From the IMG/VR virus record IMGVR_UViG_3300034150_000057, positions 1 through 38,398 of that record: DNA of 38,398 nucleotides; one strand, given 5' to 3'. The notes beneath the pieces were generated by a model. It did not search any database and was not told where the DNA came from. It was given only the letters and a program-made list of their open reading frames with translations. Origin of the DNA: a virus. The position numbers were made by a program, and so were the translations under genes. This document shows, in pieces, positions 1 through 38,398 of this stretch; position 1 is the stretch's first letter, and every line of letters starts with the position of its first letter.

Positions 1-127
1 TCTCATTCGCCGGACTCGAGCAATAGCTCGGCCTCGCTCAGCAATTGATCGACGTCCATCCCAGCCTCGCCGTCCGCGACAATGCGCTTTGCCAGGGCCT
101 TGATATCAACAGTCACGTCCACTCGGT
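1..127. repeat. Terminal direct repeat: 1-127 is identical to 38272-38398. This is the assembly overlap of a circular or terminally redundant genome with unique length 38,271 bp.
   Basis: Read directly: tctcattcgccggactcgag...agtcacgtccactcggt occurs at both window ends. The repeat contains the terS stop codon and the ATG of the next gene, so the operon is continuous across the junction. Confidence 0.95.
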
Positions 128-449
128 CGCGCTTGCCCCACTTCGCCGATCGCCGGCGCTCGAGCCAGAACGTCGTCGCTTGCAGATCGCCCATGACGGC
201 GTGAGCACGGAGCAGGGCCGTAAACGACGCCTCGGCTTTGTCTTCCGCCGCGACGACCAGCTTGGCGAACTCGGGGTCATGGTTCATCCAGCCGTACGGC
301 GTATTGCGATGGACACCAATTGCGCCGGCCGCAGCCTCTCGCGTCATGCCCTGCTCCAGGCATAGCAGATACGCCTCGACTCGCTGGTCGCTCATTTTGC
401 TATTGGCCGGCTGGCCGTTTGGCATCGCAGTTCGCAATGGTTCCCTCAT
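3..449 (-). CDS. terS: Terminase small subunit (HTH-type)
   Basis: 148-aa ORF. The HTH segment MTREAAAGAIGVHRNTPYGWM is followed by TTFWLERRRSAKWGKRD, a motif I recognise from small terminases. It lies two genes upstream of terL across the circular junction. GGTAGGA sits 8 nt before the ATG. The stop TGA overlaps the ATG of the next gene (ATGA, visible in the 38274-38277 copy). Confidence 0.7.
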   Translation of the reverse strand: MREPLRTAMPNGQPANSKMSDQRVEAYLLCLEQGMTREAAAGAIGVHRNTPYGWMNHDPEFAKLVVAAEDKAEASFTALLRAHAVMGDLQATTFWLERRRSAKWGKRDRVDVTVDIKALAKRIVADGEAGMDVDQLLSEAELLLESGE

Positions 450-520
450 TCGGCAATCCTACCGTGTCTCACGCGACGCACGATTCTCCCTAGAGGCCTG
501 GAGGTTCGTTTTCTCCCTAT

Positions 521-656
521 CTTTCACCAGACTTTCACCCTACACACGTATACGTGTAGGCGTCGCGCACCGGCATAGCCTTCAACCGCGGTTGAAAGCA
601 GCGCCGTTACCTCCGGCAAAATCGCTATTTTTCACATTTTTCACCGGCCGTGAAAG
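521..656. promoter_or_regulatory. Iteron/palindrome cluster between primase-helicase and terS. Candidate cos/pac terminase-binding region or replication origin; it may also hold a late promoter.
   Basis: CTTTCACC at 521-528 and 532-539 (11-bp phasing). TTTCAC at 630-635 and 639-644, with inverted GTGAAA at 650-655. Perfect palindromes ACACGTATACGTGT (544-557) and TTCAACCGCGGTTGAA (581-596). The 218-nt non-coding gap is visibly AT-richer than its flanks. Confidence 0.5.
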
Positions 657-667
657 ATTGACGATAT

Positions 668-2350
668 TCATTTCTCCACTCGCCGGTGGTACATCAAAAC
701 CTTCGACCCAGGCATTGTTCGGAACACTACCATCCGCGCATCCTTCAACTCATTCAACGTCCTGGTCACGGTCGCATATGAGAACCTAGACAACGTCACC
801 AGCTCCTCACGTGACATGCCAGGCCACTCGTCAGGTAACAATTCCAAGATAGTAACAGCGGCACGTTCCTTACTCGCCACGATCTTCACCGTCGCTGCGG
901 TTCCCACCAATTGATTAGGCAATTCGCCGGCCTTGCTCCAGGCCCAACTCAATTCGATAGGCGGGGTCACGGCTCGCTGGTTGCTCTTCCTATTCGTCAA
1001 CAGGCGCAGGTCTGGATCCTCGGGCCGGCTCATACCGTACGTGAGGCGTGCACCATTGCTCCAGAATGCGCTCCCGAACGGATGCTGCGGATCGACGTCC
1101 GCTTTCGGTGTGTGCGCCAGGCTGAGAGCCGGCAACCCGATTTGCGCAATCGCGGCACTGTACTTGATGGCGGTCGTGGATTTCTCCACGTCATTACCGA
1201 CGCAGGCGTACCCGACACTGTCGATGACGAGATATGTAACATCAAGGCGAGTTACTTCCAGGCGAATTCCCTCGACGTCATCCCAGATTGCCTGCGTGGG
1301 CTGCGAAATATGGACGCGGGTGAGATCTCCCTCGAAAGCCCTGACGCGCGGCTTCCACTCCATCGAAGCATGGCGCTCATAGTCCAATAGCAGGACGTTG
1401 TGCCCGAGGTTTACGAGCATACTCGTCCACCAGGCAGCGACGATGCCCTTACCGGTGCCACCATCACCGAACAGGATCGTATGATCGCCGGGGTCCAGCC
1501 AACCTACCAGGAGTGGCTGAGGTTCGTAATCCGCGACCTCGCTCAACGGCATGGACCAGAATGTGTTCTCGACAATGGTGGGTGACGGTGGCGCCTGGCG
1601 GATCAGCTCCTCGACTTGCGTAGGAGTGAGCACTTCGACGGCATCCGCCGCGTCCCATCCTTTGGCGACGCCTTCAGGTGGCTCGACGGTACGAGGTTTG
1701 CTGCCGTGTGCCTTCAGCTCGTCAGCCAGGCGGGACATGTGAAGCAACCCGACGTCATCGGCGTCCGGCCAGAATGTGATGGGCCGGCCGAGAAGTGGGC
1801 CAAGGGCCACAAGGCTCGGCGTCGCCTGCGCACCTGTCACGGTGCCCAGGGCGTGAAACCCCGCGTCGAGAAGTGCCTGGGCAGCCTTCTCTCCTTCGGT
1901 CACGACGATAATCTCGTCGGTTGGCCAGGCTGGGAGGAGTTGCGAGCCGTATAGCGGAAGGTCTTCGGCTCGCAGACCGTTGAGGCCGCCTTCCCACGTC
2001 ATCGACTTGGAACCGTTGGCCAGGTCTGTCCGCACGTGCGTGGCTCGCAGGATGCCGGCCACATCGCGGATTTCGTACCGTATGGCCGGGGCATGCCCAT
2101 TCAGGCGGGGCCGGAAGCTCACCACCACGTCGCGTTGTATGGGCGTGGCCTCGATTGCGGCTACGATCGCCTCGTATTTGCAACCGGCAAAGCATTTGAC
2201 GAGCGCGTCTTTGCCAACTCGCCCGGTGACATGGAGACTTGGCGCCTCATCGGGATGCGCAGGACAGATGCCCTTGAAATCCTGTGGCCGCCCAATTACT
2301 CCGTCCAAATGCTCCCGCCACCATTCAGCAGGCCGGCGGGCCTCAAACAT
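668..2350 (-). CDS. Bifunctional DNA primase / RecA-fold helicase with C-terminal winged-helix domain
   Basis: 560 aa. DnaG-type CHC2 zinc finger: CPAHPDEAPSLHV...KCFAGC. Toprim motifs: VVTEGEKAA and WPDADDVG. Walker A FGDGGTGKG and Walker B-like YLVIDSV (AAA_25/RepA-like). The C-terminal MSREELVTLSRFSYATVTRTLNELKDARMV looks like a MarR-type wHTH. Confidence 0.85.
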   Translation of the reverse strand: MFEARRPAEWWREHLDGVIGRPQDFKGICPAHPDEAPSLHVTGRVGKDALVKCFAGCKYEAIVAAIEATPIQRDVVVSFRPRLNGHAPAIRYEIRDVAGILRATHVRTDLANGSKSMTWEGGLNGLRAEDLPLYGSQLLPAWPTDEIIVVTEGEKAAQALLDAGFHALGTVTGAQATPSLVALGPLLGRPITFWPDADDVGLLHMSRLADELKAHGSKPRTVEPPEGVAKGWDAADAVEVLTPTQVEELIRQAPPSPTIVENTFWSMPLSEVADYEPQPLLVGWLDPGDHTILFGDGGTGKGIVAAWWTSMLVNLGHNVLLLDYERHASMEWKPRVRAFEGDLTRVHISQPTQAIWDDVEGIRLEVTRLDVTYLVIDSVGYACVGNDVEKSTTAIKYSAAIAQIGLPALSLAHTPKADVDPQHPFGSAFWSNGARLTYGMSRPEDPDLRLLTNRKSNQRAVTPPIELSWAWSKAGELPNQLVGTAATVKIVASKERAAVTILELLPDEWPGMSREELVTLSRFSYATVTRTLNELKDARMVVFRTMPGSKVLMYHRRVEK

Positions 2351-2515
2351 CGGTCACGTGGAATTCCTCAAAATCCGCGGTTCCCACTTCCCCTACGAAT
2401 TTCTCAGTGGCCGCCGGGTAAACGTCCTGGTAGTGGACGCTTGCCAGATTACCAGCCTGGCGCCCGGCGGCCTGCACGCTCGCTCGCAAGGGGACAACGA
2501 GGGGTGCAGCTGCCA

Positions 2516-2544
2516 ATGATAATCCGGGAATGGAAATATGGGAA
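2516..2544 (-). promoter_or_regulatory. Candidate minus-strand promoter (TTCCCA-N17-TATCAT) facing the primase-helicase / late transcription unit
   Basis: The -35 TTCCCA is the complement of 2539-2544 and the -10 TATCAT is the complement of 2516-2521, with a 17-nt spacer. It has the same -35 class and spacing as the plus-strand promoters at 7158, 7447 and 13048. It lies in the 343-nt divergent intergenic region. Confidence 0.35.
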
Positions 2545-2617
2545 CGGTCATGAAATTCGCCAGGCCGGCTCCTGCCGGCAGTACTAGTGTCTAGCCGAAG
2601 GTACTGCATTTGGGGGG

Positions 2618-2646
2618 TGTACGCCGGCCCTGGATAGGCCTATAAT
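2618..2646 (+). promoter_or_regulatory. Early promoter P1 (TGTACG-N17-TATAAT, followed by CATC)
   Basis: The -35 is at 2618-2623 and the -10 at 2641-2646. It belongs to a six-member family sharing a YTATAWTCAT block. It is followed by a UTR hairpin (CCTGCG gacca CGCGGG, 2658-2674) and SD AAGGGGA (2682-2688), 5 nt before the ATG at 2694. Confidence 0.55.
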
Positions 2647-2693
2647 CATCTCCTACGCCTGCGGACCACGCGGGTACCTTCAAGGGGAACAGA

Positions 2694-2900
2694 ATGACTG
2701 ACGAGACCTACGTGAGCCCTTTCGTTGATCCGCCCACCGCAGCGGATTACACGCCGGCGGACGATGCTCTCTTCACGATGATGAGCTACAACGTCAAGAG
2801 CAAGTCTCACGCACGCCGCATCCTCATGTCGGCTGCGATCAACGGGGACTTCATTCCCGATGAATTGCTTGACGCCATCGAATTGGTGTTGAAGTCATGA
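2694..2900 (+). CDS. Hypothetical protein, first early ORF (68 aa)
   Basis: ATG preceded by AAGGGGA SD and promoter P1. The stop overlaps the next start (ATGA at 2897). Confidence 0.65.
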   Translation: MTDETYVSPFVDPPTAADYTPADDALFTMMSYNVKSKSHARRILMSAAINGDFIPDELLDAIELVLKS

Positions 2901-3088
2901 GCGCCGGCCTTGACCTCAAGCATACGGCTCAGCCGTCCATGCTGAAGGGGTTTCGCACACAGTACGTTGGAAACGTGTTGGTAAACCGCTGCGTCGTGTG
3001 CAATTGCAAAATCTGGCGAACAGCGGACCGTTTCCTTTGGTCCCACAGCACGCCGTCGCGAACGGCGAGAATTACGAGTGTCAAGTGA
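2897..3088 (+). CDS. Hypothetical small protein (63 aa, contains CVVCNC)
   Basis: ATGA coupling to the upstream ORF and GTGA coupling to the downstream ORF. The competing frame (2998..3285) lacks an SD. Confidence 0.45.
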   Translation: MSAGLDLKHTAQPSMLKGFRTQYVGNVLVNRCVVCNCKIWRTADRFLWSHSTPSRTARITSVK

Positions 3089-3285
3089 ACGGAACATACG
3101 GCCAACTCTCGCTGCGCCTCGAGGTCACGATCCCAACCCCCGTTTGCGAGTGCAAATCCGCCAGGCCGGCGAATTTCACCAACCTGACCGCCAATTGCAC
3201 GCGGTGCGGAGTGGAGACCGAGGTTGATATCTCAGGCCTCTGCGAGCCGTGCGGCCAGCCCAGCGAAGAAGTCTACGGGTCATGA
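3085..3285 (+). CDS. Hypothetical Cys-rich small protein (66 aa; possible zinc ribbon, CEC...CTRC...CEPC)
   Basis: The GTG at 3085 overlaps the upstream stop (GTGA). It is in frame with track ORF 2998..3285, and the stop overlaps the next ATG (ATGA at 3282). The start is uncertain. Confidence 0.5.
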   Translation: MNGTYGQLSLRLEVTIPTPVCECKSARPANFTNLTANCTRCGVETEVDISGLCEPCGQPSEEVYGS

Positions 3286-3458
3286 GCAAGCGCAATCACC
3301 CCGCCACCATCTCAGCGAATTTGATGGGGCAGGCCAAGCTTGACCGCCTCATCCGCGAGTCTCAGCAGCGCCTGGCAATTGGGGCCACGATCAAGAATTC
3401 CCGTGGCACGGCCGTATGGAACGGCACGGCGTGGGTATATGGAAGGACTTCGCGATGA
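3282..3458 (+). CDS. Hypothetical small protein (58 aa)
   Basis: The internal ATG of track ORF 3249..3458 forms ATGA overlaps at both ends (3282 and 3455). Confidence 0.5.
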   Translation: MSKRNHPATISANLMGQAKLDRLIRESQQRLAIGATIKNSRGTAVWNGTAWVYGRTSR

Positions 3459-3610
3459 CGGCCAAGGTTCCGCCGCACAAGTACAGTGACCCATACCGCA
3501 TGAGCCGTTGCACTCATTGCGGGCGGCCGGCGAAAACCTGGCAGACCGTGAATGGAAAGTCAGTCAAGACGTGGTCAAAGCCCACGAAGAATTGCCGAGA
3601 CACGTGGTGA
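3455..3610 (+). CDS. Hypothetical small protein (51 aa, contains CTHC)
   Basis: ATGA overlap at 3455 and GTGA overlap with the next ORF at 3607. In frame with track ORF 3416..3610. Confidence 0.45.
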   Translation: MTAKVPPHKYSDPYRMSRCTHCGRPAKTWQTVNGKSVKTWSKPTKNCRDTW

Positions 3611-3783
3611 ACAGCCGCAACATCGTGTGGAGTACGGCACGCCACTTCATCCTCAAGGAGAACGGTGAATTTCTCGTGTACGAGTCACGGGATGGGATCG
3701 CCACATTGAAGGCAGCCAGGCAAACCCTCGACGCCGCGAAGACTGCGGCGCGGGACTTGAACAACGGAAGGCGCGTGTCATGA
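3607..3783 (+). CDS. Hypothetical small protein (58 aa)
   Basis: GTG at 3607 (or 3604) overlaps the upstream stop. The stop overlaps the ATG at 3780 (ATGA). Confidence 0.5.
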   Translation: MNSRNIVWSTARHFILKENGEFLVYESRDGIATLKAARQTLDAAKTAARDLNNGRRVS

Positions 3784-4223
3784 AGACCACAGTTCACAAC
3801 AAGATCGCGAAAACCCATGCGGGCTCCAAGAGTCTGCGTGACCAGCAATCCACATATGAGGGTGGCGCCGGCGCGTCAGGCCGCGGAGCCAAGCCCAGCG
3901 AGGCGCCGGCACACGTCGTCGTGGACCCGCGAACCTCGCCCATGCCAGGCGCAACGCGCTCCAACGGCGAGCCTGAGATCATCATCGTCCATTGCCGCAA
4001 CCTGCGAGTTGGGGATCGCGTTGTCAAATGGGGCGAGCCTGTCGAATATGGTCTCGTGACGTCAAACCTCGAGGGAACCATCTGCGTGATGTGGGACGAT
4101 GGTCAGCTCACCACTCAAACCTGGAGGCATTCGCGATACAACCTTCAGAAAGCCGTGCGCACCGTTGAGCTATGGGAGCGCGCCACCAAACCTGGCCGGC
4201 CGCCGAAGAGCATCACGGGATAA
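3780..4223 (+). CDS. Hypothetical protein (147 aa)
   Basis: ATGA-coupled start. It is the last gene of the first early operon and is followed by a 260-nt non-coding gap. The C-terminal half looks like a small beta-barrel (VGDRVVKWGEPVEYGLV...VMWDDGQ). Confidence 0.65.
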   Translation: MKTTVHNKIAKTHAGSKSLRDQQSTYEGGAGASGRGAKPSEAPAHVVVDPRTSPMPGATRSNGEPEIIIVHCRNLRVGDRVVKWGEPVEYGLVTSNLEGTICVMWDDGQLTTQTWRHSRYNLQKAVRTVELWERATKPGRPPKSITG

Positions 4224-4311
4224 TCTCATACCGCGACAGCCCAGGATGCCCCGGGCCGGCCATTTTCTCGAGGGTGGGTAAACACTCGACTTCGAGGTTT
4301 GGGCCGGCCAC

Positions 4312-4339
4312 GGGGCGTCCTGGACTCTCGTGGGGCGTC
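4312..4339 (+). repeat. Direct repeat of GGGGCGTC (4312-4319 and 4332-4339), 20 nt apart; candidate operator
   Basis: Seen as cacGGGGCGTCctgg and cgtGGGGCGTCacgg. The same octamer or its complement recurs at 7127-7133, 7136-7143, 7441-7448 and 7463-7469, and as ACGCCC abutting the -10 at 4428-4433. Confidence 0.4.
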
Positions 4340-4409
4340 ACGGCCTGGCCGGCGCCTGGCGGCCCGATCGGTTGGGAAGGCCTTGCCCTGAAAGTCTGAC
4401 CAAAAGTCC

Positions 4410-4439
4410 TATACGCGGCGTGGACCAACGCCCTATAAT
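4410..4439 (+). promoter_or_regulatory. Early promoter P2 (TATACG-N18-TATAAT, followed by CATC)
   Basis: The -10 is at 4434-4439 inside gccctataatcatc. A perfect UTR hairpin CCGCCC acct GGGCGG lies at 4449-4464. SD AAGGGGA at 4471-4477 sits 6 nt before the GTG at 4484. Confidence 0.55.
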
Positions 4440-4483
4440 CATCTTCTACCGCCCACCTGGGCGGGCAAGCAAGGGGAACCACC

Positions 4484-4888
4484 GTGACCAACGGACCTGA
4501 CTACGGCAAGCTGAAAATGGCTCGCCTGCTCGTTGAATTGGATGCGAGCCACACATACACCGTGCCGGCCGACATTCTCGCCGACGCCAAGCAGACCATC
4601 GCCTGGCAGACGAGCGTCGCGAAGACCGCTGAATGGCAGCGAAACCGCGCACTCGAGGAAACCCTCAAGCGTCAGGCCATTCTCGACGCTGACGTCGCGG
4701 TTACGAGTGACACCGCGATGTGCGAGGCTCGCGTCTTCGAGCGCTCATACTTCGACAGCCGCGGACATGCCTGCGGCAAGCGAGCCAAGTTCGTGCGAAC
4801 CTGGACCGACAATCAGAAGAACGTGCGGCAGTCACTCCTCTGCGGAACCCATCGTCAGGTCAAGGGCGAGTACGGCTGGCCTTTCTAA
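4484..4888 (+). CDS. Hypothetical protein (134 aa)
   Basis: GTG start behind the P2/SD cassette. Cys/His residues in the C-terminal half (CEA...HACG...CGTH) suggest possible metal binding. Confidence 0.65.
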   Translation: MTNGPDYGKLKMARLLVELDASHTYTVPADILADAKQTIAWQTSVAKTAEWQRNRALEETLKRQAILDADVAVTSDTAMCEARVFERSYFDSRGHACGKRAKFVRTWTDNQKNVRQSLLCGTHRQVKGEYGWPF

Positions 4889-4899
4889 GCGGAACCCAC

Positions 4900-4923
4900 G
4901 GCCGGCGAATTACCACGCCGGCC
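4900..4923 (+). other. Perfect 8-bp GC stem-loop (GGCCGGCG aattacca CGCCGGCC) between two early genes
   Basis: It starts 12 nt after the stop at 4886-4888 and has no U-tract. It is followed by SD AAGGGGA (4934-4940). It could be an attenuator, a processing site or an RNA-stability element. Confidence 0.4.
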
Positions 4924-4948
4924 ACCACACCTCAAGGGGAAATATCAA

Positions 4949-5707
4949 ATGAGCACCTCCGAAGACATGCTGCGCAAGGTCCAGGCGCTTCTCGCGAAGG
5001 CTGAGAGCACGGACAACGAGCACGAGTCTGAAGCATTCTTCAGCAAGGCTCGCGAGTTGATGCTGAACCACGCGATTGACGAGCAGATGCTCCGTCAGGC
5101 GAGCGCGGAGAAGCGGGCGAGTGAAGCCCCCATCATGGTCGAATACATGTTCTCGACGAGCGACTCGAACGCCGTCGGCAAGAAGATGCTGTTGAACATG
5201 ATCGCGCGAGCCAACCACGTGCGGATGATCCAGTATCAAAACCGCCGGAACTCAAACCTCCATCGGCCTGGCAATTCCGGCGTCGCGTCGCAGTGGTGCG
5301 CCCTCGTAGGGTTCAAGTCCGACATTGAGGTGGTGAAGATGCTCTACGTGAGCCTCCTCATCCAGGGCGCGCATTTCGGCCATCAGGCATTCGTCGCGAC
5401 CTACGGGCGAGGCTCGGCCGGCAAGAGCAAATTCCTCACGGGTTTCCTCGTGGGGTTCGGCCAGCGAGTTGGGCAGCGGTTCAACGAGAACAAGCTGGCC
5501 ATGCCGCAATCCTCCACGGCGCTGATCGTCATGCGAGACGCCGAGGTTGACAACGCATTGGGCGGCTTCTTCCCACACCTCGGCCGGGGCAAGCATTCCC
5601 GCTACGACGCACGAGGTGCCGCGGCCGGCCACATTGCCGGCAACCGTGCGGATATCGGATCCCCACAAGTCGGGGCCGGCCTTCGGCGAATTGGCAGCGG
5701 GCGATGA
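4949..5707 (+). CDS. DUF2786-like protein
   Basis: The N-terminus MLRKVQALLAKAESTDNEHESEAFFSKARELMLNHAI matches the DUF2786 signature I recognise (K-x-x-ALLAKAEST...EAEA...KAxELM). AAGGGGA SD 8 nt upstream. Confidence 0.7.
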   Translation: MSTSEDMLRKVQALLAKAESTDNEHESEAFFSKARELMLNHAIDEQMLRQASAEKRASEAPIMVEYMFSTSDSNAVGKKMLLNMIARANHVRMIQYQNRRNSNLHRPGNSGVASQWCALVGFKSDIEVVKMLYVSLLIQGAHFGHQAFVATYGRGSAGKSKFLTGFLVGFGQRVGQRFNENKLAMPQSSTALIVMRDAEVDNALGGFFPHLGRGKHSRYDARGAAAGHIAGNRADIGSPQVGAGLRRIGSGR

Positions 5708-6027
5708 ACGTCCACGTCGTGGTCTTCAGCGAGGATGGCGACACCAACGTCGCCGTCTTCGCTGAGCAGGCTGATGCCCGCGAATTTGCTCGCGGTCTTG
5801 AAGATCATGTGAGGTGGTATATCAACGAGCAGCCGGTAAACCAGCCAGGCGCGGCCACACCGCGCCAGGCCGACGAGCGGATCGAAATCGCGTATCGCGA
5901 CCTGCGATATGACCCGCCCAGGCACAAGCGCATCGTCTGTCGAAATCAGGCGCAATTCGAGCGGTGGCTGTATCTCCATGGAGAGAACGTCGAAGTCATC
6001 GCGACCAGGCAAGCGGAGGCGTCATGA
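5704..6027 (+). CDS. Hypothetical protein (107 aa)
   Basis: ATGA overlap with the upstream stop; no recognisable motif. Confidence 0.6.
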   Translation: MNVHVVVFSEDGDTNVAVFAEQADAREFARGLEDHVRWYINEQPVNQPGAATPRQADERIEIAYRDLRYDPPRHKRIVCRNQAQFERWLYLHGENVEVIATRQAEAS

Positions 6028-6101
6028 CCAAGTGTGGACGCGACGACGATCCGTCTCAACACGACGTATCACGGCCTACCCGTGAGAACGAAAATAGGGG
6101 G

Positions 6102-6130
6102 TGTACAAACCCGATCGCCCAGGGTATATT
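6102..6130 (+). promoter_or_regulatory. Early promoter P3 (TGTACA-N17-TATATT, followed by CATC)
   Basis: The -35 is at 6102-6107, preceded by GGGGG as in P1, and the -10 is at 6125-6130. UTR hairpin GGCCG accac CGGCC at 6142-6156. SD AAGGGGA at 6158-6164 sits 5 nt before the ATG at 6170. Confidence 0.55.
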
Positions 6131-6169
6131 CATCGTCAGCCGGCCGACCACCGGCCTAAGGGGAAGCAA

Positions 6170-7033
6170 ATGAGAGGGAACCCACTCTGCCCGATAAACC
6201 TCAAGCACGGGTATCTCAAAACCTGGGAACCAGGCACCATCGCAGCGTGGTGGTGCGGACACATGGACCACGGCGCAAATGGCCGCTTCTTCACAGATAG
6301 CGAAGCCCGTGGCGAAATCACTCTCAAGGAGTCAGACGTGGCAAAGATCTACCAGGCAACCGCGAAGGCCGTCATCGCCGGCACCGTCACCGAAGAGGTC
6401 GCGGTCAAGCAGCTGGCCAACCAGTTGCAAGTCTCGGCAGACGAGGCGCTTGAAGGGCTGCGGGCCGAGCTGGCCAGGCAGCGCACGAGCGCCGAGGCGA
6501 CGGCCGAGCAGAAGGAAGTCGTGGCCAAGCGGAAGGCCGCCCCGAAGGAGAAGGTCGCGAAAGGGCCGCGTGTCAAGCTCGAGCACGTCGAGCCTGAGGA
6601 ATTCGCAGCCGTCCGCGATCGCCTTGGCCTGTCCAACAAGCAGGTCGCAGACGCGCTGATCGACGTGGTCGGCGCCAAGCCTGGTGAGCCGCCGACGCTC
6701 TCGCGCGTCACGGAACTCACCCACTCGAAGGGTTCGAGCCGGCCGCTGTTCGTCAAGTACGAGACGGCCCTGGTGAAGTACGCCAAGACCCACGAGTCCG
6801 CCGCGTCGATCGCCGCGAAGGCGAAGGCCGCGAAGGAGAAGGCGGACGCAGCCGCAGCCAAGGCGAAGGCCGATGCCGCAGCCAAGGCAGCGAAGGCCAA
6901 CGGCAACGGCAAGCCTGCCGCCGATCCGGCGAGCAAGGCCCCGCGCCGCAAGCCTGCCGACGTCGGTGGAACCACGCCTGTTGGTGCGAATGGCGCGCCG
7001 GGTGCAGACGGGGCCGGCCAGAGCGCCGACTGA
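6170..7033 (+). CDS. Lys/Ala-repeat (histone H1-like tail) putative DNA-binding protein
   Basis: 287 aa from the SD-supported ATG at 6170 (track ORF starts at 6101). Central HTH-like segment LSNKQVADALIDV...LSRVTELTH. The C-terminal low-complexity stretch is AAKAKAAKEKADAAAAKAKADAAAKAAKANGNGKPAAD. Confidence 0.6.
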   Translation: MRGNPLCPINLKHGYLKTWEPGTIAAWWCGHMDHGANGRFFTDSEARGEITLKESDVAKIYQATAKAVIAGTVTEEVAVKQLANQLQVSADEALEGLRAELARQRTSAEATAEQKEVVAKRKAAPKEKVAKGPRVKLEHVEPEEFAAVRDRLGLSNKQVADALIDVVGAKPGEPPTLSRVTELTHSKGSSRPLFVKYETALVKYAKTHESAASIAAKAKAAKEKADAAAAKAKADAAAKAAKANGNGKPAADPASKAPRRKPADVGGTTPVGANGAPGADGAGQSAD

Positions 7034-7037
7034 CCAC

Positions 7038-7182
7038 GGGAGCCTACGGGCTCCCAGGCCGGCCAAGACCTATCCCCTTGGGTCTTGGCCAACTTGGGAG
7101 CCCGTCGGCCGACGTGGTGGATCCTGGACGCCCGTGGGGCGTCTGGAAAATAGGGCATTCCCTTTCCGAAGGGGATGCCCTA
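7038..7182 (+). other. Array of four GC-rich stem-loops in one intergenic region; the first is terminator-like and the last overlaps promoter P4
   Basis: GGGAGCC tacg GGCTCCC (7038-7055). GGCCAAGACC N10 GGTCTTGGCC (7061-7090). GACGCCC gtg GGGCGTC (7127-7143). TAGGGCATTCCC tttccgaa GGGGATGCCCTA (7151-7182). There is also the 12-nt palindrome CGTCGGCCGACG (7103-7114). Confidence 0.5.
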
Positions 7183-7186
7183 TATT
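7158..7186 (+). promoter_or_regulatory. Promoter P4 (TTCCCT-N17-TATATT, followed by CATC), embedded in a 12-bp hairpin
   Basis: The -35 is at 7158-7163 and the -10 at 7181-7186, inside gccctatattcatc. SD AAGGGGA at 7224-7230 sits 4 nt before the ATG at 7235. Confidence 0.5.
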
Positions 7187-7234
7187 CATCTTGTGCCGGG
7201 ATTTACCGGTGGGGAACCAGGCTAAGGGGATCGG

Positions 7235-7414
7235 ATGAACGACGACGAGATCTTGGGCAATGTGAGCGAAGCCCTCGATCAGTTCAACAACAGCGTGATC
7301 ACGGCCGCCGACGCGGTCGCTCGCATCCGCGAGGCCGTTGCGGCCGAGACCACGGATGACGGCGACGAGACGGACGACGACGAGACGGAGGAGACCGAGG
7401 CCGCGCCGGCCTGA
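7235..7414 (+). CDS. Small highly acidic protein (59 aa), absent from the ORF track
   Basis: Own translation: MNDDEILGNVSEALDQFNNSVITAADAVARIREAVAAETTDDGDETDDDETEETEAAPA, stop TGA at 7412-7414. It has its own promoter (P4) and the canonical AAGGGGA SD. Codons mostly end in G/C, as in neighbouring genes. Confidence 0.6.
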   Translation: MNDDEILGNVSEALDQFNNSVITAADAVARIREAVAAETTDDGDETDDDETEETEAAPA

Positions 7415-7446
7415 CACTCGCCAGGCGTCGTCCAAATTTTGGGGCG

Positions 7447-7475
7447 TTCCCTTTTCGGAGGGGACGCCCTATATT
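7447..7475 (+). promoter_or_regulatory. Promoter P5 (TTCCCT-N17-TATATT, followed by CATT), embedded in a 10-bp hairpin
   Basis: Hairpin GGGCGTTCCC ttttcgga GGGGACGCCC (7442-7469), structurally homologous to the P4 hairpin. The -10 is at 7470-7475. It is followed by a ~150-nt leader before the SD at 7620-7626 and the ATG at 7633. Confidence 0.5.
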
Positions 7476-7632
7476 CATTCCCGGCGGGTTCCATGTGTCC
7501 GAACTCGCCAGGCTCGCCGACCGGATCCCACGTTGCGTTGTCCAGGCCTGACGTTCGGTTCGCTACCAAACCTCTCACGCCCGCTTCCCAACGACCCGGC
7601 CGGCGAGTCCGTTCTACCGAAGGGGATCAAGT

Positions 7633-8058
7633 ATGGCTACCAAGCCAACGCTCGAGGAGTACGCGCTTACACTCGCCTGGGCAGCGAGGCTTCGTTCCGA
7701 GGATCCACATCGCCAGGTAGGAGCATGCGTGCTCGGTCGCGACGGTGTGGTCCTGGGCCTCGGATACAACGGCCCGCCAACCGGTGTGGACCTGGAGCCA
7801 GGCATGTGGGCCAACCGGCAATTGGTTCGCGACGTCGTGGTGCATGCCGAGACCAACGCTCTTCGGTTTGTGCGGCCGCGTGAGGGGAAGATACTCGCCA
7901 CCAGCTACCATCCGTGCCTCGACTGCCTGAGGTTCGCTGCCGCCCAGGGAGTTCACACGATCGTGTACGGCACCGTCCCGTCCACGCGTTGGCGGCCGGC
8001 CAGCGTGCAGCTCGCAGCCAGGCTGTTTGACATCGACCTGCGGAGACTCGACGTCTGA
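7633..8058 (+). CDS. dCMP deaminase (zinc-dependent cytidine/deoxycytidylate deaminase family)
   Basis: 141 aa with the zinc-ligand motifs HAETNA (aa 71-76) and PCLDC (aa 94-98). GYNGPP is typical of ComEB/dCMP deaminases. Confidence 0.85.
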   Translation: MATKPTLEEYALTLAWAARLRSEDPHRQVGACVLGRDGVVLGLGYNGPPTGVDLEPGMWANRQLVRDVVVHAETNALRFVRPREGKILATSYHPCLDCLRFAAAQGVHTIVYGTVPSTRWRPASVQLAARLFDIDLRRLDV

Positions 8059-8453
8059 TGGATAAGAACGCCGGCCTGCTGTATTTCCTCACGCTTGTCG
8101 AGGGTGACGGCCTAGTTCATTCGTACGAGCGCACTCGTGGCCATGAGAAGCTGATCGCCGGCGACGCCAAATATGGCCCCGACTCCTGGCGCTCGCACGA
8201 CCACCTGTACGAGGCCGTCAACGAGACCGTAGACCTCGTCAACTATTGCTATCTCCGATGGCTTCAGCTCGAGGATCAGTACGAAGTTCTTGGCCCGCAT
8301 GCTCGCCAGGCAATCGAGGCGGCGCGCACGGAGCTAATCGCATTTGCTCGCGAAGCCCTTGTCATCGGCCGTGGCCTGGATCGTCTGCGCCTGACACTTG
8401 CTCAAGCCGGTGTGCCGGCGTCACTCGACGGGCGCAATCTCGTCGGCCTGTGA
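8058..8453 (+). CDS. All-alpha NTP pyrophosphohydrolase-like protein (MazG/DUF550-like); candidate dNTPase
   Basis: 131 aa. GDAKYGPDSWRSHD followed by LYEAVNETVDLVNY (E-x3-E-x2-D) resembles the metal-binding helix pair of MazG-type phage pyrophosphohydrolases. Start overlaps the upstream stop (TGATG). Assignment is by eye only. Confidence 0.4.
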   Translation: MDKNAGLLYFLTLVEGDGLVHSYERTRGHEKLIAGDAKYGPDSWRSHDHLYEAVNETVDLVNYCYLRWLQLEDQYEVLGPHARQAIEAARTELIAFAREALVIGRGLDRLRLTLAQAGVPASLDGRNLVGL

Positions 8454-8638
8454 ACCGCGCTGAGCTGCGCCAGGCATGGGCAAACCGCAATTTGCGATAC
8501 ACGCGACCTCTCACTCCTGACGAGATAGCGGCCGTTCGCCTTAGCCGTATGCGCGAAGCCAACCAAATTCGCCAAGGTGGTGAACTCTACCGAGATGCCG
8601 CTCGTTGGCAACCGCCTACGCACGAGGATCGGAAATGA
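8450..8638 (+). CDS. Hypothetical small protein (62 aa)
   Basis: GTGA overlap at 8450 and ATGA overlap at 8635. In frame with track ORF 8246..8638. Confidence 0.45.
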   Translation: MNRAELRQAWANRNLRYTRPLTPDEIAAVRLSRMREANQIRQGGELYRDAARWQPPTHEDRK

Positions 8639-9465
8639 CCCCTACGCTCAGCTCTGGTTGGTACGACGCTCTGACCGCGGTCATTCAAGACGGGATCTCG
8701 ATTGCGCCGACGAAGGGGCCGGCGCTCGAGTACCCTGGCGTATTCGCTGTCGAGATCGAAATGCCGCAGTCGATCATCCTCGACGTGCCCGGCCGTGAAT
8801 TTCGCCACGTGATCGGAGCGCTCGAGGGTTTGAGCCTCGTTGGCCAGGTCAGCATCGCCGAGACCTTCATCGATCGCGTGGCCGCCTTCCGCCCCTTCGT
8901 CCGGCACTCGATTTTCTGGGGAGCCTACGGTCCACGCGCGGCCGGCTCCATTGGACAGATCGCAACGATGCTCGCCGTGAAACCGGACAGTCGCCAGGCG
9001 GTGATCTCACTCTACAACTCGAAGACGGACCTGGGCCGGCCCGAAGAAGTCGACGTGCCGTGCACGCTTACAATCCAGTTCAAGGTTCGCCGGCAACGTC
9101 TCGAGATGTGGGTCGCGATGCGATCCAATGACGTCTGGCTTGGATTGCCGTATGACCTGATGCAATTCGCAATGCTCCAGGCCGCGATCGCCCAGCACCT
9201 CGGTATTCCGGCTGGACCCTATACGCACACGGCCGGCAGCATGCACCTCTACGATCGCCATTCGGTCAAGGCCCAGGAGGTTTACCGATCTGGCTCCGTG
9301 GAAGGCTGGAACCCGACGGTGATGGACTCGCCGGTATGGGGCGGGTCAGGGGATATCTCGGAGACCGCGAGTCGCGCCAGGCGAATTTTGCTGGGCGAGG
9401 AACACTACCTCGACAACCTGACGGAATTCGAGAAGCAGATGGTCCAGTGGCTGATCAAGTTCTAA
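8635..9465 (+). CDS. Thymidylate synthase superfamily enzyme, dCMP hydroxymethylase/methylase-like (Asp at the base-specificity position)
   Basis: VPCTLTIQFKV...AMRSNDVWLGLPYDLMQFAML...GSMHLYDRH aligns by eye to ThyA PCHAFFQFYV...[21 protein letters not shown]...GDTHLYSNH. Catalytic Cys143 is at nt 9061-9063. Asp174 (nt 9154-9156) replaces ThyA Asn177, with identical 31-residue spacing. KPDSRQAVISLY and MRSNDV resemble T4 gp42 as I recall it. The start is taken at the ATGA-coupled ATG at 8635. Confidence 0.7.
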   Translation: MTPTLSSGWYDALTAVIQDGISIAPTKGPALEYPGVFAVEIEMPQSIILDVPGREFRHVIGALEGLSLVGQVSIAETFIDRVAAFRPFVRHSIFWGAYGPRAAGSIGQIATMLAVKPDSRQAVISLYNSKTDLGRPEEVDVPCTLTIQFKVRRQRLEMWVAMRSNDVWLGLPYDLMQFAMLQAAIAQHLGIPAGPYTHTAGSMHLYDRHSVKAQEVYRSGSVEGWNPTVMDSPVWGGSGDISETASRARRILLGEEHYLDNLTEFEKQMVQWLIKF

Positions 9466-10937
9466 TTGACGGCGAGGAGCTGATTCTCTCCGTCGAGGAT
9501 TCTCCGGAGCTGGAGGAGCTTGGCGCCAGGCGTCGCCACGACGGCCGGTGGATTCTCCCGGCCGCCTCGTGGATTGTCCGGTGGATTGCAGAGCTACTTG
9601 TAGGCGAGGAAGCCGCCACGGTCGCCCTACCGGCCCCACGGGACGTTGAGTGGGACCATCCCAACCGCCAGGATCTGTTCGCTCACCAGGTAGATCCGAT
9701 CACGCGGCTCGTCAGCCGGCCACACGGCCAGCTCGCCGTGATGTCGCCAGGCTTGGGGAAGACCATCGTTGCGATTCTCGCGGCCGACGTTCTCAAGGCG
9801 AACGTTCTTGTGGTCGCGCCGTCCTCGCTTCGATTCAATTGGTTCCGCGAGATCGACACTTGGTCCGACGGCCGTTCAACATCGTGGACCGTCGTCTCAT
9901 ACGACGAGCTATGGCGCAAGCCAAACCAGTTCAAGGGATTGCGGTTTGACGTTCTGATTCTCGATGAGTCCGTGCTCGTCAAGTCGCGAAATGCGAAACG
10001 CCACAAGGCGGCATTCAAGCTTCGCAGCCAGGCGCGATTGGTGTGGGAGTTGACCGGCAATCCCACGACGCGCTACGCCGACGACCTATGGGGCCAGCTC
10101 CACATTATCTGGCCGAAAGCATTCAGCTCTTATTGGCGGTTCGCTCGCCGCTATTGCTACACGCGGCCGACGGCGTGGGGCGAATCGGTGACGGGAACCC
10201 GCGCTACTCGCAACGCCTTGCGAGACTCGTCGGATCTGGCGTTCACCGTCCAGCAGGAGGATGTGCTCGAGCTGCCCGAGTATCTATTCGAGGTTCTCGA
10301 CGTCGAACTCGCTCCACGCCAGGCACGTGCGTACGACCAGATGCTCGCGGACTTCCGGTCGGAACTCGCCGGCGGGGAGATGAGCGCGGGCAACAAGGCA
10401 GCCAGGCTTATCCGACTCCAGCAGATTGCGTCCTGGGCGGATGACTCGTCAAAGCACAATGCTGTTCTCGAGCTGCTCGAGTCAGGGTACCTCGAGACGC
10501 CGGCGATTATCTGGACGCACTGGCTCGATGGCGCAGAGGAACTTGCCGAGCGGATCGCAGCTCTCGGCCCGTCGACAGCTTGGGTTCACGGCACACAGAC
10601 GGTCAAGCGCAAGGATGAATTGCTCGAGGAGTACAAGGCCGGCAACGTCGATGTTCTCGTGCTCAGCCTAGGTGTGGGCAAGTTCGGCCATACGTTCACC
10701 AACACGCAATCGATGGTGTACGTTGACAAGACATGGAACGCGGACGATTACTTCCAGTCGCTCCACCGCGTTCGCCGGATCGGCCTGAAGCATTCGCCGC
10801 TCGTGCTCACCATCCGTGCGCCAGGCACCGTCGATGACCTGGTCGAGAGGAACTTGACGCGGAAGATGAAGGATGCCAGCCGCATGACCAATGCTGAGCT
10901 GTCAACGCTACTCGCCGGATTAGGGAGAAATGCATGA
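9447..10937 (+). CDS. SNF2-family (DEAD/DEAH-like) helicase
   Basis: HQVDPI...MSPGLGKT (motif I), LILDES (motif II), and the helicase-C region VLVLSLGVGKFGHTFTN...LHRVRRIG. The start is uncertain: GTG at 9447 is in frame with track ORF 9336 and overlaps the upstream gene by 19 nt. Confidence 0.8.
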   Translation: MADQVLIDGEELILSVEDSPELEELGARRRHDGRWILPAASWIVRWIAELLVGEEAATVALPAPRDVEWDHPNRQDLFAHQVDPITRLVSRPHGQLAVMSPGLGKTIVAILAADVLKANVLVVAPSSLRFNWFREIDTWSDGRSTSWTVVSYDELWRKPNQFKGLRFDVLILDESVLVKSRNAKRHKAAFKLRSQARLVWELTGNPTTRYADDLWGQLHIIWPKAFSSYWRFARRYCYTRPTAWGESVTGTRATRNALRDSSDLAFTVQQEDVLELPEYLFEVLDVELAPRQARAYDQMLADFRSELAGGEMSAGNKAARLIRLQQIASWADDSSKHNAVLELLESGYLETPAIIWTHWLDGAEELAERIAALGPSTAWVHGTQTVKRKDELLEEYKAGNVDVLVLSLGVGKFGHTFTNTQSMVYVDKTWNADDYFQSLHRVRRIGLKHSPLVLTIRAPGTVDDLVERNLTRKMKDASRMTNAELSTLLAGLGRNA

Positions 10938-11275
10938 CTGAACCTTGGCGGCGTGCCTTTTACAAATGGTCTAATGATGAAGGCACTAATCCGGATCTTG
11001 TTGCATTTGCGGCTGGTTGGAACGCCCACGAAGCCCTTTCACATGCGGAATTCGATGCTCACCTCGTACCGATCCTGGCTGCGATACAACAAGCCTCGCC
11101 CCCGGCGAGCATCGACGTGGAGCGGCTGTACGGCGCGCTCACTGCGATCGACGAGAGGATCGCCGAGTTCACCGAGGAGCCCATGGACGACCCGGTAGGT
11201 CGGCGCAGCTACGCCGAGACCGTCGCCGCTGAGTACGTCCGTCTCGCCCCGCAGCCGACGGCGGACCCAATATGA
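10934..11275 (+). CDS. Hypothetical protein (113 aa)
   Basis: ATGA-coupled at both ends, with a GGGAGA SD upstream. Confidence 0.6.
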   Translation: MTEPWRRAFYKWSNDEGTNPDLVAFAAGWNAHEALSHAEFDAHLVPILAAIQQASPPASIDVERLYGALTAIDERIAEFTEEPMDDPVGRRSYAETVAAEYVRLAPQPTADPI

Positions 11276-11694
11276 GATACGTACTCACGTTTGATCCCGG
11301 CCTGACCACCGGCTGGGCCGTACTCGATTACGACGGGATGATCGTGCAATGTGGAAACCTGCTCGAGGAAACGGTACTCGAGAAGAATTTCCTCCGCGAC
11401 ATGGTTGATCGCCTGGCTCGTGAGTACAACATCGCCGAGGTGATTGTCGAGGAGATGCCGCCAGGCTCGCCAGGCGATCGCAGCCGCCGGCTTGAAGCCG
11501 TGCGCCAGAAGCTCACCACCGCCACTGGATTATTCCAGGTGAGATATGTAAACCCGTCAACCTGGAAGACGTCTCGGGGCGTTCTGACGGCGCCACGGTT
11601 CGACCGGTGGGACGATGCTCCGGTAACTCAACACCAACGAGACGCCGTAGGAATTGCGAGGTGGTGGTTGAATGTTCGGGGAGATCAAACATGA
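11272..11694 (+). CDS. RuvC-like Holliday junction resolvase
   Basis: N-terminal LTFDPGLTTGWAVLD, central VIVEEMP, and C-terminal HQRDAVGIARWW match the RuvC-fold catalytic D/E/D pattern. Confidence 0.7.
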   Translation: MRYVLTFDPGLTTGWAVLDYDGMIVQCGNLLEETVLEKNFLRDMVDRLAREYNIAEVIVEEMPPGSPGDRSRRLEAVRQKLTTATGLFQVRYVNPSTWKTSRGVLTAPRFDRWDDAPVTQHQRDAVGIARWWLNVRGDQT

Positions 11695-11957
11695 TCGTCA
11701 CCATTGACTTCGGTGCAACCGAAGAAGAACGAGATGCCAAAGCCACGGTTGATGCGCGGCTGATGCATTCGATCGATCCGGAGATGCCGCCCTGCACGTA
11801 CGGCTTTATCACCAATCGTGAGAACCTCATCGGTTTTGCCAGGCAATTGGGGATCGAAGATCTCAACCCCTGGCTGGATGCCTGGGCGATCAACAGCGAG
11901 CAGGGGCTACCGATCATGATTGTCCACGGTCCGGAGGAATTGCTCGAATGCCTCTAA
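11691..11957 (+). CDS. Hypothetical protein (88 aa)
   Basis: ATGA overlap at 11691; internal start of track ORF 11607..11957. Confidence 0.55.
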   Translation: MIVTIDFGATEEERDAKATVDARLMHSIDPEMPPCTYGFITNRENLIGFARQLGIEDLNPWLDAWAINSEQGLPIMIVHGPEELLECL

Positions 11958-13036
11958 ACCGCGCGACCGGCGAAGAGCCTTGGTCACCGATCCTCATTGA
12001 AGGCACAACGGCCACCGAGCGCGCAAGCTTCCGACGATGCCGACGCCAGTGGTTCCTGAGCGTCGTGCACCGGCTGAAGCGAGCTGGAGGCGACTCGAAT
12101 TTCTGGTTCGGCGAGATTGTCCACGCCGGCCTGGAAGCGTATTACAAGGGGATCCAAGCAAAGCGACCCTGGGCGGAATGCCAGGAAGCCGGCCTGAGCG
12201 CATTTGCCGACGGCTGGAAGCGCATCGTCGCTGTCGCGCGCGAAGAGCTGGGCGGCCTGTTCGATACCTACGCCCAAGAATACAACGACGCCTGGGAATT
12301 GGGCGGGCAGATGCTGCCGGCCTACTTCAAGCGCGACAGGAAAAGTGGCCTCGGCAAGGTCATCCTCGTTGAGCTTCGGCACACGGTTCCGATCCTCGGC
12401 CCCGACGGCAAACCTCTCCGTCGCGGAACGATCAGCTGCCGGTACGATCTCGTGGTCGAGAAACCGAATGGGGATATCTGGATCATCGACCACAAGACGG
12501 CGAGCCAGAAGCCCAGCTCCGCGCAATTGGACCTTGACGACCAGCTCACTGCGCTGGCGTATGTGTGGTGGCGCAAGACCGGCAAATGGCCTCGCGGCCA
12601 GGTCTACAACGTCCTGATCAAGAAGATCGCCACCCAGCCCAAGCTGCTGAAGAGTGGCAAGCTGTCGATCGACCGGTCGCAATCCACGACGTACTCGTTG
12701 TACATGGAAGCGATCAAAGAACATGGCCTGGCGATCAACGAATACTCCGAGGTGCTCGCATACTTCCAGGCAACCGGCGACGGCGACTTCTTCGTATCGG
12801 AAGGCGTCTTCCGAACTCGAGGTCAGATCGACGAATTTGAGCGCAACCTGTACTACGAGTTCCTGGACATGAACATGGTTGCGAGCGAGCCGGAGCGCGC
12901 CTACCCGAACCCGTCGCCATTCAACTGCCCGTCATGCGGAGTACGGCAAATCTGCCAGGCGATGATGGACGGTCGCGAACAGGATCCCGCCGCATTGATT
13001 CGCGCGAACTATTGGATTGGGGAACCCCGGATCTGA
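11948..13036 (+). CDS. PD-(D/E)XK nuclease, Cas4/RecB-like exonuclease with 4-Cys cluster
   Basis: N-terminal Cys in FRRCRRQW. Nuclease core RYDLVVEK...IWIIDHKT. C-terminal CPSCGVRQIC. This is the pattern of Cas4-type Fe-S nucleases. Confidence 0.75.
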   Translation: MPLNRATGEEPWSPILIEGTTATERASFRRCRRQWFLSVVHRLKRAGGDSNFWFGEIVHAGLEAYYKGIQAKRPWAECQEAGLSAFADGWKRIVAVAREELGGLFDTYAQEYNDAWELGGQMLPAYFKRDRKSGLGKVILVELRHTVPILGPDGKPLRRGTISCRYDLVVEKPNGDIWIIDHKTASQKPSSAQLDLDDQLTALAYVWWRKTGKWPRGQVYNVLIKKIATQPKLLKSGKLSIDRSQSTTYSLYMEAIKEHGLAINEYSEVLAYFQATGDGDFFVSEGVFRTRGQIDEFERNLYYEFLDMNMVASEPERAYPNPSPFNCPSCGVRQICQAMMDGREQDPAALIRANYWIGEPRI

Positions 13037-13047
13037 ATTTCCGACGG

Positions 13048-13076
13048 TTCCCATATTGCCGGCGATCCGTTATATT
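13048..13076 (+). promoter_or_regulatory. Promoter P6 (TTCCCA-N17-TATATT, followed by CATT)
   Basis: The -35 is at 13048-13053 and the -10 at 13071-13076. A long UTR hairpin GCCGGCGCG...CGCGTCGGC lies at 13084-13119. SD AAGGGGA at 13128-13134 sits 3 nt before the GTG at 13138. Confidence 0.5.
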
Positions 13077-13137
13077 CATTCGTGCCGGCGCGACTCACGG
13101 GGTCGAGACCCGCGTCGGCAATTACCAAAGGGGAAAC

Positions 13138-13440
13138 GTGAAAGTCAAGACATGGACCACCCGCGAAGGCGACGTCTTGCAAATTCGTGAGATGGAAACC
13201 CAGCACATCCTCAATTGCCTGGCCATGCTGGAGCGTACAGCAGCGCTTCGTAAGCGGCGGGCAGAATTGGAGATGACCCTATCTCCATTTCAACCGCAAG
13301 GTGACATGGCCACGGATGCATTCAATTACGAATTCGACGAGCTACTGTCAACGCAGCCGCTCAAGTGGGCCCGCCGTCAACCGCAGTATCGCGCCTTGCT
13401 GAAGGAACTTATTCGTCGGATTCGGAAAGGAATCTCGTGA
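13138..13440 (+). CDS. Hypothetical protein (100 aa)
   Basis: GTG start behind P6/SD. The stop overlaps the next start (GTGA at 13437). Sequence begins VKVKTWTTREGDVLQIREMETQHILNCLAMLE. Confidence 0.6.
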   Translation: MKVKTWTTREGDVLQIREMETQHILNCLAMLERTAALRKRRAELEMTLSPFQPQGDMATDAFNYEFDELLSTQPLKWARRQPQYRALLKELIRRIRKGIS

Positions 13441-14147
13441 ACATCGTCAAACCTGACGCAGCGACCAAGTGCAAGGCGCTGGTCTTCGGACCTGGCGGCC
13501 ACGGGAAGACGTACTTCCTGGGCACGGCGGACGATGATCCGCGAACGAGCCCCACGCTTTTCCTGGCATGGGAAGCCGGCCTGCACACTCTCGTCGGTCG
13601 CGACATTGATACCGTCATCATCAATGATTGGACGGAATACAACGAGGCCTACGAGGAACTCGCCAGGCCGGACTCGGCATACCGTTCCGTGTGCGTCGAC
13701 TCGTTGAGCGAAACGCAAACGGGCGGCCTGCTCAACCTGCTGTCCACCCCAAATCCGAATAGGGTCAACACTGACTCATTGGAGCGCGGCGACTGGGGAG
13801 TGATCCTCATCCAGATGCGTCGCTTTGTCCGCGAGTTCAAGACGCTCGGGATGCATGTGTTCATGTCGGCCCTGAGCAAATCCGACACGGACCCGCGCGA
13901 GGGGCGGATCATCACGCCAAGCTTCTCCGGCCAGTTCGCCGACGAGGTCATCGGCATGTTCGATGTCGTCGGCTACATGGCGGAGGTCACGGAAGGAGAA
14001 CACTTCGAGCGACAGCTATTGCTTCACCATCCCAAGTATCGCGTCAAGGCGCGAACCCCGATGGGCATCGTAGCGCCGGATGAGATCGTTGATCCGGACG
14101 TGACCAAGCTGCTTGATGCCCTCGGCTATCCGAACGAAGGGGAATAG
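13437..14147 (+). CDS. AAA_24-family ATPase (Sak4-like recombination/annealing-associated protein)
   Basis: Walker A LVFGPGGHGKT and Walker B-like SVCVDSLSE. Its size and its position directly upstream of a DUF669-type SSB are typical of phage AAA_24 genes. Confidence 0.7.
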   Translation: MNIVKPDAATKCKALVFGPGGHGKTYFLGTADDDPRTSPTLFLAWEAGLHTLVGRDIDTVIINDWTEYNEAYEELARPDSAYRSVCVDSLSETQTGGLLNLLSTPNPNRVNTDSLERGDWGVILIQMRRFVREFKTLGMHVFMSALSKSDTDPREGRIITPSFSGQFADEVIGMFDVVGYMAEVTEGEHFERQLLLHHPKYRVKARTPMGIVAPDEIVDPDVTKLLDALGYPNEGE

Positions 14148-14150
14148 CAA

Positions 14151-14675
14151 ATGCCGAATATGAAGATGGCACTGGATTTCAGCGACGTCCAGGATTTCGA
14201 GGCCATCGACGAAGGTGTCTACGCGATGGTCATTGAAGGCGCGAAGTACACGCCGCCGAAGCCAGGCAAGGAATTCGGCCAGCTCCAGGTGGATTTCACG
14301 ATCACCGATGGACCACTGGCCAATCAGAAGCGCAGCGACTGGATGAGCTTCAGCCCGAAGGCGAAGTTCATCATGGCCCGCTTCTTCGAGCGGCTCGAGC
14401 TGGTCGACCCGGAAACGAAGGCCGGCCCTGGTCTCGAATTTGACGAGGAGACCAGCATCATGCTGGAGCCCGATATCATCGGGATCCCCGTGAGCGTGTT
14501 GGTCACGCAGCGGCCGTACAACAACAAGATGACGAATGACTTCGAGGTTCTCGAGCGCCTCGACAGCGAGGGTGAAGCCGAGGCGGCGCCCACACCTGCT
14601 CGCGCACCGGCGAGTCGGCCGGCATTCCGGCAGCCGGCCGCCACCGGCAAGGCACCTCGGCGGGTGATGAAGTAG
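14151..14675 (+). CDS. DUF669-like single-stranded DNA-binding protein
   Basis: The N-terminal pattern (DFEAIDEGVYAMVIEGAKY...GQLQVDFTI) and the disordered Ala/Pro/Arg-rich tail fit DUF669. The conserved AAA_24-DUF669 gene pairing supports the call. Confidence 0.55.
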   Translation: MPNMKMALDFSDVQDFEAIDEGVYAMVIEGAKYTPPKPGKEFGQLQVDFTITDGPLANQKRSDWMSFSPKAKFIMARFFERLELVDPETKAGPGLEFDEETSIMLEPDIIGIPVSVLVTQRPYNNKMTNDFEVLERLDSEGEAEAAPTPARAPASRPAFRQPAATGKAPRRVMK

Positions 14676-14676
14676 C

Positions 14677-17220
14677 GTGATCTGCGGCAACTGTTCCTGC
14701 CCTCTCAAGGGGCGGCCAACCCAGGGCGCAAATCGTGGTGTGCCTGAAGGATTGGCGGTCGTGTGCGAGTCCCCCACCGCGGGGGACTCAGCCGGCCTGG
14801 CGCCATACCAAGGGGCGGCCGGAGAAATTCTGCGCAAGACGTTGAGCCTGGCTGGGTTCGACGTCAATTCCATTTACTGGGCGAATGCCGTGGCACGCCT
14901 GGTAGATGCCGGCGCGAAACCGTCGATGGATTCGATCCGCGCCTGCCGCGAGCGCCTGCTCACCGAACTCGAGGCGGCTCGCCCAACGCGCGTGCTCGCT
15001 CTCGGCGGCCTGGCATGGGCGGCCGTGATGGGGTTCGATAGCTCGTCACCAATTACTCGCGAACGCGGTCGGATGGCCTGGCTCGAACTTCCCTCTGGAC
15101 GTGTCCCGGTACTTGCGACAATCAATCCAGCCGCATGCCTGGTCGACACGGATTGGTGGCGCGACCTGGCGTACGACGTCTCCAAGCTGGCTACTCAAAA
15201 GGAACCGCTTGCTCAGCCGAACCCCGAGGATTACTGGATCCCCCAGACGTTCGCAGGCCTGGCCGAAAATCTTCGAGAGCTGGCGCAATACGCCGCCGTC
15301 TCCATAGACCTCGAGACGCAGCCTAGCATTGAAGATCTTATAGCTCTTCGCGAGTCGCCGCGACCGAAGGCCTGGGCCAAGGATCATCCGCAAGCCGGCC
15401 TTGATCCGGCTCGCTCACGAATTCTCAGCCTGGGCATCGGTACTCGCGACGGGCCGATCGTCATCGTTGACGACATACTGCTCGCCCAGGAAAACGTGGT
15501 CGAACTCCTCGAGGAATTCATCTGGGATCCAGAGCATGTCGTCGTGATGCACAATGCGAAGTTCGACATGAAGTTCCTCGCGGCGCTATTCGGCCGGCAT
15601 GCCCCGCGCGATGTTCCGATCGCAGACACGATGCTCATGAACTGGTTGCTGGATGAGCGGCCGGTACGATCCATGTTCAAGGCTCACGGATTGAAGGACA
15701 TCTCGCGCTACTTGTACGACACGCCGAATTATGAATTCGACTGGCCGACGTTCTGGGCGCAGTCCGAGGATGATCGCGACTACGCGGCGCTCAACCGGTA
15801 CCACGCTACCGACCTTCGCCAGACGGCTCGCCTGTACTGGGATCGCCTGGCCGAACTCGAAGCCGTCGGACTTATGCAAGTCCACGACGAAATTCTCATT
15901 CCTGCCACACGTGCGCTCGCACAAGCCGAGTTCAACGGGATCGCCGTGAACCGCGAGTACCTGGCCGAGTATCGTCGTGGCCGCGAACGCCGTCTCACGC
16001 GGCGCCTGGCGGGTTTACGGGCTGCCGTGGGCGATCCTGAATTCAACCCACGCTCGGCGCAGCAGGTTGAAGTTCTCGTCTTCGACGAATATGGTTTCGA
16101 GGCAATCGAAAGCGCCGGCTACAAGACTTCGCTAGGCAAGGCCGGCGAGTCATTCCTCAAGCGGAATACTCGCCAGGAACTACTCGGCGCGCTAGCCGAC
16201 CGCCATGCAATTCGCCGGCCGCGTGAGGCTCGAGTCCTGCGATCCATCGTAGCCTGGCGCCACGACGAAAAGGCGAAGGCGACGTACGCCGACGGCCTAC
16301 TCGCAGCTTCCATCCAGGATGGCCGGATCAGGGCGTCGTTCAATCTCGCCGGCGCATCTACCGGCCGGCTCTCCAGCTCAGAGCCGAACCTCCAGAACAT
16401 TCCGAAGCGCGGTCCAACGGCCGAGGCGATTCGCCGCGCGTTCGTCGCGCCGCCTGGCATGCTGCTAATGGAAGCGGATTACTCGCAGCTCGAGCTTCGC
16501 GTCGCGGCTTTGCTATCCCGCGACGAGAGGTTTGCATCCGTCTACCGGGATGGCCGAGACATCCACCGCGAAGTCGCCGCCGTGATGTTCCACAAGCCGG
16601 CCGAAGATCTCACGTACATGGAGCGCTATCTCGCGAAGGCCGTGGACTTCGGCGCGATTTATGGCCGCGGCGGAAAGGCTATCAGCTTGGGCGCGGAGAT
16701 GGCCTACTACGAGAAATTCATGGGCGGCACGCGCTGGACGGCGGACGAAGCCCAGGACTTCGTGGATCGATTCCTCAACGGGTTCCCGGATCTACGCGCC
16801 TGGCTGACACGCCAAGGCTACGAAGCAATTCGCGATCGGGAGACCAAGACGATCTTCGGTCGCGTTCGCCGTTACCCGTTCATGACGCGGCAAGGCGTGC
16901 TCGAGGTTCGCCGCCAGGCGATGAACACACCGATCCAGTCGGTCGCGTCGGATATCTGCCTGTCTGCGTTCAGCCGGCTTGTCATGCGGCTTGACCCGGA
17001 TATCGCACGCCCGCTGTTCCCAATTCACGACTCGATCCTATTCGAGGTGGACGCGCACCACATTGAACCGGTCGCTAGAATTGTACGGGAGGAAATGCAA
17101 ATCAACTTGCCGAGCGTGGTACTCGAAGCGAACCGCGGATTGGATATCCCATTCACGGTGGACGTCAAGGCCGGGCCGACATGGGCAGACAGCGACCAGC
17201 ATGATGTGGAGATAACATGA
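14677..17220 (+). CDS. Family-4 UDG-like domain fused to family-A DNA polymerase (3'-5' exonuclease plus polymerase)
   Basis: UDG4-like N-terminus: CGNCSC, VVCESPTAGDSAGLAPYQGAAGEIL, LATINPAACL. Exo motifs: SIDLET, HNAKFDMKFL, YHATD. Pol motifs: A DYSQLELRV, B RYLAKAVDFGAIYG, C PIHDSILFEV. Confidence 0.9.
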   Translation: MICGNCSCPLKGRPTQGANRGVPEGLAVVCESPTAGDSAGLAPYQGAAGEILRKTLSLAGFDVNSIYWANAVARLVDAGAKPSMDSIRACRERLLTELEAARPTRVLALGGLAWAAVMGFDSSSPITRERGRMAWLELPSGRVPVLATINPAACLVDTDWWRDLAYDVSKLATQKEPLAQPNPEDYWIPQTFAGLAENLRELAQYAAVSIDLETQPSIEDLIALRESPRPKAWAKDHPQAGLDPARSRILSLGIGTRDGPIVIVDDILLAQENVVELLEEFIWDPEHVVVMHNAKFDMKFLAALFGRHAPRDVPIADTMLMNWLLDERPVRSMFKAHGLKDISRYLYDTPNYEFDWPTFWAQSEDDRDYAALNRYHATDLRQTARLYWDRLAELEAVGLMQVHDEILIPATRALAQAEFNGIAVNREYLAEYRRGRERRLTRRLAGLRAAVGDPEFNPRSAQQVEVLVFDEYGFEAIESAGYKTSLGKAGESFLKRNTRQELLGALADRHAIRRPREARVLRSIVAWRHDEKAKATYADGLLAASIQDGRIRASFNLAGASTGRLSSSEPNLQNIPKRGPTAEAIRRAFVAPPGMLLMEADYSQLELRVAALLSRDERFASVYRDGRDIHREVAAVMFHKPAEDLTYMERYLAKAVDFGAIYGRGGKAISLGAEMAYYEKFMGGTRWTADEAQDFVDRFLNGFPDLRAWLTRQGYEAIRDRETKTIFGRVRRYPFMTRQGVLEVRRQAMNTPIQSVASDICLSAFSRLVMRLDPDIARPLFPIHDSILFEVDAHHIEPVARIVREEMQINLPSVVLEANRGLDIPFTVDVKAGPTWADSDQHDVEIT

Positions 17221-17450
17221 CGCGAGATGGAAAGCCGACGGTGATGCGCATCCTGCGTGAGCGGAAAGGTATGACGCAAGAGGAACTTGCGGATTTGCTC
17301 AAATGCCGCCAGCCCGCTGTCTCCGCGTGGGAATCGCTTTCGTACCCGCTGTCCGATACGCGCCGGGCATCAATTGCGAAAATCCTCGGAGTGGATCCCG
17401 CCTGGCTGCTTCGGCCGTGGGATGAATTCGTACTGGCCGGCAAAGCATGA
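17217..17450 (+). CDS. XRE-family helix-turn-helix transcriptional regulator
   Basis: 77 aa. LRERKGMTQEELADLLKCRQPAVSAWES is a classic HTH_3 signature. ATGA-coupled to the polymerase stop. Confidence 0.8.
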   Translation: MTRDGKPTVMRILRERKGMTQEELADLLKCRQPAVSAWESLSYPLSDTRRASIAKILGVDPAWLLRPWDEFVLAGKA

Positions 17451-17704
17451 AGTACCGAATGAGCAACACCGTTGTCGAATTCCTCGACCCGTCCAATATG
17501 CGTTTCCACGTTCTCGTGAGTGGCCTGGATGCCGCGGCTCTTCGGACGCGCGGCGATCAAGCCTACGCCACAAGGCGCCCTCCTCCAGGGCCGGGCTATT
17601 TCGCCTGGCTTCGGGCGCTTTACCGGCAGCGACTCTACTCCCCCACGGCGCACCACGGGAAGCCAGGAGGCACCGCCACCGGTTTGACCGGTTCCGAGGA
17701 ATAG
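17447..17704 (+). CDS. Hypothetical protein (85 aa), last plus-strand gene
   Basis: ATGA-coupled start. It ends 40 nt from the convergent holin stop. Confidence 0.5.
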   Translation: MKYRMSNTVVEFLDPSNMRFHVLVSGLDAAALRTRGDQAYATRRPPPGPGYFAWLRALYRQRLYSPTAHHGKPGGTATGLTGSEE

Positions 17705-17744
17705 AAACGCCCTACCCGCTACTACTCGAAGAATGGCGGCCGGC

Positions 17745-17927
17745 CTACTCCGGGTCAGAACCCTTGCGAATTCGCCAGCCAATGCCCAGCAAAATCGCGG
17801 CGATCGCAGCTAATACCGCACCGCGCTCGTCGATGCCCACCGTGCCCGGTGTCAGGATGGCGCCAACGAGCACGAGGCAAATTGCGATGACTGCCCACAG
17901 CGCAGCGTCGTGTGCGTTGAGCCTCAT
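17745..17927 (-). CDS. Holin-like protein (two transmembrane helices, charged C-terminus)
   Basis: 60 aa. TM1 ALWAVIAICLVLVGAIL, TM2 GAVLAAIAAILLGIGW, tail RIRKGSDPE. ATGA-coupled to the preceding lysin gene. Last gene of the late operon. Confidence 0.65.
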   Translation of the reverse strand: MRLNAHDAALWAVIAICLVLVGAILTPGTVGIDERGAVLAAIAAILLGIGWRIRKGSDPE

Positions 17928-18832
17928 GGTCGCGGAGGAAATGGACTCATCGCCAAGTCATACCCTTCTCGCCTGGCCGTGAGCAATTCCTCGTCGGATG
18001 CGCCGGCCGTAGGTGGCGGCTGATTTACGATCTCACTGACCGCATCTTTGGCGACAAACACGAGCGTCACCCGGCTCACGCCGTCAGGCCAACCCTGGCC
18101 GGTGAAAACCTGGATCGCGTAAGCCTCGCCACGGTATCCCATGATTTGGACGCCGATCGAACCGGTCCCGACCTGGCCGCGCTTGCTGGTCATGCGCCAG
18201 TCATTGAAGAACGCCGTTCCACCCGTGACCTTGCCAACCTTGAGGCTTTGTACCTGCTCGTCGAAAATGACGTAGTCGCCTGCCACGGGTTGCAACCTCA
18301 CAATCGTGGTCGAGTGATTGCCATTGGCCCAGAGTGCTTGCGCAATTTGCGCCCAAGGTACCCAGGCTCCTCGAGCATCTTGATCCCACAACGGATCGAA
18401 ATAGCCGGCCTGATCGTCGGGCTCGTTCCAACCGTAGAGCGTCGCGCTATGCCCGAAATCATTTGCCTGCACTCGTAGCCAGGCAGGCAGCAACCGATAT
18501 TGGAGCGATGCCACCACGGCGAATCCATTGCGCAAGCGATCGGGAATGTCGGCGATAGCGATACTCGCCAGCATAATTCCAAGAGCATCCTTGGCACCGG
18601 CTCGCAGCTCCGATGCCTTGGACCCGGCATTGTGCGGACGTCCACCGGCTGCTCGAATTTCGTGCGCTTCCTCGAGCATGGAAGCGGACAAACCCAGACG
18701 CGACGTACGGCATGCCATGTGCGCCGAGCAATATCCGCAGCAGACCATCGGCGTCTCGCCACGTTCCGACACGACCGTCAGATCGGGAAACAAACCGGTG
18801 ACCTGGCCATACCTGTACTCAGGCAGGCTCAT
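17924..18832 (-). CDS. Putative endolysin (papain-like Cys/His peptidase N-domain plus beta-rich C-domain)
   Basis: It sits between the tail genes and the holin. Candidate nucleophile in PMVCCGYCSAHMA and candidate His in DFGHSATLYGW...YFDPLW (C39/NlpC-like arrangement). The ATG at 18832 has a GAGG SD; the alternative ATG at 18862 (track) has none. The enzymatic class was assigned by eye only. Confidence 0.5.
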   Translation of the reverse strand: MSLPEYRYGQVTGLFPDLTVVSERGETPMVCCGYCSAHMACRTSRLGLSASMLEEAHEIRAAGGRPHNAGSKASELRAGAKDALGIMLASIAIADIPDRLRNGFAVVASLQYRLLPAWLRVQANDFGHSATLYGWNEPDDQAGYFDPLWDQDARGAWVPWAQIAQALWANGNHSTTIVRLQPVAGDYVIFDEQVQSLKVGKVTGGTAFFNDWRMTSKRGQVGTGSIGVQIMGYRGEAYAIQVFTGQGWPDGVSRVTLVFVAKDAVSEIVNQPPPTAGASDEELLTARREGYDLAMSPFPPRP

Positions 18833-18965
18833 CCGCCGCCTCGGTGTCACGCTCCTCGCCATCCGGTGAAACGAAGTCGGTGTCCACCACTTCGATTACC
18901 GCCGGCAAATCTGAATCAAGATCGGGAAGCTTTGCATCGGCGTCATCTGCGCGTGGTTCTGTCAT
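18819..18965 (-). CDS. Possible small acidic protein (48 aa)
   Basis: Own translation: MTEPRADDADAKLPDLDSDLPAVIEVVDTDFVSPDGEERDTEAADEPA. The ATG overlaps the upstream stop (ATGA at 18962-18965). Below the track length cutoff. Confidence 0.35.
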   Translation of the reverse strand: MTEPRADDADAKLPDLDSDLPAVIEVVDTDFVSPDGEERDTEAADEPA

Positions 18966-19657
18966 CGAATCACCGCGAGTAAAGCAGAAGAAGCCGTCGA
19001 CCTGGCAAACGTGAACGCGGCGGAAGGCCTTGATCCGGGGATATAGCGGAAGATCCAGGCGAGCGTGAGACTACCCATCAACGCAAGGATCGGAGCCTGG
19101 CCGTTGGAGAGCACGACGGAACCACCGCCGGCACCTCCCGACTTGAACCGGCTGACAGCGAGTAGCAAGGCGCCCGGGACAGCAAGGCCGCGCTTCATGG
19201 CCGCGACCGTCATGCTTGTGGACGTACCCCATATTTGCCCTGACCAGAGCACTTCCCCAAGCAAGCCAGGCATTTCGACGAAAGCGCATTCCTCGTAGCC
19301 GGTACCCGAGCCAGCTCCGCCTTGCGCAGAAATCGTCTTCGAGGGTGCTGATCCTGTTCGCCGGCCAAACCAGATCGTCGGCTGAGCATAGCCAGAACCG
19401 GTGCCGCCAGCCACTGGCCCAGGGCTCCATTCATAGCCAGGCTGCGAGACGTCCCACAAACCCTGCGGACCATCGTAGCCACCAATTCCAAGGATCGGAA
19501 AATACGGCGTGTGCGTGAGAACAATTGAGCGCGAGTGAGAAGAAGTCGGGAGACCCGACTCCTGCCGCTGCCCGATCAAAATTCGGCGAGGCGGTTTGCC
19601 GAGGTCACAGTTCATTCCCTCTTCAGCGCCGAGCGTCAAGAACGCGCGATCGATCAT
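18962..19657 (-). CDS. Minor tail / putative receptor-binding protein, paralog B (231 aa)
   Basis: The C-terminal ~110 aa align with the upstream neighbour: GEVLWSGQ...IFRYIPGSRPSAAFTFARSTASSALLAVIR versus GEVLWSHM...VYRYVPGTLPTVAWTFGSAANHGVIAAILR. ATGA-coupled. Confidence 0.6.
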   Translation of the reverse strand: MIDRAFLTLGAEEGMNCDLGKPPRRILIGQRQESGLPTSSHSRSIVLTHTPYFPILGIGGYDGPQGLWDVSQPGYEWSPGPVAGGTGSGYAQPTIWFGRRTGSAPSKTISAQGGAGSGTGYEECAFVEMPGLLGEVLWSGQIWGTSTSMTVAAMKRGLAVPGALLLAVSRFKSGGAGGGSVVLSNGQAPILALMGSLTLAWIFRYIPGSRPSAAFTFARSTASSALLAVIR

Positions 19658-20295
19658 CGAAGGATCGCCGCAATCACGCCATGGTTGGCCGCTGAGCCGA
19701 ACGTCCAGGCGACAGTCGGGAGTGTGCCAGGCACATAGCGATACACGAGCAAGCGTCCGCCACCGGTCACGCTATTGGCGATCTCCGCAATTGGTAGAAG
19801 GCCTGCCGAATGAACCGCGGTGACGGTTGAACCAGAGCGAATTGCTGCGCCGGCCACGAAGACAAGGCCGGCTTCACGGAGTGGAAGCACCGGCGCCGTC
19901 GAAGAAACCGTTGTGGCCGTATTCGCGTTGTTCATGTGCGACCAAAGTACCTCGCCGCGAATACCGAGAAGTTCGGCAAACATCGCACCGGTCGGGCCAG
20001 TCCAGGACCAGCTCGCCGCAGTCGCAGGATCCGGCCCAGCCTTCCGCCCGAGGATGAATTCCGCCGCGCTCCACGAAGCGCTCGGCGCGCCCATTGAACC
20101 CCATGACCACTCGACACCGGAATGGCTCCAGGACGAGAGCGGCACCGTGTCGGCTCGAGTAGCCAGGCCAACGAGCGTGGAATCACGAAGCCGGTGCGGA
20201 GCACGTGCCATCGAACCAGAACCGGTCTGAAGAGCAGCGAGTCGCGGCCGTGCTCCGAGAGCTACTCGCCCGTCGTGAAGTAGCAAGGCCGGCAT
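19654..20295 (-). CDS. Minor tail / putative receptor-binding protein, paralog A (213 aa)
   Basis: Trp/Ser-rich N-half (SSWSHSGVEWSWGS...SWSWTG) and a shared C-terminal module with paralog B. The start abuts the upstream stop (TAGATG). Confidence 0.6.
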   Translation of the reverse strand: MPALLLHDGRVALGARPRLAALQTGSGSMARAPHRLRDSTLVGLATRADTVPLSSWSHSGVEWSWGSMGAPSASWSAAEFILGRKAGPDPATAASWSWTGPTGAMFAELLGIRGEVLWSHMNNANTATTVSSTAPVLPLREAGLVFVAGAAIRSGSTVTAVHSAGLLPIAEIANSVTGGGRLLVYRYVPGTLPTVAWTFGSAANHGVIAAILR

Positions 20296-20718
20296 CTAAT
20301 AATCGCCGTACACGGCGAGCAGTGACACGGTCTTCGCAGCCGTGACGGTGGCCTGCACACCTGCCTTCAGGATGTCACCAGCGCCCAGCCCCAACGAACC
20401 GTCAGGATCGAGCGAAGCCATTGCGGCCAGGTCGAGAAGGTTGACCGACGGGACAGCAGCCGCATTCGTTGGGTCACCGGATCGGGCCGTGACGGATTTC
20501 ACGCCGAGTGGATAATTCGGACCCGCCCCGGCAATCTGGACGTACAGGCCCACCACGTTGGCCGCCGTGTCATCGGTGGCCGCGTTGACCGCCAGCACTC
20601 GACAACCTTCCGCGCCGGCCGTGAGCAAAGTCTTGAGGGTTGTCGTATCCGCCGGTACGATCTGAACCCCAGCGACTTTGCGATTCTTGATGAAGATCGG
20701 CGCAGTGTTTGCAGCCAT
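20296..20718 (-). CDS. Hypothetical tail-module protein (140 aa)
   Basis: GAGGGGG SD 9 nt upstream. It lies inside the distal-tail gene block and has no recognisable motif. Confidence 0.6.
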   Translation of the reverse strand: MAANTAPIFIKNRKVAGVQIVPADTTTLKTLLTAGAEGCRVLAVNAATDDTAANVVGLYVQIAGAGPNYPLGVKSVTARSGDPTNAAAVPSVNLLDLAAMASLDPDGSLGLGAGDILKAGVQATVTAAKTVSLLAVYGDY

Positions 20719-20733
20719 TGAACGTGGCCCCCT

Positions 20734-21063
20734 CTACCTGAAATTCAGATAAGCGTAGATGAGCGCCGCCGCATTCGTCGCAGGTGTTCCACCGCCACCA
20801 CCGCCACCAGCCTCGGCACGCCACTCTACACCGCCGACGCCGTCTGGAGCCAGGACAAGCGTGTCGTCCAATTCAGCGGTTGTCAAGTCTTCCGCGGCCG
20901 ACACGCCTGTACTGGCCGTTGCCCATATATCCCACGACACGCCGTTATCCCGGTAAACCGTCGCAGGGACATCGTCCGTTGCCTGGAAAAGCCGACCGGC
21001 AATACCCGCCGACGGCCGGTCAACGAGCAGGCCAAGGTCAATGAGGTCTGCTAGCTTGGCCAT
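20734..21063 (-). CDS. Hypothetical tail fibre-associated protein (109 aa, Gly7 tract)
   Basis: GRLFQATDDVPATVYRDNGVSWDIW resembles a motif common in phage fibre proteins. It also contains AGGGGGGGTP. Confidence 0.55.
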   Translation of the reverse strand: MAKLADLIDLGLLVDRPSAGIAGRLFQATDDVPATVYRDNGVSWDIWATASTGVSAAEDLTTAELDDTLVLAPDGVGGVEWRAEAGGGGGGGTPATNAAALIYAYLNFR

Positions 21064-21066
21064 GCG

Positions 21067-21378
21067 TCAGCCCTCCTCGGTGAGTGGATGCACTTGAGGA
21101 TCGCCATGCCGCTTCAGCTCCTCGTGTGCGTGCAACTCGTCGTGAAGAAGCTGGTCACTGCGCTCGGATGCCTCGGCGAGCGCCAGGCCCTCCGCCTGAA
21201 CCTGCTCAGTAGTTAAGAACTCCGGACAGCCGCACCGCCGCAATTGGTCCTGCTCACCGAGGCGCTGCGTGCAGGGAGCATGCCAACGCCGCTGGTGCAG
21301 GCAATACGAACGAGCACAAACGTCGTAGCCACGAACGAGCAGGGTCGGATCATCGCTAGCCGTCGGTCCCAGTGTCAT
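21067..21378 (-). CDS. Hypothetical Cys-rich protein (103 aa)
   Basis: ATGA-coupled start. Six Cys in the first 52 aa (CARSYC...C...CGC), then a charged helical tail. Confidence 0.55.
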   Translation of the reverse strand: MTLGPTASDDPTLLVRGYDVCARSYCLHQRRWHAPCTQRLGEQDQLRRCGCPEFLTTEQVQAEGLALAEASERSDQLLHDELHAHEELKRHGDPQVHPLTEEG

Positions 21379-21845
21379 GTCGGCAACTCCACCATGATTA
21401 CGTCGCCCCCGGCGAATACGATCTGCGGATCACCTGTGTCGCCGTTCGTCATTGGTTCCCAGCGCGTCGTGAGATCGCTTGCGGAAAGCGCAGACCAAGC
21501 CGCAGCGAGTGCGCCAGTAGAACGAAGAACCTTGCCTGCCACGCCAGGCGTTCCGGTCACGGTTGTGCCGTTGATCTTCGCGACAGTCGGATTTGGATAC
21601 GTCCCCGAGAGGTCGCCGCCAGCCGGCCCCGCTGCCGTGATCGGCTGAACCTGCCAGGTCACGCCGTCGAATACAAGCGACTCGCCAGCGCCAGGCGTGC
21701 CAGCCTCAATCGGATAGCCCTTGATACCTTCGACGGTCGGAGCGGGAAGTGAACCACCGAGATCGCCGTTGGCCGGCGAACCTGGAACCAGGCCGCCACC
21801 TCCGAGGTCCGAACTGTAAACCTCGTCGGTCTTCGCGATCTTCAT
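21375..21845 (-). CDS. Minor tail protein with duplicated GDLxGxxPxPTV motif
   Basis: The internal ATG at 21845 forms an ATGA overlap with the upstream stop. It contains GDLGGSLPAPTVEGIKG and GDLSGTYPNPTVAKING, a motif I recognise from actinobacteriophage minor tail proteins. Confidence 0.65.
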   Translation of the reverse strand: MKIAKTDEVYSSDLGGGGLVPGSPANGDLGGSLPAPTVEGIKGYPIEAGTPGAGESLVFDGVTWQVQPITAAGPAGGDLSGTYPNPTVAKINGTTVTGTPGVAGKVLRSTGALAAAWSALSASDLTTRWEPMTNGDTGDPQIVFAGGDVIMVELPT

Positions 21846-23878
21846 GCCGACTGGTTCCCAGGATACGGGATATCGGGAAGCTCCACGCCAGGCGGAAGCG
21901 CGATGACCAGGCCGCACCAATTGAGCGAGCTGTACGCCGCGTGCGGGGTGAGCGAGGCCTGCGCGACGCCGCCGGTCGGGAGCTGTTGAATTTGCGCCCA
22001 GTAATCCGAATTGTCATCGGCCATCGCCGCGCTGCCCGACCAATTGGACTCGCCGTAATTCACAACCTGGGTCCGAACTGCATCGTCTCGAATCTTGATA
22101 GCGTCAGGTTCACCGATGGCGTTGCTCGCCGCAACCGGCGCAACGATGGAACCATGCCCAGCGCCCAGGACGTAGGCGAACGCTGCCAGGGCGTTGCCAG
22201 CAATCGAAGGCAGTGCCTGGATGCATGCCGATGGAGCGGCCGGGTTATTGCCGTCCGCCTCGAAATACGTGCCGCTTGGAGGGATGGTCGTCGGGAGTTC
22301 CCAGAGATACGTGATGCTGGACGAATTGAGTAGCTCAGTCGAGAATTGCGTTGGTTGAGTTGTGACCTCGCCAGGCTGAACATAACGCCAGGCTGCGGCG
22401 ACAAGCTGGCCCGATGTGCAAACCCCGGCGCCACCATGGAACGGGCCGGCGTAGCCCATGCCACACGGCCCTCCGATGTTCTGGCCGGAGTAATCCGTCG
22501 TGGCCTTACCAATTACGGTCCAGCCATCAGCTGTCGGGAATGGCAAAACCTCGGGCGGTGCCGGCGATACATTCGGCCCGTCCTTTGCACGAAACTGCGT
22601 CGGGAACCGAGTCGTGTTGCCCTGGGCAAACATCAACGCGAGGAGCACGTTGCCCGGCGTCGTTGGCCGCGGCAAAGTCGGAATACCCGAATAAGCCACG
22701 CCTTCCTTCTGGTAATGCGTCGCGCCGGAAGGTGTACCCAGGAGCGGAGTGCATTCGTATCGAACCGTGTAAATTTCGTCAGACTCAAGCTCCTGGCTGA
22801 CAGTCCGGCGAATTGCCCGCACGTACCGATACTCGGTATCGAAGCCAGGGAGATGAACAAGCTTGACCTGAGCGGCTTCGCCTTCGCGCCAGTCGTTGAC
22901 GTGCGCTCGAGGAAGATCAAGCGTGAGCGTGAGCGTCTCGTCTTCCGAAGAATTCTCGGTGAGAAAGCGATCAGCGCGAGCTGTCGCCTTCGCCTCGGTC
23001 TTGACGTTCACGCTGGGAGCTGCAACATCCCGCCAGCCAAATCTCGCGACCGTATCCAAACCGAGGTCATCGGCCGTCCGATAAACCGAGCCGCCGGCGT
23101 AGGGCATCAGAACCCCGGCCGCGACACGCGAAGGGTCACGAGTCAATTCAGAATCCAGGCGCGGTGCGAATGTCGTCACGTTGTCAATTTCGGCGAAGAC
23201 ATTCGAGACGCGGAGATCTGACAAATAGACAGGCCGAACGTTGAATTCGTAGAAGAGCTGGAAGTGCCCGGTCGTTTCGTTGTAGACCACAAAGTGGTTG
23301 CGACCCGACTGCTGCGAGCAATCGTTGAGCAAGTCTGCCGGCCGCTGGCCGCGGTAATCAACGGCGTCCATATCGACCCCGCCGGAACTCGCAACCAGGC
23401 CTTCGTCGAATAGCGAGTCGTCCATGATCGAATCGCCCAGGAGCCAGGCGATCCGCTCGAGGTCTGTCTCGGCCGGCCGGTTCGCACCTTCTTCGGTGAA
23501 GATGCGGAACGAGAGGAATGAGTTGAGATCAACTAGCGTGGCGTCGATTCGCCGAGCTGAGCCCATGAACAGCGAGTCATTGCTGCCGCGAGCATATCGC
23601 CGGTCCCCGGTATATCCCGTCCAGATACGGCGACGCCCGACCGGGCATGCAGACTCGGTGATCGCAACTTGCTTGAGCCCGCCGATCGCATCACCGTCGT
23701 GCCCGACGTTCGCCGCCGGATCATCCAGCTGAAGCGAGGAAATCCCGACCGCTCCGAGCTGCGCCTCGACAATGACCGGTCCGAGCCGGCCCAGCCGAAC
23801 AACAGCCTGGCCGAGGTTTTCCGACCAGCCCGGCGCGGACGGCGTGGTCGGACTGTAATACGTGAAAGTGAGCGTCAC
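21842..23878 (-). CDS. Large minor tail protein (678 aa; distal tail / baseplate-hub candidate)
   Basis: Directly downstream of the tape measure (GTGA overlap). Its size and position fit Dit/Tal-type proteins; no catalytic motif was recognised. Confidence 0.65.
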   Translation of the reverse strand: MTLTFTYYSPTTPSAPGWSENLGQAVVRLGRLGPVIVEAQLGAVGISSLQLDDPAANVGHDGDAIGGLKQVAITESACPVGRRRIWTGYTGDRRYARGSNDSLFMGSARRIDATLVDLNSFLSFRIFTEEGANRPAETDLERIAWLLGDSIMDDSLFDEGLVASSGGVDMDAVDYRGQRPADLLNDCSQQSGRNHFVVYNETTGHFQLFYEFNVRPVYLSDLRVSNVFAEIDNVTTFAPRLDSELTRDPSRVAAGVLMPYAGGSVYRTADDLGLDTVARFGWRDVAAPSVNVKTEAKATARADRFLTENSSEDETLTLTLDLPRAHVNDWREGEAAQVKLVHLPGFDTEYRYVRAIRRTVSQELESDEIYTVRYECTPLLGTPSGATHYQKEGVAYSGIPTLPRPTTPGNVLLALMFAQGNTTRFPTQFRAKDGPNVSPAPPEVLPFPTADGWTVIGKATTDYSGQNIGGPCGMGYAGPFHGGAGVCTSGQLVAAAWRYVQPGEVTTQPTQFSTELLNSSSITYLWELPTTIPPSGTYFEADGNNPAAPSACIQALPSIAGNALAAFAYVLGAGHGSIVAPVAASNAIGEPDAIKIRDDAVRTQVVNYGESNWSGSAAMADDNSDYWAQIQQLPTGGVAQASLTPHAAYSSLNWCGLVIALPPGVELPDIPYPGNQSA

Positions 23879-25596
23879 TTCGCACCAGCCGTAGCAGGCG
23901 TCGGCCCGTAACGAAGCTGGCTCTTGGCTGACGAGCTGTTCTGGCGATGGTCAGTATTCGCGTTGAGAACGATGTTGACCTCGCGATTGCCACGCCTGGC
24001 GCCCTCGCCCTTAGCGCCAGGGGTTCGGATAGCCGAACCGCCGCGAGTAGAACGCGGCTGAGACGGAGCGCCTGGGATCGGCGAGTCACGAGTCTCACCT
24101 GCCCGGAAGGACTGGTAGACCGGGGACTGCATGATGACGTCAAATTGCTTCGCGACGATCGCCTGGCGAATTGCCTCGAGCCGCGCGATCGCGTCGCCCT
24201 GGACGAGAACATGAAGCGGGTTCGAGCGAATATCCCGGAGACCCTGGTCGACGGCACTCAGGCCGCGATCAAGATCACTGGCCGACGGCATCCCGCGAAG
24301 CCAACGAATTGAGTCTTCGTGAAGGCCCTTCGCCTGCTCATTCGTTCGGCCCTGGATTTCCTGCTGAGCCGCGATGACGGCGAGCGGTGCTGCGACCATA
24401 CCGATCAGGCCAAGCGCGGTACCAAGCTTGCCGCCTCCGCCCACGGCGGCAGCACCTCCGCCGACGCCTGGCAAACCAACTTCCTTGGTGTACATCGGCG
24501 TGGCCGGCGAGCCGCCGCGGGAGAACAAACCTGTGACCGCCTTGCGAGTCAGGTCGAGCGGATCGAACCCGATCGTCATCTTGAGCGCCTTGTTCGCGAC
24601 AAGGCCGGTGATCAGGAGCTGGCGCAATTCAGGTGGGATCGAATTCCAGGCACCGGCCAGCTTGCTAAAGGCGGGGATCACGTATTCCTTGAACGCCTGG
24701 CCAATGTCCTCGGCAAATTCCGCCATGCTGGAGAACAGGTCGACGATCTGCTTCTGGTTCTTCGAGACAAACGAATTGAGAGCACGGGTAATGCGGATCA
24801 GCGCCGGCATAACTGCGACGCCGATGAGAACCTGGGTATCCCCGAGCGTGTCGTTGAACTCGCGCTGGCTGGAACGAAGCGCCGCCATATTCTTGATCTG
24901 CTGCGGCGTCAGCTTCAGGGCCGTATCGAATTGCTTCTGGATGCCCTCCTCACCGGCAGACAGAAGCGGGATCAGCGTCTTCCAGCCGCGCCCGTACAGC
25001 TTCTGCATCAACGTGGCCTTCTGGCCAGCCGTCGCATTCGACGTGAAGTATTTCGCAGAAGCCTTGAGCAACGCGTTCGTACCGAGAATCTTGCCCTTGC
25101 TATCGGTCAGCGAGAAGCCATAATCTTTCTGGAATTTCGCTGCCTTCTTGCTGGTGCCGGCGAGCGTCTGTGTGTTCTTGGCGAGCAAGGCCATCGTCGT
25201 GATGGCCTTGTCGCCCTCCATCCCATATTTGCCCAGCACGTCAACGAGTACGGACGCGCTCTCGATTGTCTGCCCGGTCACGCGCGCCAGGTCCTGGGAA
25301 GCCGCGCCCATTTCCTCGGCCGCGTTCACGCTCGACTTGAAGACGGACACGACGCTGGCAATGCCGGCCGTCACGCCAACCAACTTGAGCGCGTTCCCGG
25401 CCATGCTCTTCATGTTCCGGCCGAAATTGCTACCAGCCGTCTTGGTCGCTGAACCTAGCTTGCTGATGCCCGTGGTGGTGGCACTGACCCGGCGGTCAAG
25501 CGTAGTCAGCGAATTACCGGCGGCCTTAGCCGGCCCGGACATTTGATCCTTGAGCTTGAGCCTGACGAGCAGCTCAGCGGTTTCCGCCATTGGCAT
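23875..25596 (-). CDS. Tape measure protein (573 aa)
   Basis: It follows the G/GT chaperone pair. The protein is Ala/Gly/Lys-rich and helical, with hydrophobic central segments (VGGGAAAVGGGGKLGTALGLIGMVAAPLAVIAA). Its length predicts a short tail of roughly 85 nm at about 0.15 nm per residue. Confidence 0.85.
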   Translation of the reverse strand: MPMAETAELLVRLKLKDQMSGPAKAAGNSLTTLDRRVSATTTGISKLGSATKTAGSNFGRNMKSMAGNALKLVGVTAGIASVVSVFKSSVNAAEEMGAASQDLARVTGQTIESASVLVDVLGKYGMEGDKAITTMALLAKNTQTLAGTSKKAAKFQKDYGFSLTDSKGKILGTNALLKASAKYFTSNATAGQKATLMQKLYGRGWKTLIPLLSAGEEGIQKQFDTALKLTPQQIKNMAALRSSQREFNDTLGDTQVLIGVAVMPALIRITRALNSFVSKNQKQIVDLFSSMAEFAEDIGQAFKEYVIPAFSKLAGAWNSIPPELRQLLITGLVANKALKMTIGFDPLDLTRKAVTGLFSRGGSPATPMYTKEVGLPGVGGGAAAVGGGGKLGTALGLIGMVAAPLAVIAAQQEIQGRTNEQAKGLHEDSIRWLRGMPSASDLDRGLSAVDQGLRDIRSNPLHVLVQGDAIARLEAIRQAIVAKQFDVIMQSPVYQSFRAGETRDSPIPGAPSQPRSTRGGSAIRTPGAKGEGARRGNREVNIVLNANTDHRQNSSSAKSQLRYGPTPATAGAK

Positions 25597-26228
25597 TTAG
25601 CGGCCACCCTTCTTCAGCACGCCGAGCGCACGCGCCATCGCCTCATCCTCGGCATCCGCGGCGCGTTGAGCCGCCAGGCCGGGACCCTGTTCTGCGATGA
25701 TCTGAAATGCGTGCATGGCTAGCCGCCAGTCTCCGGTAAGGGCGTCGAATCCACCGGATCGAAGAGCGAGGATTGCGATGGCGAGTTCAGGCTCGTGGGC
25801 CCAGACAATGGGTTCGGAGACGTCGAGTCGGTCTGCGGCGTAAGCGGCGGCGTACTCGACGGCTCGCGGTCCAAAGGGCCGAATACCGCTTCGGTGTACA
25901 AGTCTGCTGCGGCATCCGCGACCTCCTTCCCACCGGTATCCCAATCCAGCTGCCGCTCAATTTCGGCGAAGGTCAGCGGAATTGGCTTGCCCTGGTTGTC
26001 AACGAATGACCAGGCCTCAACCCCGTGGCGCATGAACGCCAGGCCTACATCCGCCGCCATCTCGCCGACGTCATTCGCCGCGGCCGCAGCACCTTGTGCC
26101 GCCAGGCCTAAACGAAGGCTGGGCTTCGGCCGCAATTCGACCCAGTCACCATCAGTGTGGGGACTGCCGGAGCAGCGGCAAATCCCCACATTCACGCGAA
26201 CCGGCTGCTCCCGGTTCGCGCCCGTCAC
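25597..26228 (-). CDS. Tail assembly chaperone G-T fusion produced by -1 programmed frameshift (about 210 aa)
   Basis: The 0 frame (25719..26228) and the -1 frame (open to 25597) overlap. The slippery heptamer CCCTTTG is at 25878..25872. The fusion would read ...EAVFGPL/GPRAVEYAAAY... The T-frame stop TAA abuts the tape-measure ATG. Confidence 0.7.
25719..26228 (-). CDS. Tail assembly chaperone (G product, 169 aa)
   Basis: It lies between the major tail and tape measure genes. The N-terminal ICRCSGSPHTDGDWVELRP resembles actinophage chaperones. The GTG start overlaps the major tail protein stop (GTGA). Confidence 0.75.
   Translation of the reverse strand: MTGANREQPVRVNVGICRCSGSPHTDGDWVELRPKPSLRLGLAAQGAAAAANDVGEMAADVGLAFMRHGVEAWSFVDNQGKPIPLTFAEIERQLDWDTGGKEVADAAADLYTEAVFGPLDREPSSTPPLTPQTDSTSPNPLSGPTSLNSPSQSSLFDPVDSTPLPETGG
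25872..25878 (-). other. -1 ribosomal frameshift slippery heptamer C CCT TTG (X XXY YYZ)
   Basis: Minus-strand codons GGC CCT TTG GAC are in the G frame. Slipping back 1 nt gives CCC TTT GGA CCG, which is exactly the frame of track ORF 25597..25944. Confidence 0.6.
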
Positions 26229-27241
26229 AGCGCAGCGAGCGTGTTGACGATGGTGTTGCGGATCGCAAATCCCAGGGTGGTGTCGTAAACCACGCGATAA
26301 GTGAGCGTGATCGTGGAGTTGCCACCAATCTCGCCGTCTGCCCGGGACATGAGCCTGGCCGCCGCCTGGCTGGTGAGCGAGTACGGCGTGGAACCCGTGA
26401 TGATCTCGGGGCTGATGAAGCGGCCTTCCAGGAAACGAAGCGGAACCGGATCGTCGTCGAGCGTGGCCGCTTCCGCCATGCTGTCCGCGGTCTTGGCCAC
26501 CTGGATTGCGATCTCAATGGTCCGCTCACCACGGCCATACCCGGCCAGCTTGAACCGAGTGTTGGAACCGTTGGCGAACCTCTTGCGGTCGAGGTTGTTC
26601 TGCCAGTTCACCGACCAGGTGTGGATCGCGTCCACCCACTTGGAACCGCCGATCCCACCGGCCGTGGTGTCGAGGAAGAACTCGAAGTCGGCGCCGTACA
26701 CCCAATTCGGTTCCGAATCCACGGAGAGGCCTGGCGTTCGCGCTTGCGCCATCTGCGCATCGGCGTATACCAACTGGGCATCCAGATCGACGGCCGCGAG
26801 GGTTTCATCGAAGCCGAAGGTATATGAGTCGATGACACCACCGACGCCTCGCAGGCCGTCGCTTGCATGCGTGTCATCACCCCACTCGTCGGTGAGGTAC
26901 TCGAAGTCATCGGCCACGAGCGATGCGTAATCGAAAACCCACGTCTTCGCCGTCGCTCCGCTCGCGACTTCCCCACCTTTGCCGGCCGCCGCGAAGATGT
27001 ACGGCGTGTCGTCATATGCGACCTTGCCGGTCCAGTTTGACGTGATCTCCTTCGCGCCCGAGAACGGCGCCATCGTCGGATCCAGCGAACCCGTATCCAC
27101 CTCGGGAAATTCGCGGTTCGGCTGAATTTCGATGGGTCCCCGGTACGGCAGGACGCGGGTGGCCGGGACGGCGGTCAGCAGCGCCGTTTGCTTTCCGATC
27201 TGATGCTTGCGAAAGCGGGTGTTACCGGCGATCGGGCTCAC
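26225..27241 (-). CDS. Major tail (tube) protein
   Basis: 338 aa. GAGGAG SD 8 nt before the GTG at 27241. It is in the canonical position between the tail terminator and the chaperones. Confidence 0.75.
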   Translation of the reverse strand: MSPIAGNTRFRKHQIGKQTALLTAVPATRVLPYRGPIEIQPNREFPEVDTGSLDPTMAPFSGAKEITSNWTGKVAYDDTPYIFAAAGKGGEVASGATAKTWVFDYASLVADDFEYLTDEWGDDTHASDGLRGVGGVIDSYTFGFDETLAAVDLDAQLVYADAQMAQARTPGLSVDSEPNWVYGADFEFFLDTTAGGIGGSKWVDAIHTWSVNWQNNLDRKRFANGSNTRFKLAGYGRGERTIEIAIQVAKTADSMAEAATLDDDPVPLRFLEGRFISPEIITGSTPYSLTSQAAARLMSRADGEIGGNSTITLTYRVVYDTTLGFAIRNTIVNTLAAL

Positions 27242-27281
27242 AGCTCGTTCTCCTCAGGTGCAATTCGCCAAGTGCTGTTTG

Positions 27282-27725
27282 CTAGTTGCGACCTTCCATG
27301 ATGACAAGCTCGCCGAATGTTATCGTGGCCGAAGGGTACACGTTCACTCCAGCCTGACCTTCAATGCTGATCTCCCCATCACGCACCGACGTGATCGTGA
27401 GCACGGCGCCAGGCACCGCGTGTGGGCTGGCGGTGAAGGCGTCGACCAGGCCGTCGATCAATTCGTCGAAACGGTTGTGGTTCGTCGGGGAATCGTGGAA
27501 GTTGTCCACGACGACGACGGTGGCGCCGGCGAAGGTTCGCTGCCGAGTTCCCGACGTGTGGATGATTTCCTCATCCAGGAAACCGAGATATGCCACTGGC
27601 ACCTCGGCGAACCCGCCAGGCCGTTTGGAAAGCACCCGCCGAAGCTTCGTCGGATTCGCTACACGGTATGCATTCAGGACTGAAAGGATCCCGTCCACCA
27701 CGTCGGCTCGAGCGGTCGTCGGCAT
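27282..27725 (-). CDS. Tail terminator / tail completion protein
   Basis: 147 aa, immediately upstream of the major tail protein. The size and position are typical of gpU/gp17-like proteins. Confidence 0.55.
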   Translation of the reverse strand: MPTTARADVVDGILSVLNAYRVANPTKLRRVLSKRPGGFAEVPVAYLGFLDEEIIHTSGTRQRTFAGATVVVVDNFHDSPTNHNRFDELIDGLVDAFTASPHAVPGAVLTITSVRDGEISIEGQAGVNVYPSATITFGELVIMEGRN

Positions 27726-27728
27726 GGC

Positions 27729-28193
27729 TCAGTCCGCCTTATTCCAAAGGTTGATGATTTCGACGCGAATGCCCGATTTGTACAACGCCTTGTCCACTGA
27801 TCGCTTGATGAACGGCTGGGCTCGCGTGCCGGGGTGATGGACAACCTTGGCGAAGGTATGCGGCTGGCCGGCCCGCGCTCGCCCGGCTAGCGTGACCTTC
27901 GCTCCCTTCGCCGGGAACCGAAGCATCTTCTTCCGGACTGGATGAATGTCGTGCTGGCGAGTTCCCTCGTCCAAGTAGATCACAACTGGCGATCCACGAA
28001 CTTCGGCGAAATCCTGGGTAATTCGGCCAAGCGAAATGGTCCGGCTGGTTGACGACGTCTTGCGTGGGATGTTGCGCTTCATCTCGGCGATGGTGCGAAT
28101 TCCAAGGTTCCTCATGAACTTGGTGGAACCGGCATCCATCGTCAGCGCGCCGAGCCGCCGATGCAGGCCCTCGGCACCCTCGAGGTCAGCCAA
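27729..28193 (-). CDS. HK97 gp10-like head-tail joining protein
   Basis: The TTG at 28193 overlaps the upstream stop (TTGGCTGA); an alternative ATG is at 28139. STKFMRNLGIRTIAEMKRNIPRKT...GRI fits the gp10-family pattern. Confidence 0.55.
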   Translation of the reverse strand: MADLEGAEGLHRRLGALTMDAGSTKFMRNLGIRTIAEMKRNIPRKTSSTSRTISLGRITQDFAEVRGSPVVIYLDEGTRQHDIHPVRKKMLRFPAKGAKVTLAGRARAGQPHTFAKVVHHPGTRAQPFIKRSVDKALYKSGIRVEIINLWNKAD

Positions 28194-28872
28194 CGGAAAT
28201 GACCTGCTGGCCGATCCGCCAGAGTTCGATGAATGACTTGACCTCGAGCGGCCAGGCGGACATGTCGAATACGTTGCCGGCCGGCGTCGCGATGGCCCCG
28301 GCGAGTAGCGCACCCGTCGGCCGCAAGGTCAGGAAACCGGCGAGCGCCTTCGTTGCCAGGCGCACCGGTTCCGGCAAGTCCGCGTCCAGGAAACCACCGT
28401 CACCGGTGAGCACGAGATCGCCAGGCAGCGAACCTCCGCTGCCGCCCCAATTGCCAGGCCACCGCGGAGAATCCAGGTTGCGGTCAAACCAGTCCGAATA
28501 GTGGAGCCACGACGGGCCGTCCGAGCGCGAGCCGTACGCCCGAAATTGGATGCCCAGGATAAGCCCCGTTCCGGAGGGGTCGGGCTGGAGCCAATAGCCT
28601 TGCTCGGCCACGAGCGCGGACCCCGCCAGGACCACGCTTGCCAGGCTCCGAAAACCTGGAAGCGGAACCGAAGCTGCGCCCTCGGTTGTCACCGTGAACG
28701 TGGCCGCCGGCCGATCGTGGAAGAAACGCCCGGTGGCGCGCTCCAGCATATACGACGCGGCTCGAAGATTTGAGGTGAGGATGCCCGAGGAATACTTGCT
28801 CTCCGCCGCAACCGGATCCAGGTCCATGTATTCGCGGAGCTGCTCTTCCGTGGCGAACATTGGCGTCGTCAT
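28186..28872 (-). CDS. Head-tail adaptor / connector protein (gp6/gp15-like)
   Basis: The N-terminus FATEEQLREYMDLD...SSGILTSNLRAASYMLERATGR is typical of head-tail connector proteins. ATGA-coupled to the upstream glycosyltransferase. Confidence 0.6.
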   Translation of the reverse strand: MTTPMFATEEQLREYMDLDPVAAESKYSSGILTSNLRAASYMLERATGRFFHDRPAATFTVTTEGAASVPLPGFRSLASVVLAGSALVAEQGYWLQPDPSGTGLILGIQFRAYGSRSDGPSWLHYSDWFDRNLDSPRWPGNWGGSGGSLPGDLVLTGDGGFLDADLPEPVRLATKALAGFLTLRPTGALLAGAIATPAGNVFDMSAWPLEVKSFIELWRIGQQVISVG

Positions 28873-30065
28873 ATCGAACTCTCCAAGTAGCTCGCCAGTT
28901 TCCCAGCCTCAACAGGCCAGGAAAATTTCGTTCGCACCTGCGTCACCGCCTGCGCCGCCATGAGCCCGCGCTCTCGAGGAGAATCCAGCATCTCCCCGAC
29001 AGCATTACCGAACTGGTCTTCATCAACGGCGCACCAGAAGTGCCCATACTCGTTGTCAATCAATTCGACCGGCACCACAACGCCGGCCTTCCCGATCACC
29101 TCGGGAACCGCCGAGTAATTCGCACCGACAGCCGGCACTCCGCAGGCAAGCGCCTCTGCGATCGTCAAACCAAATCCTTCAGCTGACGTTGAAGCATACA
29201 CGTCGGCCATATTGTACAGGGCGCAGAGCGTGGGCCGGTCAAGTAGAAATCCACGATCGTGGTACCCGGTGTTCACCATCTGCTGCGAGATAGCCGGCGG
29301 AAAGTGCGAGTGCAAATCTCGCAAGTCTCCACCCGGGTCTGAGCTTCGGCAGTGCATGACGAGCAGGACGTCCGGCCTGGCGAGCAGCACCGGTGCCATT
29401 GCCCGCATCAACGAGGCGTATCGCTTGCGCGGCCAGTTGGCGTCGGTCCTGAGAACCACGCGCGCCTTGGGGTCAACGTGAAAGTATTCCCTGGCCTCGG
29501 CCTTGGATCGGATCACCGTCGAACCCAGGCGAATCGGCCGCGTTGCCGTGGCCGGGTAGAAATCCTGGCTCACGCCGTGGTAGATCACCGGCGGCCGTGA
29601 ACCCATGATCTTCTGGATCTCATCCGCACCGAATTCCGACATGGCGATCGGGCGAACGAATGACCAGAGCTTTGCCCATGCTGGCGGCAAGCCGATGCCT
29701 TCGACGGGAACGTAGTGGAACGTTGGGATTCGACGGAACATTTCCTCGCCGGCCTCATCCATGAAGACCAGCAAACGAGCAGCGTAGAAATCTCCGAGCA
29801 AGACGATAGCCTCGGGTTCCCAGGCGTCCGGCCAGGCACCGGCTTCCACGATCTTGGCCGGGCTGAAATCCCCCGCCGCCAGCCATCCCTCCCGGCGTTC
29901 GCTCAAGCTGAGCGTCCGCGATGCGAATGGTTCCGCCAGGTCACCCAATTCGTTTTGAGAAACGAACCTCACGTCGTGGCCGAGCGCGAGCAGCTCCCGC
30001 CCCATGTCCATCGTCACGGTACCGAACCCGGTCCCCGCCAGGTCACCGAAGAACAGGAGTTTCAC
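28869..30065 (-). CDS. GT-B fold glycosyltransferase (GT4/Glycos_transf_1-like)
   Basis: 398 aa. The C-terminal signature STSAEGFGLTIAEALACGVPAVGANYSAVPEVIG is the EX7E-type motif of GT4 enzymes. The GTG start overlaps the upstream stop (GTGA). Confidence 0.8.
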   Translation of the reverse strand: MKLLFFGDLAGTGFGTVTMDMGRELLALGHDVRFVSQNELGDLAEPFASRTLSLSERREGWLAAGDFSPAKIVEAGAWPDAWEPEAIVLLGDFYAARLLVFMDEAGEEMFRRIPTFHYVPVEGIGLPPAWAKLWSFVRPIAMSEFGADEIQKIMGSRPPVIYHGVSQDFYPATATRPIRLGSTVIRSKAEAREYFHVDPKARVVLRTDANWPRKRYASLMRAMAPVLLARPDVLLVMHCRSSDPGGDLRDLHSHFPPAISQQMVNTGYHDRGFLLDRPTLCALYNMADVYASTSAEGFGLTIAEALACGVPAVGANYSAVPEVIGKAGVVVPVELIDNEYGHFWCAVDEDQFGNAVGEMLDSPRERGLMAAQAVTQVRTKFSWPVEAGKLASYLESSI

Positions 30066-30382
30066 AAGACCAGGCGCGAACGAATCTCGGCGCGCTTCGC
30101 AGCCTCTGGATCCGTCGGAACCGCGCTCGCTTTGGCGGCCAAGTCTGGGATCGCCTTGACAAGTCTCAACGCCTCGAGGGGCGTCATCCCAGCCGGCAAG
30201 ATCACCACCGCATACCGGCCGTGAGAAACGACCACGTTGAACTGGAGCGCAGCCGGAGGAGCAGAATACTCCTCTGCCGGCGAAGTGCCGGCACGGTCGC
30301 CCGGTGCTTCCCGTGGGAGATCCGGATCGTGCTCCTCCTGGGCATCGACCTGCCTGGCCACAGCCGTCGCCAGGTCATCCAC
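30062..30382 (-). CDS. Hypothetical protein between the two glycosyltransferases (106 aa)
   Basis: The GTG at 30382 overlaps the GT2 stop (GTGGATGA). In frame with track ORF 30062..30463. Acidic/Pro-rich N-half. Confidence 0.5.
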   Translation of the reverse strand: MDDLATAVARQVDAQEEHDPDLPREAPGDRAGTSPAEEYSAPPAALQFNVVVSHGRYAVVILPAGMTPLEALRLVKAIPDLAAKASAVPTDPEAAKRAEIRSRLVL

Positions 30383-31004
30383 TGGAATTCGCCCCGAGCT
30401 TCGCGTAAAGCGCGTCAGCCCTGGCAATTTCGTCGGCGCCCTTGGAATGAATGAGATACGCATCTCGCGGCGCGGAGCCCATGATCCACGTATCCCGCGT
30501 CAAATGCTCGGGCAACCAGGTATCTCCGCCTACCGGTCGGATTTCTACCAGCTCGTGGATCGGACGATAGAAGCGCGCCAGCCCGGTGCGGAATAGCCGG
30601 CAATGCCAGTGGTACCGCATCTCCGGCCCAAGCAAGCCATCCCACCAATTGCGTGTCCAGTACAGCCAGGCTAGCGGATCCCGCTCAAGTTCAATCTCAC
30701 CACGATCAACCATGCCAATGTGTTCCAGCATGGCCACAGATGGAAGTTCATCAGGATCAAGCACCAACGTCCAATCTGCCTGGCACTCGACGAGCCCTTC
30801 GTTGCGTGCCCAGGAGAAATCGTCAAGCCATCCCCGGTACGTTACTCGCGTCTGATCCCATGTCGACATGGCTGCGCGAATTTCAGCCGGCGATCCGGTA
30901 TCGACGATCACGCACTCGCTGATAATCGGTTGCACGAACGCGACCAGCGCAGCCAGGCGAGCAAGCGGCGGATCTCGCACGATCATGGCCAGCGCGACCG
31001 TCAT
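30375..31004 (-). CDS. GT-A fold glycosyltransferase (family 2-like)
   Basis: LAMIVRDPP...VIVDTGSPAE...WLDDFSWARNEGL...DWTLVLDPDE matches GT2 motifs (DxD-like DPD, DDFSxARN). The ATG at 31004 has a GAGAGGA SD 6 nt upstream; the track start is TTG at 31010. Confidence 0.75.
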   Translation of the reverse strand: MTVALAMIVRDPPLARLAALVAFVQPIISECVIVDTGSPAEIRAAMSTWDQTRVTYRGWLDDFSWARNEGLVECQADWTLVLDPDELPSVAMLEHIGMVDRGEIELERDPLAWLYWTRNWWDGLLGPEMRYHWHCRLFRTGLARFYRPIHELVEIRPVGGDTWLPEHLTRDTWIMGSAPRDAYLIHSKGADEIARADALYAKLGANSSG

Positions 31005-31028
31005 TCGCAATCCTCTCTGAAATTGGTA

Positions 31029-31064
31029 AACCCCGGCACAGCCCAGAGAGGATGTGCCGGGGTT
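31029..31064 (-). terminator. Stem-loop terminator/attenuator downstream of the major capsid gene
   Basis: Perfect 12-bp stem AACCCCGGCACA / TGTGCCGGGGTT with a 12-nt loop. On the minus strand it is followed by TTTACCAATTTC. It lies 21 nt after the capsid stop and before the glycosyltransferase operon. Confidence 0.55.
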
Positions 31065-31084
31065 CGAGTCGGGAACCGAATCGC

Positions 31085-32413
31085 TTACGCGATCAGGTTC
31101 GAGATTCGCTGGAAGTGGCCCGTGGTCACGTAGGGATCGGCATTGAATCCGATCTCCTCTTCACCACGGAAACCGGTGAGGTTCCGATCCCAGCGCTCGC
31201 CCGCCTCCTCCGAGACGTCCACTCGGTACTGGTCGCCAGTGAACAGCTCAGCGACCTTGTACGCGCCGACGACCAGATTGTCGGCCGGCATGTTCGGATC
31301 GCCGAGCGTTCGCAGACCCCAGATCCGCATGTCGAGGCCGGTCGCATCGACGCTCGTCGGCCCGCCCGACGGCGCGATGAAGAAGCCCGCTTCGTCGGTC
31401 CCCTGGGCGACCATCGTCCAGAAGTCCGCGGCATTCACGACGACGCCATCCGGATTGACGGCGCGATTTGCGATCGGCCCGGCGGCCGCCGCAACTGCGC
31501 TCGCTGCGGAACCAGCGAGCGTGGACGCCGACGGCGTGAACGTCGTGTGGAATTCGCCGGTGGTTCCGATCGACGTGAGGATGCCCTTCGGCTCGTTGGT
31601 GCCGGAACCACGCAGGACGTAGTACGACTCGCCGAGGCCGAATGCCCGGCCCAGGCGCGACCGGATGTTCTTCTCCGCCACTCCGCGCGAATTGCGCAGG
31701 AGCTGGTTGCCGACGTCGTAGATCTCGGCGAGCGTGTACATCGTCGCCGTGTACTTGTCCGTGAGGAGATCGCGCTTCGGCTTCAGCTCACCGGTTCCGA
31801 CGATCGTGGCTCGCGTCGGAGCGAGGCCCTCCGTCGGAATTTCGACGCCCGTGACGAATCCGACCGGCGTGACCGTGAGGAGCGTCCGGTACGGATTCAG
31901 CGGCACTGCGATCTCAATGAACGACTGGAGCACCGCGCTCGGAACGATGTTCCCGCCTGCGGCCGGCGTGTCTCCGAGCGTGGCCTTCGACTCCGGCGGG
32001 ACGTCGGCCCACACCGAGCCCATGCCCTCGAGCTGCGCCTTTCCCCAGGCATTCAGATCCGGGCTGACACGGCGGCTCTTGGACGCCCACAGCGAGTAGA
32101 AGAACCCGGCGCTCGCAGCCAGGTCGCCAGGCTCGATACCGGCCCCGATTGCTCGCGCCTTGCTCGGCGCTCGCACGCCGGCCTTCAGCTCGTTGATGTC
32201 CTTCAGCGCCTGGGCGTATTCCGCTTCGCGCGCCGCGGCCTTGCGCTCGTCCGCGATGGTGGCCATCTGCTGGCTGAGATCGCCGAGCTGCGACTTCAGC
32301 TCGACGAGATCACCATCGCCGGCCTTGATCTTCTCGGCGATATCCTCCATCGTCTTGAGGATGACGCCCTGCTGTTCGCTCAGGCCGTCGATATGCTGGC
32401 TGAGATCAGGCAT
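31085..32413 (-). CDS. Major capsid protein, HK97-like, with N-terminal delta (scaffolding) domain
   Basis: 442 aa. The first ~100 aa are coiled-coil (LSEQQGVILKTMEDIAEKIK...LKDINELKA), as in HK97 gp5. It follows a prohead protease. GGGAGGA SD. Confidence 0.85.
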   Translation of the reverse strand: MPDLSQHIDGLSEQQGVILKTMEDIAEKIKAGDGDLVELKSQLGDLSQQMATIADERKAAAREAEYAQALKDINELKAGVRAPSKARAIGAGIEPGDLAASAGFFYSLWASKSRRVSPDLNAWGKAQLEGMGSVWADVPPESKATLGDTPAAGGNIVPSAVLQSFIEIAVPLNPYRTLLTVTPVGFVTGVEIPTEGLAPTRATIVGTGELKPKRDLLTDKYTATMYTLAEIYDVGNQLLRNSRGVAEKNIRSRLGRAFGLGESYYVLRGSGTNEPKGILTSIGTTGEFHTTFTPSASTLAGSAASAVAAAAGPIANRAVNPDGVVVNAADFWTMVAQGTDEAGFFIAPSGGPTSVDATGLDMRIWGLRTLGDPNMPADNLVVGAYKVAELFTGDQYRVDVSEEAGERWDRNLTGFRGEEEIGFNADPYVTTGHFQRISNLIA

Positions 32414-32435
32414 GTGTTCGCTGTCCTCCCTCGCC

Positions 32436-33209
32436 TTACTGGCGAAGTTGTTCGGCCAGGCGGCTGGTCGCGTCCACGGACTGGACGAATTTCTGCCACC
32501 GGGCTTCGTCTTCGTTCGACAGCGCTCGCTCGTTCTTCGCCTTGACGCTCGCCAGCAGGGTTGCGTCTGGGTCAGCTCCGAGGTTGTGCAGTTCGGATAG
32601 TACCGTGCGGATACCGGCCAGTGCGATATCCTCCGGCATCTGATCCAATATGGCCTTGACCGGCTGGATGATGCTGAGCGTGTTTTGCGGCGACGTGCTC
32701 AGGGTCTGCATCATGTGCGCCCAGGCATCGATCCGCCGGCCCGCCTTCGCGACGCTGCCAGGCACCGGCTGCGACGAGCCGAAGATCTGGGCGCCTCGCG
32801 CACGCAGGCGAGCGACGAGTGCCAGGCGCTTCTCGCCGGCATCCAGCCAGAGGTCGGACCACCAGCCGAATTCATCCGGCTCGGCATCCAATTCGGACTT
32901 GCCCAGGAATACGCCGGTCAGCACGCCGGTTGGATCCCCATGCGCGGGGCTTGGCGGCCGGGCAGCATGGTGCCAGTCGACGGGACGCACTCGGTCCTGC
33001 CGCAATGCACGGTGCACGAAGGGATCAGTTCCCTCGTGGAAATACTCGCCGTCGACGTCGAGTCCCTTCGCGTACACGTTGCTCGGAACCGGCCCGCCGA
33101 ACGGGATCGACAGAATTCGCCCAGGCCGCTGGCCGGCGTAGAAACCCGCGAGTTCGTCGGGATCTGCGCCGAGGTTTGCCTTGACGTCAAACTGTGTCTT
33201 CAAGTCCAT
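32436..33209 (-). CDS. Prohead (capsid maturation) serine protease, HK97 gp4/S78-like
   Basis: The ATG at 33209 is preceded by GGAGGAG (5-nt spacer). Motifs DVDGEYFHEGTD, RPVDWHH and IFGSSQPVPGS fit the His/Ser protease pattern. It sits immediately upstream of the capsid gene. Confidence 0.6.
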   Translation of the reverse strand: MDLKTQFDVKANLGADPDELAGFYAGQRPGRILSIPFGGPVPSNVYAKGLDVDGEYFHEGTDPFVHRALRQDRVRPVDWHHAARPPSPAHGDPTGVLTGVFLGKSELDAEPDEFGWWSDLWLDAGEKRLALVARLRARGAQIFGSSQPVPGSVAKAGRRIDAWAHMMQTLSTSPQNTLSIIQPVKAILDQMPEDIALAGIRTVLSELHNLGADPDATLLASVKAKNERALSNEDEARWQKFVQSVDATSRLAEQLRQ

Positions 33210-33360
33210 CGGGCTCCTCCGTTTCCGCGGCACGCTCGAGCTGCATCCCGCAATGGCGGAGCGCCAGGTCCAGGCGCGCCGCGTCGTCTTCGGTGTGAGC
33301 CTTCGGTGGGAACGCCTCGTCAAGCGCTGCGATCACGTGCGCTGCGTCCGTCGTGTCCAT
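33187..33360 (-). CDS. Possible small acidic protein (57 aa)
   Basis: Own translation: MDTTDAAHVIAALDEAFPPKAHTEDDAARLDLALRHCGMQLERAAETEEPDGLEDTV. It overlaps the protease start by 23 nt. Below the track cutoff. Confidence 0.35.
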   Translation of the reverse strand: MDTTDAAHVIAALDEAFPPKAHTEDDAARLDLALRHCGMQLERAAETEEPDGLEDTV

Positions 33361-33363
33361 GGC

Positions 33364-33465
33364 CTAGCCTTTCTTCGCCGGCTTCGGTTTTGCTTTGGGC
33401 GGCGGCTTCGTGACAACCAGCTCGCCCTTATTCCAACCGAACCGCTTGGAACTTTCCTTCGTCAT
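33364..33465 (-). CDS. Possible small basic protein (33 aa)
   Basis: Own translation: MTKESSKRFGWNKGELVVTKPPPKAKPKPAKKG. The ATG overlaps the portal-fusion stop (ATGA at 33462-33465). Confidence 0.3.
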   Translation of the reverse strand: MTKESSKRFGWNKGELVVTKPPPKAKPKPAKKG

Positions 33466-36413
33466 AGCGTTGCCACGATGTGTCGAATTCCTTCCGCGTC
33501 AGTCACATCGGAGATGATCTTCAGCTTCGTGCCGCGCGGGAAGATCAGCTCCGCCTCGCGATCGTTGAAGAATTCCCAGGCGGCATGTGCGCCGGCCGGC
33601 ACCCGAATTTCCATGTACGCCGGGTTGTCCTTCTGGTCAGCGAATTCCTCGCCGGTCCGACGGCTCAGGGACGTGGACATGAACCCAGGATCGGTCACTT
33701 CTCCGCCCGTCAGATTGCCAGGCAGGTACGCGCTATCCAATCCGCGGAACACCTTGATCGGTTTGGGGATGGTATTCCGCACGATCGCCCCGTCCAACGC
33801 GGCGATCTGCACCTTGTGATCCTCGACCTGGTTTCGACGGATGGCATTGTTCAACGCTGTCGATGACTTGTAATACGACCCCAGTGCAGAGACTTCCTCG
33901 GGCGCCAGGCTCTCGCGCCAGGCTGCGAATTCCGCGTCACCCCACTTGACACCTTCCACGTGGCTGTCAAATTCGGTTGCCTCACTCGTCGCCTCGAGTT
34001 CCTCGCCAGCTTCGGCCAGGGCGTCGGGATCAATCTCATCCTCGCCGCTGCCGCCCTCGACCGGATAGATAGGCGAGCTGTCATCAATTAGCGGGATCCA
34101 ATCCAATGTGCCGTTCGGATGATCTTCGATCTCGGCCGCTTCGTCGACGGTGAAGACCTGGCCATTGCGCTCGGCGCACTCCTCATCAAAGTCGCCGTCG
34201 ATCGCTTCGACCTTCTCGACACCCAATTCGCGGTAGCTCTCGACTGCGGCGTCGTTGTACGCGAACGCCGATTCGGTCCGGGCGATTCGCTCCGCGCGCG
34301 ACTCGCCGAATTCAGCCAGGCCGCGCACGGCTTCGATCGCATCGTTGAGCGTGGCTTCTTCGTTCTTGAAGGTATATGCCAGCGCCTCGCGAACCGCATT
34401 CCGCGTGGTCTCATTGATGCCGGCGATGCGATTGCCGCCATGGTCCAGGACCTTCTCGGCCACGCGATCCTCGAGATGGATCGGCGCGGCCTTCACCGGC
34501 CCGGCCTTGGTCAGCACGTTCACCACCCCGCCGGATGCTTCCGTCGCGATCCGTTCGATGTGAGGTGTGAGCGCTGCCGCGAGCTGGGCATCCTGGCGCG
34601 ACGACCAATACGCACCGGTGTCACCAGGCTTGCTGCGGAGATGCCCAATTCCGACAGTGCGAAGCCGCGTGATGACCTGCTCCAATTGCTGTGCCAGCGC
34701 CCGATTTGTGCTCGCCTCGAGGGGCGTGAGCGTCTTCCGTTCGATGCGCGTTCGCAGACCCTTCAGCATGGACTGGCGCAGCTTTGCCTTCGCCTCGGCG
34801 TCAGGTTCGCCAGGCGCCTTGACCGTGACAGGCTGGAGCCCGGTGTGCTGGATCGGCGGAAGTCCAACAGCACCGAGCGAGCCAGCCGGGTCGAAGCCCG
34901 AGCGAATGAGGATACCAACCGCGTTGACCTGGTCGAGCAGCGGCGCCGGCGGAGCGCCTGGCACCGGCGGCGAATTTGCCTCCGGCTTCGGAGTGGGAGG
35001 CGTCTCGGGAAGAGCCTCGTGCGTGGCCGTCGATTCGGATTCGGGCGCAGCACCTTCGATGCCAGGCAGACCCTCGCCCGGGCCGGCCGGCATCGGCGCG
35101 ACCGGCAAGCTGACGGAGGCGACGTAAGCCTCGACCATCCCGCTCGGCAGCAGCACCAATTCGTCGAGCAGGCCGCCCTCCGGTGTTTTGATCTTGTCAC
35201 CGAATGGCTCGAGCCCGAGAATGGTCCGGCGCTCGGCCACCGTCAGCGGCTGGTCAAGAGCCTTCTGCGCCTTCTCATACCTGGGCGAGTCATCGTCAAA
35301 TTCCGGCTCGTCAATGATGAGTTCGACCGTGAGGTTGAATGCCTTGTACCGGTCGAGCAGCCCGAACTGAATCGTCTCGCGGATCGTCTCGAGCCGATCG
35401 TGCACCGCACCCTGCCAGAGCACGGCCTCATCATAGGACTTGGTTCCGCCGCTGTTCAGCCCGGCCGGCGCCTTCTGTCCGACCTGCGAACCTGGCACCC
35501 GCCAACCAGTGAGGATGTCGTCACGAGTCATTGCCATGAGTTCGACAAGCTCGAGATCGTCCATATTTGCCGTGGTCTGCATGAAGTCGATCGGACCGCG
35601 CGCAACCTGGAGTCGCTTCGCCGCCTGCGGTGACTCCACGATATTGCGCCAGTCATTCACGAATTGGGTCCACTGTTCCGGAGTGATCGTCGTCGCGTTG
35701 TCCTTCGGCGAGACGATGCCGCTCAGCCGGCCGCCGGCACTGAGCACACCCGAAACGTGAGCGTCGCCCAGGCGAGTGAGCGCCGCCTTCTCGCCCCATG
35801 CCTCGACCAGCCCGATACCGAAATGGCCGAAGTCAGGCGGATCCAGGTAGAACGAGAGAACCTCTTCCGCCTCGAGCGGTGTGCCGCCCTCGTCAATTGG
35901 ACGGTCCAACGACCAGCCGAGCAGGTTGCCGGCCTTGTCTTCGGCGGCGTACATCCGCGCCGGATTCAGATAGAGAATCGCCAGCGGAGTTCCGCCCAGT
36001 GCCTCGCTCTGGTCGAGGTACCAGAAGCCGGTACCGCACAGGCCGGCATGCCTGGAGGTGAGCGTCCACATTTCGCGACGCGCCATCTTGCGCTTGAGGT
36101 CTGTCGCGGCCTGCGGCTTCTCGAGCAAATCGCGAATGGCAACGAGTGCCGGTGGGCTGTCGTCGTTGATCAGCTCGCCGTCGTCAGTCTCGAGGTGCCA
36201 GGCCACACCGCCCGCCCGGCTAGATACCGCCTGCTCCGCCAGGCGAACCCAGGGATGCCGGCGATATAGCTCCTGAGCGGCAAGCGCCATCTTCTGGGGA
36301 GTGCGGCCGAGTGACCACATCGGCGTCGTGTACGCGAGCGCGGAAGCACCCGGCCCGGAGTAAGCACCGAAGCTGCCCGCCTTGGCGGAACGCCGGCCAA
36401 TGAGAATACTCAC
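33462..36413 (-). CDS. Portal protein fused to a MuF-like head morphogenesis domain and a C-terminal ADP-ribosyltransferase toxin domain
   Basis: 983 aa. Portal-like region aa ~30-430. Pro-rich linker aa 431-540. MuF/SPP1 gp7 signature GESRAERIARTESAFAYN...EDHPNGTLDW (aa ~545-775). Acidic linker. ART triad: KVFRG (R890), FMSTSL (S913-T-S915), REAELIFPRG (E953-x-E955). Confidence 0.85.
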   Translation of the reverse strand: MSILIGRRSAKAGSFGAYSGPGASALAYTTPMWSLGRTPQKMALAAQELYRRHPWVRLAEQAVSSRAGGVAWHLETDDGELINDDSPPALVAIRDLLEKPQAATDLKRKMARREMWTLTSRHAGLCGTGFWYLDQSEALGGTPLAILYLNPARMYAAEDKAGNLLGWSLDRPIDEGGTPLEAEEVLSFYLDPPDFGHFGIGLVEAWGEKAALTRLGDAHVSGVLSAGGRLSGIVSPKDNATTITPEQWTQFVNDWRNIVESPQAAKRLQVARGPIDFMQTTANMDDLELVELMAMTRDDILTGWRVPGSQVGQKAPAGLNSGGTKSYDEAVLWQGAVHDRLETIRETIQFGLLDRYKAFNLTVELIIDEPEFDDDSPRYEKAQKALDQPLTVAERRTILGLEPFGDKIKTPEGGLLDELVLLPSGMVEAYVASVSLPVAPMPAGPGEGLPGIEGAAPESESTATHEALPETPPTPKPEANSPPVPGAPPAPLLDQVNAVGILIRSGFDPAGSLGAVGLPPIQHTGLQPVTVKAPGEPDAEAKAKLRQSMLKGLRTRIERKTLTPLEASTNRALAQQLEQVITRLRTVGIGHLRSKPGDTGAYWSSRQDAQLAAALTPHIERIATEASGGVVNVLTKAGPVKAAPIHLEDRVAEKVLDHGGNRIAGINETTRNAVREALAYTFKNEEATLNDAIEAVRGLAEFGESRAERIARTESAFAYNDAAVESYRELGVEKVEAIDGDFDEECAERNGQVFTVDEAAEIEDHPNGTLDWIPLIDDSSPIYPVEGGSGEDEIDPDALAEAGEELEATSEATEFDSHVEGVKWGDAEFAAWRESLAPEEVSALGSYYKSSTALNNAIRRNQVEDHKVQIAALDGAIVRNTIPKPIKVFRGLDSAYLPGNLTGGEVTDPGFMSTSLSRRTGEEFADQKDNPAYMEIRVPAGAHAAWEFFNDREAELIFPRGTKLKIISDVTDAEGIRHIVATL

Positions 36414-36416
36414 TGC

Positions 36417-36587
36417 TCAACTCCCAGGCGTATCGTCAGGTGGACGGCGGTCACGTACAAACCACAGTGCGAGAAAAGCAAAAGCCGCGACGATCAGAGC
36501 GAGCGGCGGGTAGACCATCGCACCGCCCGTGACGGCGAGTACGAAGCCGGCAACGAGAAGAACATCGTCAGCCTCAAGCTTGCTCAC
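36417..36587 (-). CDS. Possible small membrane protein between terL and portal (56 aa)
   Basis: Own translation: VSKLEADDVLLVAGFVLAVTGGAMVYPPLALIVAAFAFLALWFVRDRRPPDDTPGS. The GTG overlaps the terL stop (GTGA). The stop lies 3 nt before the portal GTG. It fills the only gap in this operon. Confidence 0.45.
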   Translation of the reverse strand: MSKLEADDVLLVAGFVLAVTGGAMVYPPLALIVAAFAFLALWFVRDRRPPDDTPGS

Positions 36588-37984
36588 GCGACCATGCTGA
36601 AGCTGTCGCCTGGCGAGTCTCCGACCGATCCACCGAGCATTAGCTCGGTGAACGCCCAGGCCAGGGCGTCGAGCCGGCCAGGGCTGTCCCCAGACTCAGG
36701 CGTCCAGTGCGTCAATTCGTACTCCAGCTCAGGCATGGGCCGAACGTGTGAAATTCGATCTTGCTCGTACAGCATGGCGATCGGCTCGGCACGCGTTCGC
36801 TTCCCTCGAGATGCGGTGACGAGTTTGATCGGTCCTTGCCAGCCGATCATATCATCACCCCGGCGCGCGGCATTGATCGTGAGTCCAACCATCTCACCGC
36901 CGTTGTTCGATTCAGCCACGATCGAATCAGCACCGAAATCAGACGCTGCTTGCAGGGCGCGCTTTGCCCAGGCCGTCGGACCGACACGCGCCGACCGATC
37001 GTCCAATACGTATCCGCGACCGTCGTATGCCAGGCCGGCCACCACGATGCCGGCCTCGTCCGCCTGCTCGCCGCTGGTCGCATTTGGATCTACCGCGACG
37101 ACGATGCGCGCCAGGTCGGGAATGGTTTGTCCGCCCTTGATGATGAGTGGGGCCGGCCGATAGCGAATATCGTTCGTCGTCCACAATGCGCCAGGCGCGT
37201 CGAGAAGCAATTCCGCGAACAGCTCTTGACGGCCCAGGCGTGTACCCTCGTACGCCTCGAGGACATTCGCTCTGAATGTAGGGGCGAGGTTCTCCAGGTT
37301 GTCATAGCTTGATCCTCGCGTGACGGCCGTGCTCGCCAGCGTGGGCAGGCCAGGCGTGTCGGGCGTTCCAACGAGCAGGCGCACCGGGCGTGGCGTCGTG
37401 GTCATGATCGCCTGCGGTTCGGCGCCTAAGCGCAAACCCAACTTGAGGTTTGACCAGGTGGTTCCCACGGTGTCGCCGGCGTTCGCATCGATCCAGTACG
37501 CAGGCTCGTCACCCCAGGCTTTGTGATGCTGCGGACCACGCAGGCTCGCCGGCTTCTCGCTTGAGTAGACCTTTGCACGAGACTCGTTGGCCAGGAACAA
37601 TTCGCCCATGGACCGGTTCCACGCCGTGTCGCGCGCTCCGCCTCGCAACTCGTGTGGTGCGAACGCGGCGAGCAGGCCGGACTCGCCTTCCACCATCGTG
37701 TCGCGCCCATCTGCGAACGTCTGCGCGACCAACGCAATCCGGGATCCAGGTTCGTCGCGCATCCACTGCGCTACGGTCTCAGCCCCTGTTCGCGTCTTGC
37801 CCCATCCGCGGCCGGCCATGATGAGCCACGTGAACCAGCTCCCGCCAGGCGGCGCCTGGTCTTCACGACGCACGCGAGACCAGGATTTCTCGGCTGCCCG
37901 CTTTTGCTTACTCCGCAGGGAGATAGCCGCCAGGCGCAGGACTCGCTCCTGGTCGCGCGGCGAGAGGTCAGCTAGCTTGGGCAT
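36584..37984 (-). CDS. Terminase large subunit
   Basis: 466 aa. Walker A-like IMAGRGWGKTRTG. ATPase N-domain and a C-terminal nuclease-like region with acidic residues (VAVDPN...ESNNGGEM). Located upstream of the portal. Confidence 0.85.
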   Translation of the reverse strand: MPKLADLSPRDQERVLRLAAISLRSKQKRAAEKSWSRVRREDQAPPGGSWFTWLIMAGRGWGKTRTGAETVAQWMRDEPGSRIALVAQTFADGRDTMVEGESGLLAAFAPHELRGGARDTAWNRSMGELFLANESRAKVYSSEKPASLRGPQHHKAWGDEPAYWIDANAGDTVGTTWSNLKLGLRLGAEPQAIMTTTPRPVRLLVGTPDTPGLPTLASTAVTRGSSYDNLENLAPTFRANVLEAYEGTRLGRQELFAELLLDAPGALWTTNDIRYRPAPLIIKGGQTIPDLARIVVAVDPNATSGEQADEAGIVVAGLAYDGRGYVLDDRSARVGPTAWAKRALQAASDFGADSIVAESNNGGEMVGLTINAARRGDDMIGWQGPIKLVTASRGKRTRAEPIAMLYEQDRISHVRPMPELEYELTHWTPESGDSPGRLDALAWAFTELMLGGSVGDSPGDSFSMVA

Positions 37985-38277
37985 TAGCTGCCGGCCACTC
38001 GTAACGCTCGAATCCGCTCTCGGAATATGGGATCATCCTCGCCGTAGCCCTGCTCAGGCGTGACCTCCAGGCTGACCGGCGGCTGGCCGTAGCAGAACAA
38101 TGCGATGTTCGCCCCATTCGCAATCTGCTCGCGCTCTTCGGGCGTAGGCTCCCAGACTGATTTGACCCAGCGAGGTTCGTCCAGATCCACCTCGACGTGG
38201 AGATCGCGAACCTCGTACTCCTGGCCGGCCGGTGCGGTGAACACCTTGTTGGACCGCTCAGTACGTACCGGTCTCAT
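37984..38277 (-). CDS. Hypothetical protein between terS and terL (97 aa)
   Basis: The ATG at 38277 overlaps the terS stop (ATGA). The stop TAA overlaps the terL ATG (TAATG). No recognisable motif. Confidence 0.55.
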   Translation of the reverse strand: MRPVRTERSNKVFTAPAGQEYEVRDLHVEVDLDEPRWVKSVWEPTPEEREQIANGANIALFCYGQPPVSLEVTPEQGYGEDDPIFRERIRALRVAGS

Positions 38278-38398
38278 TCGCCGGACTCGAGCAATAGCTC
38301 GGCCTCGCTCAGCAATTGATCGACGTCCATCCCAGCCTCGCCGTCCGCGACAATGCGCTTTGCCAGGGCCTTGATATCAACAGTCACGTCCACTCGGT
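38272..38398. repeat. Second copy of the 127-bp terminal overlap; it duplicates the 3' end of terS
   Basis: Identical to 1-127 by direct comparison. Confidence 0.95.

Follow-up and report, generated by a model that had tools for sequence, protein, structure and literature searches.

The stretch of DNA analysed here, hereafter referred to as the window, comprises 38,398 nt from an uncultured high-GC tailed phage of a siphovirus lineage and contains a module of four translationally coupled genes, the features of which are collected in Table 1. The coupling proposed in the initial annotation can be read directly from the three junctions, namely TGATG at 8056–8060, GTGA at 8450–8453, and ATGA at 8635–8638. 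Approximately 155 nt 5' of the module lies the candidate for promoter P5 of the initial annotation, a hairpin followed by GCCCTATATTCAT, an element that occurs on the plus strand of the early region at positions 2637, 4430, 7177, and 7466, amounting to four copies against 0.36 expected by chance. The next gene downstream encodes an SNF2 helicase, overlapping the 3' end of the thymidylate synthase (TS) homologue and probably starting from the GTG at 9447. The product of the 62-aa ORF matched no family in Pfam, PHROG, or NCBIfam; the ORF is not kept at the equivalent position in the related contig L001, and unrelated small ORFs are found in the module of other relatives. The DNA of the module gave no similarity match to cultured phages, the TS homologue shares at most 35% identity with any cultured phage, and a tRNA scan returned none. 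The hosts of the clade defined by this TS homologue are probably actinobacterial.

Table 1. Coordinates of the module genes and of the element upstream of them, as positions in the window.
Feature	Coordinates	Strand	Basis or remark
Candidate promoter/terminator element: 14-bp-stem hairpin then GCCCTATATTCAT, TATAAT-like -10 box	7440..7478	+	
dCMP-deaminase-family zinc deaminase, 141 aa	7633..8058	+	Pfam PF00383, PHROG 174
131-aa all-helical protein, candidate nucleotide pyrophosphohydrolase	8058..8453	+	Slot occupied by DUF5664 (PF18909) in relatives
62-aa ORF, GTG start, coupled to both neighbours	8450..8638	+	
TS-superfamily enzyme, 276 aa from ATG 8635, predicted dCMP C5-hydroxymethylase	8635..9465	+	PF00303, residue signature

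The last gene of the module belongs to the TS superfamily, its product scoring 78 bits against Pfam PF00303 (Thymidylat_synt; cut-off 24.3, E 8.5e-22). The two residues singled out by the initial annotation are encoded where it had placed them, the catalytic Cys143 by TGC at 9061–9063 and Asp174 by GAC at 9154–9156, 31 residues apart, and alignments with ThyA, T4 gp42, and a phage methylase all put Asp174 on the base-recognition residue Asn177 of E. coli ThyA. The same placement, on Asn177/Asp186 within the LGLP[FY][ND] block, was obtained in HMMER alignments with more than 60 TS structures and with MilA, the CMP 5-hydroxymethylase of mildiomycin biosynthesis (PDB 5b6d). A total of 816 metagenomic relatives were found, and conservation was counted in the best 120 of these. 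Cys143 is invariant (120/120), as are Asp140, Thr144, Asp166, and Asp174, the equivalents of E. coli L143, H147, D169, and N177 respectively. As Cys143, Asp174, and at least 20 more positions are invariant in all 120 relatives, the features of the module are not a product of chance. When the E. coli TS ligand set (R166, S167, D169, H207, Y209, R126, E58, and Y94, plus the Cys of the P-C motif) was tested, the phosphate and sugar ligands were found to be kept as R163, S164, D166, H204, Y206, R120, E64, and Y98, again in 120/120 of these best relatives.

The relatives are named “thymidylate synthase” in databases, and phages commonly pair a deaminase with ThyA for nucleotide salvage, both of which would suit an ordinary thymidylate supply, the deaminase yielding dUMP, the TS homologue yielding dTMP, and the DNA being left unmodified. 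Such a supply is nevertheless highly improbable here, given that Asp replaces Asn177 in every one of the best 120 relatives and that the ThyA C-terminal tail is absent. Moreover, ThyA L143, H147, W80, W83, and R127 are all replaced (D140 standing for L143, and F85 and F88 for W80 and W83); in ThyA, the hydrophobic L143, the two Trp residues, and the tail serve hydride transfer. The NCBIfam ThyA equivalogs remain far under their cut-offs, the best model giving 68 bits where 327 are required and TIGR03284 giving 63 where 108 are required.

The likely product was assessed at four diagnostic sites, E. coli L143/H147/D169/N177, which were taken from PMC13326640, PMC6400193, and PMC8670742 and checked on real sequences. 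The signature of the query, D/T/D/D, is identical to that of T4 gp42, which makes 5hm-dCMP, as against L/H/D/N in E. coli ThyA, N/P/D/D in gp52 of the 5mC phage PaMx74, E/T/N/D in the RB69 5-hydroxy-dCMP synthase (gp48), and D/N/D/N in the SPO1 dUMP hydroxymethylase (gp29). Asp140, situated three residues N-terminal to the catalytic Cys in the sequence VDVPC, is shared by T4 gp42, SPO1 gp29, and MilA. An Asp or Glu at this position activates water (PMC6400193, PMC13326640), and the T4 D145N mutant has lost its hydroxymethylase activity (PMC6400193); PaMx74 carries Asn at exactly the T4 D145 site. Full-length similarity is highest to hydroxymethylase-type proteins, namely those of Phendrix (7.7e-40), a “pyrimidine hmase” (1e-30), SPO1 gp29 (6e-20), and MilA (4.5e-18), whereas ThyA and PaMx74 align over a 120-residue core only, at ~1e-15 (4.5e-15 for PaMx74). 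The residues thus favour hydroxymethyl over methyl, a choice the initial annotation had left open, because an Asp precedes the Cys at -3, the Asp of the D169 site is kept, and the protein is closer to MilA and SPO1 gp29 than to ThyA and PaMx74; the L143 rule itself is correlative and derives from a small number of characterised enzymes. Judging from the sequence, it is on balance probable that the DNA of this phage carries 5-hydroxymethylcytosine by way of a T4-type pre-replicative cytosine-modification module. Weak support for cytosine modification is also lent by the 4-mer palindromes, of which those containing C are not avoided (observed against expected, 401/319 for CCGG, 427/432 for GGCC, and 307/255 for GATC) and TTAA is depleted (1/7).

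The comparison with individual enzymes refines this prediction. In addition to the signature, T4 gp42 has in common with the query the Cys-to-Asp spacing of 31, the H-x-Y sugar-binding motif, and the lack of a ThyA tail; the resemblance noted in the initial annotation proved sound, as gp42 taken from the T4 genome has MRSNDV exactly, plus NPDSRRGIMIY and GSLHVYSRH. With ~21–23% identity (1.2e-10), gp42 is however the weakest match among the references, and the query differs from it in having no counterpart of Ser94 of S-x-Y, in having Gln at the R127 position, and in its conserved C-terminal extension of ~50 residues. In the T4-type water-positioning signature a Ser or Thr stands two residues ahead of the catalytic-base Tyr (Ser94-x-Tyr96 in T4), and the corresponding stretch of the query reads Gly96-Ala97-Tyr98; the signature is likewise missing in SPO1 gp29, a proven hydroxymethylase (A-P-Y), and MilA has Thr. 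SPO1 gp29 aligns over nearly the full length with the query (26.6% over 244 residues) and shares Asp at 143, Gln at 127, and Phe at 83, but it differs in the uracil-specific Asn at 177 and 147 and in a long C-terminal domain. MilA, the best solved relative, resembles the query in carrying Asp at the sites of N177 and L143, in the Thr that follows the catalytic Cys, and in GSxH[LI]YD; it is encoded in an antibiotic gene cluster, and the query in a phage replication module. The two further differ at the determinants of the sugar, where Ala176 and Lys133 of MilA favour CMP and the query has the deoxyribose determinants Ser164 (E. coli 167) and Arg120 (E. coli 126); the A176S/K133R double mutant switches MilA to dCMP (PMC5175136).

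Should the TS homologue instead methylate dCMP to 5-methyl-dCMP, as an enzyme of the XP12/PaMx74 type, the deaminase would be methylation-selective and convert some of the 5-methyl-dC nucleotides into dT nucleotides, and the DNA would contain 5mC in place of C. The Asp at the N177 position is common to 5mdCMP synthases, a deaminase is present in cis in XP12, PaMx74, and the mSCD-B5 contig, and five of the seven deaminase-linked TS homologues assayed made 5mdCMP (bioRxiv 10.1101/2024.12.05.627091); the absence of a uracil-specific TS would also be explained if dT nucleotides arise by deamination of 5mdC nucleotides. Methylation is nonetheless unlikely in view of Asp140 (Asn in PaMx74, Leu in ThyA) and of Thr144 (Pro in PaMx74). 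Of the ThyA-like folate site, the query also lacks Trp80 (F85), which PaMx74 gp52 retains, and the C-terminal segment, its match to PaMx74 is confined to the core as described above, and no DHFR gene adjoins its TS gene whereas PaMx74 has frd next door. PaMx74 was taken as the methylase for comparison in place of AXL3 and PW916, the latter two having been considered as XP12-type methylases that break the L143 rule and found in fact to represent a separate Asp143 clade.

The acidic residue at 143 and the Asp at 177 are also shared by the flavin/O2-dependent 5-hydroxy-dCMP synthases, such as RB69 gp48 and DLP3 gp80, and a product of this kind could later be glycosylated by the GT4-family glycosyltransferase encoded at 28872–30065 in the window, considering that the DNA arabinosyltransferases of RB69 and DLP3 resemble GT4 enzymes (PMC13326640). 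There is very little likelihood of such a synthase here, as the diagnostic D169N is absent, with Asp166 kept in 120/120 of the best relatives where RB69 gp48 has Asn; in addition, the genome contains no NDP-sugar biosynthesis genes, and the GT4 gene is placed in the virion module, as it is in a phage without a TS gene. The latter, Pontimonas phage phiPsal1, carries the nearest cultured homologue in the same post-capsid slot, lists no TS or deaminase in its annotation, and was the only match returned when IMG/VR was scanned for the GT4 enzyme. A role as a DNA 5hmC glycosyltransferase was rejected as the leading reading on this basis, and the enzyme, encoded among structural/virion genes, most likely glycosylates virion proteins rather than DNA.

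The deaminase has the zinc motifs claimed for it, HAE (residue 71) and PCLDC (residue 94), and matches both PF00383 (dCMP_cyt_deam_1; 51.8 bits, cut-off 25, 7.8e-14) and PHROG 174 “dCMP deaminase” (3.4e-23). In six related contigs, orthologues of 46–58% identity precede the TS gene, and a seventh has a dCMP_cyt_deam_1 gene at the same position. Phage members of this family vary in their substrate, be it dCMP, dCTP, or 5-substituted dC nucleotides, and seven such enzymes from modified-cytosine contigs were able to convert 5hmdC nucleotides to 5hmdU in vivo (bioRxiv 10.1101/2024.12.05.627091). It could hence be envisaged that the neighbouring enzyme acts on 5hm-dCMP, or on its triphosphate, to yield a 5-hydroxymethyl-dU nucleotide and that thymidine is replaced, the DNA containing 5hmU alone or together with 5hmC. 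The tight coupling of the deaminase gene to the TS gene and its conservation with it would be compatible with this, and a host thymidylate kinase might accept 5hmdUMP, which would explain the missing phage kinase. We consider the replacement of thymidine quite improbable, since the known 5hmU phages use dUMP hydroxymethylases of the Asn177 type, for instance SPO1 gp29, and since the closest solved relatives of the deaminase are ordinary dCMP deaminases (human 2w4l at 1.8e-12, 7fh4, the cyanophage enzyme 4p9c, and T4 1vq2). Furthermore, Pfam and PHROG scans of the genome detected no known downstream 5hmU-modifying genes (5hmdU kinase, aminotransferase).

Of the cytosine-replacement module originally proposed, the deaminase, the TS-superfamily protein with Asp174, and the gene order have held, while the MazG-like label given to the 131-aa protein found no profile or fold match to uphold it. 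The E-x3-E-x2-D pattern on which the label was founded (EAVNETVD, residues 52–59) is conserved in a family of 11 members recovered by an exhaustive phmmer search, a word-indexed homologue search having returned only the protein itself; K38, Y39, G40, W44, D48, E56, D59, N62, and Y63 are invariant in these 11 members and E52 nearly so. E52, E56, and D59 agree, at the level of the motif, with the conserved acidic helix (E-x-x-E / E-x-x-D) by which MazG-like all-alpha NTP pyrophosphohydrolases bind metal. Neither the protein nor its 10 relatives matched Pfam, PHROG, or NCBIfam, and the protein had no match among PDB sequences; the top PDB sequence matches of the family (Chd1, tektin) were dismissed as chance similarities over a short motif. 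An AF2 model with a pLDDT of 90.7 comprises four helices. Foldseek searches of this model against PDB and BFVD gave no match at E<0.5 and only helical-hairpin noise, a negative which carries little weight because a bona fide DUF5664 model, serving as positive control, was equally blind and reached MazG entries at E ~7 only. Comparison of the family with DUF5664 by hhalign gave a probability of 15.8% when DUF5664 was represented by 5 aligned sequences and of 40% when it was represented by 67, on the L..G..KY....W motif only; values against PRA-PH and dUTPase_2 were below 3%, a test of little power given that the DUF5664 control scored 0.1% against the same families. Members of the family are also found away from TS genes, and relatives also occur within a 7-deazaguanine gene cluster. 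DUF5664, the domain occupying the same slot in other contigs, is an experimentally shown dNTP-to-dNMP pyrophosphohydrolase (PMC12884076), and the 131-aa protein is regarded as a candidate nucleotide pyrophosphohydrolase.

The order of deaminase, DUF5664 or 131-aa family, and Asp-type TS is kept in 7/7 related contigs within a syntenic replication module, the pyrophosphatase slot being filled by DUF5664, in some cases together with an NDT-like domain, or by the 131-aa family in the window and L001. The same gene set, likewise clustered tightly by the replication genes, is known from the MetaGPA contigs and from XP12, PaMx74, AXL3, PW916, and the Manatee Spring phages, although these cytosine-modified modules employ a PRA-PH (MazG-type) pyrophosphatase, and that of AXL3 also a kinase, in lieu of the DUF5664 or 131-aa family of the present lineage. 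The co-localisation of a dCMP deaminase with an Asp-type TS has been tied to cytosine-modified phage DNA, and Asp177 marks modified contigs (PMC8670742; bioRxiv 10.1101/2024.12.05.627091); in metaviromes, dCMP-deaminase genes lying less than 3 kb from a TS gene amount to 70% on cytosine-modified against 6% on unmodified contigs (bioRxiv 10.1101/2024.12.05.627091). Modules of this kind are already well documented, and the lineage described here adds another member.

With respect to T4, which combines gp42 with the gp56 dCTPase, the cd deaminase, and the gp1 kinase, the pairing with a dCMP deaminase is common to both phages, but the present genome has no gp1-like kinase, secure gp56-like dCTPase, or DNA glucosyltransferase beside the gene. 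The initial annotation had recognised no dNMP kinase, and a Walker-A scan of the window agrees with it, yielding only Sak4, the terminase, and a DUF2786 ORF; nor did Pfam and PHROG reveal a nucleotide kinase among the remaining ORFs of the window, and none was detected in the seven related contigs. A TS homologue is paired with a kinase in each of T4, RB69, AXL3, and Phendrix, and the phage dNMP kinase of a complete T4-type replacement pathway, able to act on the modified dCMP, is missing from the set found here. A dUTPase_2 gene, the family matched by T4 gp56 itself, is present in six relatives and absent from this genome, where the 131-aa protein is the sole candidate for a dCTPase.

Taken with the preferred reading of 5-hydroxymethylcytosine, the residues suggest the following route. 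The TS-superfamily enzyme would bind dCMP, with Asp174 reading the N3/N4 edge of cytosine and Ser164 and Arg120 selecting deoxyribose. Cys143 would then attack C6 of the base, a one-carbon unit would be received from methylene-tetrahydrofolate, and, instead of a hydride transfer, a water molecule activated by Asp140 would hydrate the exocyclic methylene. Kinases of the host, or one of the phage that escaped recognition, could phosphorylate the resulting 5-hydroxymethyl-dCMP, and the family-A DNA polymerase of the phage could then incorporate it, giving virion DNA with 5hmC for some or all of its cytosine. Since the phage itself encodes no uracil-specific TS, the dCMP deaminase would presumably turn some of the dCMP into dUMP, from which the host could make dTMP, and so keep both pyrimidine pools in balance. 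Hydrolysis of dCTP to dCMP may be the task of the 131-aa protein, which would both supply the substrate and keep cytosine out of the DNA. A more elaborate version, considered unlikely, is a minimal 5hmC pathway that dispenses with a kinase, in which the 131-aa family replaces the MazG/DUF5664/dUTPase_2 dCTPase and acts as a general DNA-modification accessory, as its relatives in the 7-deazaguanine cluster might suggest, and in which the late GT4 enzyme might glycosylate 5hmC.

If the 5hmC prediction is true, an abundant and well-defined metagenomic clade, represented by the 816 relatives and without a cultured member, joins the cytosine-replacing phages, with a product predicted at the level of residues to be 5hmC and not 5mC or 5-hydroxy-C. 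The want of a recognisable kinase raises the question of whether host kinases suffice for 5hm-dCMP, and the 131-aa family, unannotated and standing in for DUF5664, may represent a new enzyme of the nucleotide pool. Many restriction enzymes would fail to cut the DNA of such phages, and methods based on cytosine chemistry could be biased by it.

The initial annotation had proposed a cytosine-replacement module comprising a deaminase, a MazG-like protein and a thymidylate synthase (TS) homologue with an Asn-to-Asp switch, and its observation was confirmed, as every feature listed was found where it had been placed. The four coupled genes (7633-8058, 8058-8453, 8450-8638 and 8635-9465) overlap via TGATG, GTGA and ATGA. 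The 31 residues separating Cys143 from Asp174 in the TS homologue equal the spacing in E. coli ThyA (146/177) and in the T4 dCMP hydroxymethylase gp42 (148/179), and the proposed resemblance to gp42 was borne out, with MRSNDV identical and NPDSRRGIMIY and GSLHVYSRH similar.

Features of the module, of the window and of related phage contigs (L002, L009, L010)
Feature	Position	Strand	Remarks
Core GCCCTATA(A/T)TCAT	2637-2649, 4430-4442, 7177-7189, 7466-7478	+	TATAAT-like; early region
Hairpin with 14-bp stem, then GCCCTATATTCAT	7440-7478		upstream of module
Deaminase zinc motifs	HAE, residue 71; PCLDC, residue 94
131-aa protein motif EAVNETVD	residues 52-59
TS homologue catalytic Cys143	9061-9063
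TS homologue Asp174	9154-9156
GT4-family glycosyltransferase	28872-30065	-	Glyco_trans_1_4, 8e-13; GT4-conflict, 2e-6
Early and replication genes		+	Prim-Pol primase, DUF2786, studied module, SNF2 helicase, RuvC, PD-(D/E)XK exonuclease, Sak4, SSB, family-A DNA polymerase
Structural genes		-
NDT-like DUF4406-DUF5664 fusion	L002 9216-9998; L009 9030-10001; L010 8920-9804		just upstream of Asp-type TS

The TS homologue stands apart from genuine ThyA proteins. Its Pfam PF00303 match (8.5e-22) is confined to residues 103-215, all NCBIfam ThyA equivalog models fall far under their cut-offs (best 68 bits vs 327), and its best solved relative, ahead of every ThyA, is MilA (4.5e-18), the CMP 5-hydroxymethylase of mildiomycin biosynthesis. 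A protein-database search returned 816 relatives, of which the best 120 were examined; besides a near-identical copy of the query these share 38-61% identity with it, and almost all are metagenomic. When aligned with E. coli ThyA using MAFFT, all 120 keep the catalytic Cys and carry Asp at the N177 position, as well as Asp, Thr and Asp at the positions of L143, H147 and D169, respectively.

The reaction product can be predicted from published residue rules. N177D makes the enzyme specific for dCMP. Three residues ahead of the Cys, an acidic side chain activates water so that a hydroxymethyl rather than a methyl group results, and T4 D145N is inactive (PMC6400193; PMC13326640); the flavin-dependent 5-hydroxy-dCMP synthases are recognised by D169N (PMC13326640), and H147 and N177 are the best two positions separating the TS homologues of cytosine-modified from those of unmodified contigs (PMC8670742). 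These rules were checked by alignment on sequences taken from genome records at E. coli positions 143/147/169/177, which read L/H/D/N in E. coli ThyA (dTMP), D/T/D/D in T4 gp42 (5hm-dCMP), D/N/D/N in SPO1 gp29 (5hm-dUMP), E/T/N/D in RB69 gp48 (5-hydroxy-dCMP) and N/P/D/D in gp52 of PaMx74, an XP12-type 5mC phage (5m-dCMP). The query and its clade read D/T/D/D, identical to T4 gp42 at all four diagnostic positions, with 5hm-dCMP as the predicted product. Ser164 and Arg120 of the query determine the preference for deoxyribose; at these sites MilA carries Ala and Lys, and changing them to Ser and Arg switches it to dCMP (PMC5175136). The sole published hydroxymethylase feature missing is the Ser of the T4 S-x-Y motif, the query having G-A-Y, and SPO1 gp29 likewise lacks this Ser. 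Because its residues fit the published product rules, the TS homologue is read as a predicted dCMP C5-hydroxymethylase; the choice between hydroxymethyl and methyl, previously left undecided, thus falls to hydroxymethyl as far as sequence can settle it.

Two further features of this protein were observed. Residues 227-276 (9310-9465) form the clade's own conserved C-terminal extension in place of the ThyA C-terminal tail (conserved W235, I241, R247, R249, L252, G254, T263 and E266), and a similar segment is present in gp180 of Gordonia phage Phendrix. At the position of E. coli R21, whose equivalent is a phosphate ligand, the query has Thr26-Lys27 (8710-8715) and 117 of the 120 relatives have Arg; Lys27 may substitute for this Arg, since T4 gp42 carries Lys28 in the same segment.

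The best solved relatives of the deaminase are the human, chlorovirus-type (7fh4), cyanophage and T4 dCMP deaminases. Orthologues with 46-58% identity precede the TS gene in six related contigs, and in a seventh a dCMP_cyt_deam_1 gene takes that place. Counted in metaviromes, 70% of such deaminase genes on cytosine-modified contigs have a TS gene within 3 kb, vs 6% of those on unmodified ones, and some deaminases of that set act on 5-substituted dC nucleotides (bioRxiv 10.1101/2024.12.05.627091), which keeps alive the minority reading that part of the 5hm-dC pool is converted to 5hm-dU.

The 131-aa protein is the weak link of the module interpretation. It had no match in Pfam, PHROG, NCBIfam or PDB sequences, and an exhaustive phmmer search returned only 11 relatives, across which K38, Y39, G40, W44, D48, E56, D59, N62 and Y63 are invariant. 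The E-x3-E-x2-D motif noticed initially is real and conserved in the family alignment, given that E56 and D59 are invariant and E52 nearly so. Searches of PDB and BFVD with its AlphaFold model, a confident one of four helices (pLDDT 90.7), found nothing. A modelled true DUF5664 protein was equally without a MazG link, reaching MazG structures in Foldseek only at E ~7, and the DUF5664 profile did not detect PRA-PH or dUTPase_2; as these controls were equally blind, the negatives for the 131-aa protein are uninformative. DUF5664 is the relevant comparison: by experiment a dNTP-to-dNMP pyrophosphohydrolase domain (PMC12884076), it (PF18909) occupies the slot between the deaminase and TS genes in six related contigs, in three of them fused to an NDT-like DUF4406 domain. 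These three each have a separate dUTPase_2 gene besides the fusion, which resembles the arrangement of PurZ0 Z-genome phages, where DmtZ and DUF5664 are separate genes, here set beside a cytosine module. The 131-aa family and DUF5664 have only an L..G..KY....W motif in common, and hhalign gave a probability of 15.8% against a 5-sequence DUF5664 alignment and 40% against a 67-sequence one. Other family members adjoin FolE-QueD-QueE genes (7-deazaguanine synthesis), SbcCD-like genes or unknown ORFs, so the family is not tied to cytosine modules. A role of the 131-aa protein as a dCTP pyrophosphatase is possible, if somewhat doubtful. As a separate observation, the homologue P0123 (35% identity) on ENA contig k141_2561889 (3053-3484) lies directly 3' of PTPS (QueD), radical-SAM (QueE) and GTP cyclohydrolase I genes, a 7-deazaguanine set, so the family is also found beside a modification pathway of unrelated chemistry.

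No recognisable nucleotide kinase was found within the window or in the seven related contigs, whereas AXL3, Phendrix, RB69 and T4 each pair the TS homologue with a kinase. A dUTPase_2 gene, a family matched by the T4 dCTPase gp56 itself, is present in the six contigs with a DUF5664 slot protein and absent from the window and from the related contig L001. Host kinases may accept 5hm-dCMP, one of the unknown ORFs may encode a kinase, or only part of the cytosine may be replaced.

The GT4 gene lies within the structural operon, between capsid and head-tail connector/adaptor genes, and its nearest cultured homologue, from Pontimonas phage phiPsal1, has the equivalent position in a genome annotated without a TS or deaminase. 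DNA glycosylation by this enzyme is the less simple reading; it probably glycosylates virion proteins. C-containing 4-mer palindromes are not avoided (observed/expected: CCGG 401/319, GGCC 427/432, GATC 307/255, GCGC 359/377), and TTAA is depleted across the whole window (1 observed vs 7 expected under a Markov model). This composition would fit cytosine protection, as weak evidence. TGCA stands at 0.68 of expectation, and GC-containing 4-mer palindromes reach or exceed theirs.

The 38.4-kb window is a near-complete genome of an uncultured siphovirus-like phage (GC content ~0.62), in which a scan of the whole window found no tRNA genes. A DNA-level search of the module against cultured phages gave no match and the capsid protein shares at most 24% identity with theirs; the phage is remote from every cultured phage, and was found again in JGI, ENA and Logan assemblies. 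Four related copies of the TATAAT-like element occur in the early region, vs 0.36 expected by chance, two with a 14-15-bp-stem hairpin directly 5' of the core (7150-7183 and 7440-7471), and the repeated cores are plausible candidate early promoters of the phage that may be combined with terminators or operators. A 310-aa protein (6101-7033, +), Cys/His-rich at the N-terminus, helix-turn-helix-like in the middle and Ala/Lys-rich in the tail, had no match in family searches; it recurs upstream of the deaminase gene, at varying distance, in 6/6 related contigs compared (30-44% identity). Among the structural genes, a 983-aa fusion protein (33465-36413, -) joins a portal domain (PHROG 2662, 3e-45), a MuF/head-morphogenesis region and an ADP-ribosyltransferase-toxin-like C-terminal segment (PHROG 3895, 1e-7), resembling the polymorphic-toxin MuF fusions of other phages.

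An established hallmark of cytosine-modified phages, a deaminase paired with an Asp177-type TS, is present here; the MazG-like label is the part left without a profile or fold match. The cytosine-replacement interpretation as a whole is partly supported, with the predicted modification narrowed to 5hmC. The missing kinase and the unannotated protein in the pyrophosphatase slot are two modestly unusual traits of a kind of module already known, and what is new here is a member from an uncultured lineage.

Follow-up and report, generated by a model that had tools for sequence, protein, structure and literature searches.

A glycosyltransferase island between the capsid and head-tail adaptor genes of an environmental phage lineage is a candidate virion glycosylation system

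The window analyzed here is the whole 38,398-nt stretch of DNA of IMG/VR record IMGVR_UViG_3300034150_000057, and all features of the locus lie on its minus strand. The upstream border of the island is the gene of a 442-aa HK97-type capsid protein (31085-32413; PF05065, E=2e-21; phrog_10), followed 20 nt after its stop codon by a GC-rich stem-loop with a 12-nt loop (31029-31064). Next come the gene of a 209-aa GT-A, GT2-type glycosyltransferase (GT) (30375-31004; PF00535), with an ATG start preceded by GAGAGGA, an uncharacterized 106-aa open reading frame that starts with GTG (ORF106; 30062-30382), and the gene of a 398-aa GT-B, retaining-type GT4 enzyme (28869-30065). The head-tail adaptor gene (28186-28872; 228 aa; phrog_442, E=4.5e-7) forms the downstream border. 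The original prediction of a capsid, hairpin, GT-A, ORF106 and GT4 layout was thus borne out in both order and coordinates. It had also proposed that GTGA/ATGA overlaps couple these genes, which holds for the ORF106/GT4 (GTGA) and GT4/adaptor (ATGA) junctions but not for GT-A/ORF106, where an 8-nt overlap (GTGGATGA) instead of a 4-nt GTGA places the ORF106 GTG start over the GT-A stop codon. GC3 was highest in the capsid gene among the genes compared (0.84) and, among structural genes, lowest in the GT-A gene (0.66). The capsid protein is itself a candidate glycan acceptor.

The two arms of the hairpin, AACCCCGGCACA and TGTGCCGGGGTT, pair into a perfect 12-bp stem, and the 96 nt around it reach a folding energy of -40.3 kcal/mol (z=-3.6), a value equaled in 0 of 200 shuffles. 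Only three T follow the stem before ACCAATTT. A simple consensus terminator scan did not call this hairpin, because its loop exceeds 8 nt and its T tract is weak (TTTACCAATTT). Relatives of divergent sequence repeatedly carry a strong stem-loop just past the capsid stop codon; at 33 of 55 loci it surpassed every within-capsid control window in stability, and stem-loops devoid of a U tract are common at this position. The strong post-capsid structure of the original prediction is present, and its recurrence in relatives adds support to the hairpin idea. We regard it as a putative attenuator, a terminator lacking a U tract, or an mRNA-stabilizing 3' hairpin.

The GT-B/GT4 assignment proved correct, with scores of 49.2 bits against PF13692 (cut-off 27) and 40.1 against PF00534 (cut-off 26.4). 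Alignment of 33 sequences revealed invariance of the EX7E residues E296 and E304 together with 69 further columns, and the AlphaFold2 model (pLDDT 92.1, pTM 0.90) displays the two Rossmann-like domains of the GT-B fold. In Foldseek, this model best matched a chlorovirus NY2A putative GT (PDB 3oy2; TM 0.76, E=1e-18, 16% identity), followed by MshA, BshA and PimA, with the set including WaaG spanning TM 0.6-0.77. The chlorovirus protein is, like GT4, a virus-encoded GT-B enzyme, and its viral family glycosylates its own capsid protein; it differs in serving a virus of a eukaryotic host and in lacking synteny with our locus, and other GT4 enzymes match the model almost as well. With a mean pairwise identity of 0.50, as compared with 0.45 for the capsid protein, GT4 was the best conserved member of a set of five proteins from head, neck and tail tube. 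Its distances did not track those of the capsid protein (rho 0.06) and tracked those of the adaptor and the tail tube weakly (0.32-0.33), so that no acceptor can be named.

The second GT of the prediction, a GT-A/GT2 enzyme, was likewise correctly assigned, scoring 30.5 bits against PF00535 (gathering cut-off 23.3); its GT-A fold is assigned from sequence, a single-sequence structure model reaching a pLDDT of 34. The motifs D83-P-D85 (the DxD, within LDPDE), DDFSxARN (DDFSWARN in the window), WHCRLF and HE are invariant across 14 sequences. Both enzymes therefore retain intact catalytic motifs upon alignment, whereas their loss had been named as a sign of inactive GT genes. A search of the PDB with the GT-A profile retrieved GmaR (4.4e-12), SunS (3.8e-8) and a ThuS-like protein (4.4e-5), other GT2 enzymes having E values above 0.01. 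All significant solved relatives are thus protein or peptide glycosyltransferases, namely GmaR, the Listeria flagellin O-GlcNAc transferase, and the glycocin S-glycosyltransferases SunS and ThuS. These GT2 enzymes have the DxD in common with the window protein, and the alignments with GmaR and SunS further uncovered the shared subfamily motifs W-x-DDFS-x-ARN and HE. However, full-length enzymes of this type carry C-terminal acceptor-binding or TPR regions, whereas the window GT-A is a bare catalytic domain of ~200 aa. Equivalence to SunS/GmaR was accordingly rejected, as the 209-aa protein, devoid of the C-terminal acceptor-recognition region, scored 15.9 bits against TIGR04195, with a cut-off of 350. 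The GT-A enzyme is assigned to a GmaR/SunS-like subfamily and would at most work as they do, its predicted acceptor being a protein or peptide.

GT-A homologues occur in 17 of 82 GT4-anchored loci (L001-L082, a set in which L001 is a near-identical copy of the window), mostly directly 3' of the capsid gene; the GT2 plus GT4 pair of the original prediction therefore does not form a conserved unit. ORF106 yielded no Pfam, PHROG, NCBIfam or PADLOC match and retrieved four non-self matches among 1.84 billion representatives, all of them proteins of 66-101 aa with the C-terminal ~60 aa in common; aside from the near-identical L001, a single homologue was found in the fetched loci (L002, 5047-5337). 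By these searches, ORF106 is a near-orphan. Together with the GT-A gene, it makes up the variable, accessory part of the window's island.

We therefore turn from the individual genes to the slot that they occupy. Among IMG/VR relatives collected with the capsid gene as anchor, a search free of bias towards GT4, every informative locus (52 of 52) carries a GT4 orthologue in the interval from capsid to adaptor. In 57 GT4-anchored loci the genes run in the order scaffold, capsid, variable block, GT4, adaptor, neck and tail tube, and the same scaffold-to-tail-tube order is kept in all 52 capsid-anchored ones, with the adaptor always 3' of GT4. In contrast to this fixed frame, the block 5' of GT4 spans 1.35-6.8 kb in relatives and adopts 41 gene architectures across the 57 loci, the 1.0-kb block of the window being the smallest. 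Its genes are all of the glycan-biosynthesis kind and include those of sugar methyltransferases, additional GTs, epimerases, nucleotidyltransferases and acetyltransferases. Pfam matches in 145 island ORFs were headed by FkbM methyltransferase (19), GT2 (12) and GT1-type families (12, 7 and 6), and further included NAD-epimerase/dehydratase (4), nucleotidyltransferases (3 and 2) and hexapeptide acetyltransferase (2), while no DNA-related family appeared among the 25 most frequent of the 48 families matched. These data refute the proposal that the operon was inserted in one genome: the window carries the most reduced form of the island, not an extra, and GT4 is the universal, ancestral gene of this capsid lineage and the anchor of the island. 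The comparisons also show that the island is co-inherited with head, neck and tail-tube genes and not with nucleotide-metabolism genes. Bacterial O-antigen and flagellin islands resemble it in combining a fixed slot with hypervariable glycan-biosynthesis content drawn from the same gene types (GTs, methyltransferases, epimerases, nucleotidyltransferases and acetyltransferases). Unlike them, the phage island is carried by a virus, measures 1-7 kb and is devoid of flippase, polymerase and lipid-carrier genes.

Mycobacteriophages offer the nearest functional precedents. [quoted passage not shown] Close to the tail-tube C-terminus, a 'YD[ST][ST]L' motif is conserved only in GT4-carrying relatives, a distribution that may be mere phylogeny. 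The virions of Che8, Corndog and Myrna are glycosylated by phage GTs (PMC12363180, PMC11256854), and the Corndog GT genes likewise sit within the head module, flanked by portal and protease (PMC4351075). Che8 gp108-110, Corndog gp35-38 and the Myrna enzymes are, like those of the island, soluble phage GTs, often accompanied by a methyltransferase, in phages of high-GC hosts. The Che8 GTs, of ~390 and ~210 aa, are close in size to those of the window (398 and 209 aa), and the placement of GT genes with virion genes, here overlapping into the adaptor gene, is a feature in common with these systems. Nonetheless, the island differs from these systems in its position between capsid and adaptor and in having one lineage-wide GT, the remainder forming a hypervariable block. 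No sequence or profile homology to Che8 gp108 or gp110 or to Corndog gp38 was detected (BLASTP E=0.56 and 1.4; hhalign probability 0.2%). A similar arrangement was evident in a cultured phage, Pontimonas phage phiPsal1 (MG835450), in which capsid, group-1 GT, SAM methyltransferase, GT2, neck, tail completion and tail-tube genes follow one another; its GT1 is 26% identical to the window GT4. This phage differs from the window in its capsid family and in the reversed order of the GTs, with GT1 first and GT2 adjoining the neck gene; it was never studied and is now lost (PMC6106888).

The sugars could alternatively be destined for DNA. A thymidylate-synthase-like gene (8605-9465, on the strand opposite to the GT genes) would in that case provide 5-hydroxymethyl-dCMP, and GT4 and/or the GT-A enzyme would sugar hmC after replication and before packaging, as a protection against host nucleases; late expression is still compatible with modification ahead of packaging. 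The best solved relative of the encoded protein is the CMP hydroxymethylase MilA (E=4.8e-18), an Asp at the position of thymidylate synthase Asn177 is invariant in 30 homologues, and the protein falls below all NCBIfam thymidylate-synthase cut-offs; it is predicted to be a cytosine-type enzyme. Phage GT-A/GT-B enzymes, some of them MshA/PglH-like, do hypermodify 5hmC, and such GT-B enzymes frequently accompany thymidylate-synthase homologues (bioRxiv 10.1101/2023.12.21.572611), so that fold alone has no power against a DNA acceptor. The T4 alpha- and beta-GTs and the GTs linked to 5mYOX or thymidylate synthase are, like those of the window, phage GT-A/GT-B enzymes using host nucleotide sugars. 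However, known DNA-hypermodification pathways are typically clustered and, unlike in the 5hmC systems, the GTs of the window are not grouped with the base-modifying gene, which lies 19 kb away in another module. No thymidylate-synthase-family gene was found in 232 related loci anchored on GT4, capsid or tail genes (3.3 Mb), all of them loci and none a proven complete genome read end to end; conversely, none of the 80 loci collected around the thymidylate-synthase-like gene has the window GTs within 10 kb of it. The replication module also recombines with unrelated late modules, as in L476, the closest relative of that of the window, which pairs the deaminase/thymidylate-synthase-like trio with unrelated late genes. 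Among solved structures, moreover, the GT-A enzyme is closest to enzymes with protein or peptide acceptors. Weaker evidence in the same direction comes from the absence of T4 beta-GT from the best 50 Foldseek matches of GT4, a weak test, and from the acidity of both GTs (net charge -10 to -12, with -11.7 for GT4 and a pI of 4.7 for its N-terminal acceptor domain), as opposed to the expected basic DNA-binding groove. The hmC-DNA alternative of the original prediction thus keeps its hydroxymethylase-like gene but is weaker than proposed, because this gene is distant, assorts independently and was not found in the loci of GT4-carrying relatives. DNA glycosylation, weakened by these data, strikes us as improbable, and the preference for the virion is strengthened by the fixed slot, the island content, the relatives of the GT-A enzyme and the independent assortment of the modules.

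Two other acceptors deserve consideration. The GTs might modify a host cell-wall glycopolymer, lipid carrier or receptor, thereby blocking superinfection or re-adsorption of progeny to lysed cells. Temperate phages are well known to encode GTs that modify the surface glycans of their hosts, and the closest characterized GT4 enzymes (MshA, BshA, PimA, PimB' and WaaG) use small-molecule or lipid acceptors. Nevertheless, 185,579 cellular genomes (GTDB) yielded no close full-length relative of the GT4 subfamily, an unexpected result for a host-envelope enzyme, the GT4 slot is fixed in the head-neck operon of every relative and not by lysogeny or lysis genes, and no integrase was seen among the ORFs scanned. 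One invariant enzyme beside a hypervariable island, in phages that differ in their tails and presumably in their hosts, also speaks against this alternative, which we hold to be quite unlikely. Very unlikely, in our judgment, is glycosylation of a non-virion protein, be it an assembly chaperone, a scaffold, a host factor or a defense protein, as an assembly or takeover step that leaves no coat. GmaR/SunS relatives do have specific proteins or peptides as their acceptors, no co-variation was seen between GT4 and the capsid protein, and GT4 marginally matches the Pfam family 'GT4 in conflict systems' (27.4 bits; cut-off 26). This match, however, spans only the generic C-terminal nucleotide-sugar domain, no PADLOC match was found, and a single regulatory sugar would explain large variable sugar-modifying islands less well than would an exposed glycan under diversifying pressure.

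Virion glycosylation remains our preferred reading: the three genes, which belong to the late structural operon, are probably the smallest version of an island for glycosylation of virion proteins. The hairpin may lower read-through or stabilize the capsid message, and the GTs would therefore be made in catalytic, not stoichiometric, amounts, while overlapping stop and start codons would link the translation of ORF106 to that of GT4 and the adaptor. As the conserved enzyme, with an acceptor domain peculiar to phages, GT4 would add the first sugar from a host nucleotide-sugar to Ser/Thr of a virion protein, that is, the capsid and/or the tail tube, and the GmaR/SunS-like GT-A enzyme would add a second sugar or serve a second site. 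In relatives with larger islands the glycans could be longer, methylated or modified in other ways, and the particle would end up with a variable glycan coat. We advance only tentatively the further idea that GT4 is a core, virus-specific morphogenetic enzyme priming O-glycosylation of virion proteins in a large lineage of uncultured, high-GC tailed phages, with the upstream block as a 'glycan serotype' locus, a recombination hot spot where head and tail modules meet that would diversify the coat as O-antigen loci do.

Glycosylated phage particles were reportedly first shown in 2023, in a few mycobacteriophages, and that work reportedly saw little sign of virion glycosylation in other phages. 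Here, a non-homologous enzyme set fills a fixed, capsid-adjoining slot in each member sampled from a large environmental lineage, with a GT4 better conserved than the capsid protein and a remaining block that varies like a bacterial surface-antigen locus. For the engineering of glycan-coated phages, the island of the window would offer a minimal system of two enzymes. If the particle does carry these sugars, virion glycosylation would be common in nature, predictable from gene order alone, and under diversifying selection whose cause cannot be antibody evasion. Should GT4 indeed be the core enzyme of a serotype-like locus, virion glycosylation would be widespread and ancient in environmental phages rather than a mycobacteriophage curiosity, and its driver would be something other than animal immunity.

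The 38.4-kb, 62% GC window is a phage genome in which the late genes lie on the minus strand and the early genes considered here on the plus strand. Along the minus strand, the large terminase (36584-37984), a portal-MuF-ADP-ribosyltransferase fusion (33462-36413), a putative scaffold (32436-33323) and the major capsid protein (31085-32413) precede three genes encoding a GT-A glycosyltransferase (30375-31004), the 106-aa ORF106 (30062-30382) and a 398-aa GT4 enzyme (28869-30065). These are followed by the head-tail adaptor (28186-28872), neck and tail-completion genes, a putative 338-aa tail tube (26225-27241), and the tape measure and distal tail genes. The early genes specify dCMP-deaminase-like and thymidylate-synthase-like enzymes, an SNF2 helicase, a PD-(D/E)XK nuclease and a family A DNA polymerase with an N-terminal UDG-like (uracil-DNA-glycosylase-superfamily) domain (14677-17220). 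The portal fusion (983 aa) joins portal, a MuF-like domain and a C-terminal ADP-ribosyltransferase toxin domain (PF03496, E=4e-21), which suggests an enzyme residing inside the capsid or ejected from it.

Inspection of the gene junctions placed the GT-A start at an ATG (31004) behind a GAGAGGA ribosome-binding site, yielding a 209-aa product. The original prediction of GTGA/ATGA coupling through to the adaptor holds for the ORF106/GT4 (GTGA) and GT4/adaptor (ATGA) junctions, both 4-nt overlaps, but not for GT-A, whose stop overlaps the GTG start of ORF106 by 8 nt. Both glycosyltransferases retain their catalytic motifs on alignment: the GT-A motifs DDFSWARN, DxD (D83-P-D85) and an HE pair are all invariant among 14 homologues, and GT4 carries the EX7E pair E296/E304 together with 69 further invariant columns.

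The strong hairpin proposed to follow the capsid gene was likewise confirmed. Located at 31029-31064 (minus strand), 20 nt past the capsid stop, it pairs AACCCCGGCACA with TGTGCCGGGGTT over 12 bp without a mismatch around a 12-nt loop, and the fold of the region (z=-3.6) was equalled in stability by none of 200 shuffled controls. The window hairpin lacks a genuine U tract and is not called by a scan for consensus terminators. In most related loci, a long GC-rich stem-loop of wholly different sequence from locus to locus occurs within ~20 nt of the capsid stop; in 33 of 55 its stability exceeded that of all same-sized control windows within the capsid gene, with about nine such loci expected by chance. 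No such hairpin is seen at loci in which just 8-28 nt separate the capsid and GT-A genes. This recurrence across loci identifies the structure as a recurrent feature of the capsid 3' end, and a role as attenuator or message stabiliser would fit.

We then charted the distribution of GT4. The protein collection holds 921 homologues, many at 50-60% identity and on 36-43-kb contigs. Megablast of the query DNA against GenBank phages gave no match and tblastn against the same phages just three weak matches for GT4 and none for GT-A. Scanning IMG/VR with the GT4 alignment retrieved 79 loci, and the 57 loci with both capsid and GT4 genes share the order scaffold, capsid, variable block, GT4, adaptor, neck and tail tube. 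Contigs of this lineage are plentiful in IMG/VR samples of soil type; GT4-bearing examples are IMGVR_UViG_3300045303_000058, 3300049795_000021 and 3300047322_000329. A second scan with the capsid alignment, which avoids the bias of a GT4 query, located GT4 between capsid and adaptor in 52/52 loci with enough downstream sequence. The position first proposed for the operon is thus correct, but it is not a private insertion of this phage. Among five proteins compared from the head, neck and tail tube, GT4 is the most conserved, its mean pairwise identity being 0.50 versus 0.45 for the capsid. GT4 is missing from those tail-anchored relatives whose tail tube is divergent and whose head genes are of other types, indicating that the enzyme tracks the head-neck-tube set and not the distal tail. 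A search of 185,579 bacterial and archaeal species, each represented by one genome, uncovered no close full-length GT4 relative; the best match (33% identity) comes from a 34-kb contig assigned to a Chloroflexota MAG, and the remaining ones cover the generic C-terminal domain only. This distribution suggests that the GT4 subfamily is specific to viruses, notably in its acceptor-side N-terminal domain.

The block between capsid and GT4 genes spans 1.35-6.8 kb in the relatives (median 3.8 kb), the 1.0 kb of the window being the smallest seen, and occurs in 41 distinct gene architectures across the 57 loci. FkbM-type methyltransferases, GT2 and GT1-type transferases and other methyltransferases are the most frequent Pfam families among its 145 ORFs; NAD-dependent sugar epimerase/dehydratases, nucleotidyl-/cytidylyltransferases and hexapeptide acetyltransferases are also frequent, and some loci add FdtA/WxcM, asparagine-synthase-like or KAS-III-like genes. 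In all, 48 families were matched, and the 25 commonest include none with a DNA-related role. Judged by this gene content, the block is a small glycan-biosynthesis island. Across loci L002-L082, distances between GT4 sequences show no correlation with capsid distances (rho 0.06) and a weak one with those of adaptor and tail tube (0.32-0.33). This points to recombination within the island, which apparently forms a junction at which head and tail modules recombine.

Among the 82 GT4-anchored loci, which include a near-identical copy of the window, 17 carry a GT-A homologue, usually directly downstream of the capsid gene. The window GT-A gene has the lowest GC3 among the structural genes, consistent with later acquisition. 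One homologue (locus L019, 3483-4253) contains an in-frame stop codon and may be a pseudogene or reflect a sequencing error. ORF106 is a near-orphan, with four non-self matches among 1.84 billion representatives and no family match in any library searched; its interpretation as a glycosyltransferase remnant was discarded for lack of similarity to the island enzymes. A defence-system assignment was dropped as well, PADLOC giving no match. L394, considered as an island-free relative, was set aside as probably chimeric: at 2185-5457, a tape-measure homologue (66% identity) follows 1.2 kb past the capsid gene, with island, adaptor and tail tube all missing, probably as the result of chimeric assembly or of a deletion. 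In L004 (ENA contig_48461, 156,688 bp; locus 1906-10018), methyltransferase, epimerase, TOD1/MUCI70-like and GT4 genes form an island relative near the end of a 157-kb contig, which may represent a prophage or a far larger phage, or may be misassembled.

The initial placement of the two enzymes in glycosyltransferase families was upheld. Profile comparison of GT-A with solved structures returned GmaR (4.4e-12), SunS (3.8e-8) and a ThuS-like enzyme (4.4e-5), all other GT2 enzymes scoring above 0.01. Listeria flagellin receives O-GlcNAc from GmaR, and glycocin peptides are the substrates of SunS and ThuS; the significant matches of GT-A are thus protein or peptide glycosyltransferases. The window enzyme consists of the catalytic core only and scores far under the SunS equivalog cut-off. 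It may work like GmaR, SunS and ThuS without being a member of those families. Its single-sequence structure model (pLDDT 34) is unusable as a basis for any reading. The GT4 model, built with 33 homologues, is confident (pLDDT 92) and adopts a standard GT-B fold, best matched by a putative glycosyltransferase of chlorovirus NY2A (TM 0.76), followed by MshA, BshA, PimA and WaaG, matches that carry no acceptor information.

Glycosylation of phage DNA, whereby the two enzymes would add sugar to modified cytosine, had been regarded as a real alternative to virion decoration. The hydroxymethylase-like enzyme on which it was based does exist: the thymidylate-synthase-like protein (8605-9465, plus strand) is nearest to the CMP hydroxymethylase MilA, bears an Asp at the Asn177 position that is invariant among 30 homologues, and falls below every thymidylate-synthase cut-off, making modified cytosine in the DNA of this phage plausible. 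Moreover, GT-B enzymes resembling MshA act on 5hmC in other phages. The gene closes a plus-strand trio (7633-9465) with a dCMP-deaminase-like gene, which accompanies it in 56 of 80 IMG/VR loci, and an unknown 131-aa gene, and this trio may constitute a modified-pyrimidine pathway. However, none of those 80 loci has these glycosyltransferases within 10 kb, which assigns the thymidylate-synthase-like gene to a separate module. The closest relative of the window replication module (L476) carries the same trio (3125-4937) and a 52% identical polymerase, but the 10 kb of late genes next to them bear no relation to those of the window.

Conversely, a profile search of 232 loci (3.3 Mb) anchored on GT4, capsid or tail genes, none a proven complete genome, detected no thymidylate-synthase-family gene. 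This set includes a 32-kb contig covered end to end by L372, L056 and L232, itself not proven complete, in which no frame encodes one; ten of its ORFs outside the structural genes, compared with Pfam, gave an ERF recombinase as the sole match. A search of 5.8 billion proteins turned up just four close homologues of the family A polymerase, indicating that the replication module is not common to GT4 relatives. The terminase was rejected as an anchor for the early regions of GT4 contigs, as this widespread family yielded 80 unrelated contigs. Also against DNA glycosylation, both window enzymes are acidic, and known hypermodification glycosyltransferases are usually clustered with a base-modifying gene (bioRxiv 10.1101/2023.12.21.572611). 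Together, these data lower the probability of this alternative, though it keeps some likelihood for this one genome.

We consider it most likely, with fair though not high confidence, that the three genes are a predicted minimal virion-glycosylation island. Virion decoration, already favoured in the original prediction, gains from the late head-module position shared across the lineage, but the candidate acceptors do not bear Ser/Thr-rich tails: such C-termini were sought on capsid and tail-tube proteins and none was found. As a means of naming the acceptor, GT4 was compared for co-variation with the capsid, adaptor and tail-tube proteins, yielding weak correlations (0.06-0.33). Near its C-terminus, the tail tube of GT4-bearing relatives has 'YD[ST][ST]L.Y' and that of relatives devoid of GT4 the acidic 'YD.[DE]D[LF].GVF', a difference that may mark an acceptor site or simply follow phylogeny. 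The gene after the tail tube (25719-26228, minus strand), in the tail-chaperone position, has a ~45-aa end rich in Ser, Thr and Pro. This tail is present in 74 of 85 relatives, some without GT4, and was therefore not taken as acceptor evidence; a programmed-frameshift region could also account for it as an artefact.

Neither enzyme is similar to Che8 gp108 and gp110 or Corndog gp38, which are proven to glycosylate mycobacteriophage capsids (PMC12363180). In Corndog, one methyltransferase gene and three glycosyltransferase genes lie between portal and protease (PMC4351075), in contrast to the capsid-adaptor slot used here, and Che8 has its glycosyltransferases at the genome end. In the Pontimonas phage phiPsal1 (L316, MG835450; 5510-9727), capsid, GT1, SAM methyltransferase, GT2 and neck genes succeed one another, an arrangement on which we found no comment or analysis in the literature. 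With respect to these three phages, the window is new in its different enzyme set, its fixed capsid-adaptor slot, and its combination of a lineage-wide anchor enzyme with a variable block. The interest of the island rests on its breadth in uncultured phages.

Follow-up and report, generated by a model that had tools for sequence, protein, structure and literature searches.

Does a phage portal gene that runs on through a MuF domain into an ADP-ribosyltransferase (ART) encode one genuine protein and, if so, what might an ART be doing on a portal? The question is raised by the window analysed here, a stretch of 38,398 nt from an uncultured 38-kb phage, in which a portal, a MuF domain and a C3/Vip2-type ART are encoded in one intact protein.

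Three modules in one intact reading frame

The gene and its parts are as follows.

33462..36413, minus strand: portal-MuF-ART fusion ORF, complete, 983 aa, 106 kDa, GTG start, TGA stop
35199..36326, minus strand: portal core, HK97-type Phage_portal, aa ~30-405 (PF04860, phrog_2662, alignment occupancy)
34791..35198, minus strand: variable Pro/Ala/Glu-rich linker, aa 406-541 (family alignment occupancy 0.15-0.6)
34812..34937, minus strand: conserved 42-aa module within the linker, aa 493-534, LLDQVNAVGILIRSGFDPAGSLGAVGLPPIQHTG (tblastn)
34785..34790, minus strand: K542-A543, candidate prohead-protease site inferred at the linker/MuF boundary
34491..34787, minus strand: MuF N-terminal helical region, aa 543-641 (10.7 kDa, pI 11.2)
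34488..34493, minus strand: K641-A642, candidate prohead-protease site
34089..34490, minus strand: MuF core, aa 642-775, with RAERIARTE (706-714) and HPNG (765-768) (PF04233, TIGR01641, PHROG)
33969..34088, minus strand: acidic linker, aa 776-815, lacking the KA motif seen after MuF in ART-less relatives
33465..33968, minus strand: C3/Vip2-type ADP-ribosyltransferase domain, aa 816-983 (PF03496, PDB sequence matches)
33744..33746, minus strand: Arg890, the R of the R-S-E triad, in KVFRG (aligns with YRG of Lmo0066 and Plx2A)
33669..33677, minus strand: Ser913-Thr914-Ser915, STS motif (aligns with STT of Lmo0066)
33549..33557, minus strand: Glu953-Ala-Glu955, ExE of the ARTT loop (aligns with ExE of Lmo0066)

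The sequence-only reading had placed all three modules in a single ORF, and matches to PF04860, MuF/SPP1-gp7 and PF03496 do fall within the same 983 aa. The portal is recognised by PF04860 (Phage_portal, aa 94-399, E 2.6e-21, 76.6 bits; cut-off 39.1) and phrog_2662 (E 3e-45), and its core has an occupancy of ~1.0 in the alignment of the 120-member family. The Pro-rich linker described earlier is indeed variable and of low occupancy (aa ~405-545), but it is not uniform: the 42-aa module inside it, carried by only ~15% of the family and also found in the relative L007, matches the C-termini of the standalone portals of Arthrobacter phage Hirko and Rhodococcus phage Mbo4. The MuF signature RAERIARTE...HPNG likewise stands, with residues R706, E708, R712, T713, E714, H765 and P766 invariant in the family, PHROG head-morphogenesis families matched at E 1e-14 and precomputed PF04233 matches in most family members; the query itself scores below the curated cut-offs of both PF04233 (aa 694-767, E 8.9e-6, 26.9 bits; cut-off 29.6) and TIGR01641 (E 3.6e-8, 33.8; cut-off 39.65). 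The MuF N-terminal region lies within the family MuF HMM, and standalone MuF-ART proteins match there too.

The ART domain matches ADPrib_exo_Tox (PF03496; cut-off 23.4 bits) over aa 823-971, with an E-value of 3.9e-21 when the full protein is searched and 1.6e-23 when only its tail is, and PDB sequences including Lmo0066 (1e-8), Plx2A, C3larvin, CdtA and C3. Its catalytic residues were aligned with those of Lmo0066 (PDB 8za7) by phmmer, and minus-strand arithmetic returns exactly the residue numbers and nucleotide coordinates given earlier for the triad. Single-sequence AF2 gave no usable model of the ART fold (pLDDT 38). Judged by its motifs, the encoded protein is a predicted mono-ADP-ribosyltransferase of the C3/Vip2/Alt type with its catalytic motifs intact; solely by analogy with other ARTs, the ExE motif makes it probably arginine-specific. 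The closest ART relatives are only 30-45% identical, as might be expected if the module were inactive or vestigial and kept only as a structural appendage. This is very improbable: R, STS and ExE are all preserved and match the catalytic positions of ARTs with known structures, the NAD-site helix Y-x(6-7)-N-x(2-3)-R is present (ALGSYYKSSTALNNAIRR), strain differences in this region comprise 15 synonymous and 2 non-synonymous changes, neither of the latter at a catalytic residue, and the triad is also retained in L007.

The metagenomic origin of the sequence, together with the division of L007 into two ORFs, might suggest that the fusion is an assembly chimera or conceals a frameshift or stop of the real genome. 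However, the phage is present in four independent datasets (Logan, a MEGAHIT-style ENA contig, IMG/VR and JGI), products of different assemblers, in all of which the ORF is uninterrupted; the fusion proteins in the Logan and ENA assemblies are identical to the query. Diverged strain copies of the ORF differ by 63 substitutions, 61 synonymous versus 2 non-synonymous, with no indels in any of the modules or linkers compared. The whole fusion ORF is under purifying selection. Because of the four datasets, the 61 versus 2 changes and the lack of indels, an assembly artefact is excluded. GC3 is ~0.75 throughout the ORF without a break at any domain boundary, and the portal-MuF junction is common to >190 metagenomic proteins with 37-59% identity to the query, leaving a chimera or a hidden frameshift with almost no chance of being right. 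The start codon is preceded by a GGGAG ribosome-binding site 7 nt 5' of it.

Relatives of the fusion and its small downstream genes

Among the 120 nearest portal-MuF relatives, the query alone carries an ART. The other 119 stop at MuF or add a Pro/Val-rich tail of 80-170 aa with no enzyme domain. None of the ART matches in 50,697 phage records lies within a portal gene; all 30 sit in MuF, minor-capsid or VIP2 genes, in agreement with the earlier statements that the triple fusion is unusual and that MuF-ART fusions are annotated in actinobacteriophages. Four further portal-ART fusions were found on three portal Pfam families (P0253, P0249 plus another Portal_Mu protein, and P0145), and the other triple fusions come from unrelated portal lineages. 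L007 has the three modules in the query's order, collinear and at 36-39% identity, as two ORFs whose boundary falls exactly at the 641 site, so that MuF core and ART form a separate polypeptide; this split, within the MuF domain, may stem from a frameshift or sequencing error. Because L007 is collinear and independent portal-ART fusions occur on three portal families, sequence comparison indicates that the portal-MuF-ART order is old. The architecture is thus rare but not unique, and was already anticipated by surveys.

Two small genes lie directly 3' of the fusion.

33364..33465, minus strand: 33-aa basic mini-ORF whose ATG overlaps the fusion TGA (ATGA), called as a gene
33187..33360, minus strand: 57-aa acidic ORF, pI 4.2, function unassigned

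These genes bear on whether the protein is a MuF-type polymorphic toxin (Jamet et al. 2017), the cargo of a temperate phage directed against non-immune neighbours while an immunity gene, perhaps the 33-aa or the 57-aa ORF, protects lysogens. MuF followed by a C-terminal ART is the layout of such toxins, of which ARTs make up 14% (PMC5576092), and Bxa is a prophage ART toxin encoded beside immunity genes (PMC11699363). The mini-ORF carries the motif F-x-W-x-x-G-[DE]-[LI]-V-V, and the ART gene of L007 is also trailed by a mini-ORF with the same motif and an overlapping start, so that the coupling to the ART stop codon occurs in both ART-bearing lineages; the motif is missing from all ART-less loci compared. 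L004, a relative without an ART, lacks a counterpart of the 57-aa ORF. However, the co-occurrence of mini-ORF and ART comes from two lineages only, and a basic 33-aa peptide would be atypical as an immunity protein. The scanned ORFs of the phage genome include no integrase, repressor, macro domain or ADP-ribosylhydrolase, and the genome has its own replication module including PolA. Because the alternative tails in the 119 close relatives are Pro/Val repeats and not other toxins, there is no cassette polymorphism. We consider a polymorphic toxin improbable.

Candidate processing sites and a portal-borne cargo

Three further genes of the head region surround the fusion.

36584..37984, minus strand: large terminase, 5' of the fusion gene (Terminase_6N and Terminase_6C)
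32436..33209, minus strand: divergent HK97-type prohead serine protease, 257 aa, with a C-terminal helical tail (fold match)
31085..32413, minus strand: HK97-fold major capsid protein with an N-terminal coiled-coil delta region (PF05065, E 2.1e-21)

The 257-aa protein has no matches in Pfam, PHROG or PDB sequences. Its AF2 model (pLDDT 81) gave 72 Foldseek matches in BFVD at E<=1e-3, the best being a 'Prohead protease' at 1.2e-10; H81 and S145 do not vary among 58 homologues, and the gene is co-conserved 3' of portal-MuF in >20 loci. On the modelled structure the protein is an HK97-type prohead protease, recognisable by fold only.

One motif, P-x-K-A, is met repeatedly: at the boundaries between modules of the fusion, at the site of capsid maturation and within the prohead protease itself. 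In the fusion the candidate sites are aa 11-12, 542-543 and 641-642, and KA occupies aligned boundary columns in 113/120 (K641-A642), 90/120 (K542-A543) and 70+38/120 family members. The 542-543 column has P at -2 and A/G at -1; K641-A642 has P at -2 in 61% of members and is invariant in A4. The boundary sites share P(-2) and G/A(-1), from which two intradomain KA sites differ. Post-MuF tails contain KA <=25 aa past MuF in 71 of the 82 tailed relatives (~20% expected, p = 6e-38), and KA is also found at three flexible positions of the protease family. An alignment of 12 family capsid proteins shows conserved P-S-K85-A86 and S-K143-A144-TLG sites; the motif lies at, or one residue off, the position homologous to K103|S104 of HK97 gp5, also at the end of the delta region, with the register uncertain by +/-1 and the capsid N-arm left unaligned to HK97 gp5 by both BLAST and hhalign. 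KA conservation could instead reflect structure or another binding partner and not a scissile bond.

The sequence-only reading had proposed that the two linkers could be prohead-protease cleavage sites, an idea that is now better supported but in altered form. The protease gene is there, as are P-x-K-A candidates, one of them at the linker/MuF boundary; in neither the query nor L007 does the acidic linker between MuF and ART contain KA, and the ART is therefore predicted to stay joined to the MuF core.

Portals are dodecamers with their C-termini toward the capsid interior, so that the fusion would amount to a built-in capsid-targeting device. We favour, with about as much confidence as doubt, a scheme in which the portal acts as carrier, the prohead protease cleaves at P-x-K-A and the ejected MuF-core-ART modifies a host protein early. 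Some 12 copies of MuF-ART would be placed inside each prohead, where the HK97-type protease would most likely cut at aa 11-12, 542-543 and 641-642, leaving a ~57-kDa portal in the vertex and freeing a 37-kDa MuF-core-ART cargo (aa 642-983). The cargo would exit with the DNA via the portal and tail channel, and its ART would, like T4 Alt, ADP-ribosylate a host protein as soon as infection begins. We infer the cleavage, the ejection, the enzymatic activity and the target, and the ART might serve host takeover or anti-defence. If uncleaved, twelve tethered 48-kDa extensions could not leave the capsid.

MuF-ART might alternatively remain covalently bound to the portal ring and never be released, acting late in the producing cell while still unassembled, or at the portal vertex on substrates such as terminase, packaged DNA or head proteins; or its main role might be that of an internal plug or a holder of the DNA end, as for SPP1 gp7. 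The gene is one ORF in which no start codon with a Shine-Dalgarno sequence lies between aa 400 and 830, the acidic linker lacks KA, and isolated phages with a portal-MuF fusion reportedly have no protease gene (PMC7302621); head-associated ARTs might also counter immunity aimed at the packaging apparatus, as put forward in one survey (PMC9503650). Against retention, the genome has a prohead protease gene that is co-conserved with the fusion, P-x-K-A sites lie exactly at module boundaries, the separate L007 polypeptide begins at the 641 site, and an enzyme active only late in the cytoplasm would have no need to be joined to a structural protein. We regard retention as unlikely, although it deserves more weight than the other alternatives.

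Comparison with known systems

The actinobacteriophage proteins annotated 'VIP2-like ADP-ribosyltransferase and MuF-like fusion' (Microbacterium phage Percival gp4, cluster EJ, several Gordonia phages) resemble the query in having MuF followed by a C-terminal ADPrib_exo_Tox, in a head-morphogenesis module and as a predicted virion component (PMC7302621, PMC5576092); the Enterococcus EFV toxin has the same order. Unlike the query, the actinobacteriophages have a separate portal gene, and their ARTs are 25-34% identical to that of the query. Conversely, Microbacterium EA3/EA5/EA8 and cluster EB phages and a large uncultured clade share the ORF with an N-terminal portal and C-terminal MuF, but end at MuF or a Pro/Val-rich tail with no enzyme domain (PMC7302621); the isolated Microbacterium phages with such fusions are viable (PMC7302621).

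Similarity to C3-like ARTs of known structure (Lmo0066, 8za7; Plx2A, 5urp; C3larvin, 4tr5; CdtA; C3bot/C3stau; iota Ia; Vip2) extends over the whole catalytic domain, with R, STS and (E/Q)xE aligned. Those enzymes, however, are exotoxins that bacteria secrete and whose targets are eukaryotic actin or Rho, and their E-values to the query are only 1e-8 to 1e-3. The query's ExE is that of the actin-/arginine-modifying group, whereas C3 enzymes and Plx2A have QxE. Bxa, from a Bacteroides stercoris prophage, joins an ART to an N-terminal phage-associated trafficking domain, and its antibacterial ADP-ribosylation has been shown experimentally (PMC11699363); it lacks a portal fusion, and two immunity proteins, Bsi and the hydrolase BAH, have been demonstrated for it, whereas no hydrolase or macro domain was found among the scanned ORFs of the query genome.

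T4 Alt is, like the query, an R-S-ExE mono-ART; it travels inside the head, and host RNA polymerase is the protein that it modifies (PMC9026906, PMC5512222). Each head holds 40 copies, which are trimmed by the prohead protease and leave with the DNA (PMC9026906). Within the head Alt is free and is targeted there by a short capsid-targeting sequence, whereas targeting of the query would be through covalent fusion to the portal; Alt is cut by gp21 after Glu (L/I-x-E), whereas the query has P-x-K-A candidates and an HK97-type protease. The sequence relationship seen between the two is at the level of the ART superfamily.

Iyer et al. (2017, 2022) described 'polyvalent proteins' and effectors fused to MuF and/or portal for head packaging and injection; these surveys name PBECR, 2H, InPase, Nudix and Alt/VIP2 ART effectors, the last fused to MuF and maybe to portal or head proteins (PMC5512222, PMC9503650). 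Injection is predicted there for MuF- and portal-fused effectors, and also in PMC5576092. P0253, P0249 and P0145 are concrete portal-ART examples of this concept. The surveys are computational and give no processing sites, whereas the query has candidate sites. What is new here is the identity of the protease, the recurrent P-x-K-A motif and the predicted 37-kDa MuF-core-ART cargo.

The fusion ORF, its modules and its integrity

The ORF at 33462..36413 on the minus strand encodes 983 residues from a GTG start to a TGA stop, with a GGGAG Shine-Dalgarno sequence 7 nt 5' of the gene. The GC fraction at third codon positions holds at about 0.75 over the whole ORF, with both linkers and the C-terminal module included. 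The minus-strand genes run in the order 97-aa ORF, large terminase (terL), hydrophobic 56-aa ORF, fusion, 33-aa ORF, 57-aa ORF, 257-aa protease and major capsid protein (MCP), followed by two glycosyltransferases and then by head-tail and tail genes. The fusion gene lies where a portal gene is expected, between terL and the protease and capsid genes.

Features of the genome discussed in the text
36584-37984, minus strand: terL
36417-36587, minus strand: hydrophobic 56-aa ORF, predicted to be membrane-like, between terL and the portal gene
33364-33465, minus strand: basic 33-aa ORF whose ATG overlaps the TGA of the fusion gene
33187-33360, minus strand: acidic 57-aa ORF (pI 4.2) between the 33-aa ORF and the protease gene
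32436-33209, minus strand: prohead protease, 257 aa
31085-32413, minus strand: MCP
30375-31010 and 28869-30065, minus strand: GT2 and GT4-like glycosyltransferase genes, directly downstream of MCP
14677-17220, plus strand: UDG-PolA, an 847-aa ORF with an N-terminal uracil-DNA-glycosylase-superfamily domain, a 3'-5' exonuclease and a family-A DNA polymerase

Profile searches largely bear out the architecture of portal, MuF and ADP-ribosyltransferase (ART) domains proposed by the sequence-only reading, with Pfam, PHROG and a family-built HMM each contributing. Residues 94-399 match Phage_portal (PF04860; E = 2.6e-21, 76.6 bits against a gathering threshold of 39.1), and the portal also matches phrog_2662 at E = 3e-45. 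The MuF domain scores under the curated cut-offs of both PF04233 (26.9 against 29.6 bits) and TIGR01641 (33.8 against 39.65). Its assignment is secure on other grounds: PHROG families of head-morphogenesis and minor-head proteins match the region (E = 1e-14 to 2e-9), PF04233 is precomputed for most of the aligned relatives, an HMM built from the family over residues 546-775 finds standalone MuF-ART proteins at E = 1e-47 to 1e-10, and the RAERIARTE and HPNG blocks are invariant. MuF genes lie directly 3' of the portal gene or are fused to it (PMC5576092); here the domain is fused to the portal, in line with that rule.

The C-terminal module matches ADPrib_exo_Tox (PF03496) over residues 823-971, at E = 3.9e-21 within the full protein and, when the tail is scanned alone, at 83.5 bits against a gathering threshold of 23.4 (E = 1.6e-23). 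The catalytic residues R890, S913-T-S915 and E953-A-E955 occur in that order, exactly where the sequence-only reading had placed them in both protein and nucleotide coordinates. In phmmer alignments to proteins of solved structure they align with the YRG, STT/STS and ExE/QxE elements of Lmo0066, Plx2A and C3larvin, and the triad is kept in the closest ART-bearing relative (L007/P0173). A single-sequence AF2 model of residues 800-983 was unusable (pLDDT 38); homology to the solved structures points to an ART fold for this module. The literature on Lmo0066 held nothing informative regarding its target.

No in-frame ATG or GTG with a Shine-Dalgarno sequence occurs between residues 400 and 830, which speaks against a separate MuF-ART product made from an internal translation start. 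The variable linker contains a conserved 42-aa module (window 34812-34937, minus strand; residues 493-534). Standalone portals of the Arthrobacter phages Hirko, Ottawa and Kharcho and the Rhodococcus phage Mbo4 have this module in their C-terminal region. L007 has it too; of the portal-MuF family, only about 15% of members carry it.

We considered whether the fusion could be an assembly artefact. The first 127 nt of the window recur at its end as an exact direct repeat (window 1-127 = 38272-38398), showing that the assembly closed as a circle and that the phage genome is complete at 38,271 bp. Two other contigs, one from Logan (SRR10965835) and one from ENA (k141), encode the same 983 residues without change. 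Over 7.9 kb the ENA contig and the window differ at 44 sites, none of which is within the fusion gene. Slightly diverged copies are present in two more datasets (IMG/VR 3300011423 and JGI Ga0190266). Over 2,355 and 1,080 nt of the gene, which take in the three modules and both linkers, these show 61 synonymous and 2 non-synonymous differences and no indel or stop; dN/dS was taken from these copies, the ENA strain having no SNP in the gene. The two replacements, V863A and A942S, are both away from the catalytic residues. Agreement among four assemblies from different pipelines, with substitutions of this kind, makes a chimera very unlikely. The same comparison bears on the alternative that the ART is an inactive relic: the fusion is a single ORF, under selection, with intact catalytic motifs.

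The SNPs that separate the ENA strain from the window are clustered: 36 of the 44 lie at window 37441-38260, in the 97-aa ORF and codons 1-182 of terL, and none lies between 33.2 and 37.4 kb. This distribution points to recombination over a local patch, not to even divergence.

Elsewhere in the genome, a plus-strand replication module encodes a DnaB/primase-like protein, an SNF2 helicase, a PD-(D/E)XK nuclease, an AAA_24 protein and the UDG-PolA fusion; a dCMP deaminase is also encoded. A 37-nt element, GGGCATTCCCTTTCCGAAGGGGATGCCCTATATTCAT, is repeated at window 7153-7189, 7442-7478 and 13043-13079, in intergenic positions of the early/replication module. It consists of a GC stem-loop followed by TATATTCAT and resembles a combined terminator and promoter. 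The ORFs scanned gave no match to an integrase, a repressor, a macro domain or an ADP-ribosylhydrolase, many small ORFs being unannotated, and the genome has no tRNAs. The glycosyltransferase genes beside MCP suggest glycosylation of virion proteins. An ART-less relative (L004) has a Methyltransf_21 gene in their place, and a similar hydrophobic ORF, of 64 aa, at the position of the 56-aa ORF.

Relatives of the fusion and other portal-ART proteins

Portal and MuF are commonly joined in this way: at E <= 1e-5 the search gave more than 190 metagenomic proteins, and all of the best 120, which form the family alignment used here, carry portal and MuF in one chain. Among these 120 listed relatives the ART occurs only in the query. 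The chain ends less than 40 aa after MuF in 50 of the other 119, and about 40% end a few residues past the MuF HPNG...W.P motif. The remaining 69 have tails of Pro/Val repeats or short unique sequence with no recognisable enzyme domain, the 40-170-aa tails being mostly Pro/Val-rich repeats with RDxxGRxxG at the end. In P0005, P0003, P0081 and other ART-less members, the tail is 80-170 aa long and of a 'VNV' Pro/Val type, with a P-x-K-A site before it and RDxxGRxxG at its end.

These tails bear on whether the protein is a competition toxin with cognate immunity, of the type described by Jamet et al. A MuF domain followed by a C-terminal toxin domain is the layout of MuF polymorphic toxins, and the fusion has it. 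Against this reading, no alternative toxin occupies the ART position in the 119 relatives; as their tails are not enzyme domains, the portal-MuF family shows no toxin-cassette polymorphism.

A word-indexed homology search with the ART alone gave no matches; an exhaustive HMMER search gave 1,726 relatives, the best just 30-45% identical, many of which are MuF-ART proteins. The top-scoring homologues, P0121-P0127, are giants of 2,000-4,000 aa with 5-9 tandem ART-like stretches. Portal fusions made up 4 of the 64 ART cluster representatives of 480-1,250 aa.

Portal-ART fusions among the ART cluster representatives
P0253: 1,194 aa, PF04860 portal, MuF and ART
P0249 and one other: Portal_Mu (with MuF) and ART
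P0145: lambda-type portal and ART

No DNA loci were found in IMG/VR for P0253 and P0249. Across 50,697 isolated-phage records the ART matched 30, in genes annotated as MuF-like fusion, minor capsid or VIP2-like toxin, and none in a gene annotated as portal. Searching the same records with the full fusion gene, by near-identity and at the protein level, gave no close relative, the 42-aa motif alone being matched, and a metagenome scan for further ART-bearing relatives recovered the same phage again and nothing else. The rarity claimed for the fusion largely holds, with the ART in one of the 120 listed relatives and never under a portal in isolated-phage records.

The closest ART-bearing relative, L007, is a 33-kb contig from IMG/VR 3300037071 with the same module order. 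Its portal, including the 42-aa linker module, is 39% identical to query residues 17-628, and its MuF core, linker and ART are 36% identical to residues 645-969. The modules are split over two ORFs (4190-5992 and 5989-7029) that lie in different frames with a GTGA stop/start overlap. The break corresponds to K641/A642 of the query and lies within the N-terminal part of MuF: ORF1 ends ...EGKS-stop, and ORF2 starts MTLGVGLPDRV, aligned to query A642-PIHLEDRV. Genuine fission of the gene, programmed frameshifting and an error of assembly are all possible causes. Because L007 is collinear with the query, the portal-MuF-ART arrangement is old within its branch, and the fusions on other portal types have an independent origin; the arrangement is still rare.

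In both loci a small ORF overlaps the end of the ART coding sequence. The counterpart of the 33-aa ORF is:
7026-7184 of the L007 contig, plus strand: 52-aa ORF whose start overlaps the stop of the ART gene
The two share the motif F-x-W-x-x-G-[DE]-[LI]-V-V (KRFGWNKGELVV in the query, EKFVWRPGDIVV in L007), which a six-frame scan found only in ART-bearing loci, of two lineages. In the ART-less L004 an unrelated 39-aa ORF holds this position. No recognised immunity family, macro domain or ADP-ribosylhydrolase turned up in the ORFs scanned. The mini-ORF may encode a partner or immunity peptide of the ART, a lead that comes from two lineages only. The acidic 57-aa ORF has no counterpart in L004.

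Relatives of the fusion were found only on MAG or viral contigs. Those from NCBI are metagenome assemblies, and those in GTDB genomes sit on short MAG contigs spread over eight lineages in many phyla. Identity to isolates is at most 25% for the capsid protein and at most 30% for PolA. Attempts to assign a host through the relatives, capsid, PolA and tRNAs gave scattered MAG lineages, remote isolates and no tRNAs. The setting looks like soil or sediment.

Candidate processing sites and the prohead protease

The 257-aa protein encoded between the fusion and MCP has no Pfam, PHROG or PDB-sequence (phmmer) match, and it has more than 200 homologues, with no Pfam protease family precomputed for any of the 120 covered. 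An alignment-based AF2 model (pLDDT 81) matched 72 viral predicted structures in BFVD by Foldseek at E <= 1e-3, the best being annotated 'Prohead protease' (E = 1.2e-10) and the next COG3740 head-maturation proteases. Against the PDB, the same model gave only weak, non-significant matches to herpesvirus assemblin (E 0.2-1.5). H81 and S145 are invariant in 58 homologues and probably form the catalytic pair. The gene lies 3' of portal-MuF in more than 20 related loci, and L007 has it too. Taken together, this evidence indicates that proteolytic maturation inside the prohead is available to the phage. Prohead proteases can escape sequence profiles, this one having been found by predicted fold alone, and reports of protease-less portal-MuF phages (for example Microbacterium cluster EA) may need to be re-checked at the level of fold.

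A Lys-Ala dipeptide (KA) recurs at the module boundaries of the family. It is present at the query 641-642 column in 113 of the 120 aligned members, at the 542-543 column in 90, and at two nearby columns of the N-terminal 11-16 region in 70 and 38. Of 82 tails, 71 also have KA in the first 25 residues beyond MuF, where about 20% would be expected to (p = 6e-38). These four boundary sites have P at -2, G or A at -1 and variable, Pro-rich surroundings; the KA columns inside domains (209 and 384) have structured contexts unrelated to them. The sequence-only reading had offered the acidic linker as a cleavage site. The placement suggested by the motif is different: there is no KA between MuF and ART in the query or L007, and the candidate sites lie elsewhere.

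The capsid and protease families carry similar motifs. Throughout the clade, capsid proteins have a conserved P-S-K-A where their coiled-coil N-terminal region ends, and also a conserved S-K143-A144-T-L-G...G-G-x-x-x-P. The S-K143-A144 site matches HK97 gp5 ...N-K103/S104-L-G-S-D-A-D-S-A-G-S-L-I-Q-P, in which K103/S104 is the scissile bond, within one residue; BLAST and hhalign aligned only the downstream capsid core, whose offset leads to the same position within about 2 residues. In the protease family, P-x-K-A occurs at about residue 10 and about residue 185 (55 of 58 each), and KA in a disordered linker (49 of 58). The two ORFs of L007 meet exactly at the 641 site. We infer from these observations that P-x-K-A is a candidate prohead-protease motif.

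A rival reading is that the enzyme stays permanently tethered to the portal and acts in the producer cell or at the vertex. The KA columns, the capsid and protease motifs and the L007 split, read together, suggest a scheme of trimming and release.

Proposed delivery and relation to known systems

A portal is a ring of 12 subunits whose C-termini lie within the head, and the fusion would put about 12 ART copies in each virion. Under the trimming and release scheme, the protease would trim the fusion N-terminus, part the portal (residues 12-542, 57 kDa) from a basic 99-aa piece (residues 543-641) and free a 342-aa, 37-kDa fragment comprising the MuF core and ART. Release at the P-x-K-A sites would be followed by ejection with the DNA, and the ART would then ADP-ribosylate a host target. 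ARTs that modify arginine typically have ExE, not QxE, and because this domain has ExE its activity is predicted to be arginine-directed. The delivery proposed by the sequence-only reading is plausible; it may serve to take over the host or to counter its defences, with nothing favouring either.

It is possible, if on balance doubtful, that a whole clade of uncultured phages of ~35-42 kb uses the portal as a stoichiometric cargo loader. The C-terminal extensions (MuF with Pro/Val tails or ART) may be installed at 12 per head by fusion, and a divergent HK97-type protease may cut them free at a clade-specific P-x-K/A. As the post-MuF site is lost in the ART branch, MuF core and ART would there enter the host together. 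The 33-aa peptide would be a partner of the ART, such as an inhibitor or chaperone in the producer cell, and the split genes of L007 would be the natural gene-fission equivalent of the proteolytic product.

Fusion to the portal would give the cargo a fixed stoichiometry (12 per particle) and a fixed place, the inner mouth of the exit channel. With the adjoining protease and the P-x-K-A motif, it yields a precise prediction of the ejected fragment that can be tested by mass spectrometry. Practical value is limited for now because phage and host are uncultured.

The fusion belongs with the head-packaged effectors that are fused to MuF or portal domains, and extends virion-associated ARTs of the Alt/VIP2 type into a large clade of uncultured soil or sediment phages. 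Effector domains fused to MuF and portal domains have been described, with packaging and injection inferred (Iyer et al. 2017, PMC5512222), and MuF polymorphic toxins have been defined, 14% of them ARTs (Jamet et al. 2017, PMC5576092). Among isolated Microbacterium phages, portal-MuF fusions occur in EA3/EA5/EA8 and EB, and MuF-VIP2 fusions, not combined with portal-MuF, in EH and EJ (Jacobs-Sera et al. 2020, PMC7302621). In view of these surveys and isolated-phage fusions the concept is already known, and the present protein is a concrete triple-fusion member from a new uncultured lineage. SPP1 gp7, a MuF protein, attaches to the portal, and efficient infection depends on it (cited in PMC5576092). 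Whereas MuF polymorphic toxins carry alternative toxins at the same position, the portal-MuF family has no such polymorphism. T4 packages 40 copies of Alt, which the prohead protease trims and which are ejected and modify the RNA polymerase of the host (PMC9026906). Proteins of the Alt type have a capsid-targeting sequence and undergo gp21-type cleavage after Glu (L/I-x-E), whereas here the protease is of HK97 type by fold and the candidate site is P-x-K-A; the fusion may thus act in the manner of Alt while lying outside the Alt family.
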